Virus genome (UHGV): UHGV-0168080
Length of the DNA: 23,956 bases
Strand: one strand, 5' to 3'
Source of the DNA: a virus
Shown: positions 1 through 23,956 of the stretch, one piece after another
Layout of the letters: each line of letters starts with the position of its first letter
Position numbering within the stretch: the stretch's first letter is position 1
The notes under the pieces: generated by a model
Database searches by the model: none
Told to the model about the DNA's origin: nothing
What the model saw: only the letters and a program-made list of their open reading frames with translations
Position numbers and translations under genes: made by a program

Positions 1-1
1 C

Positions 2-637
2 CAGATATTCATGAACGACGTGTTCCTGAAGCGCCTGACGGCCCCCACCATTACCAGCGGCGGCAATCCTCCGGCCTTTTCCCTGACACCGGACGGAAAG
101 CTGACTGCTAAAAATGCGGATATCAGTGGCAGTGTGAATGCGAACTCCGGGACGCTCAGTAATGTGACGATAGCTGAAAACTGTACGATAAACGGTACGC
201 TGAGGGCGGAAAAAATCGTCGGGGACATTGTAAAGGCGGCGAGCGCGGCTTTTCCGCGCCAGCGTGAAAGCAGTGTGGACTGGCCGTCAGGTACCCGTAC
301 TGTCACCGTGACCGATGACCATCCTTTTGATCGCCAGATAGTGGTGCTTCCGCTGACGTTTCGCGGAAGTAAGCGTACTGTCAGCGGCAGGACAACGTAT
401 TCGATGTGTTATCTGAAAGTACTGATGAACGGTGCGGTGATTTATGATGGCGCGGCGAACGAGGCGGTACAGGTGTTCTCCCGTATTGTTGACATGCCAG
501 CGGGTCGGGGAAACGTGATCCTGACGTTCACGCTTACGTCCACACGGCATTCGGCAGATATTCCGCCGGATACGTTTGCCAGCGATGTGCAGGTTATGGT
601 GATTAAGAAACAGGCGCTGGGCATCAGCGTGGTCTGA
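2..637 (+). CDS. J: Tail tip host-specificity protein J, C-terminal receptor-binding fragment (5' end lies outside the window)
   Basis: Open frame runs from the window edge; the translation (ending ...[17 protein letters not shown]) matches my recollection of the lambda J C-terminus, and lom follows directly as in lambda. Confidence 0.8.
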
Positions 638-698
638 GTGTGTTACAGAGGTTCGTCCGGGAACGGGCGTTTTATTATAAAACAGTGAGAGGTGAACG

Positions 699-1319
699 AT
701 GCGTAATGTGTGTATTGCCGTTGCTGTCTTTGCCGCACTTGCGGTGACAGTCACTCCGGCCCGTGCGGAAGGTGGACATGGTACGTTTACGGTGGGCTAT
801 TTTCAGGTGAAACCGGGTACATTGCCGTCGTTGTCGGGCGGGGATACCGGTGTGAGTCATCTGAAAGGGATTAACGTGAAGTACCGTTATGAGCTGACGG
901 ACAGTGTGGGGGTGATGGCTTCCCTGGGGTTCGCCGCGTCGAAAAAGAGCAGCACAGTGATGACCGGGGAGGATACGTTTCACTATGAGAGCCTGCGTGG
1001 ACGTTATGTGAGCGTGATGGCCGGACCGGTTTTACAAATCAGTAAGCAGGTCAGTGCGTACGCCATGGCCGGAGTGGCTCACAGTCGGTGGTCCGGCAGT
1101 ACAAGGGATTACCGTAAGACGGAAATCACTCCCGGGTATATGAAAGAGACGACCACCGCCAGGGACGAAAGTGCAATGCGGCATACCTCAGTGGCGTGGA
1201 GTGCAGGTATACAGATTAATCCGGCAGCGTCCGTCGTTGTTGATATTGCTTATGAAGGCTCCGGCAGTGGCGACTGGCGTACTGACGGATTCATCGTTGG
1301 GGTCGGTTATAAATTCTGA
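699..1319 (+). CDS. lom: Outer-membrane beta-barrel protein Lom (Ail/Lom family)
   Basis: 206 aa with an N-terminal signal peptide (MRNVCIAVAVFAALAVTVTPARA) and a C-terminal ...GVGYKF beta-barrel end; sits in the lambda position between J and stf. Confidence 0.9.
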   Translation: MRNVCIAVAVFAALAVTVTPARAEGGHGTFTVGYFQVKPGTLPSLSGGDTGVSHLKGINVKYRYELTDSVGVMASLGFAASKKSSTVMTGEDTFHYESLRGRYVSVMAGPVLQISKQVSAYAMAGVAHSRWSGSTRDYRKTEITPGYMKETTTARDESAMRHTSVAWSAGIQINPAASVVVDIAYEGSGSGDWRTDGFIVGVGYKF

Positions 1320-1383
1320 TTAGCCAGGTAACACAGTGTTATGACAGCCCGCCGGAACCGGTGGGCTTTTTTGTGGGGTGAAT

Positions 1384-4215
1384 ATGGCAGTAAAAATTTC
1401 AGGAGTCCTGAAAGACGGCACAGGAAAACCGGTACAGAACTGCACCATTCAGCTGAAAGCCAGACGTAACAGCACCACGGTGGTGGTGAACACGGTGGGC
1501 TCAGAGAATCCGGATGAAGCCGGGCGTTACAGCATGGATGTGGAGTACGGTCAGTACAGTGTCATCCTGCAGGTTGACGGTTTTCCACCATCGCACGCCG
1601 GGACCATCACCGTGTATGAAGATTCACAACCGGGGACGCTGAATGATTTTCTCTGTGCCATGACGGAGGATGATGCCCGGCCGGAGGTGCTGCGTCGTCT
1701 TGAACTGATGGTGGAAGAGGTGGCGCGTAACGCGTCCGTGGTGGCACAGAGTACGGCAGACGCGAAGAAATCAGCCGGCGATGCCAGTGCATCAGCTGCT
1801 CAGGTCGCGGCCCTTGTGACTGATGCAACTGACTCAGCACGCGCCGCCAGCACGTCCGCCGGACAGGCTGCATCGTCAGCTCAGGAAGCGTCCTCCGGCG
1901 CAGAAGCGGCATCAGCAAAGGCCACTGAAGCGGAAAAAAGTGCCGCAGCCGCAGAGTCCTCAAAAAACGCGGCGGCCACCAGTGCCGGTGCGGCGAAAAC
2001 GTCAGAAACGAATGCTGCAGCGTCACAACAATCAGCAGCCACTTCTGCATCCACCGCGACCACGAAAGCGTCAGAAGCTGCCACCTCAGCCCGGGATGCG
2101 TCGGCTTCAAAAGAGGCGGCAAAATCATCAGAAACGAGCGCAGCCTCGAGCGCCAGTAGTGCAGCTTCCTCGGCTACGGCGGCAGGCAATTCCGCGAAGG
2201 CGGCAAAAACGTCCGAGACGAACGCCAAGGCTTCTGAAACAGCAGCGGAACAGAGTGCCTCCGCAGCAGCAGGCTCAAAAACAGCGGCTGCGTCGTCCGC
2301 CAGTGCCGCGTCAACAAGTGCCGGGCAGGCCTCAGCCAGTGCTAGCGCCGCCGGAAAATCGGCAGAAAGCGCCGCATCGTCCGCTTCAACAGCCACAACG
2401 AAGGCTGGCGAAGCCACTGAACAGGCCAGTGCAGCAGCGAGGTCTGCTTCCGCAGCGAAGACATCCGAGACGAACGCGAAAGCGTCGGAAACCAGCGCAG
2501 AATCCTCAAAAACGGCTGCCGCATCGTCCGCCAGTTCGGCGGCGTCATCGGCCTCATCGGCGTCTGCTTCAAAAGATGAGGCGACCAGACAGGCGTCCGC
2601 AGCGAAGGGCAGCGCCACGACAGCATCCACGAAGGCGACAGAGGCAGCTGGTAGTGCGACGGCAGCAGCTCAGAGCAAAAGTACGGCGGAATCCGCGGCA
2701 ACGCGCGCTGAGACAGCGGCAAAACGGGCAGAGGATATTGCATCCGCCGTGGCGCTTGAGGATGCGAGCACGACGAAAAAGGGGATAGTACAGCTCAGCA
2801 GTGCGACCAACAGCACTTCCGAGTCACAGGCGGCAACGCCAAAAGCCGTTAAGGCCGCGTATGACCTGGCTAACGGGAAATACACCGCACAGGATGCAAC
2901 GACAGCACAGAAAGGGATAATCCAGCTAAGCAGCGCGACCAACAGCACATCTGAAACGCTTGCCGCGACACCGAAAGCAGTGAAAGCAGCTAATGACAAT
3001 GCGAATGGTCGGGTACCTTCTGCCCGTAAGGTGAATGGTAAGGCGCTTTCAGCGGATATAACACTGACACCGAAAGATATTGGTACGCTTAACTCAACAA
3101 CAATGTCATTCAGCGGTGGTGCTGGTTGGTTCAAATTAGCAACGGTAACCATGCCACAGGCGAGTTCTGTTGTTTCAATTACGTTGATTGGTGGCGCTGG
3201 ATATAACGTCGGTTCACCTCAACAGGCAGGTATATCTGAACTTGTTTTGCGTGCAGGTAATGGTAATCCGAAGGGGATTACTGGTGCTTTATGGCAGCGC
3301 ACATCGACAGGGTTTACAAATTTTGCCTGGGTCAATACATCTGGTGATACTTACGATATTTACGTTGCAATCGGAAATTATGCGACTGGTGTAAATATTC
3401 AATGGGATTATACCAGTAATGCCAGCGTGACGATTCATACGTCACCAGCATATTCTGCTAATAAGCCGGAAGGGTTAACGGACGGTACAGTTTATTCACT
3501 CTATACGCCATCAGAGCAGTTTTATCCGCCTGGCGCACCAATCCCGTGGCCATCAGATACCGTTCCGTCTGGCTATGCCCTGATGCAGGGGCAGACTTTT
3601 GACAAATCTGCATACCCGAAACTTGCAGCCGCTTATCCGTCAGGCGTGATCCCTGATATGCGTGGCTGGACGATTAAGGGCAAACCTGCCAGTGGTCGGG
3701 CCGTATTGTCTCAGGAACAGGACGGCATTAAATCGCACACCCACAGCGCCAGCGCATCCAGTACGGATTTGGGGACGAAAAACACATCGTCGTTTGATTA
3801 CGGAACCAAATCCACGAATAACACCGGGGCGCATACCCATAGTATTAGCGGGACTGCAAATAGTGCCGGTGCGCACCAACACAAGAGTTCCGGTGCATTT
3901 GGTGGCACGAACACGAGCATTTTCCCTAATGGTTATACCGCGATTTCAAATCTAAGCGCGGGGATTATGAGCACAACAAGCGGTAGTGGCCAGACTCGTA
4001 ATGCAGGGAAGACATCATCAGATGGTGCTCATACCCACTCGCTGTCCGGCACTGCTGCAAGCGCAGGCGCACATGCACATACTGTCGGTATTGGTGCTCA
4101 TACGCACTCCGTTGCGATTGGTTCACATGGACACACCATCACCGTTAACGCTGCTGGTAACGCGGAAAACACCGTCAAAAACATCGCATTTAACTATATT
4201 GTGAGGCTTGCATAA
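1384..4215 (+). CDS. stf: Side tail fibre protein Stf, with an extended Ala/Ser-rich repeat shaft and His-rich C-terminal tip
   Basis: N-terminus [26 protein letters not shown]... is lambda Stf-like; the ATG at 1384 is preferred over the upstream in-frame GTG at 1378. Contains a duplicated KGI(V/I)[20 protein letters not shown] motif and C-terminal GAHTHS/GAHAHT/GSHGHT repeats. Confidence 0.85.
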
Positions 4216-4790
4216 TGGCATTCAGAATGAGTGAACAACCACGGACCATAAAAATTTATAATCTGCTGGCCGGAACTAATGAATTTATTGGTGAAGGTGA
4301 CGCATACATTCCGCCTCATACAGGTCTGCCAGCAAACAGTACCGATATTGCACCGCCAGATATTCCGGCTGGCTTCGTGGCTGTTTTCAACAGTGATGAT
4401 GCATCGTGGCATCTTGTTGAAGACCATCGGGGTAAAACAGTTTATGACGTGGCATCAGGGGACGCGTTATTTATTTCTGAACTCGGTCCGTTACCGGAAA
4501 ATGTTACCTGGTTATCGCCGGAAGGGGAATATCAGAAGTGGAACGGCACAGCCTGGGTGAAAGATGCAGAAGCAGAAAAACTATTCCGGATCCGGGAGGC
4601 GGAAGAAACAAAAAACAGCCTGATGCAGGTAGCCAGTGAGCATATTGCGCCGCTTCAGGATGCGGTAGATCTTGAGATCGCAACGGAGGAAGAGAAATCG
4701 TTACTGGCCGCATGGAAGACATATCGGGTGTTGTTGAATCGTGTTGATACATCACTATCTCCAGATATCGAGTGGCCAAGTCAACCATAA
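4215..4790 (+). CDS. tfa: Tail fibre assembly protein Tfa
   Basis: 191 aa, lambda Tfa-like ([48 protein letters not shown]...); the start overlaps the stf stop (TAATG). Confidence 0.9.
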
Positions 4791-4797
4791 ATCAATA

Positions 4798-4816
4798 TCC
4801 CCTGCAATGCAGGGGA
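4798..4816. terminator. Hairpin between convergent tfa and sopB, candidate bidirectional terminator
   Basis: TCCCCTGCA-A-TGCAGGGGA inverted repeat flanked by A/T-rich sequence on both sides. Confidence 0.5.
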
Positions 4817-4822
4817 TAATTC

Positions 4823-5788
4823 TTAATTATCAGTAGATTGTTCCTCTAGTAACAACTCAATTTTGCTTAGTATTTCTTTAGATATTTTGCGGCTATCAAT
4901 TTTTATAGTTACAAAATTCCCTTTATATCTAGCCGTGATCCCTTCCCCATATTTTTTCTCGTCTTTTGTTTTTTCCTCGTCGCCAACCAGAACAGAGTCA
5001 GATAATATTTGTATAATCCGTGAAGCTTCTAAATCCTCGCCGTTTTTTTTTATTGTCAGAAGATGATGAGCAGCATTGCTCATGGCAGCCATGTTTTTTT
5101 TGTAAATCTTAAACAAAGAATCTCCAGCACGAGCTGACAGTTCTCCTGGATGATTGAAGATAGCTAATATATCTTTTGGTAGACCAGCTGTATTAATACA
5201 GCGAGTGATAATATTTCTATCTATATTTTCAGCCTCGGCCAATGCTTTAACGTTACCATCAAAGTCATTTAGCTTGCGTAAGTATCTCTTTCCTCTTTCG
5301 TATGCACTAATAGGCCTATAATCGTTACCAATTTGGGATAACCAATGCATCTGTTCATCGTCGAGATCACCAATTAAGACGCGATAGTCACATCCTGTTA
5401 ATATCGCTGCTTTTCTTCTACGTGAGCCGTCAGCGACTTCAACGATTCCAGATACTTTTCTGGCGAAAGCTGGATTTTGTTGTCCAGACGTTAGAAAAGA
5501 TGGGATTAAATCGGCTAGAGAGGATTCATTTAATAAATCTTGATCGCGTTCATTACCTAGCCATACCATTGTTGCCATTTCAACTTTATCTGCGGGAATT
5601 GTCTCTAACTTAAAGTTAACATTACGTCCGCATACTGGCAAAGTTATGCTGTTACCGGTTAATGAACTCAGTTGACGTTTTAAATCACCAACCATAGGTG
5701 ATACGGGCTGATGTTCAGGGGCATGATGATTATTACTCATAATGCGATTAATATCTGGAGCATTTTTTAGAAGAGAGCGCTGTTTCAT
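4823..5788 (-). CDS. sopB: Plasmid partition protein SopB (ParB family centromere-binding protein)
   Basis: 321 aa with F SopB-like blocks (ITLPVCGRNVNF, LGNERDQDLL, DGSRRRKAAILT, YRPISAYERG); start overlaps the sopA stop. Confidence 0.9.
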   Translation of the reverse strand: MKQRSLLKNAPDINRIMSNNHHAPEHQPVSPMVGDLKRQLSSLTGNSITLPVCGRNVNFKLETIPADKVEMATMVWLGNERDQDLLNESSLADLIPSFLTSGQQNPAFARKVSGIVEVADGSRRRKAAILTGCDYRVLIGDLDDEQMHWLSQIGNDYRPISAYERGKRYLRKLNDFDGNVKALAEAENIDRNIITRCINTAGLPKDILAIFNHPGELSARAGDSLFKIYKKNMAAMSNAAHHLLTIKKNGEDLEASRIIQILSDSVLVGDEEKTKDEKKYGEGITARYKGNFVTIKIDSRKISKEILSKIELLLEEQSTDN

Positions 5789-6954
5789 TATTCGTTCTCC
5801 CAGCGAGGTTTTATTAGATCATCAAAAATTTCTCTGCAAACAGGGTCCCATATAGAAACAGCATTTCTCCATGCATTCAATGTTGAACGTTGGTTTGCTG
5901 CTTGTTCAAATACTGTTCTCATTTTTATCTGGCCTTTACCTACTTCATCGGTAACGCGTACAACCTGACGTAATACCATTGATCCCCATGTATTTCTTAT
6001 TTGTTCTTCCATCCATCGTGATTGATTCCCTGTAGTGAGACTATATTTAGTCAGAAGTAAGCGAACGGTTGGCTCAAATCCACCTAGGTCAACGCTTTCC
6101 AATAGATCGAGAAGCATTGTGAAAAACTGTAGAACAGAAGCGTAATCAAATAATTCTGCAGGTGTAGCAACAACAATAACGTCAGCGGCACAAACAACGT
6201 TAATGGTTCCTGTACCGAGGTTCGGAGCACTATCTATAACGATAACATCGTAGTTATCCCAAACTGATTCAATAGCTGCGCGCAGCATAAGGTGTGGAGG
6301 ATGAGGCAATTTACCCTGAGCATGATATTGCATGAGATCTGTTTCTATACGATGTAAAGCTAGGCAGCTAGGGATAATGTCTAGCCCAGGCCAACATGTT
6401 GGCTTTATAGCATATTCAGCGTTATCGCGTTCTCCTAAGTAAAATGGCAGTAAAGTATCCTCGGCATGGATATGTAAATCAGGAACATAACCGTGATACA
6501 TAGAGGCTGTACCTTGAGGATCGTTACCTTCAACCAAAAGAACACGATGACCTTGTAATGCTAACCATTGAGCTTGATGTACCGCAGACGATGTTTTATA
6601 AACGCCGCCTTTGTGTGACATAACGGCAAGAACAACAGGGTTTTTATCTTGTGGTCGTTGGTTTGGGTTGCCAAAAACTGCTCGCATACTGTTGATTTGA
6701 TCTATGGTATAACCAGCACGACGTTCAATTCTTCCTCTCATTTCAAAGTCAGGTGCAGGTAAACGCCCGCTCTTCTCAGCATCTCTAATTGCTTGAGGAG
6801 TTACACCAATTAAATCTGCTACTTCAGTAATACCCCATCGGCGGGTGATACGCCGAGCTTCAGGACTATCATCACCGAATTGAGCGATAGCAATTGCTTG
6901 GGTCATTTCTTGACCTCTCGTAACACAATCTTGCAATAGCTTTTTCAAAGACAT
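5788..6954 (-). CDS. sopA: Plasmid partition ATPase SopA (type Ia ParA)
   Basis: 388 aa, collinear with F SopA as I recall it; deviant Walker A KGGVYKTS; N-terminal HTH extension (AIAIAQFGDDSPEARRITRRW); RBS GGAG upstream. Confidence 0.95.
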   Translation of the reverse strand: MSLKKLLQDCVTRGQEMTQAIAIAQFGDDSPEARRITRRWGITEVADLIGVTPQAIRDAEKSGRLPAPDFEMRGRIERRAGYTIDQINSMRAVFGNPNQRPQDKNPVVLAVMSHKGGVYKTSSAVHQAQWLALQGHRVLLVEGNDPQGTASMYHGYVPDLHIHAEDTLLPFYLGERDNAEYAIKPTCWPGLDIIPSCLALHRIETDLMQYHAQGKLPHPPHLMLRAAIESVWDNYDVIVIDSAPNLGTGTINVVCAADVIVVATPAELFDYASVLQFFTMLLDLLESVDLGGFEPTVRLLLTKYSLTTGNQSRWMEEQIRNTWGSMVLRQVVRVTDEVGKGQIKMRTVFEQAANQRSTLNAWRNAVSIWDPVCREIFDDLIKPRWENE

Positions 6955-6975
6955 ACTGTCATCTCCAGCTTGTAA

Positions 6976-7053
6976 CTTTGCTTAATAATTAAATCTTTGC
7001 TTATTTCTAGCAAATTTGCATGAAAAAGGCAAAGCAAAAAGAAAAACGCAAAG
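6976..7053. promoter_or_regulatory. sopAB promoter/operator region with clustered CTTTGC/GCAAAG hexamers
   Basis: CTTTGC at 6976 and 6995, TTTGCA at 7015, GCAAAG at 7029 and 7048, immediately upstream of the sopA start; F SopA autoregulates through CTTTGC repeats. Confidence 0.5.
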
Positions 7054-7242
7054 GAGAATTTTTAAGCTAAATCATCTTTTGTTCCCCTCCCGAAATGCAT
7101 AAAACGAACAACAACATAATCATAAGTAATTGATATTTATTATATTTTTTGAAGAAAGGAAATCATGTAAAACTAGGGAAACATGATAAGAATCATCAAT
7201 GAGATACGTTTTCTCTATTAGTTCTCCCAACCTTACCAATAC

Positions 7243-7310
7243 AAGAACACAAATAAAGAACACAAAAACTAAGTAATGATGCAAACATAATAAAGAACAC
7301 AAATAAAGAA
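7243..7310. repeat. 18-bp direct repeat AAGAACACAAATAAAGAA (x2) plus a further AACACAAA copy on the left flank of the telomere site
   Basis: Exact 18-mer at 7243-7260 and 7293-7310; the reverse-complement motif ATTGTGTT recurs on the right flank (7481, 7503, 7562). Confidence 0.6.
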
Positions 7311-7391
7311 TTAAAGCTAAATGTTAAATAAAGCAGTACACAAAATGAGAATATTACACTAAATAAGAACACTAATCAAGAACATAACGAA

Positions 7392-7433
7392 ACATAATTC
7401 CCCATTATACGCGCGTATAATGGGGAATTATGT
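7392..7433. other. Telomere-resolution site (telRL/tos core): 42-bp perfect palindrome with a central CGCGCG
   Basis: ACATAATTCCCCATTATACGCGCGTATAATGGGGAATTATGT is its own reverse complement, with symmetry centre at 7412/7413. The central 22 bp (CCATTATACGCGCGTATAATGG) is identical to the N15 telO core as I recall it, and the site lies directly upstream of telN. Confidence 0.85.
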
Positions 7434-7603
7434 ACTGATTATCGAAACAAAGTCAAGGAACAAAATTTCACGTTCTGCTATTGTGTTTCATTTTATAGTC
7501 TGATATTGTGTTCTACTATTTTGTGAGTAAGTTAACTAGGTATTGGTTATTTTATTCTTAAATTGTGTTACGATAATCTGAGCGGATAATCAGGAGAAGA
7601 AAG

Positions 7604-9493
7604 ATGAGCAAAGTAAAAATCGGTGAATTAATAAACTCACTTGTTAGCGATGTTGAGTCAATAGATAACTCTGACCGTCCTCAAGGAGAGAAAACAAAAA
7701 AAATAAAGGCCGTTGCATTAAAATTTAAAAATACATTATTTAATGATAAGCGAAAGTTTAGGGGAAAAGGATTAGAAAAGAGAATTACAGCCAACACATT
7801 CAATTCCTATATGAGCAGGGCCAGAAAACGGTTTGATGATAAACTTCATCATAGTTTTGAAAAAAATATACATCGACTATCTGAAAAATATCCTTTATAT
7901 AATGAGGAGCTATTGTCATGGCTCTCTCTACCTGCTGCCGATATTCGCCGGAGAATGTCAGCTTTACAGGCAAAATTAAAATTAATTATTCCTCTGTCCG
8001 AAGATTTATCTAATATCAGAATTGGTGATAATAAAAATAATAATAAGTTAATAAAGTTATCAAATAAATATAAAGAATGGCAATTTGCCATTTCTGATTT
8101 AACTAGCGATAACTGGAAAGATAAACGCGATTATTTATATAAATTACTACAGCAAGGGTCAGCCTTGCTTGAGGAGTTGAATCAGTTAAAGGTTAACCAT
8201 GAGATTCTCTATCATCTCAAACTAAGCCCTGCCGAACGCGCATCTATCCAGCAACGATGGGCGGACGTACTACACAATAAGAAACGTAACGTAGTAGTCA
8301 TTGACTACCCTAAATATATGCAAGCTATTTACGATATTATAAATAGCCCTGCTACATTAAATAATCTAAACACTCGTTCAGGCATGGCTCCTTTGGCATT
8401 TGCTCTTGCTGCATTATCAGGAAGACGAATGATTGAGATTATGTATCAAGGTACATTTACTGTCTCTGGTAAGTATACCGTTGATTTTTTAGGTCAGGCT
8501 AAAAAAAGAACTACTGATGATGTAACCAGAAAAATATATACATTATGCGAAGCAAAAACGTTTGTTTATTTAATAAATGTACTTCGCTCATGCCCAGCAG
8601 CATCTGATTTTGATGAAGTCGTTATGGGTTACGGAAATAACGACACGCGGTCTGAAAACGGACGTATTAATGCCATATTGGCAAAGGCTTTTAATCCATG
8701 GGTTAAATCATTTTTCAATGATAATCGCCGTGTTTATAAAGATAGTCGTGCTATTTATGCCCGTATTGCGTATGAAATGTTTTTCCGCGTAGATCCCCGT
8801 TGGAAAAATGTAGATGAAGATGTTTTCTTTATGGAAATTTTAGGCCATGACGATGAAAACACTCAATTACACTATAAACAATTCAAGCTGGCCAACTTCT
8901 CAAAGACATGGAGGCCAAATACTGGAAACGAAAATACCAGGCTGGAAGCATTGCAGCTGCTTGATGACGAAATGCCTGGATTCGCCAGAGGAGATGCCGG
9001 GGTTCGTCTGCATAACACAGTTAAGCAGCTGGTAGAGCAGGACCCCTCTATAAAAATCACGAACAGCACTCTAAGAGCATTCAAATTTAGCCCAACAATG
9101 ATTAGTCGATACCTGGAATTTGCTGCTGATGCTCTGGGGCAATTTGTTGGCGAAAATGGACAATGGCAGCTGAAAATAGATACTCCAGAAATCGTTATGC
9201 CTGACGAAGAAGAGCTGGAAGCAATACCTGAACAGATGGATGAATTATCAGAGGATGACGATCTGGATGACGACGAAATTGAGATAGAGGAAGAGGAAGA
9301 GAGCGTAGAAGAACAGCAACCGCCAGCGCCTTCTTCACCTGTATCTAAGCCGGTATTTAAGCCTGTGAGAAATATTGGTGATGGCTCATACGTTGTTGAG
9401 TTTCATTATAATGGCCAGAATTATGCGTGGTCAGGCAGTGCAAACAGCCCCATGTCAGCAATGCAGTTAGCATGGCTGACATATTTCGGCTAA
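7604..9493 (+). CDS. telN: Protelomerase TelN (hairpin telomere resolvase)
   Basis: 629 aa; near-collinear with N15 TelN from the N-terminus (MSKVKIGELIN...DRPQG.KTK.IKA...NDKRKFRGKGL.KRITANTFN.YMSRARKRFDDKLHHSF) to the C-terminus; acidic C-terminal tail; RBS AGGAGAAG. Confidence 0.95.
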   Translation: MSKVKIGELINSLVSDVESIDNSDRPQGEKTKKIKAVALKFKNTLFNDKRKFRGKGLEKRITANTFNSYMSRARKRFDDKLHHSFEKNIHRLSEKYPLYNEELLSWLSLPAADIRRRMSALQAKLKLIIPLSEDLSNIRIGDNKNNNKLIKLSNKYKEWQFAISDLTSDNWKDKRDYLYKLLQQGSALLEELNQLKVNHEILYHLKLSPAERASIQQRWADVLHNKKRNVVVIDYPKYMQAIYDIINSPATLNNLNTRSGMAPLAFALAALSGRRMIEIMYQGTFTVSGKYTVDFLGQAKKRTTDDVTRKIYTLCEAKTFVYLINVLRSCPAASDFDEVVMGYGNNDTRSENGRINAILAKAFNPWVKSFFNDNRRVYKDSRAIYARIAYEMFFRVDPRWKNVDEDVFFMEILGHDDENTQLHYKQFKLANFSKTWRPNTGNENTRLEALQLLDDEMPGFARGDAGVRLHNTVKQLVEQDPSIKITNSTLRAFKFSPTMISRYLEFAADALGQFVGENGQWQLKIDTPEIVMPDEEELEAIPEQMDELSEDDDLDDDEIEIEEEEESVEEQQPPAPSSPVSKPVFKPVRNIGDGSYVVEFHYNGQNYAWSGSANSPMSAMQLAWLTYFG

Positions 9494-9504
9494 AACATAC
9501 GTTA

Positions 9505-9529
9505 AAGGCACCGAATTAATCGGTGCCTT
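9505..9529 (+). terminator. Hairpin after telN (10-bp stem AAGGCACCGA/TCGGTGCCTT, loop ATTAA)
   Basis: Perfect 10-bp stem 12 nt after the telN stop; the downstream T-run is weak (GTTATGTGG). Confidence 0.55.
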
Positions 9530-9665
9530 GTTATGTGGCCCACCTCGCCTACCCCCTGCAAAGGGCAGAAGTAACGGAGGAAACGCGGCTGCAACCACAG
9601 ACATCACCGCCCCGACTGCGAGGCTTCCCTTCTCTGAGAAGGGCATAAATTCGGGCTGGCCAACC

Positions 9666-10448
9666 CTATTTATTGGTGATTTCTGCTGGCTTTAGCTGCG
9701 CGGATAACTGCTCAAGTTTTTGAACTGCCAGTTCAAAATGCGCGGGCAACGCCTTTTCCAGATCAGAGTTAATATCGGTGATGGGCAAATCACCACACGA
9801 CATACTCCGCCTACCCCCACGAACAACATCACGCAACAACTCTCGTTCATACGTGCGCATGTTCCCCAATGCCGACTCAGCAGCCGTTAAAATCCGGCGC
9901 AGTTCTGCCGTAATTGCTGGTAAATCATCAACCGTTATGGGGTTCGGGGATGGATTACGACACGCCCGACGCAAAGCCAACCATACACCGCTAATCCAGG
10001 CATTTCGGTACTGAAAACTTTGTGCTATATCGTTGATCAGCCCTCGCAGATACTCTTTCTGCCTCCAGTTCAACGGCTCTGCTGCTCGCATTGGCTCAGG
10101 TTCGACGTAAACGTACTCTCCATTCTTACGAATAGAGGGCAGGACCTCGTTCGTTACCCATTTACGAAACCGCCATGCAGTCGTGCCCTGTTTTACAGCG
10201 TCACGGCAGCGGAGGATCAGGGTGTATAGACCTGACTCTGAAATAATATTTAGCTTTTGCTCTCCGCCAGGGGTGTAACTTAAAGTTACACCCTTTTCAT
10301 CCTCATCCAGAGACATTAGCGCCTTCCGGGAGTTAACGAGTCTTAAAGCATCACATACATCCTTAGCCACAAACCACGGCTCGCCGTTAATCATCACTAC
10401 ACGAACCTGATGCTCTTCCTGAAAGGAAAAGACTGCTAACGCGCTCAT
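9666..10448 (-). CDS. Bro-N domain antirepressor (Ant-like)
   Basis: 260 aa; N-terminal Bro-N hallmarks (F.F......VRVVMINGEPWFVAKDVCDAL...LDEDEKG...GGEQKLNIISESGLYTLIL); strong RBS AAGGAGG; last gene of a three-gene operon with ATGA overlaps. Confidence 0.8.
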   Translation of the reverse strand: MSALAVFSFQEEHQVRVVMINGEPWFVAKDVCDALRLVNSRKALMSLDEDEKGVTLSYTPGGEQKLNIISESGLYTLILRCRDAVKQGTTAWRFRKWVTNEVLPSIRKNGEYVYVEPEPMRAAEPLNWRQKEYLRGLINDIAQSFQYRNAWISGVWLALRRACRNPSPNPITVDDLPAITAELRRILTAAESALGNMRTYERELLRDVVRGGRRSMSCGDLPITDINSDLEKALPAHFELAVQKLEQLSAQLKPAEITNK

Positions 10449-10675
10449 TCAGCCTCCTTACCCAGCAATTGCGACGAGAGCGACGCGGAATACCCCTGTG
10501 CTTCATGAGTTAACTCACACGCGATTTGAAGGAGCTTCCCGGCTTCTGATAGATAAATCGACGCCTCACAGCTGGATACTGTCCGATGGGCTGATGATAC
10601 GAGCGCATAGACCTGAGCCAGACGTTCATCCAACGACTCCAGCAGGCCAACAGTGTTCATTTTTACCTGATTCAT
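10445..10675 (-). CDS. Small protein of the antirepressor operon (function unknown)
   Basis: 76 aa; RBS GAGGTGG; start overlaps the upstream stop and stop overlaps the ant start. Confidence 0.6.
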   Translation of the reverse strand: MNQVKMNTVGLLESLDERLAQVYALVSSAHRTVSSCEASIYLSEAGKLLQIACELTHEAQGYSASLSSQLLGKEAE

Positions 10676-10836
10676 ACAGCCACCTCGCGCACCGGAATAC
10701 GGGCAGACAATACCAGGACAAACCGGCTGGCGAACTGGCGACGAGCTTCCCGTTCAGATGACGCGATGGTGGAAAGATGATGGATGTGTGACTTTTTGTC
10801 TGTGCGAACGACTGCCGCAAATTTGAATTTGAACAT
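10672..10836 (-). CDS. Small first gene of the antirepressor operon (54 aa; Icd-like by position only)
   Basis: Not in the supplied ORF track (under 60 aa). Read by hand on the minus strand: MFKFKFAAVVRTDKKSHIHHLSTIASSEREARRQFASRFVLVLSARIPVREVAV; GGAG RBS; its stop overlaps the next start (ATGA). Confidence 0.45.
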   Translation of the reverse strand: MFKFKFAAVVRTDKKSHIHHLSTIASSEREARRQFASRFVLVLSARIPVREVAV

Positions 10837-10891
10837 GGTATGCACTCCGTTTAATTGGTCGTGCTACCACCAGAGTTCTCACGCTCTTGAA

Positions 10892-10973
10892 TGGTGGTAG
10901 CCCAAGCGGGGGTGAGAATACCGGCAAACGAAGAAACCGGCCTGACCGAAGTCAGCCCCGCCTGAGCCACCAT
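10892..10973 (-). ncRNA. Structured RNA-like element A in the antirepressor operon leader (candidate c4/CA-type antisense immunity RNA or its target module)
   Basis: About 82 nt bounded by GGTGG...CCACCA; minus-strand fold gives a long closing stem and an internal hairpin CUGAC-UUCG-GUCAG. Paralogue of element B. Confidence 0.45.
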
Positions 10974-11207
10974 AAATCGGATATGCGCAGGTATATACAC
11001 ACAAAAAAACACGCTGGCGCGTGTTGTGCGCTTCGTTTATCCGGGTTCTCACGCCCGGCTGCGGGATTTACCGCAGCGGAATAACTTTACCGTCAAAACG
11101 ACGCACACGTCAATAATTTGCAAAGACATTTTACCCTGTGACCAGTCACGGGGATAGGTGTTTTTATAGTTTGCTTAAACAAATGATTAGAAGATAAACG
11201 ATATTGT

Positions 11208-11287
11208 GGTGGTAGCCCAGGCAGGGTTCTCAACACCGGCCCAAACGACACCGGCCAGCCTTTCGGCTGCCCCGCCTGAACTACCAT
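11208..11287 (-). ncRNA. Structured RNA-like element B, paralogue of element A
   Basis: Same architecture and end motifs (GGTGGTAGCCCA...CCCCGCCTGA); the internal hairpin is CAGCC-GAAA-GGCUG on the minus strand, so the stem is kept by compensatory changes. Confidence 0.45.
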
Positions 11288-11390
11288 TAGAATAATATAC
11301 AACAAAACGTAGCATTTTTATTACATTAAAATATAAATATTGTTTACACTTTACTTTACTAATGGGGCGGCTCGGGCTATCCTGATTTTG

Positions 11391-11406
11391 CTGTATAAAA
11401 ACACAG
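11391..11406. promoter_or_regulatory. LexA (SOS) box CTGTATAAAAACACAG upstream of cma
   Basis: Fits CTGT-N8-ACAG; lies about 60 bp upstream of the colicin M ATG, as is usual for colicin promoters. Confidence 0.6.
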
Positions 11407-11467
11407 TATTTATGCAGCGATTAAACCTGTATGTCTGTTATTTCATTAACTTATAAGGGTTTTTGAT

Positions 11468-12283
11468 ATGGATACTATCGTTGTGACAGCTCCATCACCA
11501 TCAACTAACTTACCGAGTTATGGTAATGGCGCATTTTCTCTCTCAGCACCACACGTGCCTGGTTCTGGCCCCCTTTTAGTCCAGGTGGTTTACAGCTTTT
11601 TCCAGAGCCCAAACATGTGTATTCAGGCTCTAACTCAGCTTGAGGACTACATCAAAAAACACGGTGCCAGCGATCCCCTGACATTACAAATTATGTCAAC
11701 AAATATTGCCTACTTCTGTAACGCTGACAGAAACCTTATCCTTCACCGCGGAATAAGTGTTTATGACGCCTACCACTTAGCTAAACCTGCGCCAAATAAA
11801 TATGACTATCGCTCAATGAATATGAAACAAATGAGCGGTAATGTCACAACACCAATTGTGGCGCTTGCACACTATTTATGGGGTAATGGTGCAGACCGAA
11901 GCGTTAATATCGCAAATATTGGTCTCAAAATTTCTCCGATGAAAATTAATCAGATAAGAGATATTGTAAAATCTGGTGTAGTAGGCACATTCCCTATTTC
12001 TACAAAATTCACACACGCCACTGGCGATTATAATGTTATTACCGGCGCATATCTTGGTAATATCACGCTGAAAACAGAAGGTACTTTAACTGTCTCCGCT
12101 AATGGCTCATGGACCTATAATGGCGTTGTTCGCTCGTATAACGACAAGTATGACTTCAATGCCAGCACTCATCGTGGCGTAATCGGAGAGTCTCTTACAA
12201 GGCTCGGGGCGATGTTCTCTGGTAAAGAGTATCAGATACTACTTCCTGGCGAAATTCACATTAAAGAAAGTGGCAAGCGATAA
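11468..12283 (+). CDS. cma: Colicin M (lipid II-targeting bacteriocin)
   Basis: 271 aa, same length as colicin M and collinear with it as I recall the sequence (..APSPSTNLPSYGNGAFSLSAPHVPG.GPLLVQVVYSFFQSPNMC.QALTQLEDYIKKHGAS ... ILLPGEIHIKESGKR). Confidence 0.93.
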   Translation: MDTIVVTAPSPSTNLPSYGNGAFSLSAPHVPGSGPLLVQVVYSFFQSPNMCIQALTQLEDYIKKHGASDPLTLQIMSTNIAYFCNADRNLILHRGISVYDAYHLAKPAPNKYDYRSMNMKQMSGNVTTPIVALAHYLWGNGADRSVNIANIGLKISPMKINQIRDIVKSGVVGTFPISTKFTHATGDYNVITGAYLGNITLKTEGTLTVSANGSWTYNGVVRSYNDKYDFNASTHRGVIGESLTRLGAMFSGKEYQILLPGEIHIKESGKR

Positions 12284-12284
12284 T

Positions 12285-12311
12285 AAAAAGGCCGGGATTC
12301 CGGCCTTTTTT
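12285..12311. terminator. Bidirectional intrinsic terminator between cma and cmi
   Basis: AAAAA-GGCCGG-GATT-CCGGCC-TTTTTT: GC stem with an A-tract before and a T-tract after. Confidence 0.75.
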
Positions 12312-12333
12312 ATGCAGTCTTTATACCGATGTA

Positions 12334-12690
12334 TCAATCATTTGCATATTCAACATAACCTTCCTTGCAATGGTACATTCCATAATACATTCTCTTACCT
12401 TCCGGGCCTTCGGCTTTAAATGGGACGAGAAGCGTTTTTTCATCTTTAACATCTGTTAAGCTTCTTTCAATCTTTTCCCACGTAATTTTTGGGGCTTCTG
12501 TACCGAGAAGTTGTACATCGTTATTCCAACGCGTTATTTTTTTCAAAAAGTCATTTTTTACAAATTCTCTTGCCTGTTCATCACTAACCTTATAGCACTC
12601 TGGGCCTTTATTAGATTCAGGCCAGAAAAATACAATAGCAAGAGCAATAATTGATAAAATCAAAATGATTTTTATGCTAATTACTTTCAT
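12334..12690 (-). CDS. cmi: Colicin M immunity protein Cmi
   Basis: 118 aa; N-terminal membrane anchor (ILILSIIALAIVFFW) and strong resemblance to Cmi (..YKVSDEQAREFVKND....WNNDVQLLGTE.PKITWEKIERSLTDV.DEKTLLVPFKAEGP.GKRMYYGMYHC.EGYVEYAND); convergent with cma. Confidence 0.9.
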   Translation of the reverse strand: MKVISIKIILILSIIALAIVFFWPESNKGPECYKVSDEQAREFVKNDFLKKITRWNNDVQLLGTEAPKITWEKIERSLTDVKDEKTLLVPFKAEGPEGKRMYYGMYHCKEGYVEYAND

Positions 12691-12817
12691 AAAATCTCCA
12701 TCACCTTAAAAGCAAAACATACATATTTAGCCTTCATATTGTATGAGTATATCAATACAGTGTGTGCTTAATGTGAAGTAAAATTAACAATATATAAACA
12801 TTTAATATGCCGCGCAC

Positions 12818-13213
12818 TTAGTCGGCTTTATGAGTATCAACCATATACTTCAACCAGTAATCAACAATCGGTTGCTCATCTACAGAATGTTTACCAGGTA
12901 TAACTCGCCAGCTATCTTGCGAAAATCTGCCGTACTTACGCGGGAATAGGCCTTTCTTTATCTCCCGCCATGTACTAGGAAAACCATCCACAAAAGTACC
13001 AATTAACAGGAGAGGGACAAAAATCAGAGCTACAAACCATCGTGCAAGAAAGTGTTCAACAACAACATTTTCACCGTTGTAGTAATACGCATACGCATCC
13101 AATATGCGAATTTTCCTTACCTTAAAAATAGCCTTATGCTGAGAACGACTTAACTTGATACGAATGTATCCCTTATCCAAAGGGGATTCGTATTTGTATG
13201 ATTGAACAGCCAT
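12818..13213 (-). CDS. Hypothetical protein with one predicted transmembrane helix (function unknown)
   Basis: ATG at 13213 lies 2 nt after the upstream stop (the ORF-track start at 13225 is an in-frame GTG); hydrophobic segment FLARWFVALIFVPLLLIGTFV; I recognise no family. Confidence 0.6.
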   Translation of the reverse strand: MAVQSYKYESPLDKGYIRIKLSRSQHKAIFKVRKIRILDAYAYYYNGENVVVEHFLARWFVALIFVPLLLIGTFVDGFPSTWREIKKGLFPRKYGRFSQDSWRVIPGKHSVDEQPIVDYWLKYMVDTHKAD

Positions 13214-13215
13214 TT

Positions 13216-13545
13216 TTAACCCCACTCACCATCAGCAAACAAAGCGTTATACTCTGATAATGGTAAATGATGCCCCTCAATTGCCAGATTAAGCCCCAAA
13301 TGGGTAGATGGGTGTTCCTTATCTGGCTCCTCCTCCCACAATTCAGAAGCTAAAGAAGCTAAACGCTCAGCCGCTTTCACGTAGTTTTCTGTCCTGAACC
13401 AACCCAAATTAATCCCACCATCAGTGATCTCCCAGGCAACTTTCTTCTCTTCTTCCTGAATAGCCTTAATGCGTCGATCGCATTCATCCCGGCAGAACTT
13501 CAGCTGACGGTAATCAAGTTTGTCCAAAAATGCAGTAGTAGACAT
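13216..13545 (-). CDS. Hypothetical acidic protein (function unknown), first gene of a coupled pair
   Basis: 109 aa; RBS GGAG 8 nt upstream; lies immediately downstream of repA on the same strand; I recognise no family. Confidence 0.65.
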   Translation of the reverse strand: MSTTAFLDKLDYRQLKFCRDECDRRIKAIQEEEKKVAWEITDGGINLGWFRTENYVKAAERLASLASELWEEEPDKEHPSTHLGLNLAIEGHHLPLSEYNALFADGEWG

Positions 13546-13603
13546 ATTTTTACTCCCCGTTCACCGAAAAATCACGATTTCCACATACGATAATATCCAC
13601 TGA

Positions 13604-16600
13604 TTACCCATAGAAAGCGCCCTGCTCTTCGTAGCTGCATGGGCTATTCCCGGTAATATATTCACGTAACCGCCGCAGTTCATTACTGGACAAGTGATCC
13701 ATGAACTCTGTTAGGTACAGAGATGCAAACGTCATAGCTATGCTGGCTGATGACCATGATGACATAGTGGCCAGCTCCTCACAGGAAAGCGCACTCATAG
13801 CCCAGGACTCAGGTACAGCCACCGGCAACACTGCCAAAGCCTCAGAAATTACTGAATGAGGGGCGTTTTGAACCTGCTCATTTGTGGATCGCGTTTTATC
13901 ATCCATATATATATTGAGATCCAAATCGCGATCCATTTCGATGGCGGTCTTCTCGGCTTTGCGCGTTTTCAGGGTTAGGCCATCTTTCTGACGCTGAGCA
14001 AGAATATCCAGCATAAATGCCGCTGATTCAGGCTCAACAAAACGCAAGGTTGGACGCTTATCGCCGTCTCTGCCACGACGTTTACCTGTTTTAAGGCCAA
14101 GAGAGTCGCAAATGTTTTTAAACAACGCTTCCGGCACTTTAGGCTTCCCTTTTGGCGTCATAAAACCACCAATGTGCAGAACGTTATTCAACAGGTCACG
14201 GCGTTCGGCTGTCATGAGGTTATCTCGAGCGAATTTGAGACGCTCCTGAGTCGCCTCGCCGGTCATAGTCTCAGGGTTGATACCGCAGTCGATAAAGTAC
14301 TGCCGGAGAGTTGCTGATTTAAGCGCATAGAAACCGCGCGCCCCGACTTCAACAGTAGGAGTAGCTTTTACCTTGTAGTCGATTATTCCAGGGAATTTAG
14401 TTTTAAAGACATCATCAGCCTGCTCGCGAGTCATCGCGGTCACTACAAAATATTGCCACTGTCCCGCCTGACGGTATGCGTAGGTAAAATTGATGGCTGC
14501 TTCTTCCCGGTCGTAACGACGAGCTGTTACCTCATCTAAAAGCATTGTTTCATAGCGGCGAACTTTGTCTCGAGCACCATCGAAATAGAATTTCAGCGTG
14601 CCTTCTTCAACCGGTAGTTTCAGTTCGTTCTCAATATCCCAGCGGACAAGTTTTGCCTGTTCTTCAAGCGTCAGCGCGCGTTTTTTTAGCAGTTCTTCAC
14701 GCTCTGATTCTTGTGGAGTTTCTGTATTGAGATGCAGATCCAGTGTCTGTTCCCACACAATATCCCGCGCTTCTTTACGCAGATCTTTACCGATATCATT
14801 CGCAGCATAATCGGTGGCCAGCGGCGATACCTTATAACCGTCGCTGTGCATGATGCAGATCATGTTGCTGGCGTAGTCGTTACGCGCAGACGCTTCAATT
14901 GCGGCTGCTTTAATTTTCATCCTGGTAAAGTCGGTATTGGCCACCCCCATTGATATACGGTCGCCATCGAAAACGACATCCGTCAGTTCACCGTTCATGC
15001 CTGCGGTAGCAAGCAATGCCTGGGCGAATGCTCGTTCTATTTTTTGCGGGTCAGTTTCACGTTTTGCGCGAGCTTTATCAAAGCCGATAATAAATTCTTT
15101 TGCTGTACGGTCGCGGCGTAGCATTTGCACTGCGTCGCTGGGTACAACTTCACCACAGAACATGCCGAAATGACGGTCAAAATGTTTTTGCTCAATCGAC
15201 ACGCCGGATGAAATAGACGGGCTATAAATCAGGCCGTCGTATTTTTTGACCATCTTTTTCGGTTGATTGGTAAATGCTTCAACTTCTGGCTCTGGTTTGT
15301 TTTTCTGGTTTACACACAGAAATTTCTTACCAGGAAAATGCATTCTCAGGGTGGCGGTCACATCTTCTGCAAAGGTGGAGCTGTCGGTGGCCAACATAAT
15401 TTTTTCGCCATCCGATACAGCTTTCACCACCTCGGTCATAATGCGATCTTTTTCTGTATAAAAAACCCGGATTGGCTCACCTGTTTCGCGGTTGCGAACA
15501 TCAACAGGTAATTCAATTACGTGGATCTGCAGCCATGCGGGTAAACCGAGTTCTTCGCGGCGTTTCATAGCCAGTTCAGCCAGGTCAACCAGCAGATCGT
15601 TCGCATCAGCATCCACCATGATTGGGTGTTGTTCCGTTCTGGCCAGCGCATCAATTAGCGTATTGAATACAGCCACCGGGTTTTCCATAGCCCGACCGGA
15701 AAGAACGGCACGTAGCCCTTGTGTTGCCTCGTCAAAGCCAAAATAGTCGTGCTGGCGCATCAACGGTTGCCAGCAGTTTTTAACAATCGAGTTTATGCAG
15801 ATGGTCAGTTTACTGGCGTATGGGGCCATTTCCTGATAGCCAGGGTCCTGATAGTGCAGGATATCGGCTTTTACACCTTTTCCTTCAGTCATCATTTCCC
15901 ACAGACCACCAATAAGGGAAACACGGTGAGCTACAGAGATACCACGTTCTGAGCTATGCATTAACGGTCGTAACAATCCAGTAGATTTGCCGGAACCCAT
16001 ACCAGCACGGACGATGACTATCCCCTGTAGTGATTGCACGTACTTCAGGACGTCATCGGTCATTACCGAAGTATCAAAACGCTTATAGGTGATATGTTGA
16101 GGGCGTTTATTGGGATCAGTTATGCGTTCGCTGAAAGAGCGCGGAGCCTGGGCAATACGGCACTTTTTATTCAGGCGACGGGCAATATGGTCTTTTACCG
16201 TAGCGCGATAGATATTTTCCAGCCCCATTTCACGCAGAACGATACAGAACATGTTAAATAAATCTGACGGGCTGTTAGGAACCGGACAGGTCAGCATGCC
16301 AATATCTACCGCTCTCAGCAGCTCTTTGGCAAAAGTACGGCGGTTATCCCGCTTAATTGTCTTCAGGCGGTTGAGTGTCAGAGATAGCAAATCAGTACCG
16401 GTTTTCAGGCGGTTTGCTGTTGCGAATAGTTGACGTGCTGTTTCACGAAGTCCACGTAGTTTGTGCAGGTCGTTGAAGTCACTGCACTCCATTTGCGGAT
16501 CGTCTTCAAAAGTTGGGTAGACGCAGCGGACATCGTTGAATTTAGATAAGATTTCATAGCCAGTCCGCAGGCCGGTATTCCCTTTTCCTTCTGTGGCAGA

Positions 16601-17599
16601 TTTCCGGTCATTATCCAGTGCGCAGGTGATTTTTGCCGCCGGGTACATGTTTACCAGTTGTTCCACAACATGAACCATGTTGTTAGCGGATACAGCGACA
16701 ACCACAGCGTCAAAGCGTTTATCTTTTTTCGTGGCAAGCCAGATGGATGCACCAGTAGCAAAACCTTCTGTAACAGCGATGTTTTGCGCCCCTTTCAGCT
16801 CACCGATAACAAAGCAGGCACCGACGAAATCGCCGCTGGTTACTGCGCTGGTCTGGTATTTCCCACCTTGTTTGTCGATTCGCTGCCAACCCACAATACG
16901 ACCATCATAACGACCGTCCAGGTGAGCCAGAGGGATAGCCATATATGTGGTTGGCCCCCGGCTCCATTTCGCACTGTCGTGACTGGTCACGCGACGCACA
17001 TCACATGAACTAAAAACGTCACGAATACCTTTTTTAATCGCATATGGCCATGAGCCGTCTTCAGCCTGAGCATGTTCCCACGCGCTGTGGAATGCCAGCC
17101 ATCCCAGCAAACGTTCATGGTCCATTTGGTTGTTTTTCAGGTCATTAATTCGTTTTTGTTCTTCACGGCGACGACGTGCTTCGGCCTGACGTTCTATTCT
17201 TTCCCGTTCTTCTTCCGGTTGTGCGACCACGGTCGCATTATTCCGTTGTTGCTCACGGCGATATTCAGAAAACAGGAAGGAGAAACCGCTCCATGAGCCA
17301 GCATCGCTGCCTTTATGGACGAAGTTAATGAACGGGTAATCAATCCCTTTGCTGTGTTCCAGCCTGGAGTAAATTTCTACGCGTCCTTTCAGGCTCTTTT
17401 CGAGAGCTTCTGGAGATGTTTTATTGTATGAAGAGTAACGCTCAACCCCCCCGCGAGGGTTGAGTTGGATGTTGTCGGAACAGGCAGGCCAGTTGATACC
17501 AGCCATCTGTGCCAGCTCGGTTAGTTCATCCCGTGCTGCTTCAATTAGCGAGAACGGATCGCTGCCAAAGCGATCCGCATAGAAATCGTTTAATGTCAT
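13604..17599 (-). CDS. repA: Replication protein RepA (multidomain primase-helicase, N15 RepA-like)
   Basis: 1331 aa; Walker A GMGSGKSTG inside a helicase-like core; size and position (upstream of cB, same strand) match N15 repA. Confidence 0.92.
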   Translation of the reverse strand: MTLNDFYADRFGSDPFSLIEAARDELTELAQMAGINWPACSDNIQLNPRGGVERYSSYNKTSPEALEKSLKGRVEIYSRLEHSKGIDYPFINFVHKGSDAGSWSGFSFLFSEYRREQQRNNATVVAQPEEERERIERQAEARRRREEQKRINDLKNNQMDHERLLGWLAFHSAWEHAQAEDGSWPYAIKKGIRDVFSSCDVRRVTSHDSAKWSRGPTTYMAIPLAHLDGRYDGRIVGWQRIDKQGGKYQTSAVTSGDFVGACFVIGELKGAQNIAVTEGFATGASIWLATKKDKRFDAVVVAVSANNMVHVVEQLVNMYPAAKITCALDNDRKSATEGKGNTGLRTGYEILSKFNDVRCVYPTFEDDPQMECSDFNDLHKLRGLRETARQLFATANRLKTGTDLLSLTLNRLKTIKRDNRRTFAKELLRAVDIGMLTCPVPNSPSDLFNMFCIVLREMGLENIYRATVKDHIARRLNKKCRIAQAPRSFSERITDPNKRPQHITYKRFDTSVMTDDVLKYVQSLQGIVIVRAGMGSGKSTGLLRPLMHSSERGISVAHRVSLIGGLWEMMTEGKGVKADILHYQDPGYQEMAPYASKLTICINSIVKNCWQPLMRQHDYFGFDEATQGLRAVLSGRAMENPVAVFNTLIDALARTEQHPIMVDADANDLLVDLAELAMKRREELGLPAWLQIHVIELPVDVRNRETGEPIRVFYTEKDRIMTEVVKAVSDGEKIMLATDSSTFAEDVTATLRMHFPGKKFLCVNQKNKPEPEVEAFTNQPKKMVKKYDGLIYSPSISSGVSIEQKHFDRHFGMFCGEVVPSDAVQMLRRDRTAKEFIIGFDKARAKRETDPQKIERAFAQALLATAGMNGELTDVVFDGDRISMGVANTDFTRMKIKAAAIEASARNDYASNMICIMHSDGYKVSPLATDYAANDIGKDLRKEARDIVWEQTLDLHLNTETPQESEREELLKKRALTLEEQAKLVRWDIENELKLPVEEGTLKFYFDGARDKVRRYETMLLDEVTARRYDREEAAINFTYAYRQAGQWQYFVVTAMTREQADDVFKTKFPGIIDYKVKATPTVEVGARGFYALKSATLRQYFIDCGINPETMTGEATQERLKFARDNLMTAERRDLLNNVLHIGGFMTPKGKPKVPEALFKNICDSLGLKTGKRRGRDGDKRPTLRFVEPESAAFMLDILAQRQKDGLTLKTRKAEKTAIEMDRDLDLNIYMDDKTRSTNEQVQNAPHSVISEALAVLPVAVPESWAMSALSCEELATMSSWSSASIAMTFASLYLTEFMDHLSSNELRRLREYITGNSPCSYEEQGAFYG
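13885..13935. other. Candidate internal replication origin element inside the 3' end of repA
   Basis: 9-bp inverted repeat TGGATCGCG (13885-13893) / CGCGATCCA (13927-13935) flanking an (AT)5 tract. Confidence 0.3.
17222..17237. repeat. sopC-like centromere box TGCGACC-AC-GGTCGCA (candidate SopB binding site) inside repA
   Basis: 16-bp palindrome with the same architecture as the F sopC core TGGGACC-AC-GGTCCCA. Confidence 0.5.
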
Positions 17600-17647
17600 T
17601 TTTTAGCCATTCCATGCGAATTATGTTTTTTCGGGTTGAAAAAATCC

Positions 17648-17715
17648 GCAGGAGCAGCCACAATAAACGCATCTTGAATTGACGGAATCTGTCGCGTTGT
17701 TGTGGCTGCTTCCTG
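17648..17715. repeat. Long imperfect inverted repeat in the repA leader
   Basis: GCAGGAGCAGCCACAATAAACGC ... GCGTTGTTGTGGCTGCTTCCTG, arms about 22 bp, spacer about 23 bp. Confidence 0.5.
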
Positions 17716-17722
17716 AAAAGGA

Positions 17723-17750
17723 CCCGAGTTTGCCGACTCGGGTTTTTTTT
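17723..17750 (+). terminator. Strong intrinsic terminator on the plus strand, antisense to the repA leader
   Basis: Stem ACCCGAGT/ACTCGGGT, loop TGCCG, followed by T8. Confidence 0.6.
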
Positions 17751-17844
17751 CGTCTTTTTTCTGCTGCTGTAACCTGAGTCAACCCACAGAACATATGCCC
17801 TGCATTAAACCAGATTTACAGCAAACAATAAACCCCGTATTAAG

Positions 17845-18441
17845 TCATCTACCCTCAACCATGAATGATTTGATCGTTCCGACTATTTGGTGAACAAATT
17901 CAAGATCGCTTTTCCTGAAGATGGCGCGTTGTGAGTTTGTTCCATCCAGATAGTAATTTTCATCATCAAAACGGGCCAGGCGCTGGATAGTGATATTTCC
18001 TGCAGTATCACGAACCAGAACATCCTCGCCGGGGACCAGTTCCAGCGCAGAATCGACCAGGAGAAAATCGCCTGGCTGATAGTTTCCCTGCGTAAGATTG
18101 CTGATAGTTAACGCATAAACAGTATTGCGCTGGCTGATGAATGGCAGGAATCGCTCAGTATTTGGAACCTGTCCTGGCTTCCACTCTTCATCAGGTCCAC
18201 TTTCAGTTGTGCCAATAACAGGAATGCGATCAGGGTCATATTCTGTCCCATACAGCACCCAATGCACTGGCTTGCGTAAGCATTTAGCCAGGGCAATACC
18301 TATCTCCAGTGACGGCATTACGTCGCCACGTTCTAAGTTTTGGACGCCTGCAATAGAGATATCGACAGCCTCAGCAACTTCTCGCAACGTCAGCTTCATC
18401 TCTAAACGGCGTGCTTTCAGTCGTTCGCCTCGTGTTTTCAT
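17845..18441 (-). CDS. cB: Prophage repressor CB (CI-like: N-terminal XRE HTH plus C-terminal LexA/S24-like domain)
   Basis: 198 aa; HTH LTLREVAEAVDISIAGVQNLERG; C-terminal region aligns by eye to the LexA/CI fold; divergent from cro across an operator region. Confidence 0.85.
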   Translation of the reverse strand: MKTRGERLKARRLEMKLTLREVAEAVDISIAGVQNLERGDVMPSLEIGIALAKCLRKPVHWVLYGTEYDPDRIPVIGTTESGPDEEWKPGQVPNTERFLPFISQRNTVYALTISNLTQGNYQPGDFLLVDSALELVPGEDVLVRDTAGNITIQRLARFDDENYYLDGTNSQRAIFRKSDLEFVHQIVGTIKSFMVEGR

Positions 18442-18463
18442 AGCTTAATCATAAATGATCTTC

Positions 18464-18505
18464 TTATAGCTGGCTATAAAATTTATTTATTATAGCTGGC
18501 TTTAA
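18464..18505. promoter_or_regulatory. Tandem palindromic operators TTATAGC-TG-GCTATAA between cB and cro
   Basis: Perfect copy at 18464-18479 and near-perfect copy (TTATAGCTGGCTTTAA) at 18490-18505, 26 bp centre-to-centre. Confidence 0.6.
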
Positions 18506-18532
18506 TTGTTGTTTATTGTTTATAATAACAAC

Positions 18533-18754
18533 ATGAAACCAGAAGAACTTATTCGCCACTTTGGCAGTGTAGAAAAAGCAGCGGCAGGGGTAGGTGTAAC
18601 ACCCGGAGCTGTTTACCAATGGTTAACCGCTGGAGAGATTCCTTCATTGCGGCAAAGCGATATTGAAGTTCGTACTGCTTATAAGCTGAAGAGTGACTTT
18701 ACAACTCGGCGGGTAAAGCAGTCGATTAAGGAGAGTCGTAAGCGTGGAGCTTGA
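18533..18754 (+). CDS. cro: Cro-like repressor (HTH)
   Basis: HTH segment GSVEKAAAGVGVTPGAVYQWL; divergent from cB. The ATG at 18533 has no clear SD (the ORF-track start at 18506 is TTG), so the start is uncertain. Confidence 0.6.
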   Translation: MKPEELIRHFGSVEKAAAGVGVTPGAVYQWLTAGEIPSLRQSDIEVRTAYKLKSDFTTRRVKQSIKESRKRGA

Positions 18755-19454
18755 GTATATACGCAGCTGCGTCTCTACGGCATTGGCTGATGTTCATTAT
18801 CGCCAGCGTGGCATTCTGGAGGTCCAGCTTGAGCAGATGCGTCTCGGTAGATCAGGACGGTTTAACAATAAACCAGTCCGGTCAATCAGTGTGGGGGATG
18901 ATAACTCATACGAAGTGTCCGTTCCTGCTGAGCCGGTAAGATTCCACCAGGGGAAAACATTTAAACAATCATCAATGTTGCTCACTGATATTGATTTTCA
19001 GAGCGCCAGCTGGCGCAGGGCTATTGGTCAGTTGAATAACGAGGAATCAGCCTGGCTTTATTATTGCTACGGATGCAAGCCAGATTACAACAATGATGTG
19101 ATTGTTTGTCAGTGGTTATGGCTTGATTTTCTGGTTGCTCATTCGGGGGGCGGCTTTAAAAAAATGAAGGCCTCCACGAAAAAAGCCATGCGGAAATTGA
19201 TTTATTACGCGGCACAGCAGGTTAAATCAGAACTTACGTGTGCTGAGGCAGTTGATGAGAGAGAACAGGACAGGCATCTGAGTTTTCTGCTGAATATATC
19301 TATTGATAGCTGGAGACAAGATTATAAAGAACGCTGGCTTTTAATTAAGTCGCGATGTCTGAGCTTAAATCGAACTGCATTATTAAATGCGGCGGAGAAG
19401 CGCAGTGAAATCATCAAACGCCATCGGGCAGGAAGTGCCATTCTGCCTTTGTAA
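18744..19454 (+). CDS. Putative late-gene antiterminator (Q-like by position) or unknown early protein
   Basis: 236 aa; GTG start with strong RBS AAGGAGAG; lies directly after cro as Q does in N15. The family is not confirmed from sequence. Confidence 0.35.
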   Translation: MELEYIRSCVSTALADVHYRQRGILEVQLEQMRLGRSGRFNNKPVRSISVGDDNSYEVSVPAEPVRFHQGKTFKQSSMLLTDIDFQSASWRRAIGQLNNEESAWLYYCYGCKPDYNNDVIVCQWLWLDFLVAHSGGGFKKMKASTKKAMRKLIYYAAQQVKSELTCAEAVDEREQDRHLSFLLNISIDSWRQDYKERWLLIKSRCLSLNRTALLNAAEKRSEIIKRHRAGSAILPL

Positions 19455-19707
19455 ACAAGTTATGTTCAGGAAACCGTCGAAGCCAGAATTAAGGTATTCG
19501 GGGGTAAGAAATGAATATGTTATCTGGTGTCCAACTTGTGGTTACAGGACACGACCAGATAGTAATAAGCAGTCTGTAATTGCCGATTGGTATTTATCAA
19601 ATCAGCCAGGTAATAAGCATATAGAAAATCTTTGGATTAAGCGTTACTTGGAAATCAGAGAGGGTGCGACCGTGGTCGCACAAGAAAATGAAAATAACGC
19701 CATTTAA
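19387..19707 (+). CDS. Small putative zinc-ribbon protein (start uncertain)
   Basis: Cys pairs CLC...CPTC; the 5' end overlaps the preceding gene, and the true start may be internal (ATG at 19462). Confidence 0.45.
   Translation: MRRRSAVKSSNAIGQEVPFCLCKQVMFRKPSKPELRYSGVRNEYVIWCPTCGYRTRPDSNKQSVIADWYLSNQPGNKHIENLWIKRYLEIREGATVVAQENENNAI
19664..19681. repeat. sopC-like centromere box GTGCGACC-GT-GGTCGCAC (second copy)
   Basis: 18-bp palindrome with 8-bp arms and the same core as the copy at 17222. Confidence 0.5.
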
Positions 19708-19717
19708 GCAGGGGCCG

Positions 19718-19891
19718 ATGACGCATGATGAAGCAGAGCGTCTTTCAGATACTTATCGGCGGCGTGGTAAGAAAGTTCTGGTTGTTCGTTCTGATTTTTT
19801 AGGTGATGGATATTGCGTTTATGTTCATTTACCTGAATCAGAAAGAACGCCAAAACCATCCAGAACATATCAACAGAAAATTTGGGTATAG
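19718..19891 (+). CDS. Small hypothetical protein
   Basis: ATG at 19718 with AGGGG 4 nt upstream; alternative in-frame starts at 19664 (GTG) and 19688 (ATG). Confidence 0.35.
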   Translation: MTHDEAERLSDTYRRRGKKVLVVRSDFLGDGYCVYVHLPESERTPKPSRTYQQKIWV

Positions 19892-19914
19892 ATAAACGTT
19901 GAGGAGAATTATTC

Positions 19915-20514
19915 GTGACTAATCAGATTATTTACGACAGGAAACGGTCTGATGTAATGATTGACCTTGAAACAATGGGTACTAACACATGTGCTCCAAT
20001 TGTTTCTATCGGGGCAGTGTTTTTTTCTCCAGAAAATGAGGAATTAGGTCCTACTTTTTATGTGCCAGTGAATCTCAGAAGCTCGATGTTGAATGGTGGT
20101 GTCGCCGATGGTGATACCATTTTATGGTGGTTGAAACAGAGCAAGGAAGCCAGAGCCGCAATTTGTACTAATGATGCCCTTGATATTAAGGATGCACTTT
20201 TTGAATTATCACACTTTATTACTTGCCATGCATGTAATTTAAAAAAATTGAAAGTATGGGGAAATGGAGCAACGTTCGATAATGTAATTTTACGCGGTGC
20301 TTATGAGCGCGTTGGCTTAGCCTGTCCGTGGGAATATTTTAATGATCAGGATGTTCGAACAATCGTTAATCTTGGTCAGTTTATTGGTTTTAATCCTAAA
20401 AAAGATATGCCATTTGATGGCGAACGACACAATGCCCTGGCTGATGCTATTCATCAGGCTAAATATGTATCCGCAATTTTCTCCCGTCTTGTAAAAGGGC
20501 AAGGAGAATCGTAA
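19915..20514 (+). CDS. DEDDh-family 3'-5' exonuclease
   Basis: Motifs MIDLETMG (Exo I D-x-E) and ERHNALADA (Exo III H-x4-D); GTG start with RBS GAGGAG (alternative ATG at 19957). Confidence 0.75.
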   Translation: MTNQIIYDRKRSDVMIDLETMGTNTCAPIVSIGAVFFSPENEELGPTFYVPVNLRSSMLNGGVADGDTILWWLKQSKEARAAICTNDALDIKDALFELSHFITCHACNLKKLKVWGNGATFDNVILRGAYERVGLACPWEYFNDQDVRTIVNLGQFIGFNPKKDMPFDGERHNALADAIHQAKYVSAIFSRLVKGQGES

Positions 20515-20936
20515 TGGCAAAGGCTTTTACACCAGAACAGAGGGAAGAACTGAATAAACAAATTGTGGAACTCGTACGCCTGAATGGACGAGGAACGGTT
20601 AGGCAACTTGCGGATGAAACTGGTATTAGCCGGTGTGCTGTTAGTCGTTTATCAAGAGAGCTTGCTGCCAGTGGTGATTTGTATATCTCTGGCTCCGGGA
20701 TATTTCTGTCTGCACAAGCACGCAAGGACTGGCAAAACGCCCGTAAAAAGCTATCAAGAGTAAAGCCGAAGAAATCGGTAGTGGTTGATCCAGACCTTAT
20801 CTGGTCATTACCTGACGGAGAAATACGTCGTTACGACAGGCGCTTGAACATGATTTGTCACGATTGCCAGAAGAGCGAAGTTATGCAGCGTGTGCTGGCG
20901 TTTTATCAGGGAAATCTTCAGGAGGTAGTACTGTGA
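20514..20936 (+). CDS. HTH-domain protein (putative regulator)
   Basis: HTH-like GTVRQLADETGISRCAVSRLSREL; start overlaps the exonuclease stop (TAATG); RBS AGGAG. Confidence 0.65.
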   Translation: MAKAFTPEQREELNKQIVELVRLNGRGTVRQLADETGISRCAVSRLSRELAASGDLYISGSGIFLSAQARKDWQNARKKLSRVKPKKSVVVDPDLIWSLPDGEIRRYDRRLNMICHDCQKSEVMQRVLAFYQGNLQEVVL

Positions 20937-21685
20937 GTGAAATCAATTATCAGGTACTGCGTGAGATAGCAAAACAGGCAACACAGGGTGAATGGGTCGC
21001 ATTTATTTCGCCGGGTACTGGTACGTATGCAGTGCATACGCCCGGTGATAAACGATGTGAAGACGTTATCAAATGGACCGGCTTTGACGGACAGAAAAAC
21101 GCAGAGAACAACGCTCATTATATCGCAGCTTTCAACCCTGAAGTAGTGCAGGCACTGCTGGATGAACGAGAGGCTCAAAGCAAACGCATTGCAGAGCTGG
21201 AGGCCAGTTGCGCGGCTCTGGCGGCGGAGAATGCAAGACTGAAGGCCGGGGCTATGTATTTCTCATATGGCTCTGAATTTAGTTTCGAGTGTCACAAAAC
21301 TGCTGAGGAGGCTATCGCTGCTGCTGAGGCTGCAATTGACGACTATAGAGGCGATGCTTGCGATGGATGGAGCGAAGAGGTCGAAAGCATTTGCTGGGGG
21401 GTAATTATTCAGCAGGCAACCAAGGTCGGTGAACGCAAGAAGAGGAAATGCGACAGAGTATCACCATGGATTGAAAGAGTTTGTGATTATGAGCTTCGAC
21501 CTAATGTCGAAACCCCAGCCACCGACTCTTTCCTGTCTGAAGTGCGGGCGCAGGGGGTGGAAATGTTTGCACAGAAATGTAACTCAAAATCCGAACAGTC
21601 GCTTGCATCTGATATACGCGATAACTGGAAACTACTCGGTGAGCATGCGACTGACTTTGCCGCAGAGATTCGCAAAGGAGAGTGA
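20933..21685 (+). CDS. Ea22-like coiled-coil protein
   Basis: GTG start overlapping the upstream stop (GTGA) with RBS GGAGG 7 nt upstream; motif AAFNPEVVQALLDEREAQSKRIAELEA is typical of lambdoid Ea22-family proteins. The ORF-track extension to 20855 is rejected. Confidence 0.55.
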   Translation: MSEINYQVLREIAKQATQGEWVAFISPGTGTYAVHTPGDKRCEDVIKWTGFDGQKNAENNAHYIAAFNPEVVQALLDEREAQSKRIAELEASCAALAAENARLKAGAMYFSYGSEFSFECHKTAEEAIAAAEAAIDDYRGDACDGWSEEVESICWGVIIQQATKVGERKKRKCDRVSPWIERVCDYELRPNVETPATDSFLSEVRAQGVEMFAQKCNSKSEQSLASDIRDNWKLLGEHATDFAAEIRKGE

Positions 21686-21686
21686 T

Positions 21687-22136
21687 ATGACCACTATTAC
21701 CAGAGAAAACTCGAAGATTAAATCATTCATCAATGGCTTCCTGAGCGACCCGGCGCACGATAACCAATCCTCAGACAGCCTGCTTGCCAATGTGTTTCGT
21801 ATCGCACAGGCATCGCTGGAAGCAGAACCGATGGCATGGCGATATCGCTACGTGAAAAAAGGCATTACGGACTCACAGGGGGAGCCGTGGGTTGGTGACT
21901 GGAAATATGTACCGACAAAAGAGGATTGCAACGACAGACCGAACTATGAAATTCAGGCGTTATTCACTGCCCCGCCTGTGCCACTGACACCAGAAGGATT
22001 GATTAAAGCAGTGCGCTTCTATGAACAGGTTAAGCGTGAAAATCCGCCAGTCGAAACCGGAGCATGGAAAGACGCTGTTGACTGGGTGCTCAAAGAGGCT
22101 TGCCAGGCTGTAAACATTGGTACCAAAGGAGATTGA
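21687..22136 (+). CDS. Hypothetical protein, paralogue of the next gene
   Basis: ATG 1 nt after the upstream stop, RBS AGGAG; shares the IAQASLEAEPMAW motif with the downstream gene. Confidence 0.7.
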   Translation: MTTITRENSKIKSFINGFLSDPAHDNQSSDSLLANVFRIAQASLEAEPMAWRYRYVKKGITDSQGEPWVGDWKYVPTKEDCNDRPNYEIQALFTAPPVPLTPEGLIKAVRFYEQVKRENPPVETGAWKDAVDWVLKEACQAVNIGTKGD

Positions 22137-22137
22137 T

Positions 22138-22551
22138 ATGAGCACTTTTACCGACAAAGAACTGATTAAAGAAATCAAAGAGCGCATAGGCAGCCTGGAC
22201 GTGAGAGACAATATTGAGCGCCGGGCTTATGAAATAGCGTTAGCCTCGCTGGAAGCAGAACCGGTGGCATGGCTGCATTCAGACAATGGCTTAGGTATTC
22301 CGGCAATAACCCGGAGTAAAAACATTGCTGACAGTTGGTTATCAAAGGGCTGGTATGTTCAGTCATTATATGTAGCCCAGCCACTGCCGGTGGTGCCGGA
22401 TGATAATCGTATTCAGTTTTCTGTTTCACTTCCTGCAGCGTTTGGTGGAGATAAATATTTTATTGATGGTGTATTTCAACCTTTGAGATATGAGCGTGAC
22501 TGTGAAAGGGCGGTTGTGGCCGCTGGCGGTGTAGTTAATTGGGTTAAGTAA
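22138..22551 (+). CDS. Hypothetical protein, paralogue of the previous gene
   Basis: ATG with RBS AGGAG; motif IALASLEAEPVAW. Confidence 0.7.
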   Translation: MSTFTDKELIKEIKERIGSLDVRDNIERRAYEIALASLEAEPVAWLHSDNGLGIPAITRSKNIADSWLSKGWYVQSLYVAQPLPVVPDDNRIQFSVSLPAAFGGDKYFIDGVFQPLRYERDCERAVVAAGGVVNWVK

Positions 22552-22566
22552 TTTTCAGGAGGATTT

Positions 22567-22893
22567 ATGGCGCTGACACCGGCAGAACGGCAAAGGAGAC
22601 GCAGGGAACGGTTGAAGAAGGAAGGCACATCAAGACGGGACTGGATTCTAGAACCTGACGAGTTACGTATGTTGGGGGAAATTTGTGTATTGCGTAGACC
22701 AGGGCGAGTTCCATATTCGGAGAACGAAGTCATTGGTTTGCTGATCAGGAAAAACTATAAGGAGCTGCAGAAGCAGCTATCTACTACTTGCCCGCGATGT
22801 GGTCAAAAAATGCCTGTTTCAGAATGCATTTTTGATGGCGAAGGCTCATGCCACCTTACAACCACGAGGTTGAAACTTGCGCTCAAAGCGTGA
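22567..22893 (+). CDS. Hypothetical basic protein with C-terminal Cys cluster
   Basis: RBS AGGAGG; Arg-rich N-terminus (ERQRRRRERLKKEG) and CPRCG...C..C near the C-terminus. Confidence 0.65.
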   Translation: MALTPAERQRRRRERLKKEGTSRRDWILEPDELRMLGEICVLRRPGRVPYSENEVIGLLIRKNYKELQKQLSTTCPRCGQKMPVSECIFDGEGSCHLTTTRLKLALKA

Positions 22894-22911
22894 CTGGTCA
22901 CGGAGGGATAA

Positions 22912-23154
22912 ATGGATAAAAAGGCATTGCTTTTTGAAATGATACGAAAACGGAGCGAAAAGAGCTTTTCTGATGGTGGTGATGGGTTTGTTTTCGCTTC
23001 GATGCTTGCTTTTGATGTTGGGTTAAATAGCAGAATTGTTAAAAGGATGCTTGATTCTGCTGTCCGTACTGGACTTCTTGAGAAAGCTGATCGTGGCATA
23101 GGGAGAGAGCATAAGTATCGGGCCACACAGCAGTTTACGCAGTTAATTCATTGA
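22912..23154 (+). CDS. Hypothetical small protein
   Basis: RBS GGAGGG 5 nt upstream; 80 aa. Confidence 0.6.
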   Translation: MDKKALLFEMIRKRSEKSFSDGGDGFVFASMLAFDVGLNSRIVKRMLDSAVRTGLLEKADRGIGREHKYRATQQFTQLIH

Positions 23155-23236
23155 AAATTGACCGTAAAGTTTGAGTTTTACCCTGTAATTTTATACAGTA
23201 TAAATAACCTTTTTTAGTTAAATGGTATGAGATTTA

Positions 23237-23440
23237 ATGTCTGAAGCAGCCGTATCAACTCTTGAACAACTCGATTCAAATTTAAGAGATATTGACGCCG
23301 TTCTGGATCTGGTTAGCGTCACCCTGGCTTCTCCAGAAGCCAGCCTACATATTGGTGAGGTTTCACGACTCATCAACATGTCGCGAGAGATTGCCCAGCA
23401 TTGTCAGAAAACTATCGCTGTTGAGCGTTCACATCATTGA
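23237..23440 (+). CDS. Hypothetical small protein
   Basis: 67 aa ORF with a weak RBS; followed by a 7-bp GC hairpin (CACCCCG/CGGGGTG) shared with the convergent antitoxin gene. Confidence 0.45.
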   Translation: MSEAAVSTLEQLDSNLRDIDAVLDLVSVTLASPEASLHIGEVSRLINMSREIAQHCQKTIAVERSHH

Positions 23441-23482
23441 TGCACACCCCGCCCTTCTGGACGGGGTGGTAAAAGGGTCTAA

Positions 23483-23770
23483 TTAATAAACAGCGCGAAT
23501 ATCGATGGTTGCGCCGCAGGCATGAGCATATTTAGCCAAAGTTTTCATACTTGCCCCTAAAGGATTGCTTTCCAGGCGGCTGATGGCTGACGGGCGCAAC
23601 CCCATTCGTTCAGCCAGAGCTGATTTCGTTAAACCTGCTCTTTCCCTCATTTCGTATAACATTTCGACCATCTCCAGCTCTTTGTCGGCCTCTTCATATC
23701 CTTTGACGGCTTCTGGAGTGTTGAGGAGTTTTTCTTTTACTTCGTTAAACGGGATGCCTTTCGCTTTCAT
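23483..23770 (-). CDS. HTH (XRE-family) antitoxin of a HigBA/Gp49-type toxin-antitoxin pair
   Basis: 95 aa; HTH segment LTKSALAERMGLRPSAISRLE; start overlaps the stop of the upstream toxin-like gene. Confidence 0.75.
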   Translation of the reverse strand: MKAKGIPFNEVKEKLLNTPEAVKGYEEADKELEMVEMLYEMRERAGLTKSALAERMGLRPSAISRLESNPLGASMKTLAKYAHACGATIDIRAVY

Positions 23771-23907
23771 CAGTTCATCTCCTTCAGGCGAGTTCTGGCG
23801 ATTTCGATAGCCTTCACCGGTGTTTTCTGTGTCTTTTTTCTAAACGCATTAAATAAAACAACAATTACTTCTCCATCATATATAAAGAAAATTCGAAATT
23901 CATTATT
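23770..23907 (-). CDS. RelE/HigB-type (Gp49-like) toxin, C-terminal 45 codons only; N-terminus lost at the contig end
   Basis: The genome-encoded part reads NNEFRIFFIYDGEVIVVLFNAFRKKTQKTPVKAIEIARTRLKEMN; the ORF-track N-terminus MQRSLVGSEMCIRDR is translated adapter. Confidence 0.65.
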   Translation of the reverse strand, partial: NNEFRIFFIYDGEVIVVLFNAFRKKTQKTPVKAIEIARTRLKEMN

Positions 23908-23908
23908 C

Positions 23909-23956
23909 CTGTCTCTTATACACATCTCCGAGCCCACGAGACTACGCTGCATCTCG
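23909..23956. other. Illumina Nextera adapter read-through (Tn5 mosaic end plus index plus start of P7); assembly artefact
   Basis: CTGTCTCTTATACACATCTCCGAGCCCACGAGAC followed by the 8-nt index-like TACGCTGC and ATCTCG. Confidence 0.95.

Follow-up and report, generated by a model that had tools for sequence, protein, structure and literature searches.

The closest described system is tos of N15, where the natural TelN target spans 310 bp. Its 56-bp telRL consists of telO and the L3/R3 motifs, and degenerate copies of L3/R3, named L1, L2, R1 and R2, are found in the DNA adjoining telRL (PMC12624138). The account given there credits the description of these L/R repeats to Deneke et al. (2000, 2002). 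[quoted passage not shown] In PY54, the pal site is accompanied by a flanking 15-bp inverted repeat (Hertwig et al. 2003, in the summary provided by PMC10612081). This repeat has been suggested to matter in vivo (PMC10612081; PMC3540006), and the flanking repeat of P840 is dispensable for processing (PMC10612081). TelK and TelN contain an additional C-terminal DNA-binding domain, the stirrup, which is absent from the smaller TelA (PMC3558466). For N15, a study from 2025 proposed L1/L2/R1/R2 as binding sites of TelN CTD1, the domain equivalent to the stirrup region, and called such binding 'conceivable' (PMC12624138).

In the window (the whole 23,956-nt stretch of DNA that was analysed), sopA (SopA/ParA-type ATPase; 5788–6954, minus strand), followed by sopB (4823–5788, minus strand), is divergent from telN (7604–9493, plus strand), and the 649-bp intergenic gap between sopA and telN houses the repeats. 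A telRL lies between sopA and the protelomerase gene; it is a perfect 42-bp palindrome (7392–7433) that carries the N15-type core TATACGCGCGTATA, with its dyad between 7412 and 7413. The telN product, a protelomerase of 629 aa, is 77% identical to N15 TelN and shows the TelK N-terminal, muzzle, catalytic and stirrup (443–533) domains in Pfam. Residues 1–536 align with the TelK crystal-structure sequence (PDB 2V6E; E = 8e-292), and the stirrup domain is intact and almost invariant with respect to N15 TelN and TelK. The element thus encodes a cognate protelomerase of TelN/TelK architecture, stirrup included. The presence of sopA, sopB, telN and an N15-type palindrome identifies the window as an N15-like linear phage-plasmid. 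Among database sequences, those nearest to it are plasmids of Escherichia coli and E. albertii and two phages, PhiR46_1 and YDC107_1.

To the left of the palindrome, an 18-bp repeat, AAGAACACAAATAAAGAA, occurs twice on the plus strand (distances from the dyad are given in bp, with negative values to the left). Copy 1 (7243–7260) has its core AACACAA at 7246–7252 (−163.5) and corresponds to GAAACACAATC in N15; copy 2 (7293–7310) has its core at 7296–7302 (−113.5) and aligns with N15 AAGAACACCATA. Thirteen bp after copy 1 lies another plus-strand AACACAA (7259–7265, or to 7266 with an extra A; −150.5). This is the least conserved copy, reading AACATAA in two relatives and being lost (GATCGTAA) in the OY754439 group. 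A degenerate plus-strand copy, AACATAA (7284–7290; −125.5), is followed by the next copy 12 bp on, and another, TACACAA (7337–7343, plus strand; −72.5), mirrors the right-hand copy at +71.5 and reads AACACAA in the OY754439 group. A third, degenerate unit of 23 nt, AAGAACACTAATCAAGAACATAA (7365–7387, plus strand), contains AACACTA (−41.5) and AACATAA (−28.5). Finally, the outer arms of the palindrome carry one-mismatch variants of the motif, AACATAA at 7391–7397 and TTATGTA at 7428–7434, in the position of L3/R3 in N15.

To the right of the palindrome, ATTGTGTT occurs three times on the minus strand, at 7480–7487 (+71.5), 7505–7512 (+96.5) and 7562–7569 (+153.5). The second of these reads ATTATGTT in N15 and some relatives. 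The third belongs to a block, ATTGTGTTACGATA (7562–7575), that is invariant from the window to N15 and lies 29 bp before the telN start codon; within it, TGTTACGAT resembles an extended −10 element. The +71.5 offset is occupied in 12 of the 13 relatives scanned, N15 and phiKO2 included, the KpLi5 copy being at +78; the +96.5 offset is likewise occupied in 12 of 13, with the Citrobacter plasmid having its copy at +88. The consensus of the flank motif is (A/G)AACA(C/T)AA(A/T), exemplified by the single copy AAGAACACAAAT, and it reads toward the dyad on both sides. Also present on the right side, at 7445–7470 (+33 to +58), is a conserved GAACA-type plus-strand element (GAAACAAAGTCAAGGAACAAAA in the window, GAGAACATAAGCGCAGAACAATA in N15, GTAACACAG in phiKO2), which opposes the orientation of the R array and in relatives forms a small inverted repeat, GGAAC-N10-GTTCC. 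A direct repeat of GATAATC (7572–7578 and 7585–7591) follows the last motif copy and precedes the ribosome-binding site of telN (AGGAG, 7592–7596); it is kept in the Escherichia group and absent from N15 and phiKO2.

Exact AACACAA sites are strongly concentrated at this locus. Six of the nine in the 23,956-nt window fall within a 330-bp stretch (binomial P about 1.5e-9), with three plus-strand sites to the left of the palindrome and three minus-strand sites to its right, and no exact copy in the opposite orientation was found in either flank. As the left flank is 54% A, we shuffled each flank alone (n = 5000, dinucleotides preserved), which allows for an A-rich left and a T-rich right side. 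The left flank contains three copies, compared to a shuffle mean of 0.29, with 6 of 5000 shuffles reaching three; for the right flank, the corresponding values are three copies, a mean of 0.06 and 0 of 5000. Because the enrichment survives these separate shuffles, we reject an origin by chance or composition. When one mismatch was allowed, nine plus-strand copies were seen left of the dyad (−171.5 to −18.5), and three minus-strand copies (+71.5, +96.5, +153.5) plus one plus-strand copy (+49.5) right of it, compared to 38 plus-strand and 36 minus-strand copies in the 23.5 kb outside the stretch. The degenerate plus-strand copy on the right side, between about +36 and +50, breaks the clean polarity. 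When checked for helical phasing, the offsets 18.5, 71.5, 96.5 and 153.5 fitted no simple 10.5-bp register. Thus, the oppositely oriented AACACAA arrays are non-random, and their exact copies are strictly oriented. A preliminary description of this DNA had pointed out such arrays around the palindrome, and they prove to be real, with three plus-strand copies on the left and three minus-strand copies on the right, beyond what shuffling yields. Its positions were accurate for the plus-strand 18-bp repeat (7243, 7293) and for the copy at 7562; those given for the other two minus-strand copies, 7481 and 7503, were off by 1 and 2 nt (actual 7480 and 7505).

We aligned the intergenic region of the window with those of eight Escherichia relatives (72–96% identical) and N15 (about 70%). 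The copies emerge as conserved islands, aligned to GAAACACAATC, AAGAACACCATA, GTTGTGTT, ATTATGTTCT and ATTGTGTTACGATA of N15. Among the Escherichia sequences, 5 of 42 motif columns are variable, compared to 98 of 295 elsewhere (P = 0.004), and with N15 added these numbers become 7 of 42 and 178 of 295 (P = 8e-8). We also scanned for [AC]ACA[CT]AA around the dyad in 14 elements, namely the window, the Escherichia relatives, N15, two Enterobacter plasmids, a Citrobacter plasmid, phiKO2 and KpLi5. Minus-strand copies at about +72, +96 and +154 were seen in almost all of them, with small shifts or one missing copy, and the +154 copy was present in 14 of 14. Plus-strand copies at −162/−164 and −112 to −116 were found in most of the 14. 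In an ungapped stack of the right flanks of these elements, the distance from the dyad to telN is fixed at about 191 bp. Identity between three lineages is 0.75 in the motif 8-mers versus 0.46 in the remaining flank, a motif value reached by 190 of 20,000 random 8-mer triples, and in the 8-mer that begins at +151 the lineages agree completely (100%). Over the range to N15 and phiKO2, spacer identity has fallen to 28–50%, with substitutions avoiding the motif columns. These data show that the flank repeats are under purifying selection and that their offsets are nearly fixed across genera. The preliminary description had made its proposal depend on conservation of the motifs in related phage-plasmids, and they are indeed kept in Escherichia, Enterobacter, Citrobacter and Klebsiella elements, N15 and phiKO2.

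Two records bear on the fate of the palindrome. In CP088810.1, at least 721 bp are duplicated in inverted form about the dyad, with zero mismatches and with a sopA gene to either side; the left arm of this record agrees with the window at 1158 of 1158 positions. The same pattern of inverted duplication, with telN on both sides, is present in the YDC107_1 record. We attribute the duplication in CP088810.1 to assembler read-through of a hairpin, which is indirect evidence that the palindrome is a real hairpin end, and the assembly signature of both records is that of a palindrome resolved into hairpin ends. As the palindrome is cut in the prophage, the L and R arrays come to lie at opposite ends of the molecule. 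The linear prophage would then carry the L array and sopAB at its left hairpin and the R array and telN at its right hairpin, with each array having the same polarity toward its own end. After replication, the junctions telLL and telRR would each have identical arrays on their two sides, in perfect symmetry.

A different anomaly is seen in NZ_CP165740.1, a relative that lacks the whole palindrome, about 50 bp being deleted between the L and R arrays (window about 7391–7439). The gap is located in the middle of a record labelled linear, and may be an assembly artefact at the hairpin/palindrome or a real deletion of telRL. As for the window itself, its two arms differ in their relationships. The left arm is 100% identical to that of CP088810.1 over at least 1158 bp, and for the right arm, telN included, no plasmid in the collection matches above about 95.5%. 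Between +22 and +120, the right flank is unlike all relatives save at the motif copies. This pattern suggests that the two arms (6955–7433 versus 7434–9493) may be of different history, through recombination or arm exchange at or near telRL.

The preliminary description had likened the arrays to the L/R accessory repeats of N15 tos, and here the likeness extends to a position-for-position alignment, within the region bracketed by the tos primers. Offsets −164, +72, +96 and +154 are shared with the N15 repeats, and the copies are degenerate versions of the motif in the outer arms (L3/R3), with the two sides oppositely oriented. Given this alignment and the published architecture of tos, we regard the arrays as the counterparts of the N15 accessory repeats L1/L2/R1/R2, and hence as a previously described kind of element, with little room for doubt. 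That same description had further argued that the motif is not part of the palindrome arms, and that the accessory module has therefore been reshuffled. It is true that exact AACACAA or TTGTGTT is missing from the 42-bp palindrome. However, the outer arms, AACATAAT and ATTATGTA (ATTATGT(A)), carry a one-mismatch version at ±18.5, where N15 has L3/R3 (CACACAAT and ATTGTGTG). Arm and flank motifs differ by a single C-to-T change, and the flank copies of relatives vary in this way more often than in any other; several plasmids, for example, have AACATAA instead of AACACAA at 7259 and 7296. Moreover, the flank copies follow each other as in N15 and phiKO2 and lie at the same dyad offsets, so there has been no reshuffling. 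On the strength of the alignment with N15 and its relatives, we reject a rearranged module that no longer matches its own arms, which is an extremely unlikely reading. Could the arrays instead be functionless remnants of a longer terminal inverted repeat, once one long palindrome and now decaying? There is weak extended inverted symmetry (37-nt arms 70% complementary, 27–30-nt arms 77–78%), and the A/T skew is mirrored across the dyad. But a decayed palindrome would not account for substitutions that avoid the motif columns in Escherichia, N15 and phiKO2 amid such divergent spacers, nor for the direct repeats within each side, and the offsets of the two sides are not mirror images (−113.5 versus +96.5). 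We consider this explanation very improbable. The location upstream of sopA could also bring to mind SopB centromere or SopA operator sites of the adjacent sop operon, an identity that we judge extremely unlikely. Centromere palindromes of the N15 type, GCGACCACGGTCGC and GCGACCGTGGTCGC, are located elsewhere, at 17223 and 19666; the four F-type SopA operator hexamers, CTTTGC, cluster separately at 6976–7053; AACACAA is not palindromic; and half of the copies are on the telN side. Neither a GCGACCnnGGTCGC-type palindrome nor CTTTGC is found in the arrays, and the Sop-site identity was rejected.

The reading toward which we lean is that the flank copies are putative secondary binding sites for TelN. 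Binding would probably be mediated by the C-terminal stirrup domain, which is thought also to read the outer arms. The flank motif matches that of the outer arm, which is found 15–21 bp from the dyad; this is the outer edge of the site, where the stirrup of TelK and TelN is located. PY54 is informative in this respect. Its palindrome arm ends in AGGTTAC (+21), and GGTTAC is found again at +71, +98 and +146 and, mirror-oriented, at −97, the three copies in the right flank comparing to 0.06 expected (0 of 5000 shuffles). In PY54, then, flank and arm motifs have changed together, which points to the protelomerase as the binder. Purifying selection, nearly fixed offsets and this co-variation argue for functional protelomerase sites. 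An alternative is that the copies are mainly promoter or operator elements without TelN binding. On the right, TTGTGT (+72) would be the −35 and TATTGT (+96) the −10 element of a telN-directed promoter, with TGTTACGAT (+154) as an extended −10; the left copies would form a sop-directed promoter, or sites for a host regulator or another phage regulator. In line with this, the +72 and +96 copies, at a spacing of 25 bp, read TTGTGT-17-TATTGT (N15 has TTGTGT-16-TATTAT), the block ATTGTGTTACGATA includes TGn-TACGAT 29 bp upstream of the telN ATG, and GTTACGATAA is likewise found upstream of tel in PY54. On the other hand, a 7–8-mer is repeated three to nine times per side, even where no gene start follows. 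The motif is also mirrored across the dyad, matches the outer arm and changes with the arm in PY54, none of which is expected of sigma-70 hexamers. TTGTGT agrees with the −35 consensus at just three of six positions. When the window, N15 and phiKO2 were scanned with promoter consensus sequences, promoter-like sites were no more numerous than in shuffled DNA, and the candidates are not conserved between lineages. We therefore leave sop P2 and the telN promoter unassigned, and regard a purely promoter-based role as unlikely. Promoter function and TelN binding are nonetheless compatible, as repressor sites often overlap promoters.

Several other elements in the gap merit mention. The best promoter-like site in the region, TTGACT-18-CATAAT (7427–7456, minus strand; 10 of 12 matches), has its −10 element in the right arm of the palindrome. 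It reads across the dyad toward sopA, and it is kept in the Escherichia relatives and not evident in N15. This promoter could reach sopA only when telRL is uncut, as in circular phage DNA, and resolution would disconnect it. AATCAAGAACATAA was checked by eye against the IHF-type consensus and does not fit. Just upstream of sopA, the CTTTGC hexamers are arranged around AGCAAATTTGCA, two on the plus strand (6976, 6995) and two on the minus strand (7029, 7048), with 19 bp within pairs. We take this arrangement at 6976–7053 to resemble the SopA operator of the F plasmid sop promoter. It is conserved in N15, as GCAAAG repeats, and a plausible minus-strand promoter, TTGCCT-17-TAGAAA, lies among the hexamers. 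The 14-bp palindromes GCGACCACGGTCGC (17223–17236) and GCGACCGTGGTCGC (19666–19679) look like dispersed SopB centromere sites of the N15 type. The former is inside a RepA-like ORF of 1331 aa (13604–17599), and an N15 centromere has been placed within the corresponding RepA-like gene (PMC2847241).

What might TelN do at the flank sites? Function is the least secure part of the argument, with three candidate roles: help with processing in vivo, capping, and regulation. A role in processing would fit the suggestion made for PY54, but the sufficiency of the 56-bp telRL in N15 and the dispensable flanking repeat of P840 count against it. Extra TelN bound there would raise the local concentration of the protein for resolution in vivo. 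TelN would also occupy telomere-proximal promoters, such that telN would be autoregulated and sop coupled to TelN. For N15, a second, upstream sop promoter is reportedly repressed by TelN, as Dorokhov, Lane and Ravin are said to have found in 2003, and regulation of telN expression was reportedly the subject of work by Dorokhov et al. in 2004. By analogy, TelN may control the sop and telN promoters of the window element. We consider regulation together with local recruitment of TelN the most likely role of the repeats. From N15-like elements to PY54, copies lie at near-fixed distances (about +72, about +97 and one by the tel start) despite the change of motif, and on this basis one can speculate about a larger assembly. 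In enterobacterial telomere phages, each telomere-proximal 150–170 bp might hold a spacing-constrained complex of several protelomerases, a 'telosome', though we view this only as a tentative idea. Such a complex, rather than just a dimer on the palindrome, would tie the processing and capping of ends to control of telN and sop. [quoted passage not shown] The dispensability of CTD1 weakens the capping part of the model.

Taken together, the arrays are the tos accessory repeats that an N15-like phage-plasmid would be expected to have, and not a rearranged or new module. The comparative part of the analysis may be of wider use, since 25 years after the repeats were described, TelN binding to them was still termed merely 'conceivable' in 2025 (PMC12624138). 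The copies at +72, +96, +154 and −164 would be the first ones to mutate. The result is also relevant to TelN/tos biotechnology, such as linear vectors, doggybone DNA and linearised chromosomes, in which the minimal site of 56 bp is often employed with no flanking DNA.

Like N15 tos, the locus is situated between sopA and telN, and the two share their core (TATACGCGCGTATA), the ACACAA/TTGTGT motif family with inverted polarity, the offsets (−164, +72, +96, +154) and the dyad-to-telN distance (about 191 bp), with TelN proteins that are 77% identical. The locus differs in having a perfect 42-mer, whereas the 56-bp telRL of N15 contains two 3-bp non-palindromic spacers, and in its arm motif, ACATAAT rather than ACACAAT. 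The left array is also richer than in N15, with the 18-bp unit present twice, a degenerate third unit, and paired copies 12–13 bp apart, and the intergenic DNA of the two is about 70% identical. The right flanks of phiKO2 (TelK) and the Klebsiella/Citrobacter phage-plasmids again have TTGTGT-type copies at +72, +96 and +154, and their left flanks have copies of the ACACAA type. The Klebsiella group differs in having an extra right copy at +134 (GATTGTGTGAT), left offsets of −116, −176 and −182, and a telRL palindrome of 50 bp.

Repetition of an arm motif in the flanks appears to be general among telomere phages. The distant Hapunaviruses VP882 and phiHAP-1 have their own arm-related motif, TATGTATG/TAGGGC, repeated in the flanks, although these repeats are of mixed orientation, making the comparison qualitative only. 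In VP882 (550–850) and phiHAP-1 (580–865; six copies), many copies of TAGGGC..TATGTATGTA are found around a palindrome with the core CCCATACTATAC|GTATAGTATGGG. PY54 pal shares several features with the window: a 42-bp palindrome with an identical central TACGCGCGTA, flank copies that repeat the outer motif of the arm, and similar offsets (+71, +98 and one near the tel start). In PY54, however, the motif is GGTTAC and not TTGTGT, Tel is 43% identical, and the left neighbour is icd rather than sopA. PY54 also has a perfect 15-bp flanking inverted repeat, AATTAAAGTAACCCA/TGGGTTACTTTAATT. The window is without such a GGTTAC repeat, its best flank inverted repeats being 70–85% complementary. The arrays in the window would work like the flanking repeat of PY54, yet they belong to another system.

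Follow-up and report, generated by a model that had tools for sequence, protein, structure and literature searches.

A probable N15-type telRL site with variant arms, uncut between sopA and telN of a phage-plasmid contig

The window, by which is meant the whole stretch of 23,956 nucleotides that was analysed, contains a 42-bp perfect palindrome that we regard with high confidence as the telomere-resolution site (telRL) of an N15-like (Ravinvirus-type) temperate phage, the prophage of which would be a linear plasmid with hairpin ends. The site is an ordinary member of the known N15/phiKO2 telomere-resolution family. It marks the contig as an N15-group telomere phage-plasmid with predicted prophage ends at 7412/7413, a position that is needed for the correct annotation of its topology. 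Beyond annotation its value is modest and no new mechanism is implied; the palindrome and an identical TelN are already widespread in public assemblies, and close relatives have been deposited. The window is a whole SPAdes-style metagenome contig (ENA ERZ653643, NODE_678_length_23956_cov_7.616209; L050 among the loci compared here). The features at and around the site are listed below.

4823..5788, minus strand: sopB, centromere-binding partition protein (Pfam SoPB_HTH)
5788..6954, minus strand: sopA, ParA-type partition ATPase, with 93% amino acid identity to N15 SopA; first gene to the left of the site
7243..7387, plus strand: left degenerate repeats of AAGAACACAAATAAAG type with ACA[CT]AA[AT], L1/L2-like (copies at 7243, 7293, and 7365)
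7385..7440, no strand: equivalent of the 56-bp N15 telRL (telO and L3/R3-type arm motifs), from half-site alignment
7392..7433, no strand: telRL core palindrome (telO and inner arm positions), with predicted hairpin tips at 7412/7413
7402..7423, no strand: telO core of 22 bp, CCATTATACGCGCGTATAATGG, identical to the N15 and phiKO2 telRL cores
7410..7415, no strand: central CGCGCG, read directly; the predicted 6 bp between staggered TelN cuts
7465..7569, minus strand: right degenerate repeats of ATTGTGTT type, R1/R2-like, mirror-oriented to the left repeats (copies at 7465, 7490, and 7550)
7604..9493, plus strand: telN, protelomerase of 629 aa with four TelK-type Pfam domains
13604..17599, minus strand: repA, primase/helicase-type linear-plasmid replication protein of 1331 aa (Pfam Toprim_3 and Herpes_ori_bp)

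Positions 7392-7433 consist of two 21-nt arms (ACATAATTCCCCATTATACGC up to the centre and GCGTATAATGGGGAATTATGT beyond it) that are 100% complementary with zero spacer around 7412/7413, and the palindrome ends at 42 bp because 7391 and 7434 are both A. Its coordinates, length, and centre were confirmed as originally predicted, both by direct reading and by a palindrome scan. Given the base composition of this 24-kb window, the chance expectation for zero-spacer palindromes with a half-length of at least 21 is approximately 6e-9, and the runner-up in the window reaches a half-length of only 8. As single-stranded DNA, the 56-nt stretch forms a 19-pair hairpin of -18.1 kcal/mol (z = -8.1 compared to shuffles). 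The 22-bp core was found as a single copy in the window and was encountered in 0 of 100 shuffles.

A palindrome of this kind could also represent another hairpin element, for example an intrinsic terminator acting in both directions or a sopA-telN operator. The palindrome was indeed flagged on the minus strand in a terminator scan, with the stem followed by TTCGTTATGT, but the T-tail is weak, and with sopA and telN both reading away from the region, no transcript ends at the site. Furthermore, the core agrees at every base with the experimentally defined N15 cut site, and relatives end or fold back exactly at the palindrome. Given the divergent genes and the N15 core, the terminator and the operator were rejected as extremely improbable. 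A promoter scan of 6900-7650 returned 2 matches compared to 3.5 expected by chance. It was noted that a promoter-like match at 7427-7456 on the minus strand (TTGACT, an 18-nt spacer, and CATAAT) covers part of the right arm and is directed across the site at sopA; were this match genuine, sopAB could be transcribed from it only in the uncut state, and such matches are no commoner than in shuffles.

As originally predicted, the telO-type palindrome sits directly upstream of a full-length protelomerase gene, the telN reading frame being complete and separated from it by a gap of 170 nt. The Pfam domains of this reading frame are TelK_N, muzzle, ResT/TelK catalytic (ResT-TelK_cat), and stirrup, and the TelK structure (PDB 2V6E) matches residues 1-536 of the window TelN (E 8e-292). 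The protelomerase homology on which the prediction had been staked was found to be present (N15 TelN 79%, TelK 76%, PY54 Tel 41-43%); in a five-way MAFFT alignment the identities to the window TelN were 97% for PhiR46_1, 79% for N15 TelN, 76% for TelK, and 41% for PY54 Tel. The residues R275, K300, H415, and Y424 are invariant in this alignment and, together with the four domains, identify the adjacent gene product as a protelomerase with a tyrosine-recombinase-type active site. The window Y424 is the counterpart of Y425 in TelK and N15 TelN, and TelN carrying Y425F is reported to be inactive (PMC12624138).

The palindrome is located inside a 649-bp intergenic region (29% G+C) flanked by the diverging sopA and telN genes. 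A tail-fibre gene and its assembly gene lie to the left of sopB, and the genes to the right of telN comprise a Bro-N gene, a colicin M/immunity pair, repA, a CI-like repressor, cro, and Q. Relatives of repA carry the annotation 'plasmid replication protein, CyRepA1 family'. The order tail fibre-sopB-sopA-tel site-telN-Bro-N-repA-repressor-cro-Q matches the N15 virion map, where the site is likewise situated between sopA and telN. The layout is thus of the N15 type: the site has the partition genes on one side and telN on the other, and the telN arm also bears repA and the immunity region. The predicted linear, hairpin-ended phage-plasmid is supported by this gene order, the telO core, the complete protelomerase, and the fold-backs encountered in relatives. 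Among the tail genes, a Lom/Ail-family outer-membrane protein gene was also observed (699-1319, plus strand; PF06316 and PF13505), as in lambda-like phages.

The degenerate repeats on the two sides of the palindrome are strictly partitioned by strand. The motif ACA[CT]AA[AT] was found in six copies on the plus strand and none on the minus strand to the left of the centre, and in four copies on the minus strand (including 7486, 7511, and 7568) and none on the plus strand to the right of it, such that 10 of the 24 copies in the window lie within approximately 400 bp at the site. N15 and the window both possess mirror-oriented GAACA/ACACAA-type repeats around the site. The N15 natural target, in the account given by PMC12624138 (citing Deneke 2002), spans approximately 310 bp, with the arm motif repeated in degenerate form as L1/L2 and R1/R2. 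By analogy with what has been proposed for N15, the flanking repeats of the window probably recruit further TelN.

The palindrome and TelN were aligned to their counterparts in N15, phiKO2, and PY54. The N15 reference was the annotated inverted repeat of NC_001901 (24775-24830, 'cut at 24802/3') and the phiKO2 reference was the annotated telRL of NC_005857, with the TelK crystal structure 2V6E. As stated in the original prediction, the central 22 bp of the window match the N15 telO core; they are identical, including the central CGCGCG, to the cores of N15 and phiKO2, and different from that of PY54. The arms of the 56-bp equivalent, read from the centre outward, are GGAATTATGTTTCGTTA on the left and GGAATTATGTACTGATT on the right. 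Beyond the core they split into GGAATTATGT TTCGTTA (left) and GGAATTATGT ACTGATT (right), compared to ACTATTGTGT GCTGATA and GCAATTGTGT GCTGATA in N15. The arms had been predicted to be unlike those of N15, and this was borne out by 6-8 of 10 identical positions at 12-21 from the centre and 9-13 of 17 at 12-28, with the differences falling at positions 13, 14, 18, and 22-26. Perfect symmetry extends over 21 nt per arm in the window, whereas in N15 it covers 11 nt and is followed by an imperfect inverted repeat. The N15 TelN possesses the same four domains and catalytic residues as the window TelN.

Across the half-sites of N15 and phiKO2 together, 9-14 of the 17 arm positions are identical to those of the window. 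Among characterised arms, the one most similar to the window right arm (GGAATTATGTACTGATTATCG) is that on the right of phiKO2 (GCTATTATGTGCTGATTATCG; 14 of 17), and the phiKO2 left arm, unlike that of the window, carries GTTGTGT. The TelK acidic C-terminal tail is longer than that of the window TelN. Judged from these alignments, the window arms differ from the N15 and phiKO2 arms yet are clearly homologous to them.

The nearest deposited relatives are two Escherichia phages, PhiR46_1 (PV340565, with a 'telL site' annotated) and YDC107_1 (CP025712, genus Ravinvirus), whose TelN is 97% (MAFFT) or 94.6% (tblastn) identical to that of the window. Their arms are of the ATTATGT type, like those of the window (GAAATTATGTGCTGAT), with A rather than G at position 13 and G rather than A at position 22. 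The telN-repA region is different from that of the window, and PhiR46_1 carries an annotated Spackle gene without colicin M. Each record either stops at the site or folds back there, and both represent the prophage/fold-back form, without the intact junction of the window. A literature search for the tel sites of PhiR46_1 and YDC107_1 found no paper. In YDC107_1, it was also noted that the second telN copy is broken into three frameshifted pieces.

The PY54 pal site is, like that of the window, a 42-bp perfect palindrome upstream of a protelomerase gene (PMC3540006). The equal length raised the identification of the window palindrome with PY54 pal as a candidate, which was rejected on sequence. 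Only the central TACGCGCGTA (approximately 10 nt) is common to both, the core being otherwise different (…GCATACTACGC/GCGTAGTATGC…), and PY54 Tel is 41-43% identical to the window TelN.

Signatures of hairpin ends were found in a range of public records. A protein identical to the window TelN was present in 59 blocks of the assembly collection. The identical 42-mer palindrome was found at the IMG/VR loci L006, L015, L019, and L034 and also in L047 and L049, two isolate assemblies with identical TelN that contain the same uncut junction as the window. By comparison, L048 (ERZ27228175 k141_27587), a 96,085-bp MEGAHIT contig with identical TelN, shows a telN><telN fold-back at the same centre, in which the half-palindrome is perfect over all 9,809 nt of flank examined and the arm is the window's own right arm. 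The reciprocal sopA><sopA fold-back was encountered in L044 (plasmid pEND_Eco 123-2, NZ_CP126957.1 53490-59523), the flank of which is 99.5% identical to the window left flank, and likewise in L041 and L018. Three further loci with identical TelN begin close to the centre: L051 starts 23 nt to the left of it, where its first bases, GT, are those complementary to the right arm and not those of the left flank, and the starts of L053 and L054 lie 12 and 23 nt to its right. The record of a close relative, L045, begins exactly at the centre base. A relative was carried by 18 of 5,426 complete E. coli genomes; among 19 complete E. coli records, 6 cross the junction and the rest break at 7392, at 7433, or at the record end.

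Fold-backs and truncations of this type are the expected product of reading round a hairpin, and resolution at 7412/7413 into two hairpin ends in vivo is therefore accepted here at the level of sequence. On the basis of homology and these assembly signatures, the window TelN is predicted to cleave the window site. It was further observed that several public records, 62-96 kb in length and labelled either as 'circular' plasmids or as a phage 'complete genome' (L044, L002 = CP025712.1, and L048), are really fold-backs, representing a linear hairpin plasmid of approximately 46-48 kb read as an inverted duplicate around the tel site. Another observation was that L006 and L015 (IMGVR_UViG_2734482591, contigs 000004 and 000008), which belong to one genome, end and begin exactly at opposite edges of the palindrome, one contig carrying sopA and the other telN, which shows short-read assembly breaking at the palindrome.

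The cut-and-reseal steps for TelN and TelK have been drawn from prior work (PMC3558466, PMC3575837), including the 6-bp stagger, the phosphotyrosine intermediate, and CGCGCG as the TelK spacer (PMC3558466), and 56 bp are sufficient for N15 TelN (PMC3540006). By homology with these two enzymes, the steps in the window element may be outlined as follows. Two TelN monomers would bind in head-to-head orientation, one per half-site (half of telO and an arm motif), and would bend the DNA. TelN would then cut both strands 6 bp apart around CGCGCG, at predicted positions, through Tyr424 with the formation of 3'-phosphotyrosine links. Each strand would be resealed onto its own complement, giving two covalently closed hairpins. 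One of the resulting ends would carry sopAB and the virion genes, and the other telN, repA, and the immunity genes. TelN probably remains bound and may shield the ends from SbcCD (PMC12624138). An uncut site, as in this contig, is what virion DNA, the genome circularised after infection, and lytic replicative forms contain.

The window runs from the tail genes through sopBA and the site to telN and repA, and it therefore presents a left-right junction and not a fold-back. For this intact junction the original prediction had proposed virion-type DNA, a replicative junction, or an assembler join; these are the right options. We consider that the junction probably derives from virion or lytic-replicative/circular DNA. 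The less likely reading is that the tel site is genuine and the left-right junction is an assembly artefact, in which the linear hairpin prophage would have been the sole form in the sample and the common 42-bp palindrome would have led the assembler from one telomere into the other. This artefact, which we hold to be rather unlikely, draws on the palindrome being common to both telomeres, so that k-mers of 42 or fewer are ambiguous, on the low coverage (cov 7.6 in the contig name), and on the tendency of short-read assemblies to break or wrap at the palindrome, as in the single genome of L006 and L015 and in L051-L054, which end there. However, k-mers containing both 7391 and 7434 arise solely from the left-right junction molecule because the flanks are asymmetric at these positions. 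The final k values of SPAdes-type assemblies are normally above 42, and with a final k of this size the join would need real junction reads. Hairpin artefacts also normally yield fold-backs or contig ends and not left-right joins, the identical junction was recovered independently in the two isolate assemblies L047 and L049, and related junctions are present in 6 complete E. coli records. The origin in virion or lytic-replicative/circular DNA is accordingly preferred.

We also assessed how far the arms vary across the family and whether the differences in the window bear on TelN specificity. A scan for the 22-bp core recovered 37 IMG/VR stretches and 1 GTDB genome, this sole GTDB locus being from Pseudocitrobacter with N15-type arms. 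Forty distinct 34-nt half-sites were then compared, taken from the core-scan loci, the reference phages, and further loci. Among these, little or no variation was seen at G12, A15, T16, T17, T19, G20, T21, G25, and T27, variation was free at positions 13, 14, and 18, and positions 22-24 and 26 are mostly GCT and A with minority variants. Both window arms retain every conserved position and were thus recognised as inverted arms of the L3/R3 type, and they depart from N15 at variable positions only. The left-arm TTCGTT (positions 22-27) and the right-arm A22 deviate from the common GCTGAT. Such non-GCTGAT arms could in principle weaken TelN binding, and the same arms occur at fold-back ends. By separating free from fixed arm positions, the comparison of the 40 half-sites provides a guide for the design of TelN and TelK substrates.

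The original prediction described the window as carrying a variant TelN/target pair. The arms do differ; an altered pairing is not established, the differences being at family-variable positions and phiKO2 having both A and G. A stronger form of this proposal holds that TelN and its tel site are a specificity-shifted pair, in which the ATTATGT arms and the asymmetric sopA-side arm are read only by this TelN clade. We judge this shift to be improbable, and it is just as doubtful that, as the shift would imply, N15 TelN or TelK would fail to resolve the window site. Every locus with a TelN at least 95% identical to that of the window (>13 loci, both telomeres) has A at position 18, and loci with a TelN 70-79% identical mostly have G. 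The association of position 18 with the TelN clade is confounded, however, because common descent alone would give the same pattern. The window TelN shares only 79% identity with N15 TelN and 76% with TelK, and N15 TelN and PY54 Tel, which are strictly site-specific, do not act on each other's ends (PMC12624138). Against a shift, the invariant arm positions and the whole 22-bp core are unchanged, the catalytic and stirrup regions are almost the same as in TelK, and the Klebsiella-type loci L031 and L007 also have A at position 18. Within its single natural site, phiKO2 combines an arm with G at position 18 and an arm with A, and a changed TelN specificity is therefore not indicated.

The window belongs to a sub-lineage, within the clade with TelN at least 95% identical, that has a non-symmetric sopA-side arm (TTCGTT) and A22 on the telN side. 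That the E. coli clade as a whole (TelN at least 95% identical, ATTATGT arms) forms a telomere 'specificity group' whose ends N15 TelN and TelK could neither resolve nor protect is a conjecture to which we assign little credence. If it were true, two telomere phage-plasmids could coexist in one cell without cross-processing, and an orthogonal protelomerase/site pair would be available for making linear closed DNA. One other locus of the comparison stands out, L040 (14689-14710; IMGVR_UViG_3300036778_000064), with a protelomerase 58% identical to that of the window, an identical 22-bp core, and clearly different arms (GAAATGTGGTGACGAT). Judged by sequence, this locus is a far stronger candidate than the window for a divergent pairing of enzyme and arms.

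Within the window, the colicin M/Cmi module is more noteworthy than the tel site. The colicin M reading frame (11468-12283, plus strand; 271 aa) is 92% identical at the amino acid level to cma of the pColBM type and gives a full-length match to PDB 2xmx, and the Cmi-like immunity reading frame (12334-12690, minus strand; 118 aa) is 82% identical to cmi with a YebF-like Pfam match. Among 440 PLSDB plasmids matching the module, none exceeded 90% nucleotide identity. According to a 2025 preprint, the N15-like elements of E. coli and Shigella contain no homologue of the characterised NAR688 telocin. The pair is situated between telN and repA, in the slot that the 'telocin' locus occupies in Klebsiella (PMC12042878), and the module was also found in several isolate and metagenome contigs with identical TelN.

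What the first reader, a model, noticed from the sequence alone, without database searches (positions are those of the whole stretch)
10838..11291. Two paralogous structured RNA-like elements with compensatory stem changes upstream of the antirepressor operon
Elements A (10892-10973) and B (11208-11287) share the ends GGTGGTAGCCCA...CCCCGCCTGA and an internal hairpin at the same relative position whose stem differs but stays paired (A: CUGAC/GUCAG; B: CAGCC/GGCUG). Read on the minus strand, the strand of the operon, the loops are UUCG and GAAA, both canonical stable tetraloops; on the plus strand they are not. The 3' segment GCUACCACCA of each element is complementary to UGGUGGUAGC located about 25 nt upstream of the first gene's RBS (plus 10863-10872), so alternative or trans pairing could gate translation. 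This looks like a c4 (P1) / CI (P4) / CA (N15) type antisense-RNA immunity switch, here apparently duplicated.
Basis: partly seen in the sequence, partly recalled or inferred. Interest (0 to 1): 0.75.

Follow-up and report, generated by a model that had tools for sequence, protein, structure and literature searches.

The report
Own and foreign-type C4 immunity RNAs
Both elements are C4/CA-type antisense RNA genes of an N15-like phage-plasmid: one is the phage's ordinary switch on its antirepressor operon, while the other is an extra copy tuned to a rival phage that shares the same main repressor, so it may widen immunity.

Summary
Both elements are minus-strand members of Rfam C4 (RF01695): A at 10890-10977 scores 82 bits and B at 11205-11291 scores 69 bits, against a gathering score of 45. 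The window is an N15-like telomere phage-plasmid.

A is the orthologue of N15 CA RNA. It sits in the standard layout: promoter, isrK (a1/b1 decoy with terminator), C4, a2/b2, icd, orf76, Bro-N antirepressor.

It uses the 3' junction (a') and the hairpin-2 loop (b'). These match one site in a small hairpin and one over the icd Shine-Dalgarno, and they co-vary with both across 29 distinct leaders. The UGGUGGUAGC box is better explained as the 5' arm of a hairpin covering the start codon.

B lies upstream of the operon promoter, has no isrK of its own and is non-cognate for its own operon. Its a'/b' are identical to those of phage YDC107_1, whose primary repressor is 100% identical to this phage's. 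That is the P1/P7 heteroimmunity set-up. Extra heterotypic C4 copies occur at the same boundary in three other telomere phages.

The C4/CA switch is already known. The orphan heterotypic copy is a new variant, and whether it is expressed is untested.

The parts
10890..10977 (-). C4-A: the resident C4/CA antisense RNA gene. It has a 17-bp closing stem, hairpin 1 (UUCG loop), hairpin 2, and an ACCACCA 3' end.
   Evidence: Rfam RF01695 82.2 bits, gathering score 45; MFE fold equals the Rfam structure, z = -6.6; orthologous to the N15 cA locus
10925..10936 (-). b' of A: the hairpin-2 loop UUUCUUCGUUUG, antisense to b2 (icd Shine-Dalgarno) and to b1 in isrK.
   Evidence: duplex -8.6 kcal/mol with b2 and -9.0 with b1; cognate pairs beat non-cognate in 0/10000 permutations
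10912..10919 (-). a' of A: the single-stranded junction AUUCUCAC, antisense to a2 and a1.
   Evidence: 7 pairs, 100% paired in 29 sequences, 5 pairs with changes on both sides; duplex -9.2 kcal/mol
10872..10887 (-). a2 presentation hairpin: AGAG / CUCU stem with the loop CGUGAGAA (a2 = 10876-10882).
   Evidence: predicted by RNAalifold and by single-sequence folding; loop co-varies with a'
10845..10852 (-). b2: AAACGGAG, which contains the GGAG Shine-Dalgarno of the icd-like gene.
   Evidence: sequence; pairs with b' including one G-U
10835..10870 (-). Start-codon hairpin. b2 and most of the Shine-Dalgarno lie in the loop.
   Evidence: RNAalifold; 98.5% of cells paired, 3 pairs with changes on both sides; leader alone folds this way, z = -3.2
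10672..10836 (-). icd-like first gene of the operon (54 aa).
   Evidence: ORF; annotated 'host cell division inhibitor Icd-like' in relatives; 96% identical to N15
10445..10675 (-). Second operon gene (76 aa, N15 gp31 equivalent).
   Evidence: ORF with overlapping stop/start; N15 annotation
9666..10448 (-). Bro-N antirepressor (260 aa).
   Evidence: Pfam Bro-N 9.8e-22; N15 gene 30 'anti-repressor Ant'
11004..11077 (-). isrK-type leader RNA carrying a1 (GUGAGAA, 11046-11052, in the hairpin-2 loop) and b1 (AAACGAAG, 11031-11038), ending in a rho-independent terminator (11001-11025).
   Evidence: Rfam RF01394 64.1 bits, gathering score 50; terminator scan; a1/b1 co-vary with a'/b', 0/10000 permutations
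11084..11113 (-). Operon promoter TTGACG-18-TAAAGT, firing into the first base of isrK.
   Evidence: the only sigma-70-like site on this strand in 10800-11480; conserved in relatives
11205..11291 (-). C4-B: an extra, heterotypic C4 gene. b' is UGUCGUUUGGG (11240-11250) and a' is GUUGAGAA (11227-11234). It lies upstream of the operon promoter at the edge of the cargo region.
   Evidence: Rfam RF01695 69.2 bits; canonical fold at -49.4 kcal/mol, z = -5.0; a'/b' identical to the YDC107_1 C4; non-cognate for its own leader
17845..18441 (-). Primary prophage repressor CB (198 aa, HTH_3 plus S24-like), the presumed target of the antirepressor.
   Evidence: Pfam; 100% identical to the YDC107_1 repressor; gene >=98.7% identical in 29 Escherichia/Shigella telomere plasmids

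Best explanation
The locus is the anti-immunity (immA) control region of an N15-like telomere phage-plasmid, read on the minus strand.

The operon promoter (11113->11084) makes a short isrK-type RNA that ends at its own terminator. Read-through continues into C4-A, the leader and the icd / orf76 / Bro-N antirepressor genes.

C4-A is cut out of this transcript. By analogy with P1/P7 c4, RNase P would cut at AU|GGU next to a tRNA-like ACCA end. C4-A then pairs through two single-stranded modules. The junction a' (AUUCUCAC) pairs with a2 (GUGAGAA), which is displayed in a small hairpin loop. The hairpin-2 loop b' (CUUCGUUU) pairs with b2 (AAACGGAG), which covers the icd Shine-Dalgarno. This blocks icd translation and, through coupling or polarity, antirepressor synthesis, so the CB repressor stays active.

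A conserved hairpin that also covers the start codon adds to the off state. isrK carries decoy copies (a1/b1) of both sites.

C4-B is a separate, structurally intact C4 gene placed upstream of the promoter at the cargo boundary. Its a'/b' modules do not match this phage's own sites. They exactly match those of YDC107_1-type phages, which encode the identical CB repressor and a 90% identical antirepressor.

The most likely role of B is therefore in trans: it would silence the antirepressor operon of a superinfecting YDC107_1-type relative. That operon would otherwise escape C4-A, inactivate the shared repressor and induce the resident prophage. This is the P1/P7 heteroimmunity logic, with one genome carrying two specificities.

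Shown here: family membership, fold, module/target matching, B's non-self specificity, the shared repressor, and recurrence of extra copies in other phages. Inferred: RNase P processing, translational repression, and above all the expression and trans-action of B.
For: Family and strand:
- Rfam C4 hits on the minus strand for A and B, with isrK between them.
- The same C4 + isrK layout in N15 and in 9 other relatives.
- Fold z-scores and strand asymmetry.

Covariation on 29 distinct C4-plus-leader sequences:
- 99.6% of cells are paired and 14 pairs have changes on both sides; 0/500 shuffles reach this.
- Hairpin 1 has double changes at 4 of 5 pairs.
- a'-a2 has double changes at 5 of 7 pairs and is 100% paired.

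Duplex energies:
- a'-a2: cognate -8.4 against non-cognate -0.9 kcal/mol.
- b'-b2: cognate -9.7 against non-cognate -6.1 kcal/mol.
- 0/10000 permutations reach the cognate sum, and the same holds for a1/b1 in isrK.

B specifically:
- Against its own leader: a' +0.3 and b' -5.7 kcal/mol. Against the YDC107_1 leader: -8.7 and -8.4.
- No B-type target in the window apart from B's own complement.
- None in the closest complete 45-kb relative.
- B lies upstream of the only promoter-like site.
- B differs from the YDC107_1 C4 at 5 paired columns, all still pairing (P = 0.0002-0.057), and at none in a', b' or hairpin 1.

Shared immunity:
- CB repressor 100% identical to YDC107_1.
- Icd 100%, orf76 98.6% and antirepressor 90.4% identical.
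- One cB allele but at least 4 a'/b' combinations among Escherichia telomere plasmids.

Recurrence:
- Extra heterotypic C4 copies at the homologous boundary in L029, L054 and the E. cloacae plasmid CP056463.1, all above the Rfam gathering score.
- A half-deleted remnant at the same position in L037.

Literature:
- c4 a'/b' roles, RNase P processing at GGW, and a 4-nt difference between P1 and P7 being enough to restrict cross-reaction (PMC5320573).
- IsrK acts in trans to switch on antirepressor translation (PMC4825925).
- The antirepressor AntA of one telomere phage acts on another (PMC10612081).
Against: - No evidence that B is transcribed. The consensus scan finds no promoter upstream of it. 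The only candidate is a lone -10-like TATATT (11294-11299) with a poor -35.
- B's exact a'/b' match to YDC107_1 is equally expected if B is a recent dead copy of such a C4.
- The pair-preserving substitutions may have arisen in a functional ancestor before B was copied.
- The extra copies in L029, L054 and CP056463.1 have b' loops that match no resident C4 among about 60 loci, so their supposed rival phages are unidentified.
- The two-copy arrangement with colicin M has no second example in the phage, plasmid, E. coli or IMG/VR collections.
- Only 24 kb of the genome is visible, so a B-type target elsewhere in this phage cannot be excluded.
- The N15 primary paper (Ravin et al. 1999) could not be read. 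Whether CA RNA acts on translation or on termination in this group rests on analogy.
Confidence: 0.6

Rival explanations
1. B is a non-functional or recently orphaned C4 copy. It would be a by-product of recombination at the boundary between the variable cargo region (here a colicin M cassette) and the immA control region, left without a promoter or a target.
For: - No consensus promoter upstream.
- No isrK of its own and no cognate target in the window.
- It sits exactly where cargo swaps occur (telocin locus in PMC12042878).
- L037 shows that such copies can decay.
- The arrangement is unique in the collections searched.
Against: - Full-length, above the Rfam gathering score, canonical MFE fold.
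- All 5 stem differences from the nearest resident C4 keep pairing.
- Homology to other C4 genes stops exactly at the ends of the RNA unit, which does not fit a simple unequal crossover carrying flanks along.
- Intact extra copies recur at the same position in three other phages from different hosts.
Confidence: 0.28
2. One reading: the 3' segment GCUACCACCA of C4 pairs, in cis or in trans, with the UGGUGGUAGC box in the leader and thereby gates icd translation.
For: - 10-nt perfect complementarity, 3 exact occurrences against about 1 expected.
- The box is invariant or pairable in all 29 distinct leaders; 100% of cells can pair.
- Such pairing would compete with the start-codon hairpin and so could act as an activating switch in unprocessed transcripts (inference).
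Against: - No pair with changes on both sides, and indistinguishable from shuffles.
- A->G changes in the C4 3' strand are compensated inside the C4 stem (U->C) and not in the box.
- C->U changes in the box are compensated by G->A near the AUG, within the local hairpin.
- The segment is locked in a 17-bp stem.
- The segment is identical in A and B and in all relatives, so it cannot explain specificity, which tracks a'/b'.
Confidence: 0.1
3. B acts on its own phage as an anti-antisense. Its a' (UUGAGAA) resembles A's target and can pair with A's a' (UUCUCA), so B would titrate C4-A, as isrK does, and tune or trigger antirepressor expression.
For: The A-a' x B-a' duplex is 6 bp, -6.1 kcal/mol. 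Decoy logic already exists in the locus (isrK a1/b1; IsrK activates anrP in Gifsy-1).
Against: - Weaker than the genuine a2/a1 sites (-9.2 kcal/mol).
- B's b' offers nothing to pair with A's b'.
- The near-complementarity follows from the two specificity types being strand-swapped versions of one another, as also seen for N15 compared with this window.
- Two structured three-way junctions would have to pair through junction strands.
Confidence: 0.05
4. B regulates a cognate target outside the 24-kb window, either a second icd-like module or a host gene.
For: Klebsiella telomere plasmids carry a second complete C4-icd module elsewhere in the genome. C4-like RNAs with varied a' have been proposed to target bacterial mRNAs in Acinetobacter (PMC5320573).
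Against: The closest complete relative has one C4, one A-type target pair and no B-type target in 45 kb. The second modules seen in Klebsiella bring their own C4 and isrK.
Confidence: 0.07

Closest known systems
CA RNA of the phage-plasmid N15 anti-immunity locus (immA; Ravin, Svarchevsky & Deho 1999, cited; paper not readable here)
   Same: - Same kind of replicon: protelomerase, RepA, and cB-cro-Q in the same order.
- Same gene order: telN, Bro-N antirepressor, gp31, icd, C4, isrK with terminator, promoter.
- 78.8% DNA identity over 10599-11176.
- The N15 locus gives the same Rfam C4 + isrK hits.
[quoted passage not shown]
   Different: N15 has a different specificity (a' GUUGAGAA, b' UUUCUUCUUGUA). 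It has no second C4 upstream of the promoter. In the N15 records the RNA gene is annotated as a protein (gene 32 / cA CDS).
c4 antisense RNA of P1 and P7 (immI operon: a1b1-c4-a2b2-icd-ant; Citron & Schuster 1990, as summarised in PMC5320573)
   Same: Same Rfam family. The fold is a three-way junction, and two loops a'/b' pair with a2/b2, with b' over the icd ribosome-binding site. A second target copy lies upstream. Processing from the operon's own leader occurs at a GGW motif. P1 and P7 share their primary repressor but differ in c4, which makes them heteroimmune; the window phage and YDC107_1 have the same relationship.
   Different: P1 and P7 each carry one c4 of their own type. Here a single genome carries its own type plus a foreign type that is placed outside the operon. 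The a1/b1 copy here is packaged as a terminated isrK-type RNA.
IsrK / orf45 / AnrP locus of Salmonella prophage Gifsy-1 (PMC4825925)
   Same: An isrK-family RNA that ends at a terminator, with read-through into an antirepressor operon. The short RNA acts in trans on the long transcript. An ~80-nt processed species arises from the downstream part.
   Different: In Gifsy-1 the region downstream of isrK was interpreted as a small ORF (orf45), and regulation was described as activation by IsrK. Here the C4 element is explicit, and isrK is read as its a1/b1 decoy. No experiments were done here.
Multicopy C4-like sRNAs of Acinetobacter baumannii (PMC5320573)
   Same: Several C4-fold RNAs with different a' regions in one genome. 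The authors suggested that some might target incoming phage.
   Different: Those copies are dispersed in the chromosome of a distant host and have no known cognate phage. Here the extra copy sits beside the resident switch in a phage genome, and its cognate phage, with an identical repressor, is identified.

Membership tests
C4 antisense RNA (Rfam RF01695) | Covariance-model score at or above the curated gathering score (45 bits) | tested here: met
   A scores 82.2 bits and B 69.2 bits, both full length (1-87/87), minus strand
C4 antisense RNA (Rfam RF01695) | Three-way junction fold (long closing stem plus two hairpins) supported by covariation | tested here: met
   MFE fold equals the model structure for A and B; hairpin 1 has double changes at 4 of 5 pairs, the closing stem at 1 pair plus 7 one-sided; 0/500 shuffles reach this
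C4 antisense RNA (Rfam RF01695) | Two single-stranded modules a'/b' complementary to a2/b2 in the leader of an icd-ant operon, with b2 over the ribosome-binding site | tested here: met
   Met for A. For B it is not met on its own operon (a' +0.3 kcal/mol) but is met on YDC107_1-type leaders
C4 antisense RNA (Rfam RF01695) | Encoded within the leader of the operon it controls, downstream of the operon promoter | tested here: inconclusive
   A: yes, 26 nt after the isrK terminator and downstream of TTGACG-18-TAAAGT. B: no, it lies upstream of that promoter with no recognisable promoter of its own
C4 antisense RNA (Rfam RF01695) | Upstream duplicate target (a1/b1; Rfam c4-a1b1 RF03163 / isrK) | tested here: met
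   A has isrK at 64.1 bits with a1 and b1 present and co-varying; c4-a1b1 passes its gathering score in relatives. B has no such element upstream
C4 antisense RNA (Rfam RF01695) | Processed to about 77 nt by RNase P at a GGW motif | not testable with these tools
   AU|GGU and an ACCACCA 3' end are present in both copies; the motif is as described in PMC5320573; no RNA data
N15 CA RNA (orthologue) | Same position in a telomere-phage immA operon and nucleotide homology to N15 cA | tested here: met
   A: 78.8% identity to N15 at 28009-28588, with syntenic genes. B: not covered by the N15 match
isrK (Rfam RF01394) | Gathering score (50 bits), three hairpins with a terminal rho-independent terminator | tested here: met
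   64.1 bits at 11004-11077; terminator scan; fold
P4 CI RNA / seqA-seqC immunity | Antisense pairing that causes premature transcription termination | not tested
   Only a literature statement that C4/IsrK are structural homologues of CI/seqA (PMC3632133); no P4 sequence was compared

The most novel reading that the evidence does not exclude
Telomere phage-plasmids keep small arrays of tRNA-like C4 units with non-self a'/b' modules at the cargo/immA boundary. These would act as an RNA repertoire that silences the antirepressor switches of rival phages sharing the same primary repressor. In effect this is multi-specificity 'anti-anti-immunity' that broadens superinfection immunity and protects the prophage from induction by relatives. 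The a' and b' modules reassort independently to create and counter new specificities.
Probability: 0.35. Interest if true: 0.7.

Novelty: new variant of a known kind. Interest (0 to 1): 0.45.

Why it matters
The core element is textbook: C4/CA antisense control of an antirepressor. Confirming it mainly corrects annotation, because relatives label the RNA gene as 'ash family protein' or as a 'cA' protein.

The extra copy is the interesting part. Escherichia telomere phage-plasmids share one primary repressor allele but have diversified their antisense specificities (at least four a'/b' combinations). That predicts P1/P7-style heteroimmunity and induction of one phage by another. A genome that carries a rival's specificity as well as its own would be a simple, testable case of RNA-based competition between phages. 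It would also give a natural, modular set of orthogonal antisense/target pairs, with about five a' types and seven or more b' types seen here.

The extra copy sits next to a bacteriocin cargo site, so two competition functions may be linked at one locus.

Tried and rejected
- Permissive (G-U allowed) scan for targets of A and B across the window: hundreds of hits, uninformative. Replaced by strict searches.
- Exact-core scans of IMG/VR for B-, x1- and x2-type C4: returned only loci already in hand.
- Pattern scan for two C4 3' cores 295-320 nt apart in metagenomes: 26 loci, none with a C4. The same scan in IMG/VR returned only L029's contig plus one irrelevant locus.
- Genome-contig search with the Icd protein: only two loci, one of them a deletion variant.
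- Ravin 1999 and Mardanov 2007 could not be read. Searches for an accessible description of the N15 CA RNA mechanism found only brief mentions.
- Pfam on the ORFs upstream of the x2-x1 arrays: nothing except DUF5448. My idea that a bacteriocin lysis gene feeds those arrays is unsupported and dropped. The promoter-like TTGCAA-17-TAATAT seen by eye there did not pass the scan.
- K. pneumoniae pC606_3 (L066) looked like a multi-copy candidate from BLAST but has a single C4.
- LR883007 and CP056845 looked B-type from BLAST but carry an A-type a' with a B-like b'.
- Plus-strand or cma-promoter function for the elements: rejected on covariance-model and folding asymmetry.
Full report
**What the window is.** The region matches N15-like (Ravinvirus) linear phage-plasmids. 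Phage YDC107_1 matches at 89% identity over the operon, N15 itself at 78.8% over 10599-11176, and E. coli plasmids such as pEC12401-3 at 96%.

The gene order on the minus strand is as in N15:
- RepA (13604-17599) and small genes.
- A cargo site.
- The control region that contains the finding.
- An icd-like gene (10672-10836), a 76-aa gene (10445-10675) and a Bro-N antirepressor (9666-10448).

Protelomerase lies beyond that on the plus strand. The primary immunity genes cB, cro and Q are at 17845-19454.

**Check of the observation.**
- Rfam's C4 model (RF01695) matches both elements full length on the minus strand: A at 10890-10977 with 82.2 bits and B at 11205-11291 with 69.2 bits, against a gathering score of 45.
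- Both fold by minimum free energy into exactly the model's three-way junction, with z = -6.6 and -5.0. The plus strands fold less well and differently.
- A covariance model built from eight relatives scores 101.9 and 93.0 bits on the minus strand against 26.4 and 18.9 on the plus strand.
- A and B are 67.8% identical. Most differences are in unpaired segments, and the hairpin-1 differences are compensatory.

**Anatomy of the resident switch.** The only sigma-70-like promoter on the minus strand is TTGACG-18-TAAAGT at 11113->11084. It would start transcription at the first base of isrK.

isrK folds into three hairpins, and the last is a rho-independent terminator. C4-A starts 26 nt after the terminator's U-run, so it must be made from read-through transcripts.

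According to the summary of the P1/P7 work in PMC5320573:
- c4 is cut from its precursor by RNase P at a GGW motif.
- Loop b' occludes the ribosome-binding site.
- Loop a' binds an upstream site.
- Four nucleotide differences between P1 and P7 are enough to restrict cross-reaction.

Here AU|GGU and a tRNA-like ACCACCA end are present in both copies.

In A, the hairpin-2 loop (b', UUUCUUCGUUUG, 10925-10936) pairs with AAACGGAG (10845-10852), which contains the icd GGAG. The junction after hairpin 2 (a', AUUCUCAC, 10912-10919) pairs with GUGAGAA (10876-10882), which sits in the loop of a small AGAG/CUCU hairpin. The same two target motifs recur inside isrK: a1 at 11046-11052 in the loop of its second hairpin, and b1 at 11031-11038 in single-stranded RNA.

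**Comparative evidence.** I collected about 60 related loci: 10 annotated records, 48 IMG/VR loci and 2 genome contigs. All have one resident C4 preceded by isrK.

On 29 distinct C4-plus-leader sequences (alignment A3), RNAalifold independently recovers the C4 fold, the a2 hairpin and a further hairpin over the start codon. Pair counts on that alignment:
- 99.6% of cells are paired and 14 pairs have changes on both sides; 0/500 shuffles reach this.
- Hairpin 1 has double changes at 4 of 5 pairs.
- The a'-a2 interaction, written as a pseudoknot, is 100% paired with double changes at 5 of 7 pairs (for example CG:14, GC:12, UA:3 at one pair).

The b'-b2 register differs between types, so I used duplex energies for it:
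- b'-b2: cognate -9.7 against non-cognate -6.1 kcal/mol.
- a'-a2: cognate -8.4 against non-cognate -0.9 kcal/mol.
- 0 of 10,000 permutations of C4 against leader reach the cognate total.

The a1/b1 sites in isrK track the C4 modules equally well (0/10,000). Their b1 sites match better than b2, as expected for a decoy. The a' and b' modules reassort: about five a' types and at least seven b' types occur in many combinations.

The box UGGUGGUAGC (10863-10872) is indeed a perfect complement of the last 10 nt of both C4 copies, and it can pair in every relative. But no pair shows a change on both sides, and the counts equal the shuffled controls.

The few informative variants point elsewhere:
- A->G in the C4 3' strand (L038, L039) is compensated by U->C in the C4 5' strand, not in the box.
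- C->U in the box (L029, L055) is compensated by G->A in GUGCAUACC next to the AUG.

The box is therefore best read as the 5' arm of a hairpin (10835-10870) that pairs with the A and U of the start codon and the last G of the Shine-Dalgarno. That hairpin leaves b2 in its loop.

**What B is.** B is a complete C4 unit, but it lies upstream of the operon promoter and has no isrK of its own. It sits immediately next to a diverged, apparently SOS-controlled colicin M / immunity cassette.

Its modules are b' UGUCGUUUGGG and a' GUUGAGAA. They do not fit its own operon but fit YDC107_1-type leaders and isrK at cognate level:

| B module against | Own operon (kcal/mol) | YDC107_1 type (kcal/mol) |
|---|---|---|
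| a' against a2 | +0.3 | -8.7 |
| b' against b2 | -5.7 | -8.4 |
| a' against isrK a1 | -3.5 | -9.3 |
| b' against isrK b1 | -8.5 | -15.0 |

Strict searches find B-type target motifs in the window only as B's own complement. The closest complete relative (45 kb) has none.

B is 89.7% identical to the YDC107_1 C4. It shows no difference in a', b' or hairpin 1, and five single-sided stem differences that all keep pairing. That outcome has probability 0.0002-0.057, depending on transition bias. Homology stops exactly at the ends of the RNA unit.

**Why a foreign specificity could matter.** The window's CB repressor is 100% identical to the one encoded by YDC107_1. The Icd, orf76 and antirepressor proteins are 100%, 98.6% and 90.4% identical.

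All 29 Escherichia/Shigella telomere plasmids in PLSDB carry a cB gene at least 98.7% identical to this one. Yet at least four a'/b' combinations occur among phages and plasmids with this repressor. This is the P1/P7 configuration: interchangeable primary repressors with non-cross-reacting c4 (plus my own knowledge of P1/P7 heteroimmunity).

An incoming YDC107_1-type genome would escape C4-A, express its antirepressor and inactivate the shared repressor. A resident B RNA would prevent this. Antirepressor cross-action between telomere phages has been shown for P840 antA on PY54 (PMC10612081).

**Recurrence.** Extra C4 copies are rare but not unique. IMG/VR contigs L029 and L054 and the Enterobacter cloacae plasmid CP056463.1 each carry two additional copies (x2, x1), at 64-66 bits in Rfam. 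Their modules differ from the resident copy's.

In those loci x1 ends within a few bases of the same conserved block (TGATCA repeats, AAGCAAACTATAAAAA, a GTGAC-GGTCAC palindrome, then the promoter) that follows B in the window. L037 has a half-deleted x1 remnant at that position.

The tandem units are separated by 11 nt and follow a terminator hairpin, so they would be made by read-through and processed like a tRNA array. That last point is inference.

**Weak points.**
- B's expression is unproven. No consensus promoter precedes it, and the only candidate is a -10-like TATATT positioned to start at B's 5' end.
- The match to YDC107_1 and the intact structure would also be seen in a recent dead copy.
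- The b' loops of x1 and x2 match no resident C4 in my sample.
- The mechanism downstream of pairing (translation block and polarity, or termination) rests on P1 and Gifsy-1 work, because the N15 paper was not available.

**Verdict.**
- Element A is an ordinary orthologue of a known regulator.
- The proposed 3'-end pairing is not the recognition mechanism.
- Element B is an orphan C4 of non-self specificity that matches a co-circulating phage with an identical repressor, and it has positional counterparts in other telomere phages. This is a new variant worth an experiment.

My confidence is above 0.9 that A is the resident C4/CA switch acting through a'/b'. It is about 0.4-0.45 that B is an expressed, trans-acting cross-immunity RNA, and about 0.3 that B is an inert relic.

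Noticed in passing
window 4558-4756 (+): Full-length match to Rfam IS009 (RF02111), 199 bits against a gathering score of 117. It lies in a part of the window not shared with the closest relative.
   Followed up: no
window 11392-11407 and 11468-12690: A diverged colicin M (cma, 271 aa) and immunity (cmi) cassette, 86.5% identical to pColBM. It sits at the cargo site where Klebsiella telomere phages carry 'telocins'. It is preceded by a LexA-box-like CTGTATAAAAACACAG (seen by eye), so the toxin is probably SOS-controlled.
   Followed up: partly
window 10851-11052 (-) ORFs; L001 1574-1864; L004 2755-2877: Public records annotate protein genes over the C4 RNA gene: 'ash family protein', and N15 'gene 32' / 'cA secondary immunity repressor'. 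These are probably mis-annotations of an RNA gene.
   Followed up: partly
window 11134-11153 (-), and 11175-11204: The palindrome CCCCGTGACTGGTCACAGGG just upstream of the operon promoter is conserved in all loci and may be an operator. A TGATCA...TGATCA repeat further upstream, intact in most relatives, is degenerate in this window.
   Followed up: no
L070 (CP067518.1 32714-37800), C4 at 2504-2590: Klebsiella telomere plasmids of about 55 kb carry a second complete promoter-isrK-C4-a2b2-icd module about 15 kb from immA, followed by a small gene and a transposase.
   Followed up: partly
L061 1416-1503 (contig labelled Limoniibacter endophyticus): The C4 5' half is fused directly to the b2/Shine-Dalgarno region. 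A deletion of about 70 nt removes a', the C4 3' strand, a2 and the box. This predicts a C4-null, derepressed operon, or it is an assembly or contamination artefact.
   Followed up: no
L098, L099 (NZ_LR883007.1, CP056845.1): These plasmids combine an A-type a' (AUUCUCAC) with a B-like b' (UAUCGUUUGGG). The modules therefore recombine independently. A and B together would cover both target sites of this hybrid type, but from two different RNAs.
   Followed up: partly
L029 808-940; L054 ~810-940: The x2-x1 C4 array starts 10 nt after a GC-rich hairpin with a T8 run, which closes a short unannotated region with small ORFs of 37-43 and 112 aa and no Pfam hit. What drives transcription of the array is unknown.
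   Followed up: partly

Follow-up and report, generated by a model that had tools for sequence, protein, structure and literature searches.

A probable SOS-inducible colicin M cassette carried as cargo by an N15-like Escherichia telomere phage-plasmid

The locus described here raises the question of how a colicin M gene comes to lie on a phage genome, and of how it would be switched on there. The window, by which we mean the whole stretch of DNA analyzed, is the 23,956-nucleotide virus genome UHGV-0168080. We read the region between its antirepressor leader and repA, the "telocin" locus, as a self-contained SOS-inducible cassette for colicin M production and immunity, carried as lysogenic-conversion cargo by an N15-like Escherichia telomere phage-plasmid, and we put the probability of this reading at roughly 0.8. 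Bacteriocin:immunity cassettes at this telomere-phage locus were described in Klebsiella in 2025 under the name telocins (PMC12042878, Sci Adv 2025), which lowers the novelty that a prior sequence-only reading of the same DNA had assumed. The features on which the argument turns are collected in Table 1.

Table 1. Positions of the features discussed in the text (window coordinates)
Feature	Position	Strand	Details
telRL, protelomerase target	7392-7433		perfect 42-bp palindrome
Antirepressor-operon leader, left flank on the backbone	10890-11113	-	promoter-like TTGACG-18-TAAAGT 11113-11084; isrK/a1b1 11004-11090; C4 RNA 10890-10977
Whole variable module	11194-12825		1632 bp; blastn against pS159-3 and PhiR46_1
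Free-standing second C4 antisense RNA gene	11205-11291	-	Rfam RF01695, 69.2 bits against a gathering score of 45
Putative sigma-70 promoter of cma	11355-11383	+	-35 TTTACT 11355-11360; 17-nt spacer; -10 TATCCT 11378-11383
Predicted LexA operator, TGCTGTATAAAAACACAGTA	11389-11408		exact CTGT-N8-ACAG
cma, colicin M	11468-12283	+	271-aa ORF; Pfam and PDB matches
Bidirectional intrinsic terminator common to cma and cmi	12286-12310		stem-loop AAAAAGGCCGGgattCCGGCCTTTTTT
cmi, colicin M immunity protein	12334-12690	-	118 aa; PDB 4aeq, E 1e-55; Pfam YebF
Region upstream of cmi	12691-12825	-	alignment with pEC_B24
Second LexA box and antC-type antirepressor ORF	23181-23440	+	box 23181-23200; 67-aa ORF 23237-23440

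The backbone is that of an N15-like telomere phage-plasmid, with a protelomerase, SopA/SopB, a CyRepA1 RepA, a CB-type repressor and Q; lambda-like J, lom, stf and tfa are found in the window as well. The perfect telRL palindrome indicates that the element is a linear, hairpin-ended prophage, in line with what had been proposed from the letters alone; many related records begin at the telRL coordinate, and cma lies ~4 kb from the left telomere. Blastn homology to pS159-3 and PhiR46_1 stops at 11193 and resumes at 12826, which sets the boundaries of a variable module between the antA/antB (immA) leader and repA. The insertion site named by the sequence-only reading was right, but the extent that it gave (11391-12690) was too small. 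The module comprises, in order, a free C4 RNA gene, a promoter with a LexA box, cma, a terminator, cmi and the cmi upstream region; in ten further contigs of telomere phage-plasmids its identity is 97.7-100%, and in close relatives its place is taken by 344 bp holding a 95-aa gene. At an E. albertii locus (L009) the module is flanked by a 363-bp direct repeat of the antirepressor leader. The same layout is found in the Klebsiella element NAR688 (telA at 3139-4272, immA at 4299-4844; locus L016), whose TelA is encoded between repA and the protelomerase gene (PMC12042878). Telocins are recognized by a telomere-phage carrier (protelomerase, tel palindrome, repA, partition and structural genes) and by a toxin:immunity pair between repA and the protelomerase gene. 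Both are found in the window, and we read the cassette as the predicted Escherichia, colicin M-type counterpart of the Klebsiella telocins.

The toxin gene is full length, as had been claimed. The Pfam family Colicin_M (PF14859) spans the product end to end (residues 4-271, E 8e-145), and the colicin M structures 2xmx/3da3 align over residues 1-271 (E ~1e-173), with 21 of 271 residues differing from the crystallized protein (92.3% identity). The catalytic C-terminal domain is present: all five residues of the DxYD(x5)HR active-site motif, as defined in PMC8469651, are identical on alignment (D226, Y228, D229, H235 and R236), and F175-P176, the FkpA-dependent bond, is retained. The N-terminus reads MDTIVVTA where the crystallized protein has METLTVHA, so that the TonB box spans D2-T-I-V-V6, with V6 retained and a conservative L4I change; none of the inactivating TonB-box substitutions listed in PMC8469651 (L4P, L4N, V6E, V6G and V6R) occurs. 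What had been suspected to be a TonB-box variant is a real one, and most members of the colicin M family even have DTIVV. An inactivating effect of D225N was considered and ruled out, asparagine at residue 225 being the majority state among homologues. Given the TonB-box change and nine differences from the characterized protein in the receptor domain, FhuA/TonB dependence of the encoded toxin is assumed here.

The neighboring cmi gene is convergent, and its product has a hydrophobic N-terminal membrane anchor followed by a YebF-like periplasmic domain. It is 84% identical in amino acids to classical Cmi, with which its hydrophobic N-terminus and both cysteines align. The NCBIfam model YebF_not_Cmi scores it at 37.9 bits, below the cut-off of 110, which indicates that it is not YebF proper. 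The stem-loop AAAAAGGCCGGgattCCGGCCTTTTTT lies between the convergent stop codons of cma and cmi and folds with -17.3 and -17.8 kcal/mol on the two strands (z-scores -4.2 and -5.0), an energy reached by no shuffle. It is also conserved in pEC_B24. A generic promoter and terminator scan missed this hairpin, which was established by folding, and thus the convergent immunity gene and bidirectional terminator proposed earlier are both borne out. A review states that cmi has its own promoter (PMC8469651), presumed here to lie in the cmi upstream region; in the pEC_B24 alignment this region is partly conserved with pColBM to ~12795, and the generic scan called no consensus promoter within it. Taken together, cma and cmi form a complete, functional-looking colicin M/Cmi pair with intact catalytic residues, whose activity is predicted.

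Expression of the pair would depend on the DNA upstream of cma. A CTGT-N8-ACAG box about 60 bp before the gene had already been pointed out, and its core CTGTATAAAAACACAG (11391-11406) indeed lies 61 nt upstream of the ATG. Because the operator begins 5 nt past the -10 hexamer of the putative promoter, it would sit over the expected transcription start. The motif occurs twice in the window against 0.26 occurrences expected by chance, and the cma operator scores 23.5 with a position-weight matrix, within the range of the matrix's own E. coli sites, although the score is a rough guide only; the evidence from the exact motif and from conservation is independent of the matrix. The operator is present in all ten cma-bearing loci compared. 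Both promoter hexamers are imperfect, and the generic scan did not call the promoter, which was established by comparison. The chromosomal cma copy of Salmonella is 77% identical and its 5'UTR has diverged to chance level (10/40 positions matching), yet the -35 region (6/7), the -10 hexamer (5/6) and the LexA box (17/20) are kept. In addition, the Klebsiella telA promoter aligns in register with the 40 nt preceding the LexA box, with 24 of 40 positions identical, the best of 47,834 window 40-mers. Colicin M homologues that stand alone, in Enterobacter kobei and in a lambdoid prophage of Klebsiella, have a TTGAC-17-TAxxxT promoter followed by a strong LexA box. From these comparisons we infer LexA binding and promoter activity at cma.

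A second output of the SOS response is probably encoded near the right end of the window. There, the second LexA box precedes a 67-aa ORF that falls in the PHROG anti-repressor family 6301/10889. In N15 the corresponding position, between genes 47 and 48, likewise holds a LexA box and an unannotated ORF, 56% identical to this one, and AntC of N15 is under LexA control according to Mardanov and Ravin (2007), as cited in PMC3121763. The box and antC-type ORF are thus a probable SOS switch for prophage induction, and the earlier proposal that toxin synthesis and prophage induction share the SOS signal, for which this pair is the support, is probably correct. Assignment of the cma-proximal box to the antA/antB operon, suggested by the SOS dependence of N15 induction, was also examined and ruled out: this operon has a promoter-like site and leader of its own, N15 and close relatives have no LexA box in the ant locus, and the SOS-linked antirepressor is the small antC-type ORF elsewhere.

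The classical carriers of colicin M are pColBM plasmids alone, and ~500 pColBM-type plasmids are the best DNA matches to the region, which would fit a recent pColBM fragment that lost cba and cbi on transfer and persists as a decaying or silent relic without an SOS promoter. These matches, which span 11434-12707, reach only 86.5% identity to any pColBM copy, however, and start only ~30 bp before the cma ATG. Relative to cma of pEC_B24, dS is 0.62 and dN/dS 0.064 (0.24, 0.05 and 0.04 for the three domains), and dN/dS for cmi is 0.115. No colicin B gene (cba or cbi) is present among the ORFs of the window, as the sequence-only reading had noted, and the pColBM-type operon order, with cma following cba-cbi behind the cba SOS promoter, is not what is found. 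In pEC_B24, cba alone is preceded by LexA boxes, with none in the spacer between cbi and cma, in agreement with transcription of classical cma from the cba SOS promoter (PMC8469651); the DNA upstream of cma in the window is unrelated to that spacer. A relic of this kind is also hard to reconcile with a promoter and LexA box in common with the Salmonella chromosomal copy, with intact catalytic residues, with N225 and DTIVV as family-majority states, and with the 98-100% conservation of the module across many telomere-phage contigs. Derivation from a recent pColBM fragment is thus largely refuted and retains hardly any credence, and the cassette belongs instead to a stand-alone lineage of cma that is old and has a promoter of its own.

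Even with an old and intact gene pair, the LexA box might mainly serve the minus strand, controlling the free C4 RNA and thereby the antirepressor and leaving cma constitutive or under another signal. Its sequence is close to a perfect palindrome, and on the minus strand it stands 98 nt upstream of the free C4 gene, for which no clear separate promoter was found. Against this, the same -35/-10/LexA order precedes the Salmonella cma, whose surroundings show no relation to the window sequence upstream of ~11352; LexA boxes are also found ahead of telA and of colicin M homologues that stand alone, in unrelated settings; and between the box and the C4 gene there is neither an a1b1/isrK leader nor a minus-strand promoter consensus. 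A mainly minus-strand role is therefore improbable, although the box may have a dual role at cma and the free C4 RNA. A different kind of objection concerns what is selected: the function may be chiefly defensive or stabilizing, with Cmi protecting the lysogen from colicin M producers, or with the pair acting as an addiction module, and with little toxin released. No lysis gene accompanies colicin M, whose route of release is described as unknown (PMC8469651), and the low-copy plasmid element also bears a RelE/ParE-type toxin-antitoxin pair, annotated in relatives, at 23483-23952. Yet the whole toxin gene, including the uptake domains that immunity alone would not need, is under the strong purifying selection given above for its three domains. 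Colicin M acts from the periplasm, so that toxin in the cytoplasm does not kill plasmid-free segregants in the manner of classical addiction toxins. A competitive advantage has, moreover, been measured for the Klebsiella telocins encoded at this locus (PMC12042878). We consider a chiefly defensive or addictive function unlikely.

The reading that we prefer, an SOS-inducible production and immunity cassette, suggests the following course of events. In the lysogen, LexA bound downstream of the -10 hexamer would keep cma mostly off, and cmi, transcribed from its own convergent promoter, would supply a membrane-anchored periplasmic Cmi that, by homology, protects the cell. On DNA damage, RecA-stimulated LexA cleavage would derepress both cma and the antC-type antirepressor, the latter leading to lytic growth as in N15. 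Since colicin M has no lysis gene, the toxin may leave induced cells by phage-mediated lysis. Its 92% identity to characterized colicin M suggests that the released toxin would enter non-lysogenic Escherichia by FhuA/TonB, undergo FkpA maturation and hydrolyze lipid II, killing competitors while sister lysogens stay immune. We speculate further that a single SOS signal makes a sub-population of lysogens burst by means of the phage lysis genes, releasing virions and colicin together and thereby supplying the release step that colicin M lacks; that the heterotypic C4 RNA travels with the cassette and extends lysogen immunity to related telomere phages; and that the antirepressor-leader repeats are recombination handles for toxin swaps. 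This combined scheme is tentative, and as a whole we would sooner doubt than expect it. The free C4 copy is 72.6% identical to the ant-operon copy, with the differences in two loop regions that make it a different loop type; no a1b1/isrK leader or promoter was found for it.

Only an exact-protein look-up in draft and metagenome assemblies recovered the allele. It places the exact cma protein, named "lipid II-degrading bacteriocin [Escherichia coli]" at NCBI, on 61 contigs, and each of the ten that were read has the same arrangement; one member of the Cmi cluster comes from E. albertii. No record covers at least 80% of 11100-13000 among 50,697 phages, 72,556 plasmids and 5,426 complete E. coli genomes, and peptide-pattern scans of IMG/VR viral contigs and species-representative genomes gave nothing close. 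A colicin M-type or Escherichia telocin was not found in the searchable literature. The cassette would bring Escherichia (E. coli and E. albertii) into the telocin concept, recently defined in Klebsiella, and add a fourth toxin class, the lipid II hydrolases. The extension to Escherichia stands out because a clinical survey of 2025 (bioRxiv 10.1101/2025.09.12.675607), which covered N15-like phage-plasmids of Escherichia, Shigella and Salmonella, reported none with homologues of telocins. For colicin M, tied by textbooks to pColBM, the cassette represents another and older vehicle whose SOS promoter is autonomous, and lysis by the phage is a concrete, testable hypothesis for how a toxin without a lysis protein leaves the cell. 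Bacteriocin typing by classical cma/cmi sequences or by plasmid replicons could miss linear phage-plasmid producers of this kind, and annotation gives the lineage's immunity gene no name beyond "YebF family" or "hypothetical". For the Klebsiella system, we find that the validated telA of NAR688 has an unreported LexA box 27 nt before its ATG, and that a box lies just upstream of telA in 48ST307 as well, which suggests that telocin expression is in general SOS controlled. TelA was detected in uninduced mid-log lysogens (PMC12042878), so expression may not be strictly SOS dependent and release may occur without full prophage induction.

The pColBM toxin shares with that of the window its length, three-domain organization, catalytic residues and F175-P176, and both systems have a convergent cmi with the same anchor and cysteines, a bidirectional terminator, a conserved block upstream of cmi and no lysis gene. 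They differ in carrier, a linear phage-plasmid here and a conjugative F-type plasmid in pColBM; in the absence of linked cba/cbi and the presence of a promoter and LexA box in place of the cba SOS promoter; in the TonB box (DTIVV versus ETLTV) and in N225; and in a synonymous divergence that marks the window cma as a separate old lineage. The klebicin M-type copies of Salmonella, Enterobacter kobei and Klebsiella resemble it in having a colicin M-family toxin, a convergent YebF-like immunity gene and a sigma-70 promoter followed by a LexA box, the Salmonella copy even having the promoter sequence itself in common. These copies are often beside or inside prophage tail modules (that of Klebsiella lies between gpK and gpI/J); they are chromosomal or in integrated lambdoid prophages and 54-86% identical, whereas the window copy, carried by a linear prophage outside the chromosome, is nearer to E. 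coli colicin M than any other stand-alone copy compared. N15 itself matches the window in its AntC arrangement, a LexA box followed by an ORF; this counterpart lies outside the colicin cassette, and its relevance is that of a probable parallel SOS output only. A further parallel is with the telocins TelA-TelE/ImmA-ImmE of NAR688-like Klebsiella phages, in which a bacteriocin:immunity pair likewise lies between the antirepressor leader/protelomerase side and repA, with the toxin on the plus strand and immunity convergent, a LexA box just upstream (telA of NAR688 and 48ST307), promoters similar in register and related phages without a toxin at the site ("Tel0"). The window module differs in its additional C4 RNA gene, in its Escherichia rather than Klebsiella host and in its toxin, a lipid II hydrolase, where TelA and TelE are pore formers, TelB is pesticin-like and TelC and TelD are colicin Z-like.

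The window holds a genuine, apparently functional colicin M/Cmi cassette with its own SOS box, sited at the telocin locus of a telomere phage-plasmid from Escherichia. The phage-plasmid is of the N15-like type (see table), and the database entries nearest to the window are linear plasmid-prophages of E. coli, among them pS159-3, PhiR46_1 and YDC107_1 (95-97% identity). The tail-tip region (window 1-4790; J C-terminal receptor-binding domain, lom, stf and tfa) is about 97% identical to lambda, not N15, which makes use of a lambda-type (LamB) receptor probable. The N15 receptor is FhuA, which is also the colicin M receptor, and the N15 Cor protein blocks FhuA (PMC3594210). An Rfam IS009 match (199 bits) lies within the lambda-like tfa region at 4558-4756 (+). 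The last 48 bases of the window (23909-23956) are non-biological Illumina Nextera adapter read-through (CTGTCTCTTATACACATCTCCGAGCCCACGAGAC, index, ATCTCG), which gives the final ORF on the minus strand, a RelE/ParE-like toxin gene, its 'SEMCIRDR' N-terminus.

Features of the carrier and the colicin module in window coordinates
Feature	Position	Description	Matches to Salmonella copy
J C-terminus (lambda-like), lom, stf, tfa	one end of window		
sopB/sopA	after tail genes, before telRL		
telRL	7392-7433	perfect 42-bp palindrome	
protelomerase gene	after telRL		
immA antirepressor locus	after protelomerase gene	Bro-N protein, AntA-like 76-aa protein, icd-like protein, C4 RNA, isrK	
ant-operon C4	10890-10977 (-)		
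free-standing C4	11205-11291 (-)	inside module	
13 nt before -35 block			3/13
-35 region	11354-11360	CTTTACT	6/7
-10	11378-11383	TATCCT	5/6
LexA 20-mer	11389-11408	TGCTGTATAAAAACACAGTA	17/20
5'UTR		40 nt after LexA box	10/40
cma	11468-12283 (+)	271 aa	
bidirectional terminator	12286-12310	AAAAAGGCCGGgattCCGGCCTTTTTT	
cmi	12334-12690 (-)	118 aa	
repA (CyRepA1)	13604-17599	beyond immA antirepressor locus	
CB-type repressor, cro, Q	beyond repA		
second LexA box	23181-23200	37 nt before 67-aa ORF	
67-aa ORF	23237-23440 (+)		

Homology between the window and its relatives ends at 11193 and restarts at 12826, which sets the variable module at 11194-12825; between these breakpoints lie 1632 bp in the window and 344 bp, with a 95-aa gene (labelled 'Spackle' in one record), in the relatives. 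The sequence-only reading had given the insertion as 11391-12690, between the antirepressor locus and repA; the cassette does lie there, but the true module is larger. Within it lies another, free-standing C4 antisense RNA gene, both loop regions of which differ from those of the ant-operon C4. In an E. albertii locus (L009), the two C4 loop types are exchanged between positions, with a third, hybrid copy (3588-3674, 3904-3991, 5614-5700). A search for a leader or promoter of the free-standing C4 found none. By analogy with the c4 of P1/P7, this RNA may extend immunity to heterotypic telomere phages.

In the E. albertii locus, the module is also bracketed by two direct copies of the antirepressor leader (C4-isrK-promoter; 363 bp, 88% identical), and the 95-aa gene is still present downstream of it, which suggests that the module is exchanged via homologous recombination in the conserved leader. 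We infer from this that the window would be a form of the module whose right-hand leader repeat has been lost. The Bro-N antirepressor-like gene is a second variable spot adjoining the telocin locus: full length in the window (260 aa, 9666-10448), it has shrunk to 54 aa in pS159-3 and PhiR46_1, the closest relatives (window 9556-10352 versus 4479-4643 of locus L001). Just upstream of the ant-operon promoter, the palindrome CCCTGTGACCAGTCACGGGG (11130-11155), kept in N15 and Klebsiella phage 48ST307, could be an operator for some regulator or a terminator-like hairpin.

The sequence-only reading had proposed a full-length colicin M gene with DTIVVTA as a possible variant TonB box, together with a convergent immunity gene and a common bidirectional terminator, and each of these proposals holds. 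The cma product matches Pfam Colicin_M end to end (E 8e-145) and aligns over residues 1-271 with crystallised colicin M (PDB 2xmx, 3da3; E about 1e-173) at 92.3% identity, with 21 differing positions. D226, Y228, D229, H235 and R236, mutation of any of which abolishes activity (PMC8469651), are all retained (5/5), as is F175-P176. The N-terminus reads MDTIVVTA in the window and METLTVHA in colicin M; most colicin M homologues have the DTIVV TonB box and N225 too, so that it is classical E. coli colicin M that stands apart. The cmi product matches the colicin M immunity protein (PDB 4aeq, E 1e-55). In the gap separating the stop codons, AAAAAGGCCGGgattCCGGCCTTTTTT has a folding energy of about -17 kcal/mol on both strands, with 0 shuffles as stable. 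This is a bidirectional terminator serving cma and cmi, and pColBM shares it.

A LexA-type box (CTGT-N8-ACAG) had been placed about 60 bp before cma, and CTGTATAAAAACACAG at 11391-11406 indeed lies 61 nt upstream of the ATG; the window contains two copies of this motif, where chance would give 0.26. Scores from our LexA position-weight matrix, built from E. coli sites, are only a rough guide. A Salmonella chromosomal cma (P0002, locus L020), whose protein is 86% identical, aligns with the window DNA from about 11352 onward, and the block-by-block matches (see table) read as a phylogenetic footprint of a sigma-70 promoter, its start site covered by the predicted LexA operator. Such an operator over the sigma-70 start site is the usual colicin arrangement. 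With the register set by the LexA box, the 40 nt directly upstream of it match the 48ST307 telA promoter at 24/40 positions, more than any other of the window's 47,834 40-mers when compared without gaps (mean 10, SD 2.7).

That the box is a chance motif is ruled out by its recurrence in Salmonella, Enterobacter kobei and Klebsiella cassettes. Two more distant stand-alone homologues, that of E. kobei (TTGACC-17-TAACAT, then a LexA box) and a moron that lies between gpK and gpI/J in a lambdoid prophage of Klebsiella (TTGACA-17-TAATAT, 7 nt, LexA box), have promoters that cannot be aligned to that of the window and share its design; the box thus characterises the whole lineage of autonomous colicin M cassettes. 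A recent pColBM fragment is largely ruled out by 86.5% identity, a dS of 0.62 and separate upstream DNA. About 500 pColBM-type plasmids match the window solely at 11434-12707, and at that 86.5% identity; upstream of cma, homology to pColBM starts no earlier than the ribosome-binding site, about 30 bp ahead of the start codon. Against the pColBM-type plasmid pEC_B24, dS is 0.62, dN 0.039 and dN/dS 0.064 for cma, and dN/dS is 0.115 for cmi; these values mark both as old alleles, evolving separately from pColBM under strong purifying selection. In pEC_B24, overlapping LexA boxes precede cba and none lies in the cbi-cma spacer, which fits a review's account (PMC8469651) that classical cma relies for its transcription on the SOS promoter ahead of cba.

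Cassettes of a colicin M-family toxin and a YebF-like immunity protein with LexA-boxed promoters also occur within or next to the tail modules of integrated prophages in Klebsiella chromosomes (L025-L027, 5001-6198), Salmonella (L020, 6001-7290) and E. kobei (L022, 5001-6193), so that phage carriage of the colicin M family looks common beyond telomere phages.

The sole other strong LexA box in the window precedes an ORF that PHROG places with the AntA-like protein in one anti-repressor family. In N15 there are likewise a LexA box (CCCTGTGTTTATATACAGTA, L018 3563-3582) and an ORF 56% identical to this one (about 3605-3830), between genes 47 and 48 and unannotated in NC_001901, which is probably antC. 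The pair in both genomes fits the LexA-controlled N15 antirepressor AntC, as reported by Mardanov and Ravin (2007) in the citation of PMC3121763. With a second LexA box before an antC-like ORF and its N15 counterpart, colicin M synthesis and prophage induction probably answer to the same SOS signal, in support of the sequence-only reading. Colicin M comes without a lysis protein, and no route for its release is known (PMC8469651); that lysis by the phage would free the toxin is an attractive hypothesis.

In the index of the assembly collection, 141 blocks hold the exact Cma protein. All 10 of the contigs read, from NCBI draft genomes and ENA and JGI metagenomes, carry cma/cmi at the same site on N15-like telomere phage-plasmids, with module identities of 97.7-100%; INPHARED phages, PLSDB plasmids and 5,426 complete E. 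coli genomes yielded no copy. In NCBI records the toxin is called 'lipid II-degrading bacteriocin [Escherichia coli]', and the immunity protein only 'YebF family protein' or 'hypothetical' (E. coli, E. albertii). Contigs L006 and L007 contain mirror-image duplications centred on the protelomerase/telL end (cmi-cma-ant-telN facing telN-ant-cma-cmi), which we read as assembly running through the covalently closed hairpin telomere.

The cassette falls within the colicin M family and among the telocins and is not a new kind; the telocin concept was published in 2025, and cma/cmi genes are auto-annotated in databases. In full-text literature searches for colicin M with phage-plasmid, N15 or protelomerase, the arrangement was undescribed, and a 2025 preprint that surveyed clinical Escherichia, Shigella and Salmonella for N15-like phage-plasmids states that it detected no homologues of the telocin. 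What appears undescribed is the Escherichia colicin M instance, its autonomous SOS promoter, the LexA logic common with antC and the heterotypic C4 RNA, which together offer a direct experimental handle on colicin M release. In function and position, the cassette comes nearest to the telocin that telomere phages of Klebsiella carry (Sci Adv 2025, PMC12042878), for which telA is experimentally validated, four more toxin:immunity pairs occupy the locus in related phages and some phages have no toxin. That paper does not mention LexA or SOS; a LexA box lies 27 nt before the telA ATG in the Klebsiella phages NAR688 (L016 3093-3112) and 48ST307 (L004 3077-3096), preceded by the promoter TTGACT-17-TACCTT. 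The window cassette shares with these telocins the same locus on a telomere phage, but the published ones all come from Klebsiella and comprise pore formers and toxins resembling pesticin or colicin Z, with no colicin M type among them (PMC12042878), whereas this one comes from an Escherichia telomere phage-plasmid.

Follow-up and report, generated by a model that had tools for sequence, protein, structure and literature searches.

Downstream of repA in UHGV virus genome UHGV-0168080 lie two small genes, here called A and B, that are adjacent to each other and to a set of colicin genes. The first-pass annotation of this DNA (a stretch of 23,956 nucleotides, referred to as the window) proposed that the two form a coupled module of the superinfection-exclusion, abortive-infection or toxin-immunity type. 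The question is whether A and B are indeed one functional pair or two separate genes that share an operon, and what each of them might do.

Genomic setting of the two genes

The window comes from an N15-type (Ravinvirus-like) linear telomere phage-plasmid of E. coli. It carries sopB and sopA (4823-6954, minus strand) and a protelomerase gene (7604-9493, plus strand), which is followed by a Bro-N antirepressor block with Icd-like genes and then by cB, cro and Q; the tail module is lambda-like (J/lom/stf/tfa). Among phage records, the Escherichia phages YDC107_1 and PhiR46_1 are nearest, with approximately 96% identity over about half of the window. Such N15-type phage-plasmids are frequent in clinical E. 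coli and Klebsiella. The RepA type of the window was found in 230 PLSDB records, including 176 from Klebsiella and 28 from Escherichia, and the window RepA is 99% identical to RepA of other E. coli N15-like plasmids.

The repA open reading frame (13604..17599, minus strand) encodes 1331 amino acids, and its relatives are annotated as 'plasmid replication protein, CyRepA1 family'. The product is a CyRepA1-type primase-helicase/origin-binding protein, and repA is the first gene of an operon that A and B end. Gene A (13216..13545 including the stop codon, minus strand, 109 amino acids) is located 58 nt after the end of repA on the same strand. It is followed by gene B (12818..13213 including the stop codon, minus strand, 131 amino acids), which starts with the ATG at 13213. 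The junction (13211..13218, minus strand, TAA-AA-ATG) reads GGT TAA AA ATG, and coordinates and junction thus bear out the layout first described, with two minus-strand reading frames downstream of repA and a stop-start spacer of 2 nt. A Shine-Dalgarno-like GTGGGG for B sits within the last codons of A, and an alternative GTG start for B, four codons upstream, would overlap the stop codon of A. A consensus scan of the minus strand across repA, A and B found no promoter-like or terminator-like sites, Rfam found no RNA elements within the A/B region, and A and B do not stand out from the backbone in GC content.

A and B are genuine genes rather than chance open reading frames, since both have full-length PHROG matches, many homologues (dozens for A, 138 representative clusters for B), and dN/dS values below 1 of the kind expected under constraint. 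The dN/dS values against relatives are 0.09-0.15 for A and 0.32-0.54 for B, which shows purifying selection on both genes.

Gene A belongs to the N15 gp35 family

The product of gene A is acidic (pI 4.85, with 22 Asp and Glu against 13 Lys and Arg residues), as had been noted before, but the statement that its family could not be recognised does not hold. A is a clear homologue of N15 gp35 (NP_046930.1), with 57-63% identity over the full length (57.4% over 99% of the query by tblastn), and it matches the profile of this family, PHROG 10878, with an E-value of 4e-41 over residues 1-105. By sequence A is a member of the gp35 family. Like A, gp35 has 109 amino acids and is encoded on the repA strand, downstream of that gene, and the two proteins have in common an invariant C-terminus, ...LF(A/S)DG(Q/E)WG, that ends just before the next start codon. 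The order in N15 is repA(37)-gp36-gp35-gp34-gp33-terminator; the window thus differs from N15 in having no gp36 between repA and A and in having B in the place of gp34 and gp33. The first-pass annotation had held that homology to a conserved N15-family replication accessory gene would speak against a defence or immunity module, and gene A is essentially such a homologue. No statement on the function of N15 genes 33-36, gp35 included, was found in the annotations or literature searched.

At every locus examined (the window, N15, PhiR46_1, KpLi5, NAR688, MStein, Pseudocitrobacter, MSB1_8A and 12 IMG/VR loci), gene A directly follows the telomere-phage repA and has the same orientation. It is present in 115 PLSDB plasmids by tblastn, all of them non-mobilizable and, among the records listed, mostly of about 46-57 kb. 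These plasmids are from Klebsiella (76), Escherichia (26), Enterobacter (6), Salmonella (4), Citrobacter (2) and Shigella (1). The gene is near-universal in the Escherichia lineage, since 26 Escherichia records have A and 28 have this RepA, and it is missing from about half of the Klebsiella elements. A was found solely in N15-type telomere phage-plasmids, that is, in elements with this RepA, and a scan of a genome collection returned one locus only. The family is well conserved, with a mean column identity of 77% and 34 invariant columns in an alignment of 28 sequences.

Searches of A against Pfam, NCBIfam, PADLOC and PDB sequences gave no match, and PHROGs returned only a family of 'unknown function'; no PDB match was below an E-value of 0.05 in either single-protein or family-profile searches. 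The AlphaFold2 model of A (mean pLDDT 64) reaches high confidence only in a long helix at the N-terminus (residues 3-41) and is too poor for a fold search. The most conserved motif, KKVAWAVTDGGIN.GWFRTEDY, is poorly modelled and may possibly be an interface for an oligomer or a partner. Two candidate relatives were rejected with hhalign probabilities of 0.2% each, namely N15 gp34 and P4 Cnr/ORF106, a small regulator whose gene adjoins that of a related primase-helicase.

A more distant relative may be the DUF5448 (PF17526) protein that takes the site of A, directly before B, in phiKO2-like plasmids. An hhalign comparison of the A family with this protein gave a probability of 95% (E 3e-8, 82 columns), and with a second DUF5448 protein a weak one of 18%. 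A near-identical N-terminus (MSTT.F..KLD), which may be recombinational, accounts for part of this signal. The DUF5448 Pfam model gave no match to A at E<=1, and so none at its gathering threshold, and none at E<=10 to the N15, NAR688 and MSB1_8A homologues. Distant kinship between A and DUF5448 is therefore possible on the profile comparison, with membership of A in PF17526 not established. For DUF5448 itself the literature searched held no statement of function.

In Klebsiella phage NAR688, two hypothetical genes, gp48 and gp49, separate RepA from ImmA (PMC12042878), and our own mapping of the open reading frames identifies gp49 as the A homologue. Nine phage proteins were detected in the proteome of the NAR688 lysogen, and neither gp48, gp49 nor RepA was among them (PMC12042878). 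Prophage expression of A may therefore be very low. The protein named 'gp35' in that proteome is not the A homologue; it is the product of NAR688's own RelE/ParE gene.

Gene B belongs to PHROG 15458, a family of phage membrane proteins

The product of gene B has a pI of 9.67 and, in agreement with the first description, a single hydrophobic segment (residues ~56-78, LARWFVALIFVPLLLIGTFVDGF; 12980..13048, minus strand) with a Kyte-Doolittle value of 2.27 over 19 amino acids, which is predicted to insert into the membrane. B matches PHROG 15458 with an E-value of 1.7e-88 over residues 1-131 and the full profile, and it has the N-terminal motif, the hydrophobic segment with Pro and Gly, and the (K/R)KYG.F..D motif of that family. 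When 1.84 billion cluster representatives were searched exhaustively with HMMER, 138 clusters at 50% identity were found with E<=1e-3, mostly of 110-130 amino acids; a word-indexed profile search added few sequences. All 118 relatives that were aligned match PHROG 15458, and a Pfam scan of these 118 found no family in common.

The alignment shows a distinct signature. The N-terminal part reads Y.Y..P...GY....(K/R)..HN..F..R followed by YEYY, and the later part consists of an uncharged segment of about 25 residues, with a conserved Pro and a terminal Gly, followed by (Q/R)KKYG.F..D. B carries the near-invariant residues Y6, Y8, P11, G15, H26, F30, Y43, P67, G77, G95, F97 and D100 of the family, two of which, Pro67 and Gly77, are within the hydrophobic segment. 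Members of the telomere-phage branch have a C-terminal extension of about 25 residues that is missing in most members of the family. The domains on either side of the hydrophobic segment each carry a net positive charge (+5.2 for the N-terminal and +2.4 for the C-terminal domain), and the number of Lys and Arg residues is higher in the C-terminal than in the N-terminal flank. In the AlphaFold2 model of B (mean pLDDT 73.7), a strand formed by residues 98-102, in the motif after the membrane segment, follows three N-terminal strands. Both a single-pass and a monotopic (hairpin) topology would be compatible with these features.

B had no match in Pfam, NCBIfam, PADLOC, PDB sequences or PDB folds, and PHROGs returned the 'unknown function' family only. 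No PDB match below E 0.05 was obtained with the single protein or the family profile, and matches in BFVD were to uncharacterised family members only. For PHROG 15458 as a whole, no Pfam model, solved structure or fold relative was found. Structure prediction, which had been suggested as a check, thus provided models of both proteins and no fold match. N15 gp34 and gp33, which occupy the same position as B, were rejected as relatives by both BLASTP and hhalign.

B closes the repA block in telomere phages, as seen in the E. coli lineage, Enterobacter MStein, Klebsiella MSB1_8A-type elements, Yersinia P840 and phiKO2-like elements. Its relatives outside this group have no constant partner gene, and A is absent there. 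In Proteus Gorganvirus phages the relative of B overlaps the end of the DNA polymerase gene. On metagenomic and IMG/VR contigs the relatives are among small early genes, in the vicinity of genes for PolIII-alpha, DnaG-DnaB, NrdD, RNR, dUTPase, Dam, ThyA, NAD-ligase, Mom and HNH proteins. A location between terminase and portal, or beside DUF551, was found in Salmonella CF-SP1 and one metagenomic phage.

A and B precede the cargo slot

Pairwise blastn against six related elements defined a segment specific to the window (11194..12825) that contains three features. The colicin M gene cma (11468-12283, plus strand) was identified with the Pfam Colicin_M model at 8e-145, which confirms that the two genes lie beside acquired colicin cargo. 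The YebF-like gene cmi (12334-12690, minus strand; Pfam YebF, 9e-8) is annotated as 'colicin M immunity protein' in plasmid copies with 86% identity. The third feature is a second copy of the C4 antisense RNA (11205-11291, minus strand; Rfam C4). The segment starts a few bases past the stop codon of B, with homology fading over about the last two sense codons of B. A and B themselves are backbone that is shared with relatives without cma and cmi. In these relatives the same slot holds a 95-amino acid protein labelled 'Spackle' by the submitter, a 270-amino acid hypothetical protein, or Klebsiella telocin:immunity cassettes.

The two genes had been assigned to the accessory slot itself. The comparison with the six relatives instead places them as the last backbone genes before the hotspot, framing the slot rather than lying inside it. 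The suggested toxin-immunity role is already supplied by the adjacent cma and cmi: immunity to the colicin belongs to Cmi and not to A or B, and neither protein resembles Cmi, with its YebF-like fold, or a colicin lysis lipoprotein.

A and B are neighbours that vary independently

Of 5,426 complete E. coli genomes searched, 17 gave a match of any kind, and in 16 of these A and B are contiguous. The A-to-B order, with a gap of 2-9 nt, is also kept in Klebsiella MSB1_8A-type and Enterobacter elements, in which A is 57-67% identical and B only 30-36% identical to the window proteins. Persistent adjacency despite such divergence of B could reflect functional coupling and not mere operon packing.

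Each gene also occurs without the other. A without B was found in N15 and KpLi5, where A is followed by gp34 and gp33; in Pseudocitrobacter, where it is followed by DUF5448 and then a gp33-like gene; in NAR688, where it is directly followed by ImmA/TelA; and in pS142-3, where A is kept and B is deleted down to its first ~12 codons. B without A was found in YDC107_1 (gp36, then B), in Yersinia P840 and phiKO2-like plasmids (DUF5448, then B), and in many unrelated phages. The first-pass annotation had pointed to N15, phiKO2 and their relatives as places to check for presence or absence of the pair at the same position; A is found in N15 and B in phiKO2-like elements, and the pair in neither.

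The alleles tell a similar story. Window A is 97% identical to A of p23GD35035_P4 and 77% identical to A of PhiR46_1/pEC21Z151, even though the RepA C-termini are 99% identical. The opposite was observed for window B, which is 82% identical to B of p23GD35035_P4 and 95% identical to B of PhiR46_1/pEC21Z151. The synonymous divergence (dS) between the window and PhiR46_1 is 1.07 for A and 0.049 for B, a roughly 20-fold jump at the A/B boundary, and the dS between the window and p23GD35035_P4 is 0.076 for A and 0.335 for B. On these values the alleles of A and B recombine independently.

Cognate partners of the toxin-antitoxin, toxin-immunity or sensor-effector kind should co-vary and co-occur, and A and B do neither, which argues that they are separate accessory genes. 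The proposal of a coupled defence or immunity-type module is further weakened by the searches, since neither protein matched Pfam, NCBIfam or PDB entries, and each had 0 families in PADLOC-DB v2 at E<=1. We consider it probable that A and B are independent backbone accessory genes, and not a toxin-antitoxin, immunity or defence pair.

Possible roles of A and B

The CB repressor binds OL operators upstream of repA (PMC4488713), and in the account of Ziegelin 2005 that is cited there, repA alone is a minimal replicon in PY54. Because repA alone suffices in that replicon, A and B are accessory. We suggest that they are two distal genes of the CB-controlled repA operon with two separate accessory functions, which would be co-transcribed with repA and translationally coupled. 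Their expression, along with that of repA, would then be low in lysogens and high after derepression. A could be an acidic, cytoplasmic, largely helical protein-binding modulator or adaptor for the linear replicon or the host interface; its tie to the linear replicon is suggested by the stronger constraint on A and its occurrence only with this RepA. B, from a phage-wide family set in early and DNA-metabolism gene clusters, would act at the cytoplasmic membrane at all times when the replication operon is expressed, most likely either in exclusion (blocking of entry) or as a membrane tether. We infer the cellular location of both proteins, and we infer their expression from operon position only. 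Overall, A would most plausibly be a repA-linked cytoplasmic binding protein, and B an early-expressed inner-membrane protein with a possible part in superinfection exclusion or in membrane tethering. Any single biochemical activity assigned to A or to B would be doubtful.

Small, non-essential genes under repressor control are found behind the main early function in the lambda PL operon and among the T4 early genes (SieB, Kil and Ral; T4 Imm/Sp), and some of their products are inner-membrane proteins that exclude other phages. The likeness of A and B to these lambda PL accessory and T4 early membrane genes is one of analogy and not homology, as searches of A and B against annotated PHROG, Pfam, PDB and BFVD entries gave no match to T4 Imm/Sp, lambda SieB, P22 SieA or HK97 gp15. 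B also differs from exclusion proteins that are anchored by their N-terminus, in that a basic N-terminal domain of about 55 residues precedes its hydrophobic segment. A role in superinfection exclusion for B alone is possible. Genomic context by itself cannot separate exclusion from tethering for B, because the T4 exclusion gene imm also sits among DNA-metabolism genes.

Three readings in which A and B work together were weighed against two independent functions. The first-proposed idea of an exclusion or abortive-infection module, with A as the soluble sensor or regulator and B as the membrane effector, draws on several observations: the small membrane protein B is made from an operon that has to be active in lysogens, it evolves faster than A (dN/dS of 0.3-0.5 against 0.1, and identities of 30-36% against 57-67%), the adjoining slot holds competition or exclusion cargo, and the A-to-B adjacency recurs in three genera. 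We nevertheless regard such a module as unlikely, given that no PADLOC, Pfam or NCBIfam match and no fold match to known exclusion proteins was found, that each of the two genes is found without the other and recombines on its own, and that A is strongly conserved and linked to repA, unlike typical defence cargo. Genes of the B family are also present on many unrelated phage contigs, some of them large, and abortive-infection systems would be unusual there. The same two proteins could instead serve membrane-associated replication or segregation, with B as an anchor and A as a bridge to RepA or DNA, by analogy with the non-homologous phi29 p1 and p16.7. This would explain why both genes are in the repA operon, why A is found only with this RepA, and why B-family genes adjoin replication or nucleotide-metabolism genes in most contexts sampled, with one overlapping the end of a DNA polymerase gene; the basic flanks of B would fit a monotopic anchor that faces the cytoplasm. 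Against it, about half of the RepA-bearing plasmids have no A and most have no B, A alleles that are 23% apart coexist with 99%-identical RepA, some B genes are located between terminase and portal, and the example of T4 imm makes gene context non-discriminating. Together with the sufficiency of repA alone for replication (Ziegelin 2005, as cited in PMC4488713), these points leave the replication scheme quite improbable.

An addiction pair, with A as an acidic antitoxin upstream of a basic membrane toxin B that stabilises the plasmid prophage, is by far the hardest to maintain, even though the order, the sizes, the pI values (4.85 against 9.67) and the tight coupling resemble type II operons. 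Type II toxin-antitoxin genes would be expected to show obligate co-occurrence and co-variation, and A and B show neither. A self-toxic B would not be tolerated without A, and B is present without A in YDC107_1, P840, phiKO2-like plasmids and many unrelated phages; conversely, A persists after the deletion of B in pS142-3 and beside unrelated genes elsewhere. The alleles do not co-vary, neither A nor B has similarity to known toxin or antitoxin families, and no autoregulated promoter was found before A. Two independent accessory genes at the end of the repA operon remain our preferred explanation. A bolder reading, in which PHROG 15458 is an unrecognised, widespread class of early phage membrane proteins with one conserved activity (a new kind of entry or exclusion block, or a membrane tether for replicating phage or plasmid DNA) and A is the cytoplasmic partner of B that, in telomere phages only, connects it to RepA, is a speculation that we would not expect to hold.

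A and B are fresh members of catalogued families and nothing categorically new. The results overturn nothing; they redraw the map of the locus and draw attention to two uncharacterised families, that of gp35 and PHROG 15458, the latter with at least 138 clusters at 50% identity in diverse phages.

Shared layout with telocin loci

A similar arrangement is known from Klebsiella telomere phages (NAR688 and its relatives), in which a telocin locus is located between RepA and the protelomerase (PMC12042878). That study characterises the toxin/immunity cassette and not the hypothetical genes upstream. The telocin locus and the window have the same order: RepA, one or two small hypothetical genes including the A homologue, an immunity gene, and a bacteriocin gene on the opposite strand, followed in both by icd/antirepressor genes and the protelomerase. 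The cargo of the window differs, in that colicin M/Cmi is an E. coli bacteriocin system that is not among TelA-E. A and B are thus part of the semi-conserved backbone around the bacteriocin ("telocin") slot, and the acquired-cargo hotspot of N15-type phage-plasmids starts after B and not after repA, which helps annotation. The order in K. pneumoniae MSB1_8A is RepA, a small open reading frame, A, B, and a pesticin-like muramidase.

Gene A, which encodes the N15 gp35 homologue, shows the behavior of a swapped cassette. In comparisons of the window with PhiR46_1 (L002) and the related loci L004 and L006, gene A and the repA–A spacer (13216-13603) lie between near-identical flanks, a pattern that in the aligned sequences is that of an exchanged unit. 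RepA is 99% identical and the small membrane protein B 95% identical between the window and PhiR46_1, but A is only 77% identical, and the corresponding dS values are 1.07 for A and 0.049 for B. The window also lacks a small additional ORF that, in PhiR46_1-type elements, overlaps with the end of repA.

Variability extends to the interval between repA and A (window 13546-13603; 3308-3514 in L015, 2703-2918 in L011, and 5627-5875 in N15, L001). In N15, KpLi5, MStein, and YDC107_1 the position after repA is occupied by gp36 (82-90 aa). A protein of 68-71 aa with an N-terminal hydrophobic helix takes this place in NAR688, Pseudocitrobacter, and MSB1_8A, and its gene overlaps the end of repA. The interval in the window consists of just 58 nt and contains no gene.

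Gene B can be lost and may be replaced. E. coli pS142-3 (L017, 2341-2484 and 3857-5005) has an A allele that is 96% identical to that of the window, and its B is gone save for the first ~12 codons; an IS200/IS605 transposase is close by. pS142-3 is a natural B-deletion variant. N15 gp33 (L001 4615-4965, with homologues in L016 and L011) shares with B its position as the last gene and its gross layout of a soluble N-domain, a Pro-containing hydrophobic segment (RLWFVPLYLLTIPFQWLIRG in gp33), and a short tail. Because no homology between gp33 and B was detectable (hhalign Prob 2.7%), the two may represent an analogous replacement.

The cargo hotspot of this E. coli N15-type phage-plasmid (11194-12825) is occupied by a colicin M/Cmi cassette, with cma at 11468-12283 on the plus strand and cmi at 12334-12690 on the minus strand. 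Large E. coli plasmids carry cma-cmi DNA that is ~86.5% identical. No record in the phage, plasmid, and complete E. coli genome collections covered at least 80% of window 10400-13700, and thus the combination of cassette and hotspot was not found elsewhere. The same slot is filled by 'telocins' in Klebsiella telomere phages (PMC12042878). Most E. coli relatives have in the slot after B a 95-aa protein of unknown function (WP_001386898.1, PHROG 26765; L002 6424-6711, L004 3316-3603, L006 3044-3331). The PhiR46_1 submitters named it 'Spackle exclusion protein', a name for which independent support was not found.

Rfam detected two C4 antisense RNA copies on the minus strand (10890-10977, 82 bits; 11205-11291, 69 bits) that bracket isrK (11004-11077) and a c4-a1b1 target (11038-11090). 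Relatives have a single C4 locus, which aligns with both copies. Since the second copy sits on the inner boundary of the cargo segment specific to the window, acquisition of the colicin cassette appears to have been accompanied by duplication or recombination at C4.

At the start of the window, the tail-tip/side-fibre module (1-4790; J C-terminus, lom, stf, and tfa) matches phage lambda itself at ~97% identity, which marks the host-recognition module of this telomere phage as lambda-type and not that of N15.

Follow-up and report, generated by a model that had tools for sequence, protein, structure and literature searches.

The centromere of the linear phage-plasmid N15 reportedly consists of four dispersed SopB-binding sites, designated IR1 to IR4, and putative partitioning sites have reportedly been recognized in phiKO2 as well. 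Dispersal is also a property of the chromosomal parS sites, which are reportedly the sites of ParB/Spo0J: these are 16-bp palindromes present in several dispersed copies, some of them in coding genes, and each copy nucleates a ParB complex, although they differ from the sites described below in their sequence (TGTTNCACGTGAAACA), in belonging to the chromosomal ParB subfamily and in being clustered around the origin. The sopC centromere of the F plasmid is made up of 10–12 tandem 43-bp repeats immediately downstream of sopB. In the GenBank record of phiKO2 (AY374448), the host of which is Klebsiella, four 18-bp features are annotated as 'putative plasmid partitioning site', all of them predictions only: one is within gene 35 (repA), a second follows gene 38 (Q), a third comes shortly before the late promoter and the last follows gene 58. 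For N15, the repA-internal site suffices for stable inheritance that depends on sopAB (PMC2847241), N15 SopB gathers into foci on a 4xIR array, F SopB is non-functional with N15 sites (PMC7205306) and the specificity segment of N15 SopB comprises residues 179–200 (PMC2910045).

The DNA analysed here, hereafter the window, is a stretch of 23,956 nucleotides from the UHGV virus genome UHGV-0168080 and is part of an N15-like linear phage-plasmid of E. coli. Its DNA is 97% identical to that of phage PhiR46_1, about 76% identical to that of N15 over repA-cB-cro-Q and 74% identical to that of phiKO2. The features that concern us are as follows:

4823–5788, minus strand: sopB, ParB-family protein of 321 aa, predicted binder of palindromes
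5788–6954, minus strand: sopA, ParA-type Walker ATPase of 388 aa (Pfam AAA_31, CbiA and ParA)
13604–17599, minus strand: repA, primase-helicase replication gene of 1331 aa, host of the IR1-type site
17222–17237, no strand: putative IR1-type centromere site, N15 IR1 orthologue
19665–19680, no strand: putative IR2-type centromere site, TGCGACC-GT-GGTCGCA, N15 IR2 orthologue

The 16-bp palindrome TGCGACCACGGTCGCA (TGCGACC-AC-GGTCGCA) occupies codons 121–126 (N-A-T-V-V-A) of repA, the product of which is named 'plasmid replication protein, CyRepA1 family' in the records of relatives; it lies on the N-terminal side of the Toprim domain (residues 274–383) and adjoins a charged, low-complexity stretch. 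It is real and under strong selection at the DNA level. The initial annotation had described it, with position and sequence exactly as we find them, as a sopC-like element inside repA, and direct comparison with the F sopC core TGGGACCACGGTCCCA (quoted in PMC3597684) bears out the single substitution per arm on which that description was founded. When the flanking bases are included (G at -1 and T at +17), the site matches the consensus G-TGCGACC-NN-GGTCGCA-C at 17 of 18 positions, being imperfect only in the T for C at +17. The pattern TGCGACC-NN-GGTCGCA, with the two central bases left free, is matched exactly at two places in the window, where shuffled sequences predict 0.05. A search for this pattern had been proposed along with the initial annotation; it recovers the copy in repA and also a copy at 19665–19680 that had been overlooked. 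This second copy is intergenic, 211 nt downstream of the gene for a Q-like antiterminator, and with G at -1 and C at +17 it is a complete 18-bp palindrome.

Neither relaxed motif nor half-site scans detected further copies of the motif beside sopAB (4823–6954), and no tandem array was reported near 4200–7000 by Tandem Repeats Finder. Two lone TGCGACC half-sites, at 2802 and 20995, are within chance expectation. The site in repA is 10.3 kb away from sopA, and an intact telRL (7392–7433) separates the two. When the prophage is linear, the repA site and sopBA lie near opposite ends; for instance, in the PhiR46_1 prophage of 46.3 kb they are found at 7.9 kb and at 43.7–45.8 kb, respectively. Earlier assertions that the palindrome is far from the sop operon and that no repeat array lies next to sopAB therefore stand. 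PhiR46_1 and pS159-3, the closest complete relatives, the latter with a sopA orthologue that carries the sopA label, possess five copies of the site each, while N15, phiKO2 and an E. cloacae element possess four each. Every copy in these relatives falls within the segment from repA to lysis and none is beside sopAB.

Comparison of the surrounding DNA indicates that the two sites in the window are the orthologues of N15 IR1 and IR2. They have homologous flanks at the corresponding positions, one in repA and the other after Q, and these flanks match both N15 IR1 and IR2 and the published IR1 and IR2 oligonucleotides (for IR1, PMC7205306 Table 4). The spacing between IR1 and IR2 is also conserved at about 2.44 kb, and the pair brackets the whole immB region (cB-cro-Q). 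As in N15, the sites are dispersed and form no array at sopAB, and the first two annotated sites of phiKO2 are orthologous to the two sites in the window. The IR1-type site of the window is identical to N15 IR4 and one outer base off the deposited N15 IR1, and the central dinucleotide of IR2 is TC in N15 and GT in the window. The site in repA is kept in 10 of 10 N15-like relatives, and lack of conservation in relatives was one of the outcomes that the initial annotation had named as evidence against its own reading. That reading, a dispersed, sopC-like and SopB-binding centromere of the N15 kind, is supported by the IR1 orthology in position and sequence. The finding itself is already known, as the palindrome is the counterpart of N15 IR1, and the N15 site is experimentally functional.

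The partition proteins encoded in the window are consistent with this assignment. SopB is 73% identical to N15 SopB, contains the Pfam domain SoPB_HTH (E = 8.5e-25) and matches the F SopB structures 3MKY, 3MKW and 3MKZ. Its base-contacting arginines R191, R196 and R220 are invariant in the helix-turn-helix alignments and correspond to R190, R195 and R219 of F SopB. The specificity segment, residues 178–199 (GNVKALAEAENIDRNIITRCIN), includes ...AENIDRNIITRCIN, with the same D-R-N around the R190 equivalent as in N15 and phiKO2. The rest of the recognition helix (IITRCIN) is F-like, so that the match to N15 is limited to those residues that, in modelling, read the variable base. The F centromere resembles the sites in the window in its 16-bp inverted repeat, its 7-2-7 architecture and its homologous SopA and SopB; it differs in its tandem arrangement next to sopB, where the window has single dispersed sites distant from sopAB, one of them inside a gene, and in the base at position 3, which is G in F sopC. 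Position 3 is C and position 14 is G in both sites of the window, which thus do not match the F-type core, and neither the window nor any of five N15-like genomes yielded an F-type site (TGGGACC, with at most one mismatch).

PY54, a Yersinia phage with the partition proteins SpyA and SpyB, provides the more distant comparison. PY54 RepA is 47% identical to that of the window, and an F-type palindrome (TGGGACC..GGTCCCA) is located at the exactly homologous codons, at about repA codon 122; the site is kept beyond the N15-like group, with its sequence suited to another specificity. About 11 F-type sites are dispersed over the PY54 genome, among them another in repA and, within spyB, a hybrid. The PY54 SopB homologue is 56% identical to SopB of the window and has S-R-K in its recognition helix. 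VP882 was found to have neither SopB nor the palindrome site. Helix and site are paired accordingly: D-R-N occurs with TGCGACC (the window, PhiR46_1, N15, phiKO2 and E. cloacae) and S-R-K with TGGGACC (F and PY54). This co-variation is a single evolutionary switch and not many independent events, and the specificity-swap experiments cited in PMC2910045 agree with it. Judged from these sequences, the centromere embedded in repA is older than the split between N15 and PY54, and its specificity has been switched along with that of the binding protein.

Collectively, we consider it highly probable that the palindrome is one of several dispersed, parS-like centromere sites of a type Ia SopABC system in an N15-like linear phage-plasmid. 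For SopB binding and centromere function this explanation draws on the N15 sites (PMC2847241; PMC7205306), and for the specificity residues on the work on SopB (PMC2910045). By analogy, a dimer of the element's own SopB (4823–5788) would recognize the 16–18-bp inverted repeat through the helix-turn-helix residues 178–199 and the secondary arginine R220. The D-R-N around R191 would select C at arm position 3, where S-R-K of F SopB selects G. Site-bound SopB may then nucleate a larger partition complex through spreading and bridging, after which the SopA ATPase (5788–6954) would place the low-copy prophage copies in both daughter cells. The IR1-type site at 17222 and the IR2-type site at 19665 would act jointly with two or three copies beyond the window.

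The palindrome in repA could also be a by-product of coding constraint on RepA or of chance, with no function at the DNA level, and the five amino acids A-T-V-V-A are indeed conserved among N15-like RepA proteins. The codons argue otherwise. In an alignment of eight sequences with 73–79% nucleotide identity, the third position is invariant in all four of the inner, fourfold-degenerate codons of the palindrome, compared with 9 of 120 (7.5%) elsewhere in repA (p about 3e-5). The codon before the palindrome encodes N, G, H, C or R and yet is always NNT, so the amino acid changes while the T is kept, and only one fully invariant run in 1.7 kb of the alignment is longer than the palindrome. Furthermore, the identical 16-mer recurs in non-coding DNA, the peptide becomes G-T-T-V-P in PY54 with the palindromic architecture retained, and chance accounts for only the 0.05 sites per window given above. 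The probability left for this explanation is negligible, and we reject a chance or coding-only origin on the basis of the shuffles and the synonymous-site test, with the PY54 comparison also against it. Since the site lies within a gene, both its synonymous positions and the pentapeptide that it encodes are held constant by selection acting on the DNA. At the intergenic IR2, the arms are invariant in 10 relatives, while the central dinucleotide is GT, TC, AC, GC or AT. Among the 25 distinct sites pooled, positions 2–7 and 10–16 are invariant save for one site with C3 changed to A, whereas the outermost positions tolerate change, as the outermost base of IR1 is A instead of T in N15 and in two Enterobacter elements. 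The pooled consensus reaches 18 bp, which is also the length contacted by F SopB (PMC2910045), and we count this agreement in favour of a SopB site. Alternatively, the palindrome may be a nucleic-acid hairpin, either a stem-loop in the repA mRNA (attenuator, RNase site or stability element) or a DNA cruciform. Both copies fold into a 6–7-bp stem with a 4-nt loop (-11 and -12.6 kcal/mol; folding z-scores of -1.9 and -3.7), and the N15 record labels the stem-loop of IR4 a 'putative rho-independent terminator'. However, any perfect palindrome folds likewise, neither copy is followed by a U-tract, and a terminator scan of 16800–20000 reported neither site. The copies occur in both transcriptional orientations and in coding as well as non-coding contexts. 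Positions 7 and 10, which would be in the loop, do not vary in any of the 25 distinct sites, while 8 and 9 do, the pattern expected from base contacts by SopB (positions 7 and 10 were tested in PMC3597684). The switch between G and C at position 3 tracks the recognition helix of the partner protein, which a hairpin does not predict. We therefore regard a hairpin function as very improbable and reject the hairpin or terminator identity for want of the U-tract and in view of the invariant would-be loop bases.

A regulatory role is a further alternative, which we judge improbable. The SopB site would then be mainly or additionally regulatory, with the complex silencing or blocking repA transcription and thereby tying replication to partition-complex assembly. 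Its location lends itself to such a role: the site is about 0.37 kb into repA (ATG at 17599), near the 5' end of the gene and the cB-repA intergenic control region, where a terminator-like hairpin is found at 17715–17750, and some 0.5 kb separates it from the presumed repA promoter/CB operator region upstream. IR1 and IR2 bracket immB at a conserved distance, and the repA position is conserved even in PY54. Members of the ParB family spread outward from the sites to which they bind and are able to silence neighbouring genes (PMC7205306), and an effect of the N15 sop system on the expression of late genes is indicated by the title of Ravin, Rech & Lane (2008). As far as that title goes, however, the published link between Sop and expression is to late genes and not to repA, and we found no open literature that summarises the link in N15. 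The sites involved in that link are reportedly IR2 and IR3. The fixed position is equally well explained by a site that is hard to relocate once established in a tolerant linker, and N15-based vectors with repA and the site replicate normally when sopAB is supplied (PMC2847241).

A dispersed centromere thus remains the preferred explanation, and what has been re-identified is a textbook trait of N15-like elements, the centromere sites of which are spread through the region of replication, immunity and late control and do not form an array beside sopAB. A widespread lineage of N15-like elements in E. coli has the same layout. The site in repA is in addition an example of dual coding, in which selection for a DNA site bound by protein prevails over codon choice and even determines the peptide at this place. 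Most database records of these phage-plasmids are without annotation of the sites, which could be added by rule.

A second palindrome, CGTGAC-NN-GTCACG, is present in repA at 16978–16991, 244 bp from the site at 17222, and is also frozen at the DNA level. Each N15/phiKO2-type genome examined contains exactly three orthologous copies of it. Another copy is in the leader of the anti-repressor operon, between a C4 RNA and an isrK-like RNA, and another is at the junction of an ORF with the PHROG label 'transcriptional regulator' and a small ORF whose matches to winged-helix domains are weak and below threshold. When the adjacent ORFs were searched against Pfam, PDB and PHROG, only this generic label and the weak winged-helix hints were returned, and the AlphaFold model built for the 80-aa ORF from its single sequence (pLDDT 57.5) was too low in confidence for a fold search. 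The palindrome is unannotated in the N15 and phiKO2 records, no mention of it was found in the searchable literature, where its sequence retrieved irrelevant primer matches only, and a scan of viral contigs was dominated by single matches expected by chance; the family is apparently undescribed. Its half-sites resemble those of matS, the site of MatP, but we claim neither matS nor SlmA site identity, the spacer being 2 bp compared with 3 in matS. In PY54, the codons homologous to 16978–16991 carry a second SpyB-type centromere site instead. It is conceivable, though rather unlikely, that the first ~650 bp of repA are a compound cis-acting hub and not plain coding sequence. If the three copies were operators for a phage regulator not yet described, or a former centromere that has diverged, control of partition, replication and anti-immunity would be physically interleaved within repA, and the initial suggestion that a site inside the replication gene couples partition-complex assembly with repA transcription would then be right in a broader sense.

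The window represents part of an E. coli linear plasmid-prophage that resembles N15. Over positions 13000-20500, its identity is 97% to Escherichia phage PhiR46_1 as well as YDC107_1 (Ravinvirus), and ~76% to N15, phiKO2 and many plasmids of Klebsiella, Enterobacter and Citrobacter. In addition to cro, which is also encoded in it, the window contains the following features:

4823-5788, minus strand: sopB
5788-6954, minus strand: sopA
7392-7433: telRL, a perfect and intact 42-bp palindrome that is the protelomerase target
7604-9493: protelomerase
13604..17599, minus strand: repA, a 1331-aa ORF for an N15-type RepA primase-helicase
17845-18441, minus strand: CB-type repressor
18744..19454: Q, the Q-like antiterminator ORF (PF06323, E = 4e-84)

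In RepA, the Toprim domain comprises residues 274-383 and the helicase/origin-binding domain residues 521-674, and relatives of repA are annotated as 'plasmid replication protein, CyRepA1 family'. As telRL is uncut, the window corresponds to the phage or to a circular-assembly configuration; going by PhiR46_1 coordinates, linear prophages have sopAB and the palindromic site of repA close to opposite ends. Degenerate 13-bp repeats (AATAAAGAACACA-like) flank telRL at 7238-7384, and a 26-bp tandem repeat, TTATAGCTGGCTATAAAAGTTATTTA, between cB and cro (18464-18517) consists of the CB/Cro operator palindromes of the immB switch.

The initial annotation had placed a sopC-like palindrome inside repA, and TGCGACCACGGTCGCA indeed occupies 17222-17237 within the 1331-aa minus-strand ORF, where on the sense strand it covers codons 121-126 (aaT GCG ACC GTG GTC GCA, encoding N-A-T-V-V-A). 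Its likeness to the F sopC core also holds, at a distance of one base per arm (F sequence as printed in PMC3597684), and, as had been stated, no tandem array or further copy of the palindrome was found near sopAB. If any central dinucleotide is allowed, the occurrence of the pattern is non-random, with two matches in the window vs 0.05 expected from dinucleotide-preserving shuffles. The other match, TGCGACC-GT-GGTCGCA (19665-19680), was missing from the initial annotation and lies in an intergenic region, 211 nt downstream of the Q-like ORF. In N15 (AF064539), exactly four matches to the pattern are found, and these are IR1-IR4, the dispersed centromere sites:

33480: inside gene 37 (repA)
35931: after gene 40 (Q)
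41125: ~20 nt upstream of the annotated -35 of the late promoter
45562: after gene 58

The oligonucleotides for rebuilding N15 IR1-IR4 (PMC7205306, Table 4) have flanks that match those in the window. IR1 reads TTCTTCTTCCGGCTG-TGCGACCACGGTCGCA-CCATTCCGTTG in the oligonucleotide (PMC7205306) and tcttcttccggttg-TGCGACCACGGTCGCA-ttattccgttg in the window, while IR2 reads AAAGAGGG-TGCGACCTCGGTCGCA-CGAGATAATGAA in the oligonucleotide (PMC7205306) and agagaggg-TGCGACCGTGGTCGCA-caagaaaatgaa in the window. N15 SopB forms foci on a four-IR array, and F SopB is not functional with the N15 IRs (PMC7205306). In N15, the site within repA by itself suffices for stable inheritance that depends on sopAB (Godiska et al., PMC2847241). 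In the GenBank record of phiKO2, each of the four orthologous positions, those in repA and after Q among them, carries an 18-bp 'putative plasmid partitioning site' feature. Because of the matching flanks, together with the N15 literature and the phiKO2 annotation, the two sites of the window are orthologous to centromere sites of a class established by experiment, and the dispersed N15-like layout proposed earlier is borne out, none of the sites adjoining sopAB. The IR1-type site of the window is a perfect 16-mer; the deposited N15 IR1 (33480) starts with A (AGCGACC...), as do those of two Enterobacter elements, while the published IR1 oligonucleotide has T (PMC7205306).

Conservation in related elements, on which the initial annotation had made its proposal depend, extends to both sites, which are kept at orthologous positions with diverging flanks in all ten relatives fetched (N15, PhiR46_1, phiKO2, Kpn74, Kpn_R1, 48ST307 and plasmids of E. 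cloacae, E. hormaechei, C. freundii and a Citrobacter species). At the non-coding IR2 of these relatives, the arms are invariant and the central dinucleotide is GT, TC, AC, GC or AT. Purifying selection on the DNA was evident in a codon alignment of repA (~565 codons, eight sequences, 73-79% nucleotide identity to the window), in which the third position is invariant in 9 of 120 (7.5%) fourfold-degenerate codons with a conserved amino acid and in all four inner palindrome codons, GCG, ACC, GTG and GTC (p ~3e-5). At the codon just ahead of the palindrome, the amino acid varies (N, G, H, C or R), yet the codon is always NNT, this T being the outermost base of the palindrome; among the 13 alignment columns with at least four different amino acids, that of this codon alone has an invariant third position. 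The sop-type palindrome is the second-longest fully invariant run in this 1.7-kb alignment. Pooling of 25 distinct sites yielded an 18-bp palindrome, G-TGCGACC-NN-GGTCGCA-C, in agreement with the 18 bp contacted by F SopB in the crystal structure (PMC2910045).

The genome-wide search that the initial annotation had recommended returned 4-5 sites per complete relative, none beside sopAB: five each in PhiR46_1 and pS159-3, the latter being the closest complete record to the window, and four each in N15, phiKO2 and the E. cloacae element. In all genomes counted, the sites fall within the segment that runs from repA to the end of the lysis genes' region, with none in structural genes. A third site of the window element is expected ~0.1-0.7 kb past the window's end. 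In YDC107_1 (CP025712), the telN-repA segment is duplicated in inverted orientation (28383 and 45081), which adds a fragmented second repA and brings the palindrome copies to six; this duplication is probably an assembly artefact of reading through a hairpin telomere.

Window SopB is 73% identical to N15 SopB, and its central and C-terminal domains match the solved structures of F SopB and SopB-sopC (3MKY, 3MKW and 3MKZ). The centromeres of N15 and F differ by one nucleotide per half-site, and all specificity determinants are within residues 179-200 of N15 SopB (177-198 of F), where Arg190 and Arg195, together with Arg219, make conserved guanine contacts and the residues beside Arg190 differ and are modelled as reading the variable base (Schumacher et al., PMC2910045). 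The three contact arginines are invariant in our alignments (R191, R196 and R220 in the window). The first is flanked as D-R-N in every element aligned that has TGCGACC sites (the window, PhiR46_1, N15, phiKO2 and E. cloacae), and as S-R-K in F SopB. The window (4823-5788) and PhiR46_1 (43667-44656) SopB proteins are only 83% identical, with differences mostly in the C-terminal half and the D-R-N residues of the helix-turn-helix (HTH) kept, amid shared DNA of ~97% identity, which suggests mosaic exchange within sopB.

Searching proteins with the N-terminal part of RepA retrieved the more distant telomere phages PY54 (47% identity), VP882 (30%) and phiHAP-1 (28%). PY54, which also encodes SpyA, has a SpyB that is 56% identical to window SopB and carries the F-type S-R-K helix, and its genome contains dispersed F-type palindromes, TGGGACC-NN-GGTCCCA (eight perfect and three near-perfect). 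One of them is at exactly the homologous repA codons, ACT GGG ACC ACG GTC CCA, which encode T-G-T-T-V-P instead of the N-A-T-V-V-A of the N15 group. Site and protein co-vary: while the palindrome retains its position and architecture, its specificity base has switched in step with the recognition helix, and the PY54 RepA peptide has changed to accommodate the site. VP882 lacks a SopB homologue and encodes just a small, unrelated ParA; a search of its genome found no sop-type palindrome (best match, three mismatches), and its RepA has a 5-residue gap where the site would be. A hybrid palindrome with one F-type and one N15-type arm, TGGGACC-GT-GGTCGCA, is found inside PY54 spyB (22251-22266).

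The palindromes could also be viewed as hairpins or terminators, as their stems do fold. This explanation fails, however, given that neither copy has a U-tract, that the would-be loop bases 7 and 10 are invariant among the 25 distinct sites while bases 8 and 9 vary, and that both orientations, as well as coding and non-coding DNA, are represented among the copies. The shuffle expectation, the synonymous-site test and the PY54 comparison exclude an origin by chance or by coding constraint. The pattern in PY54 and VP882 is that predicted by a SopB-family centromere, and by neither the hairpin nor the coding-constraint model. In this best-supported reading, SopB dimers would bind each 16-18-bp palindrome via the HTH and a secondary arginine, bound SopB would nucleate a spreading and bridging partition complex, SopA would then segregate the low-copy linear prophage, and the several dispersed sites would cooperate. 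From the N15 literature we infer, by analogy, SopB binding and centromere activity in the window element. The phenomenon, the sequence, its position inside repA and its function have been published for N15 and are annotated for phiKO2, which makes this a known type of site; specialists would find little surprise in the comparative detail added here, namely the frozen synonymous sites, the PY54 specificity switch in homologous codons and a peptide that follows the DNA site.

Within repA, the site is 370 nt in, at a distance of ~0.5 kb from the cB-repA control region. The immB region lies between IR1 and IR2, whose spacing of ~2.44 kb is conserved. In principle, a ParB-family complex could spread as far as the repA promoter. 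The putative coupling of partition-complex assembly to repA transcription, suggested by the initial annotation, would be an addition to the partition mechanism, and we consider it improbable. The only documented regulatory role that we traced is that N15 Sop reportedly facilitates late gene expression, an effect said to involve IR2 and IR3 as well as Q-dependent antitermination.

In the repA alignment, the sop site is surpassed by one longer invariant run, CGCGTGACCAGTCACGA (16977-16993), which contains the palindrome CGTGAC-CA-GTCACG, 244 nt downstream of IR1 in repA, with its synonymous positions frozen. Copies of this second family, CGTGAC-NN-GTCACG, are at:

11137-11150: one mismatch (N15 28549; phiKO2 31181)
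16978-16991: inside repA (N15 33236; phiKO2 36061)
22889-22902: N15 39268; phiKO2 41938

Exactly three orthologous copies are present in each of N15, PhiR46_1, pS159-3, phiKO2 and the E. cloacae element, and searches of PY54 and VP882 found none. The family is without annotation in the N15 and phiKO2 records, and no mention of the palindrome was found in the searchable literature. The copy at 22889 overlaps the end of an ORF labelled 'transcriptional regulator' in PHROG (22567-22893, phrog_536), including its stop codon, and directly adjoins the ribosome-binding site of an ORF of 80 aa (22912-23154) that is weakly similar to winged-helix domains; both ORFs are candidates for the binder. At the codons homologous to 16978-16991, PY54 has a near-perfect SpyB/F-type site, TGGGACC-GT-GGTCACA (sense; 30984-30999), whose left arm comes from a 12-nt (V-W-D-R) insertion, the distance from the IR1-type site being 244 nt in the window vs 256 nt (244 + 12) in PY54. 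This arrangement could mean that the two palindrome families are evolutionarily linked. The copy at 11137 is in the leader of the anti-repressor operon, between a C4 antisense RNA and an isrK-like RNA. On the minus strand of 10890-11291, Rfam detects two C4 antisense RNAs (11291-11205 and 10977-10890) with an isrK-like Hfq-binding RNA between them (11077-11004). Together these RNAs make up the leader of the operon of the anti-repressor (Bro-N/AntB-like, 9666-10448), and the isrK 5' end is compatible with a sigma-70-like promoter read by eye, TTGACG-N18-TAAAGT.

A cargo module at 11391-12690 comprises a LexA box, CTGTATAAAAACACAG (11391-11406), followed by a colicin M homologue (11468-12283; PF14859, E = 8e-145) and a convergent YebF-like ORF (12334-12690), possibly the immunity protein; PhiR46_1 has a Spackle-like gene at this location. 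A second LexA box, CTGTAATTTTATACAG (23183-23198), is 3' of a gp47-like ORF and 5' of a small plus-strand ORF that corresponds to PhiR46_1 CDS 13275-13478 and that is plausibly antC, the SOS-controlled anti-repressor described for N15. In the tail-fibre-assembly region, a strong Rfam match to the IS009 RNA family (199 bits) at 4558-4756 overlaps ORF 4215-4790.

Follow-up and report, generated by a model that had tools for sequence, protein, structure and literature searches.

An N15-like linear phage-plasmid carries an ortholog of the putative Pinc antisense RNA unit opposite its repA leader

An intrinsic terminator that reads away from a replication gene, with no gene of its own to terminate, raises the question of which transcript it ends. 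Such a terminator lies upstream of the minus-strand repA gene in UHGV virus genome UHGV-0168080, a stretch of 23,956 nucleotides that is called the window here. A sequence-only reading of this DNA had pointed to a strong plus-strand terminator (8-bp GC stem, T8) about 125 bp before the repA start, and the element was indeed found there, 123-151 nt upstream of the repA ATG (17599, minus strand). A/T pairs extend its stem to 14-16 pairs, its core occurs once in the window against 0 occurrences expected, and the A4 tract upstream of the stem makes the terminator weakly bidirectional. The same reading held that there is no plus-strand gene to terminate, which is borne out: no credible plus-strand gene was found upstream of the terminator; the ORFs opposite repA are all short, and the first plus-strand ORF of 120 aa or more that is met on going upstream has its end at 12283. 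Our main reading, to which we give a probability of roughly 0.7, is that the locus is the ortholog of the Pinc unit of phage N15 and would produce an antisense RNA of ~80 nt, likely a dose-dependent negative regulator of RepA synthesis with a role in copy number and incompatibility.

Judged by its sequence, the window is an N15-like (Ravinvirus) linear phage-plasmid. The gene order is the usual one for N15-like elements (tail genes, sopBA, protelomerase, secondary immunity region, repA, cB, cro, Q), with the Cro and Q homologues encoded on the strand opposite repA and cB. Over 17400-18000, the identity is 100% with Escherichia phage YDC107_1 (Ravinvirus), 98.5% with PhiR46_1 and ~79% with N15, with phiKO2 and with Klebsiella phage-plasmids related to them. 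Over its first 300 aa, RepA shares 83% identity with N15 RepA; RefSeq plasmids label the product of this gene ‘CyRepA1 family’. Between cB and repA, alignment to N15 places the hexamers of a putative PL promoter (-10 TTTAAT, 17809-17804; -35 TTATTG, 17831-17826) within a segment in which TA-N10-TA operator motifs can be read off the sequence. There are two of these motifs; most of their internal positions differ from N15 OL1/OL2, and the PL hexamers are retained, which suggests that the CB specificity (immunity type) of the window is different from that of N15. The coordinates of all features are collected in Table 1.

Table 1. Features in and around the repA leader of the window. Divergence is the mean pairwise difference among 32 N15-like loci in a 1.1-kb alignment.
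Feature	Coordinates	Strand	Divergence	Description
repA	13604..17599	-	0.39 (third codon positions)	1331-aa primase-helicase type replication protein, N15 gp37 ortholog
repA translation-initiation region	17597..17621	-		AUUCGCAUGGAAUGGCUAAAAAAUG; RBS annotated at orthologous N15 23-35
-35 hexamer	17636..17641	+		TTGAAA; promoter scan; identical to N15 Pinc -35
Promoter to predicted start	17636..17671		0.003	Lowest in the 1.1-kb alignment
Arm b	17644..17672	-		Sense-strand 3' arm of hairpin I, ...UUGUGGCUGCUCCUGCGGAU; proposed anti-Shine-Dalgarno element
Hairpin I	17649..17715			Long imperfect inverted repeat; ~21 pairs, one bulge
-10 hexamer	17659..17664	+		CACAAT; promoter scan; identical to N15 Pinc -10; 17-nt spacer
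Predicted transcription start	17671	+		A; seventh nt past the -10 hexamer, placed by promoter geometry
Predicted antisense RNA	17671..17750	+		~80 nt, complementary to repA leader -72 to -151; from promoter geometry and terminator
Variable 5' domain of predicted RNA	17672..17715	+	0.37-0.40	Segment between start and terminator; 20 alleles in 32 N15-like loci; includes hairpin I 3' arm
Intrinsic terminator	17716..17750	+	0.018	Stem ACCCGAGT (17722-17729) paired with ACTCGGGT (17736-17743), 6-nt loop TTGCCG, T8 17743-17750; orthologous to N15/phiKO2 annotation
OL1/OL2 and PL region	17794..17835	-		Orthologous to N15 OL1/OL2 CB operators and putative repA promoter PL; alignment to annotated N15 record only
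cB-like prophage repressor gene	17845..18441	-	0.34 (third codon positions)	198 aa; upstream of repA, same strand

A unit of this kind has been proposed for N15. The GenBank record of the N15 immB region (U45242.1) annotates a ‘Pinc; promoter of putative antisense RNA’ (-35 at 56-61, -10 at 79-84), a ‘putative terminator of RNA antisense to repA transcript’ (144-171, +) and a ‘putative terminator of repA leader transcript’ (133-163, -), and also marks the repA RBS (23-35), CB operators and a putative repA promoter PL. In a three-way alignment of the window with N15 and phiKO2, the N15 Pinc and terminator features fall base for base on 17636-17641, 17659-17664 and 17716-17750, and the promoter block, terminator and RBS of the window are identical or nearly so to those of N15/phiKO2. 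The window has the complete arrangement at the orthologous position: a site between the CB-controlled PL/OL (next to cB) and the repA start, on the strand opposite repA, with TTGAAA and CACAAT at a 17-nt spacing, pointing away from repA from 37 nt upstream of its start codon, and a rho-independent terminator ~80 nt downstream. The -35, spacer, -10 and terminator are identical to those of N15, the repA RBS region is nearly so and the RNA length is equal within 1 nt. On these grounds the locus is the ortholog of the putative N15 Pinc antisense unit, which is already known, as a proposal, from the 1996 N15 GenBank entry. The differences from N15 lie in the 45-nt 5' domain of the RNA, which is another allele with most columns unlike, in the A-tract before the terminator (A5 in N15, A4 in the window) and in the neighbouring operators, which are unlike in sequence. 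Phage phiKO2 (AY374448) has the orthologous hairpin and T-run upstream of its gene 35 and the same flanking promoter block; it differs by a tract of A6 upstream, which makes a better sense-direction terminator, by yet another 5'-domain allele and by a record that annotates no antisense RNA. In the complete N15 record and in that of phiKO2, the hairpin is given as a rho-independent or ‘putative bidirectional’ terminator. The accessible literature on CB control of repA, which describes repression of repA by CB and a rise in copy number upon antirepression (PMC4997575, PMC4488713, PMC2847241), makes no mention of an antisense RNA.

The TTGAAA hexamer that the sequence-only reading had noted at 17636 as -35-like is present and pairs with CACAAT, a weak -10 hexamer. 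A promoter scan found two promoter-like matches in 2.5 kb against 3.4 expected, which is not above chance, so that the promoter needs other support, and this support comes from conservation. Relatives of RepA were collected from 69 loci with 48 distinct leaders, belonging to four RepA lineages: N15-like (at least 79% identical), three intermediates (59-63%), PY54-like (47-52%) and Erwinia-type (43-45%). Outside the N15-like and intermediate groups, the leader sequences are unrelated to that of the window. All 48 distinct leaders nevertheless carry, on the antisense strand, a -35 and a -10 hexamer spaced by 17-18 nt and starting 29-38 nt from the repA ATG, followed 70-110 nt downstream of the promoter by a GC-rich hairpin with a T-run. 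The TTGAAA hexamer is invariant in 23 N15-like and intermediate leaders, TTGCGC/TACAAT is another hexamer pair among the leaders, and the -10 variants that occupy the same place in other lineages are TACAAT, TATCAT, TAAAAT and CAGAAT. The RNA predicted from these signals is 80-86 nt long in N15-like and intermediate leaders and 70-109 nt elsewhere.

The divergence profile of the N15-like loci (Table 1) follows the boundaries of the predicted RNA. The invariant block stops at the predicted start (column A36, itself invariant), and later columns vary until the terminator is reached; this pattern points to very strong purifying selection on promoter and terminator within the N15-like clade. Expression signals that are constrained around a body that drifts freely are expected of a cis-encoded antisense RNA, because the target changes together with the RNA body. 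Diversifying selection on this body was considered and rejected, as its divergence equals and does not exceed the synonymous rate; neutral drift of a self-cognate sequence suffices. The suggestion of the sequence-only reading that a plus-strand antisense RNA is a candidate copy-number regulator thus gains support from the N15 annotation and from a promoter and terminator that are conserved in all lineages sampled. Its more specific proposal, a plus-strand RNA of roughly 100 nt fully complementary to the repA leader, is supported as regards the predicted RNA itself; the length has to be corrected to ~80 nt, and the long inverted repeat is not contained in it (see below).

The terminator can also be read from the other side. 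It might mainly be a bidirectional terminator that insulates repA from read-through coming from cB and PL, with hairpin I acting purely in cis and the plus-strand RNA being a by-product. The ‘putative bidirectional’ label in phiKO2, the leader terminator annotated on the repA strand of N15 and the A4-A6 tract before the stem of N15-like leaders, which a sense transcript would carry as a U-tract (U4 for the window, U5-U6 for the N15 and phiKO2 types), all agree with this, as does the fact that hairpin I would form in the sense RNA alone if Pinc is the only antisense promoter. However, the window has no more than U4 there, and PY54 proper (L085, L086) and the Erwinia-type leaders have no U-tract at all, while the T-run on the antisense strand (4-9 T) is present in every lineage. 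Since the T-run is always found and the A-run is not, the conserved job of the hairpin would be to stop the antisense transcript. Moreover, an insulator leaves unaccounted for that the antisense promoter is the most conserved stretch of 36 nt in the 1.1-kb alignment (0.003 against 0.39 at synonymous positions) and that its geometry is kept in lineages in which the surrounding sequence is unrelated. We therefore consider an insulator that makes its RNA only in passing an unlikely explanation. The same U-tracts bear on the earlier suggestion that the hairpins could serve as a leader attenuator on the minus strand, which is only weakly upheld for the window with its U4; PY54 proper and the Erwinia types lack the tract. 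Hairpin I combined with the U6 was likewise tried as a sense-strand attenuator and rejected: a CGGA gap leaves 4 nt between stem and U6, a non-canonical arrangement that the scan did not list, the U-run is lacking outside the N15-like clade (PY54- and Erwinia-type leaders), and antisense pairing would abolish the hairpin.

The ~22-bp-arm imperfect inverted repeat that had been described just before the terminator is confirmed as hairpin I (Table 1). Its core arms (17653-17666 and 17697-17710) are 93% complementary. The 5' arm (17649-17670) is made up of promoter spacer and -10 hexamer plus the 6 nt that follow, and the 3' arm lies within the predicted antisense RNA. Because the 5' arm is upstream of the predicted start, the long repeat falls outside the ~80-nt RNA, and hairpin I would belong to the sense repA leader, or else to a longer antisense RNA, but no promoter for such an RNA was found. 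Thirteen representatives, drawn from all four lineages, were folded as the sense strand, and each of the 13 gave a significant hairpin I (z -3.3 to -5.8, 0/200 shuffles each); the arm sequences are unrelated between lineages, yet complementary. All 36 distinct leaders examined for this geometry have 16-24 hairpin I pairs whose 5' partner is upstream of the predicted start. In 35 of them this start is 1-3 nt away from the apical end of the main stem, and in the remaining one (L078) the distance is 5 nt. Two PY54-like leaders (L081 and L089) have a longer unit, ~100-250 nt upstream of repA, with a predicted RNA of 108-109 nt and extra sub-hairpins inside hairpin I. As the arm GGCGAAA of these two is nearly identical to the RBS GGGCGAAA, the opposite arm UUUCGCC could pair with either.

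A longer antisense RNA, started at an unrecognised promoter upstream of 17649 and possibly overlapping the repA RBS, would include hairpin I as a CopA-like kissing stem-loop. The plus strand of 17640-17760 (121 nt) does fold into two clean, adjacent stem-loops (-55.4 kcal/mol, z = -7.0, 0/200 shuffles as stable), the classical shape of a plasmid antisense RNA, and the counts of G-U versus A-C combinations in hairpin I, used as a strand test (76 vs 81 in N15-like leaders, 33 vs 22 in others), do not tell the two strands apart and so leave room for plus-strand folding. An extended -10-like string, TGAAAAAAT, at 17637-17645 could provide the promoter and would take in hairpin I, but strings of this type are absent from PY54- and Erwinia-type leaders, which keep the hairpin, and we rejected this candidate as it is not conserved in other lineages. 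The scan found no further plus-strand promoter-like site in 16500-19000, and the conserved -35/-10 pair puts the start at the hairpin top in nearly all 36 distinct leaders. A longer RNA thus appears improbable, and less credible than the insulator. Within the ~80-nt RNA of the preferred reading, the terminator is the only consensus helix reported by RNAalifold, with few pairing-preserving changes; no conserved stem-loop was found by RNAalifold in the 5' domain, whose variable part is poorly aligned by MAFFT. Least probable of all is that the inverted repeat works as DNA, for example bound by RepA, by CB or by a host protein, or extruded as a cruciform, and regulates repA transcription without any RNA, since in spite of the extremely conserved 5' arm and the nearby action of CB at the OL operators (PMC4997575), ~22-bp arms set 25-60 bp apart around variable sequence are unlike known operators, arms that differ wholly between lineages and remain complementary are the signature of a folded nucleic acid, and in phiKO2 the mapped binding of CB is confined to the OL part with two OL operator sites, beside cB (PMC4997575).

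If an ~80-nt antisense RNA is made, its effect on repA must be explained over a distance. The predicted RNA does not reach the repA Shine-Dalgarno sequence; its target ends ~72 nt upstream of the ATG, and any control of translation must therefore be indirect. For the N15-like clade, we infer a structural switch to be the most likely mechanism. A constitutive sigma-70-type promoter (TTGAAA-17-CACAAT) would make the RNA, which would end at the GC hairpin and T8 and be perfectly complementary to the distal repA leader, itself transcribed from the CB-repressed promoter beside cB. In the free leader, hairpin I would form and keep its 3' arm off the ribosome-binding site. As the antisense RNA would start at the hairpin top, its free 5' end would find its complement in the loop and upstream arm of hairpin I, a geometry that is good for nucleating pairing. 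Antisense pairing would then invade hairpin I and free the 3' arm (…GGCUGCUCCUGCGGAU), which could pair with AUUCGCAUGGAAUGGCU and so cover the repA Shine-Dalgarno region, the partners including CCUGCGG in arm b and AUUCGCAUGG on the RBS side. Cleavage of the duplex by RNase III could add to the inhibition.

The duplex between arm b and the RBS was evaluated with RNAduplex. It reaches -18.7 kcal/mol in the window (z = -3.7, 0.2% of shuffles as good), and of the six N15-like and intermediate leaders tested, five fall between -18.7 and -22.4 kcal/mol (z from -2.9 to -4.8), N15, the phiKO2 type and two of the three intermediates matching or surpassing the window; the sixth, intermediate L077, gives -15.5 kcal/mol (z -1.8). 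No significant complementarity was found in Erwinia-type and some PY54-type leaders, so that these results do not establish the switch as universal. When the antisense target was masked in a 258-nt leader model of the window, the RBS stretch UGGCU (17609-17605) went from 0.29-0.87 to 0.10-0.34 unpaired; in a coarser test of several lineages, averaged RBS accessibility showed small shifts without a consistent direction, and an effect was seen only in the nucleotide-resolved run on the window. Within the N15-like clade, both arm b and the RBS hardly vary, which rules out a covariation test, and arm b overlaps Pinc, so that its invariance could be explained by promoter function alone. A wider version of the model would make the promoter-in-hairpin design a conserved switch of all RepA-type telomere phage-plasmids: the start would always lie at the apex of the leader hairpin, the downstream arm would double as antisense promoter and anti-Shine-Dalgarno element, invasion would lead to a translation-off fold, and alleles of the RNA body would define compatibility types. 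We regard this generalization as tentative, conceivable rather than probable; neither the promoter-in-hairpin switch nor allele compatibility types were found in the accessible literature.

Two other routes were considered for the step from leader to repA translation. Coupling to a leader peptide, in the style of R1 or IncB, was rejected, as leader ORFs vary in start, frame and length among close relatives and are absent in other lineages. A 57-aa ORF (17621-17794, -) spans the whole repA leader of the window and is not conserved in N15. Another frame (17596-17661, -) ends in a UGA that overlaps the repA AUG (AUGA) and is open for 21-25 codons in most N15-like leaders, with start codons and upstream frames that differ between leaders. 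A search for a leader terminator inducible by antisense binding found none.

With its predicted features, the antisense unit resembles the countertranscripts of plasmid replicons in function. CopA of the IncFII plasmid R1 is a cis-encoded antisense RNA of ~90 nt that ends in a terminator and targets the rep leader (CopT) well upstream of the Shine-Dalgarno sequence. It is a determinant of copy number and incompatibility, works through kissing stem-loops and keeps the tap leader peptide, with which repA is coupled, from being translated. The window shares with this system a short, terminated antisense RNA to the rep leader far upstream of the Shine-Dalgarno sequence, but its predicted RNA lacks a long stem-loop, and no conserved leader ORF coupled to rep, such as tap of R1 or repY of IncB/IncI-alpha, was found. 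In RNAII of pMV158 and RNA-IN/RNA-OUT of IS10, the free, unstructured 5' end of one RNA nucleates pairing, and the predicted RNA, which consists of little beyond a 5' tail and a terminator hairpin, is similar to these. RNAII of pMV158 overlaps the repB initiation region directly, whereas the target described here ends short of the start codon and an indirect step is needed. Attenuation in pT181 and pIP501 is comparable in that a countertranscript to the rep leader meets alternative leader structures; it differs in the antisense-inducible terminator, which has no counterpart here. Lambda OOP RNA is also a short, terminated antisense RNA from the immunity/replication region of a lambdoid genome. 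It targets the 3' end of cII and not a replication-gene leader, and has no sequence relationship with the RNA predicted here.

Linear phage-plasmids of the N15 type have a wide distribution in Klebsiella, Escherichia and Enterobacter and are the basis of linear cloning vectors. The leader matches 214 PLSDB plasmids, mostly from Klebsiella, which carry relatives of it at ~80% identity. Among 5,426 complete E. coli genomes, 18 have the leader, in each case on a plasmid of ~27-75 kb. On 17 of these 18 E. coli plasmids, RefSeq annotates nothing under the leader (17600-17800). Rfam gave no match at the gathering threshold in 17500-17900, and in a further check the matches were to generic hairpins and all fell below threshold (26.4 bits for the best, where 39 would be needed). 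The predicted small RNA, unannotated in RefSeq and without an Rfam family, is thus routinely missed. The unit as such is not a new finding, given the 1996 proposal for N15, and its discovery value is small; it is a real and well-conserved element, probably a regulatory one. What is added here are corrected RNA boundaries, the conservation across all sampled RepA-type telomere phage-plasmids and the promoter-in-hairpin architecture with a possible anti-Shine-Dalgarno switch. In the replication region, no non-coding bases are under tighter constraint than those of promoter and terminator, while the RNA body is allele-like. If its alleles drift yet stay self-cognate, they could set compatibility types among co-circulating N15-like elements, which might be used to predict the compatibility of co-resident phage-plasmids, and the unit might serve to tune vector copy number. 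None of the 5,426 complete E. coli genomes carries two such plasmids.

Some further observations concern other parts of the window and its closest relative. In the sequence of YDC107_1 (CP025712.1; L097), positions 600-18200 form a large inverted duplication whose centre is close to the protelomerase gene, and in one of its arms repA and the protelomerase gene are split into fragmentary CDSs; this is probably an assembly read-through of the hairpin telomere. A second copy of the leader, sought in the window in view of this duplication, is absent and the leader is single-copy. Rfam matches at gathering level, specifically two to C4 antisense RNA (82 and 69 bits) and one to isrK (64 bits), are clustered at 10890-10977, 11004-11077 and 11205-11291 on the minus strand. 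This cluster looks like a secondary immunity region of the P1 c4/N15 CA RNA type, located upstream of antirepressor genes. In addition, a full-length Rfam match to IS009 (4558-4756, +; 199 bits, E 1e-48) overlaps the end of an ORF (4215-4790) beside the sopBA-like genes.

What the first reader, a model, noticed from the sequence alone, without database searches (positions are those of the whole stretch)
19664..19681. Second sopC-like palindrome, overlapping small early genes
GTGCGACC-GT-GGTCGCAC (8-bp arms) carries the same core as the repA copy. It lies at the 3' end of the zinc-ribbon ORF and the start region of the next small ORF, where SopB binding and spreading could silence neighbouring early genes.
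Basis: partly seen in the sequence, partly recalled or inferred. Interest (0 to 1): 0.55.

Follow-up and report, generated by a model that had tools for sequence, protein, structure and literature searches.

The report
SopB centromere site, N15 IR2 ortholog
The palindrome is real and is the counterpart of a known docking site (IR2 of phage N15) for the SopB protein, which keeps this linear plasmid-prophage inherited at cell division; this makes it an ordinary new example of a known element, not a new gene-silencing device.

Summary
GTGCGACC-GT-GGTCGCAC sits exactly at 19664-19681. The window is an N15-like linear plasmid-prophage carrying sopA, sopB, protelomerase, repA and Q.

The site is the positional and sequence ortholog of N15 IR2, one of four dispersed SopB-binding centromere sites. 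phiKO2 annotates the same place as a "putative plasmid partitioning site".

The site lies in the 3' tail of a conserved Lar-like zinc-ribbon ORF, but coding constraint does not explain it:
- Across 16 distinct relatives, all 5 four-fold-degenerate codons in the arms are frozen at the third base, while all 11 such codons elsewhere in the ORF vary.
- Only the 2-bp centre varies, and it changes the amino acid.
- In PY54-like relatives the syntenic site carries F-plasmid-type arms (TGGGACC), and the SopB recognition helix changes with it (D-R-N to S-R-K).

The most likely function is SopB loading for partition. By analogy with N15, it may also help Q-dependent late transcription.

The overlap with the next ORF's start depends on an unlikely GTG start.

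Verdict: new member of a known kind, low interest.

The parts
19664..19681 (.). The finding: 18-bp palindrome GTGCGACC-GT-GGTCGCAC. The 16-bp SopB-site core TGCGACC-GT-GGTCGCA is at 19665-19680. It is the ortholog of N15 IR2.
   Evidence: Exact match. Flanks match the N15 IR2 oligo GTCAAAGAGGGTGCGACCTCGGTCGCACGAGATAATGAA. Arms are invariant in 16 distinct relatives.
17221..17238 (.). Sister site GTGCGACC-AC-GGTCGCAT inside repA, ortholog of N15 IR1. It is read in the same codon register (A-T-V-V-A) as the 19664 copy.
4823..5788 (-). sopB: ParB-type centromere-binding protein with an N15-type recognition helix (D-R-N-I-I-T-R) and the equivalent of F SopB R219.
   Evidence: 73% identity to N15 SopB. 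Pfam SoPB_HTH, E = 8.5e-25. Matches the F SopB-DNA crystal chain 3mky, E = 1.3e-38. Alignment.
5788..6954 (-). sopA: Walker-type partition ATPase, partner of SopB.
   Evidence: Pfam AAA_31, CbiA and ParA hits. Position matches N15 gene 28.
19387..19707 (+). Lar-like zinc-ribbon ORF (about 100-106 aa) that hosts the site in its C-terminal tail. It overlaps the 3' end of Q by 68 nt.
   Evidence: Homologous but unannotated ORF in N15 at 35653-35973.
19718..19891 (+). Small downstream ORF (57 aa from ATG 19718). The 75-aa form starting at GTG 19664 would overlap the palindrome.
   Evidence: Annotated from the ATG in PhiR46_1 and called as 57 aa on L029. Homolog present in N15.
18744..19454 (+). 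Q-type antiterminator gene immediately upstream of the site, the same arrangement as N15 gene 40 followed by IR2.
   Evidence: Pfam Phage_antiter_Q, E = 4e-84. N15 map.
13604..17599 (-). repA (primase/helicase replication protein), which contains the sister site.
7604..9493 (+). Protelomerase TelN. Context showing that the replicon is a linear plasmid-prophage and so needs active partition.
   Evidence: Pfam TelK_N, muzzle, catalytic and stirrup domains.

Best explanation
The palindrome is one of several dispersed centromere (parS/sopC-type) sites of an N15-like linear plasmid-prophage, and is the ortholog of N15 IR2.

Proposed mechanism:
1. A dimer of the phage's own SopB (4823-5788) recognises the 16-bp core TGCGACC-RY-GGTCGCA, using its helix-turn-helix plus a second arginine equivalent to F SopB R219.
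2. This nucleates a larger SopB-DNA partition complex, together with the sister sites: 17221 in repA, and further copies just beyond the right end of the window.
3. The complex stimulates the SopA ATPase, so that plasmid-prophage copies are separated into both daughter cells.

Shown here: sequence identity to the N15 site, synteny, DNA-level purifying selection independent of the host ORF, and covariation of site type with the SopB recognition helix.

Inferred by homology: actual binding, partition activity, and a probable second role in late transcription. In N15, IR2 next to Q and IR3 next to the late promoter are reported to help Q-dependent late transcription, and the window's relatives have the same IR3-late-promoter module.
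For: (1) The window is an N15-type telomere phage. It is 98-99% identical to PhiR46_1 and YDC107_1 and about 76% to N15 over 17000-21000, and it carries sopA, sopB, telN and Q.

(2) N15 has the same core at four places. The IR1-IR4 oligos in PMC7205306 identify the copy downstream of Q as IR2, with flanks like those in the window. That paper also shows that N15 SopB forms foci on the IR array.

(3) The phiKO2 GenBank record annotates four "putative plasmid partitioning site" features at the same four syntenic places. PhiR46_1 has 5 perfect cores, and Salmonella, Klebsiella and Enterobacter relatives have 4 each.

(4) Codon test. All 5 four-fold-degenerate codons in the arms are invariant at the third base in 16 distinct sequences, against 0 of 11 such codons elsewhere in the ORF (Fisher p = 2.3e-4). 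The 2-bp centre varies (GT, AC, AT, GC, TC) and changes the residue (V, T, M, A, S).

(5) The centre is purine-pyrimidine in 54 of 56 distinct site contexts. This matches the Pu-Py requirement measured for F SopB and sopC.

(6) Natural specificity swap. PY54 and the L022/L032 lineage carry F-type cores TGGGACCnnGGTCCCA at the syntenic places, including the tail of the same ORF and repA. Their SopB helix, known for PY54, reads S-R-K as in F, against D-R-N in the GCG-arm phages.

(7) The window's SopB is 73% identical to N15 SopB.

(8) The element occurs only on plasmids, never on chromosomes, in 17 of 5426 complete E. coli genomes.
Against: There is no binding or stability experiment for this phage; everything functional is by homology.

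A single IR copy has only been shown (in N15, from memory of the literature) to suffice for partition. The contribution of this particular copy is unknown.

The sequences in the codon test are phylogenetically related, so the Fisher p-value overstates independence.

The SopB of the L022/L032 lineage could not be retrieved, so the helix-site covariation rests on 4 GCG-type proteins against 2 GGG-type proteins.
Confidence: 0.9

Rival explanations
1. The palindrome is only a by-product of the amino-acid sequence (E-G-A-T-V-V-A) required by the zinc-ribbon protein.
For: The peptide EGATxVA is conserved in 11 of 12 homologs, and the ORF is genuinely coding: it is Lar-like and shows abundant synonymous change elsewhere.
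Against: Third positions of all five four-fold codons in the arms are frozen, while all 11 others in the ORF vary. The one variable spot changes the amino acid freely. The same DNA recurs in repA on the other strand and in intergenic places. In PY54 and L022 the peptide changes to G-T-x-V-P exactly as the DNA site type changes.
Confidence: 0.02
2. The site acts mainly as a SopB-dependent regulatory element rather than a centromere. One version is the reader's idea: silencing or roadblocking of the neighbouring early genes. The other is that it pairs with the IR3-type site to bring Q to the late promoter.
For: Induced N15 SopB silences a weak promoter about 50 bp from a 4xIR array. [quoted passage not shown] From memory of its abstract, IR2 and IR3 mutants delay lysis. 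A site next to the late promoter and terminator is conserved in PhiR46_1, N15, phiKO2 and PY54. The placement of a site right after Q is conserved even across the specificity swap.
Against: There are no expression data here. Silencing was shown only with an artificial array and induced SopB. No promoter-like site was found near the palindrome. A regulatory role and a centromere role are not mutually exclusive.
Confidence: 0.1
3. It works as an RNA hairpin in the early-right transcript, for example as a terminator, a processing or stability element, or a translational coupling device for the next ORF.
For: The transcript can form a 7-bp GC-rich stem with a 4-nt loop at the palindrome. The symmetric arm change in PY54-type phages would also preserve a hairpin.
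Against: No T-run follows on either strand, and the terminator scan does not report it. Folding of the region is not unusual (z = -1.64; 15 of 200 shuffles fold as well). There is no Rfam match at the palindrome. The arms are sequence-invariant rather than merely complementary, and the identical sequence recurs in unrelated contexts and orientations.
Confidence: 0.03
4. It is the binding site of another dimeric protein, for example a repressor, the zinc-ribbon protein itself or a host factor.
For: Any perfect palindrome could serve a dimeric DNA-binding protein.
Against: The core differs from F sopC at only one position per arm. It is the sequence used as the N15 SopB target. It covaries with the SopB recognition helix.
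Confidence: 0.02

Closest known systems
N15 IR2 (SopB-binding centromere site downstream of gene 40/Q, N15 coordinates 35930-35947)
   Same: Identical 8-bp arms. Homologous flanks (AGAGG...GAxAATGAA). Same position in the tail of the same zinc-ribbon ORF just after Q. Cognate SopB 73% identical.
   Different: The central dinucleotide is GT here and TC in N15, so the host protein has Val instead of Ser. The phage backbone is only about 76% identical.
phiKO2 "putative plasmid partitioning site" at 40345-40362 (GenBank AY374448)
   Same: An 18-bp feature at the syntenic place after Q, one of four dispersed copies, with the same arms.
   Different: The centre is AC. It is annotated only as putative, and phiKO2 is a Klebsiella phage.
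F plasmid sopC
   Same: A 16-bp palindrome with 7-bp arms around a purine-pyrimidine centre, bound by a homologous SopB through its HTH plus R219. The window's SopB matches the F SopB-DNA crystal chain.
   Different: F has 12 tandem 43-bp repeats next to sopB; here there are single dispersed copies and no tandem array. The arms differ at position 3 (GGG in F, GCG here). The recognition helix is S-R-K in F and D-R-N here. F SopB does not function with N15 sites, whereas N15 SopB accepts both.
PY54 dispersed F-type sites, and the L022/L032 telomere-phage lineage
   Same: The same architecture: copies in repA, in the tail of the Lar-like ORF after Q, and before the late promoter.
   Different: The arms are F-type TGGGACC. 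PY54 has eight copies. Its SpyB has the F-type helix.

Membership tests
N15-type dispersed SopB centromere sites (IR1-IR4) | 16-bp core TGCGACC-NN-GGTCGCA identical to the N15 IR consensus | tested here: met
   Exact core at 19665-19680. N15 cores. Published IR oligos.
N15-type dispersed SopB centromere sites (IR1-IR4) | Orthologous position and flanks (downstream of Q = IR2) | tested here: met
   Flank alignment and the shared host ORF. phiKO2 annotation at the same place.
N15-type dispersed SopB centromere sites (IR1-IR4) | Several dispersed copies on the same replicon | tested here: met
   Two copies in the window. Five in the near-identical complete genome PhiR46_1 and four in other relatives.
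N15-type dispersed SopB centromere sites (IR1-IR4) | Cognate SopB (N15-type HTH and R219 equivalent) and SopA encoded by the element | tested here: met
N15-type dispersed SopB centromere sites (IR1-IR4) | Selection on the DNA sequence itself, beyond any coding constraint | tested here: met
   5 of 5 four-fold sites in the arms are frozen against 0 of 11 elsewhere, p = 2.3e-4. The repA copy shows the same pattern.
N15-type dispersed SopB centromere sites (IR1-IR4) | SopB binds the site, and the site stabilises a plasmid when SopAB are supplied | not testable with these tools
   Needs EMSA, ChIP and plasmid-loss assays. Foci on the N15 IR array are published.
F-type sopC centromere | Tandem array of 43-bp repeats adjacent to sopB | tested here: not met
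   No such array in the window. The copies are dispersed.
F-type sopC centromere | Consensus TGGGACC-Pu-Py-GGTCCCA | tested here: not met
   Two mismatches (position 3 of each arm) at both window sites. The Pu-Py centre is met (GT and AC).
Intrinsic (rho-independent) terminator | GC-rich hairpin followed by a T-run | tested here: not met
   The palindrome is followed by AAGAAAATG on the + strand and CCTCTCTGA on the - strand. It is not reported by the terminator scan.

The most novel reading that the evidence does not exclude
SopB complexes nucleated at a site embedded in the early-right operon, immediately after Q, might do more than partition. In this reading, SopB-mediated pairing with the IR3-type site next to the late promoter, or local spreading, sets the timing of Q delivery or dampens read-through into the downstream early genes. 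The placement of a centromere site in the tail of the Lar-like ORF would then be selected for regulation, which would explain why it is kept at this place even in lineages that switched to F-type site specificity.
Probability: 0.2. Interest if true: 0.45.

Novelty: new member of a known kind. Interest (0 to 1): 0.2.

Why it matters
The result lets this unannotated site in E. coli N15-like plasmid-prophages (PhiR46_1 and YDC107_1 type) be labelled as a partition site, and it corrects the idea that it is a silencer of early genes.

The comparative by-products are modest but useful. They give a clean example of a protein-binding DNA site dictating the sequence of two different host proteins. They also show a natural covariation between SopB recognition-helix residues (D-R-N against S-R-K) and position 3 of the centromere arm, which could guide specificity engineering of ParB/parS labelling tools.

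Tried and rejected
Primary literature. I tried to read the primary N15 papers: Ravin & Lane 1999 (PMC94163) and Ravin, Rech & Lane 2008 (DOI and PMC2394991). None is held. What I say about single-IR sufficiency and about IR2/IR3 mutants delaying lysis is therefore from memory. Only the title and citation were confirmed.

Retrieving the SopB of the F-type L022/L032 lineage. The IMG/VR contig starts at the protelomerase end and does not reach sopAB, so this was unresolved.

The first related-loci scan with the zinc-ribbon protein returned only near-identical loci. Diversity came instead from the protein search and contig look-ups.

Rejected readings:
- Terminator or RNA element.
- F-like tandem sopC array.
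- Weaker extra sites in the window: the three 3-mismatch hits at 1731, 5835 and 18225 are only modestly above the chance expectation of 0.69 (the largest shuffle count equals 3) and were not pursued.

Full report
**Observation.** The sequence GTGCGACC-GT-GGTCGCAC is present exactly at 19664-19681. The 16-bp core TGCGACCnnGGTCGCA occurs perfectly only twice in the window. The other copy is at 17222-17237 inside repA, where the 8th arm position is mismatched.

A perfect 8-bp-arm palindrome alone is not remarkable, because about a dozen unrelated ones occur in the 24-kb window. What exceeds chance is the recurrence of this specific core. With up to 3 mismatches, 0.01 matches are expected and 4 strand-matches (2 sites) are found; 0 of 100 shuffles reach that. 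The core's identity to a known consensus adds to this.

**What the window is.** The region 17000-21000 is 98-99% identical to Escherichia phages PhiR46_1 and YDC107_1 and about 76% identical to N15, phiKO2 and relatives. The window encodes the following:
- SopB at 4823-5788 on the minus strand (SoPB_HTH domain; 73% identical to N15 SopB).
- SopA at 5788-6954 on the minus strand.
- A protelomerase at 7604-9493.
- A 1331-aa RepA at 13604-17599 on the minus strand.
- A Q antiterminator at 18744-19454.

An uncut telRL-type palindrome lies between sopA and telN. The same DNA is found in 17 of 5426 complete E. coli genomes, always on plasmids and never on chromosomes. It also occurs in 214 PLSDB plasmids, mostly from Klebsiella. 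This is therefore an N15-like linear plasmid-prophage that needs active partition.

**Identity of the site.**
- N15 carries the same core at four places: in repA, downstream of gene 40 (Q), upstream of the late promoter, and near gene 58.
- The oligonucleotide table of PMC7205306 names these IR1-IR4. It gives IR2 as GTCAAAGAGGGTGCGACCTCGGTCGCACGAGATAATGAA, which is the N15 copy downstream of Q.
- The window reads ...CAGAGAGGGTGCGACCGTGGTCGCACAAGAAAATGAA..., so the arms are the same and the flanks are homologous.
- That paper shows N15 SopB forming foci on an array of the four IRs. It states that F SopB does not work with them, while N15 SopB accepts both site types.
- The phiKO2 GenBank record annotates four 18-bp "putative plasmid partitioning site" features at the same four syntenic positions.
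- PhiR46_1 has five perfect cores. Salmonella, Klebsiella-metagenome and Enterobacter relatives have four each, always including one in repA and one right after Q.

The finding is therefore the IR2 ortholog, and the repA copy is the IR1 ortholog.

**Is it just coding constraint?** The site lies in the C-terminal tail of a 100-106-aa zinc-ribbon ORF (19387-19707). The ORF gives a weak Lar_restr_allev hit (E = 3.6e-4, below the Pfam gathering score). It overlaps the end of Q. It is unannotated in N15 and PhiR46_1 but conserved in N15, phiKO2, PY54 and Vibrio telomere phages.

I aligned 16 distinct DNA versions of the ORF:
- Every one of the 11 conserved four-fold-degenerate codons outside the palindrome varies at its third base.
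- All 5 such codons inside the arms (GGT, GCG, ACC, GTC, GCA) are invariant. Fisher p = 2.3e-4, with the caveat that the sequences are related.
- The only variable part is the 2-bp centre (GT, AC, AT, GC, TC), and it changes the amino acid (V, T, M, A, S).
- Over all fetched loci, 54 of 56 distinct site contexts have a purine-pyrimidine centre. This matches the requirement measured for F SopB on sopC.

The repA copy behaves the same way and is read in the same register, giving A-T-V-V-A in RepA too.

**A natural specificity swap.** The most divergent homolog of the host ORF (L022, and the related IMG/VR contig L032/L033, which carries a protelomerase) has no GCG-type core. Instead it has F-plasmid-type cores TGGGACCnnGGTCCCA at the syntenic places: the tail of the zinc-ribbon ORF, inside repA, and after the gp51-like gene.

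PY54 has eight such F-type cores, again including repA, the tail of its Lar-like ORF44, and the site before the late promoter. In these phages the host peptides read G-T-x-V-P instead of A-T-x-V-A, so the proteins follow the DNA site.

The SopB recognition helix covaries with the arm type:

| Arm type | Phage or plasmid | Helix motif |
|---|---|---|
| GCG | window, PhiR46_1, N15, phiKO2 | D-R-N-I-I/V-x-R |
| GGG | PY54 SpyB, F SopB | S-R-K-I-I-x-R |

R190, K191, R195 and R219 are the F SopB residues implicated in sopC recognition. The window protein keeps the equivalents of R190, R195 and R219. Pillet et al. already noted that F-consensus sites are dispersed on three phage genomes.

**Mechanism.** The best-supported reading has three steps. 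A SopB dimer binds the 16-bp core. It nucleates a partition complex together with the other dispersed copies. The complex then activates SopA to segregate the linear plasmid-prophage.
- Shown here: identity, synteny, DNA-level selection and protein-site covariation.
- Inferred by homology: binding and partition.

A second role is plausible. [quoted passage not shown] From memory of its abstract, IR2 and IR3 mutants delay lysis, and IR2 plus SopAB raise Q-dependent expression from the late promoter. The text itself is not held. The partner module, a site followed by the late promoter and terminator, is conserved in PhiR46_1, N15, phiKO2 and PY54. In this phage it would lie just beyond the right end of the window.

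The "SopB site" part is right.

The "silences neighbouring early genes" part is untested. Silencing of a weak promoter by induced N15 SopB next to a synthetic 4xIR array has been shown, so it is physically possible. However, no promoter-like site lies near the palindrome. The genes would also be off in lysogens under the prophage repressor (inference from N15). Published N15 work points to a positive effect on late genes.

The overlap with "the start region of the next small ORF" holds only for a GTG start at 19664. The ATG at 19718 is the start used in PhiR46_1 and in other gene calls.

**Rivals.**
- Pure coding constraint is excluded by the codon test and by the peptide swap.
- An RNA hairpin or terminator is unlikely for three reasons. 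There is no T-run and the terminator scan does not report it. Folding is unexceptional (z = -1.64). There is no Rfam match at the palindrome, and the identical sequence recurs in other contexts and orientations.
- There is no F-like tandem sopC array.

**Verdict.** This is a genuine, conserved SopB centromere site and a new member of a well-known kind (N15 IR2). Interest is low. The small added value is the DNA-over-protein constraint and the helix-site covariation.

Noticed in passing
window 19387-19707 (and N15 L002 35653-35973): A conserved Lar-like zinc-ribbon ORF overlaps the last 68 nt of Q. It is unannotated in N15 and PhiR46_1 and truncated to 81 aa in several gene calls, which removes the first Cys pair (CLC). 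Homologs sit after Q in N15, phiKO2, PY54 and Vibrio telomere phages such as VHML and VP585.
   Followed up: partly
window 17221-17238 and 19664-19681; PY54 L034 31240 and 34394: Both coding-embedded copies are read in the same register. They give Ala-Thr-x-Val-Ala in RepA and in the zinc-ribbon protein. In phages with F-type arms, both proteins read Gly-Thr-x-Val-Pro instead, so the DNA site dictates the peptide.
   Followed up: yes
L022 599-614 and 3750-3765; L032 65, 7572, 10311, 13089; L034 (PY54), eight sites: A divergent telomere-phage lineage and PY54 carry F-plasmid-type sopC cores (TGGGACCnnGGTCCCA) at the places where N15-type phages carry TGCGACCnnGGTCGCA. The SopB helix is S-R-K in the former and D-R-N in the latter. 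The SopB of the L022/L032 lineage could not be retrieved.
   Followed up: partly
window about 7391-7434: A long perfect palindrome, AACATAATTCCCCATTATACGCGCGTATAATGGGGAATTATGT, lies between sopA and telN. It is the uncut telRL protelomerase target, so the window shows the joined (phage-form or assembled-through) configuration rather than the hairpin ends.
   Followed up: partly
window 18464-18517: A 26-bp direct repeat (2.1 copies, TTATAGCTGGCTATAAAAGTTATTTA) lies between the repressor gene (17845-18441, minus strand) and the cro-like ORF (18506-18754). These are probably the immunity operators.
   Followed up: no
window 7238-7310 and 7356-7384: Degenerate 13-bp tandem repeats (AATAAAGAACACA-like) lie between sopA and the tel site. 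Their function was not examined.
   Followed up: no
L004 (YDC107_1, CP025712) and IMG/VR contig 3300045988_113976 (L008/L009): These records contain the telN-to-repA arm twice in inverted orientation. This looks like assembly read-through of the hairpin telomere rather than biology.
   Followed up: no
L003 14735-14900, L002 41106-41270, L025 43765-43930, L034 40957-41120 (outside the window): A module of centromere site, then about 20 nt, then the late promoter, then a strong terminator is conserved from PhiR46_1 to PY54. Only the site arms switch type. In this phage it would lie a few hundred bases beyond the right end of the window.
   Followed up: partly
N15 L002 45560-45584: N15 IR4 coincides with a stem-loop annotated as a putative rho-independent terminator and is followed by a T-run. 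That copy may therefore double as a terminator, unlike the IR2-type copy studied here.
   Followed up: no

What the first reader, a model, noticed from the sequence alone, without database searches (positions are those of the whole stretch)
23909..23956. Untrimmed Nextera adapter at the contig end creates a chimeric ORF and truncates a toxin gene
The last 48 nt are the Tn5 mosaic-end/Nextera read-through adapter followed by an index-like octamer and the start of P7. The minus-strand ORF ending at 23952 therefore begins with adapter-encoded MQRSLVGSEMCIRDR, a known contaminant peptide signature. Only the C-terminal 45 residues of the Gp49/HigB-like toxin are genuine, and genuine sequence ends at 23908.
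Basis: seen in the sequence. Interest (0 to 1): 0.6.

Follow-up and report, generated by a model that had tools for sequence, protein, structure and literature searches.

The report
Adapter plus foreign-DNA chimera at contig end
The last 48 bases of this contig are leftover Illumina Nextera sequencing adapter, and the 69 bases before them come from an unrelated gut bacterium (Butyricimonas), so the 60-residue "toxin" read there is a three-part assembly artefact rather than a gene.

Summary
Window 23909-23956 is an exact copy of the Nextera read-through adapter: 19-nt Tn5 mosaic end, CCGAGCCCACGAGAC, index TACGCTGC (N721) and the first 6 nt of P7. It is the only adapter in the window.

The window is identical to Escherichia N15-like phage-plasmids only up to 23839. 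From 23840 to 23908 (23% GC) it is 100% identical to a Gp49-family toxin gene on a gut-metagenome contig whose flanks match a Butyricimonas sp. (Bacteroidales) genome at 99-100%. The switch lies in a 23-nt word (23817-23839, coding KKTQKTP) that both genes share.

Only the last 22 codons of the plasmid's 103-residue HigB-like toxin can be its own, and only 15 of them are unique to it. The antitoxin next to it is intact.

The hybrid junction was found in none of the DNA collections searched, and no hybrid protein turned up among 5.8 billion protein clusters.

Verdict: a two-layer sequencing and assembly artefact, not a biological feature. The contig should be cut at 23839 (conservatively 23816).

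The parts
23909..23927 (+). Tn5 mosaic end (19 nt, CTGTCTCTTATACACATCT). This is the start of the Nextera read-through adapter.
   Evidence: Exact match, the only copy in the window with up to 3 mismatches allowed, 0 expected by chance.
23928..23942 (+). Nextera i7-side adapter arm, CCGAGCCCACGAGAC.
   Evidence: Exact match. The 34-mer made of mosaic end plus this arm is a published trimming target (PMC6460022).
23943..23950 (+). i7 sample index TACGCTGC, which is Nextera index N721.
   Evidence: PMC7589761 Appendix B lists N721 as TACGCTGC. The same octamer follows the adapter in 5 of the IMG/VR adapter copies.
23951..23956 (+). First 6 nt of the P7 flow-cell sequence (ATCTCG...). The sequence stops here.
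   Evidence: That the window end is also the contig end and the read end is an inference.
23840..23908 (-). Foreign 69-nt fragment of a Bacteroidales (Butyricimonas-type) Gp49-family toxin gene. It encodes NNEFRIFFIYDGEVIVVLFNAFR.
   Evidence: GC is 23%, against 46% for the rest of the window. It is 89/89 identical to L004 over window 23820-23908 and 97.8% identical to L003. L004's flanks are 99-100% identical to Butyricimonas sp. MAG contig L060. The fragment is absent from 5,426 E. coli genomes, PLSDB and the phage collection.
23817..23839 (.). 23-nt word shared exactly by the two parent genes (coding strand AAAAAAGACACAGAAAACACCGG, KKTQKTP). This is the crossover zone of the chimera.
   Evidence: The Escherichia plasmids are identical to the window up to 23839. 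L003 is identical from 23817 and L004 from 23820.
23770..23839 (-). The only part attributable to the phage-plasmid's own toxin gene: its last 22 codons (KKTQKTPVKAIEIARTRLKEMN) plus the stop. These correspond to residues 82-103 of the 103-aa RelE/ParE (Gp49, HigB-like) toxin WP_001495871.1.
   Evidence: Window 23700-23839 is 140/140 identical to L001 and L002. Full-length relative translated. Its Pfam Gp49 match has E=2.5e-29. Its nearest solved structure is HigB 6af3, E=5.5e-5.
23483..23770 (-). Intact antitoxin gene (95 aa, XRE/HTH_3, HigA-like). Its start codon overlaps the toxin stop codon by 1 nt.
   Evidence: Pfam HTH_3, E=2.8e-12. The protein is identical to that of L001 and L002 (WP_001683870.1).
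23770..23952 (-). Spurious 60-aa ORF assembled from three sources. Residues 1-15 come from the adapter, with the ATG straddling P7 and the index. Residues 16-38 come from Butyricimonas-type DNA. Residues 39-45 are shared. Residues 46-60 come from the Escherichia plasmid.
   Evidence: Codon-by-codon map. No gene with exactly this product is on record.

Best explanation
The end of the contig is a two-layer artefact of library preparation and assembly. Layer 1: a short-insert Nextera fragment was sequenced past its end, so Read 1 ran into the mosaic end, the i7 arm, index N721 and P7. Those 48 nt were not trimmed and now form the contig tip (23909-23956). Layer 2: the insert that carried this adapter does not come from the Escherichia N15-like phage-plasmid that makes up the rest of the contig. 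It comes from a homologous Gp49-family toxin gene of a gut Bacteroidales organism (Butyricimonas type) present in the same sequencing data. The two genes share an exact 23-nt word at the conserved KKTQKTP motif (23817-23839), and the sequence switches genome there. The switch arose in one of two ways, which the sequence alone cannot separate. Because the crossover is at homologous codons the reading frame is kept, and an ATG formed by P7 plus the index (with a second ATG inside the mosaic end) opens a plausible-looking 60-aa ORF. Shown: the adapter identity, the two parental identities and the position of the breakpoint. Inferred: the route by which the join arose, and that the real plasmid carries the intact 103-aa toxin seen in its relatives.
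For: The adapter is exact, unique in the window and not expected by chance; the index is N721. Sixteen E. coli plasmids and 29 PLSDB plasmids match the window only up to about 23855, and exact identity ends at 23839. The next 69 nt have 23% GC against 46% and are 100% identical to L004 and 97.8% identical to L003. L004's flanks match a 255-kb Butyricimonas sp. MAG contig at 99-100%. Of 55 related loci found among the species-representative genomes, nearly all are Bacteroidales and none is Enterobacterales. At protein level, 30 residues match P0001 exactly, but that family ends ...DSEIRKAIRLKEEYY rather than VKAIEIARTRLKEMN. The hybrid junction was not found in JGI metagenome contigs or IMG/VR. 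No hybrid protein appeared among the hits from 5.8 billion clusters, the best hit being 84% identical. The exact ORF product is not on record. Adapters at contig ends are common: at least 120 IMG/VR contigs carry the 34-mer, and 123 of 124 copies lie within 45 nt of a locus end.
Against: No reads or coverage data were available, so the join was never observed to lack read support. The frame is preserved and both halves belong to the same protein family, which a real homologous recombinant would also show. A 23-nt identity is close to the minimum length reported for RecA-dependent recombination in E. coli (from my own knowledge), so a natural event is not physically impossible. If the donor allele in the sample resembled L004, the shared word would be only 20 nt, too short for a k=21 graph join. 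That case would favour the chimeric-molecule route.
Confidence: 0.93

Rival explanations
1. One reading: only the adapter is artefactual, and 23770-23908 is one genuine stretch of the plasmid's own toxin gene, perhaps a divergent allele.
For: The 45 residues give a continuous Pfam Gp49 match covering ORF residues 9-57. The frame is unbroken.
Against: Over 23840-23908 the window is very different from all 16 E. coli and 29 PLSDB relatives, although it is identical to the closest of them for the 140 nt before that. The divergent part is 100% identical at DNA level to a Butyricimonas-type gene and has half the GC content. A diverged native allele would not be base-for-base identical to a gene from another phylum.
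Confidence: 0.02
2. A real recombinant: the phage-plasmid in this sample acquired the 5' part of a Bacteroidales Gp49 toxin gene by recombination at the 23-nt microhomology. On this reading only the 48-nt adapter is artefactual.
For: The crossover is in frame at homologous codons. E. coli and Bacteroidales share the gut habitat. Toxin-antitoxin modules are known to be mosaic (general knowledge).
Against: The junction was not found in any DNA collection searched, and no hybrid protein appeared among the hits from 5.8 billion clusters. The foreign stretch shows no change towards the host's composition and is 100% identical to the donor type. It sits in the last 140 nt of the contig and runs straight into an adapter, which is where unsupported single-read tips are found. 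A real hybrid would pair a foreign toxin body with the resident antitoxin, and would need a second junction back to the plasmid that is not seen.
Confidence: 0.03
3. Cross-sample contamination rather than a mixed community: the sample was an E. coli isolate, and the Butyricimonas read came from another library on the same run through index hopping or carry-over. The artefact is the same but the foreign read has a different source.
For: Only 69 nt of foreign DNA are seen, which is compatible with a single stray read.
Against: Nothing in the window separates this from a gut metagenome origin. The adapter carries a single ordinary index.
Confidence: 0.2

Closest known systems
Illumina Nextera (Tn5 tagmentation) Read 1 read-through adapter, i7 side: CTGTCTCTTATACACATCT+CCGAGCCCACGAGAC+[i7]+ATCTCGTATGCCGTCTTCTGCTTG
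   Same: All 48 nt are identical, including a catalogued index (N721). The position at a contig end matches the pattern seen in at least 120 IMG/VR contigs.
   Different: Nothing differs. Only the first 6 nt of P7 are present because the sequence stops there.
Inter-genome chimeric contig or PCR chimera joined at a short shared word
   Same: Each side is 100% identical to a different taxon. The breakpoint lies in a 20-23-nt exact shared word. GC content changes abruptly. The junction was not found in any collection searched.
   Different: The foreign part is only 69 nt and sits at the very tip, so it is a chimeric tip rather than a fusion of two long contigs. Whether it arose in the graph or in the tube is unknown.
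HigB/HigA-type (Gp49 PF05973 / XRE-HTH) type II toxin-antitoxin module of N15-like Escherichia phage-plasmids (toxin WP_001495871.1, antitoxin WP_001683870.1)
   Same: The antitoxin is intact and identical. The toxin lies upstream with a 1-nt overlap between its stop codon and the antitoxin start codon. The last 22 toxin codons are identical to the relatives.
   Different: The first 81 codons of the toxin are missing from the contig. This is a limit of the assembly, not evidence of a truncated gene in the organism.
Bacteroidales Gp49-family short toxins (55-72 aa; P0001, P0009, B. fragilis M081_3694), each followed by an HTH antitoxin
   Same: ORF residues 16-45 are identical to P0001, and the DNA is identical to L004.
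   Different: Their C-terminus (DSEIRKAIRLKEEYY...) is replaced in the window by the Escherichia C-terminus. The window carries none of their flanking DNA.

Membership tests
Nextera read-through adapter contamination | Exact 19-nt Tn5 mosaic end, CTGTCTCTTATACACATCT | tested here: met
   Window 23909-23927, 0 mismatches, unique in the window, 0 of 100 shuffles matched.
Nextera read-through adapter contamination | Mosaic end followed directly by the i7-side arm CCGAGCCCACGAGAC | tested here: met
   Window 23928-23942, exact.
Nextera read-through adapter contamination | An 8-nt index from the kit's catalogue, followed by P7 (ATCTCGTATGCC...) | tested here: met
   TACGCTGC is N721 (PMC7589761). 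ATCTCG follows at 23951-23956. Only 6 nt of P7 are available.
Nextera read-through adapter contamination | Located at a contig terminus, with low read support there | not testable with these tools
   The adapter lies at the window's last base, and the same pattern is seen in 123 of 124 IMG/VR copies. No reads or coverage data are available, and that the window end is the contig end is inferred.
Cross-genome chimeric join | The two sides have near-100% identity to different, unrelated genomes | tested here: met
   Escherichia plasmids 140/140 up to 23839. L004, with Butyricimonas flanks, 89/89 over 23820-23908.
Cross-genome chimeric join | Breakpoint within a short exact word shared by both parents | tested here: met
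   23-nt shared word at 23817-23839; 20 nt against the L004 allele.
Cross-genome chimeric join | The junction is not reproduced in independent data | tested here: met
   No hits in JGI metagenomes or IMG/VR. Not present in E. coli genomes, PLSDB or phages. No hybrid protein found.
Gp49 / RelE-ParE (HigB-like) type II toxin | Pfam PF05973 match above the gathering score | tested here: met
   49.8 bits against a cut-off of 23.9, but only profile positions 42-90 of 90 are covered, and the matched residues come from two organisms plus adapter.
Gp49 / RelE-ParE (HigB-like) type II toxin | A complete toxin domain encoded by one contiguous native gene | tested here: not met
   Only 22 of 103 codons can be attributed to the plasmid gene. 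The ORF as it stands is not a member. The underlying plasmid gene, judged from relatives, is.
Gp49 / RelE-ParE (HigB-like) type II toxin | Cognate HTH antitoxin immediately downstream (higBA gene order) | tested here: met
   95-aa HTH_3 protein at 23483-23770, overlapping the toxin stop codon by 1 nt and identical to the relatives' protein.

The most novel reading that the evidence does not exclude
The join at 23817-23839 is real: a gut Escherichia N15-like phage-plasmid replaced the body of its HigB-like toxin with that of a Butyricimonas Gp49 toxin by recombination on a 23-nt microhomology. This would make an inter-phylum hybrid toxin still paired with the resident antitoxin, and only the 48-nt adapter would be artefact.
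Probability: 0.03. Interest if true: 0.5.

Novelty: not a real feature. Interest (0 to 1): 0.08.

Why it matters
This has practical value only. If the contig is deposited or mined as it stands, it contributes a fictitious 60-aa protein made from adapter, Butyricimonas DNA and an Escherichia plasmid gene. That protein still passes Pfam's Gp49 threshold. It could seed a false "hybrid toxin" family, suggest a truncated toxin-antitoxin module, or create a false link between an Escherichia phage-plasmid and a Bacteroidales host in k-mer or homology-based host prediction. The correct cut is at 23839, or conservatively 23816. The case also shows that sequence just inside an adapter-terminated contig end may rest on a single read and should not be trusted without checking.

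Tried and rejected
- Looked up the exact 60-aa ORF product in the 153-billion-gene index: not on record.
- Searched for the adapter/insert junction in IMG/VR to find the source contig: none.
- Searched for the Escherichia/Butyricimonas junction in IMG/VR and JGI metagenomes: none. This counts against a natural recombinant but cannot prove the junction's absence.
- Scanned the full-length relative toxin against NCBIfam: no family. The hybrid ORF and P0009 hit TIGR02683 only below its cut-off, so no finer family name than Gp49/RelE-ParE could be given.
- Searched the paper library for MCIRDR, CIRDR and SEMCIRD to document the "known contaminant peptide" claim. No paper describes it as such. There was only an unexplained CIRDR 5-mer feature in a machine-learning study.
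- Considered that 23840-23908 might be a divergent native Escherichia allele. Rejected because it is base-for-base identical to a Bacteroidales gene and absent from all Escherichia records.
- In one search, the rows at window positions 23950 and above are an artefact of my script, which sliced fragments shorter than 15 nt at the end of the string. They should be ignored.
- I could not decide between a low-k graph join and a PCR chimera as the origin of the junction.

Full report
**1.

The last 48 bases of the window (23909-23956) read CTGTCTCTTATACACATCT-CCGAGCCCACGAGAC-TACGCTGC-ATCTCG.
- The 19-nt Tn5 mosaic end occurs exactly once in the window, even with up to three mismatches allowed, and no shuffle gave a match.
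- The full pattern, with the index left free, matches exactly.
- The reverse complement of the 48 nt equals the 3' 48 nt of the Nextera i7 primer plus mosaic end, built with index GCAGCGTA.
- TACGCTGC is catalogued as index N721 (PMC7589761, Appendix B). The 34-mer is a published Nextera trimming target (PMC6460022).
- No TruSeq, P5, P7 or other Nextera arm is found anywhere else in the window.
- The orientation is that seen at the 3' end of Read 1 when the insert is shorter than the read (established knowledge of the library design).
- Base 23909 (C) also matches the donor gene, so the boundary is uncertain by one base.

**2. The ORF**

The minus-strand ORF 23770-23952 translates to MQRSLVGSEMCIRDRNNEFRIFFIYDGEVIVVLFNAFRKKTQKTPVKAIEIARTRLKEMN. 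A codon-by-codon map shows the following.
- The start ATG is made of the last two bases of P7 plus the first base of the index, so it depends on which index was used.
- A second in-frame ATG lies inside the mosaic end, giving MCIRD, and does not depend on the index.

**3.

The closest relatives are Escherichia plasmids, mostly about 46 kb, that carry a protelomerase, a CyRepA1 replication protein, SopA, a lambda-type Q protein and a lysozyme. They are N15-like phage-plasmids, and at least one record is linear.
- All of their alignments stop at about 23849-23855, not at 23908.
- Exact identity to pPEC011-4 and pCAVP367-48 runs 140/140 up to 23839 and then breaks down.
- The remaining 69 nt (23840-23908) have 23% GC against 46% for the rest of the window.
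- These 69 nt are absent from 5,426 complete E. coli genomes, 72,556 plasmids and 50,697 phage records.

**4. Origin of the 69 nt**

A search with the 45 supposedly genuine residues found a family of 55-72-aa Gp49 proteins. P0001 contains NNEFRIFFIYDGEVIVVLFNAFRKKTQKTP exactly, but continues DSEIRKAIRLKEEYYETKGNQ. The Escherichia toxin instead has ...YLLHAFVKKTQKTPVKAIEIARTRLKEMN.

At DNA level:
- The window is 89/89 identical to contig L004 (Logan SRR5829319) over 23820-23908.
- It is 90/92 identical to L003 (an ENA metagenome assembly) over 23817-23908.
- L004's flanks match a 255-kb contig of a Butyricimonas sp. MAG (L060) at 99-100%.
- Of 55 related loci found among the species-representative genomes, nearly all are Bacteroidales and none is Enterobacterales.

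The two parent genes share one exact 23-nt word, AAAAAAGACACAGAAAACACCGG (window 23817-23839), at the conserved KKTQKTP motif. The window switches parent inside it.

**5. Resulting anatomy**

| Window region | Origin |
|---|---|
| up to 23816 | Escherichia phage-plasmid only |
| 23817-23839 | shared by both parent genes |
| 23840-23908 | Butyricimonas type |
| 23909-23956 | adapter |

- Only the last 22 codons of the 103-aa plasmid toxin (WP_001495871.1) can be its own, and only 15 of them are unique to it.
- The full-length relative matches Pfam Gp49 at E=2.5e-29. Its nearest solved structure is HigB 6af3 at E=5.5e-5.
- The 95-aa HTH_3 antitoxin at 23483-23770 is intact and identical to that of the relatives.

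**6. Mechanism**

Shown: a short Nextera insert was read through into its adapter, and that insert is of Bacteroidales origin. The join to the Escherichia contig at the shared word is therefore a chimera.

Inferred: the route by which the join arose. There are two candidates.
- A de Bruijn join at low k. Three 21-mers are shared if the donor allele has CCGG, as L003 does. Such a join can be carried forward by multi-k assemblers when the plasmid's own coverage has a gap at that point.
- A chimeric library molecule made by PCR template switching at the 23-nt homology.

I cannot separate these two without the reads.

A natural recombinant is not formally excluded, since the frame is preserved in either case. 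The evidence against it is as follows.
- The junction is absent from JGI metagenomes and IMG/VR, from the E. coli genome, plasmid and phage collections, and from the protein hits among 5.8 billion clusters.
- The foreign piece is identical to the donor type and keeps the donor's composition.
- It sits directly against an adapter at the contig tip.

**7. How ordinary this is**

Of 124 copies, 123 lie within 45 nt of a locus end. Forty of them open an ORF of at least 30 aa from the ATG inside the mosaic end. Terminal adapter contamination and MCIRD-type pseudo-proteins are therefore widespread.

**8. Verdict**

This is not a biological feature. Its interpretation is partly right, but it underestimates the artefact by 69-92 nt. 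The contig should be trimmed at 23839, or conservatively 23816. Interest is low. The one useful lesson is that trimming the adapter alone would leave foreign DNA and a cross-phylum pseudo-hybrid toxin in the record.

Noticed in passing
window 7392-7433: A perfect 42-bp palindrome with no spacer (ACATAATTCCCCATTATACGC|GCGTATAATGGGGAATTATGT) lies between sopA and the protelomerase gene (synteny). It looks like the telRL/telO protelomerase target of an N15-like linear phage-plasmid. Several plasmid and phage alignments begin exactly at 7392. The window reads straight through the uncut site, joining the tail-fibre/sop arm to the telN arm. This implies either the circular or virion form of the element, or an assembler join through the palindrome.
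   Followed up: partly
window 1-4778, and the boundary at 4787-4827: The first 4.8 kb are a lambda-type J / tail fibre / Lom / tail-fibre assembly block, 92-97% identical to lambda and phage ev099. The best N15-like plasmid matches begin only at 4779-5148, and most others at 7392. An imperfect 20-nt palindrome sits at the boundary. This is probably a mosaic module boundary.
   Followed up: no
L060:3047-3075, compared with L004:91-195 and L003:455-622: The donor gene varies between assemblies. The Butyricimonas species-representative MAG lacks 105 nt in frame inside the Gp49 gene. L003 encodes a 55-aa version. P0039, from another ENA assembly, carries an internal duplication (IRDGLYEFRVSYGNNE appears twice). 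The locus is either truly variable or prone to misassembly.
   Followed up: partly
L064-L183 (IMG/VR contigs): At least 120 IMG/VR viral contigs end in the same Nextera 34-mer. Most of the listed rows come from one dataset (3300045988). Two contigs carry the adapter at both ends (L068, L125). Index N721 occurs 5 times among the copies.
   Followed up: partly
L074:3701-3734 (IMGVR_UViG_3300010234_000504, 190,684 nt): This is the only adapter copy that is not at a locus end: it lies inside the stored stretch of a 190-kb contig. It may mark an internal chimeric join in that public contig.
   Followed up: no
literature: PMC7694136, Table A7: The amino-acid 5-mer CIRDR, listed with no gene product, is among the top features predicting imipenem MIC in K. 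pneumoniae (present in 162 strains, absent from 1,504). It is the peptide encoded by the Nextera mosaic end. In my view this is probably a library-kit batch effect rather than biology.
   Followed up: no
PLSDB and RefSeq records H65-H73 (for example NZ_CP014491.1 at 62.6 kb and CP088810.1 at 81 kb): Several relatives of this roughly 46-kb element are deposited as 61-81-kb plasmids with up to 4 separate matching places per record. This may reflect fold-back duplications from assembling hairpin-ended linear plasmids, or cointegrates.
   Followed up: no
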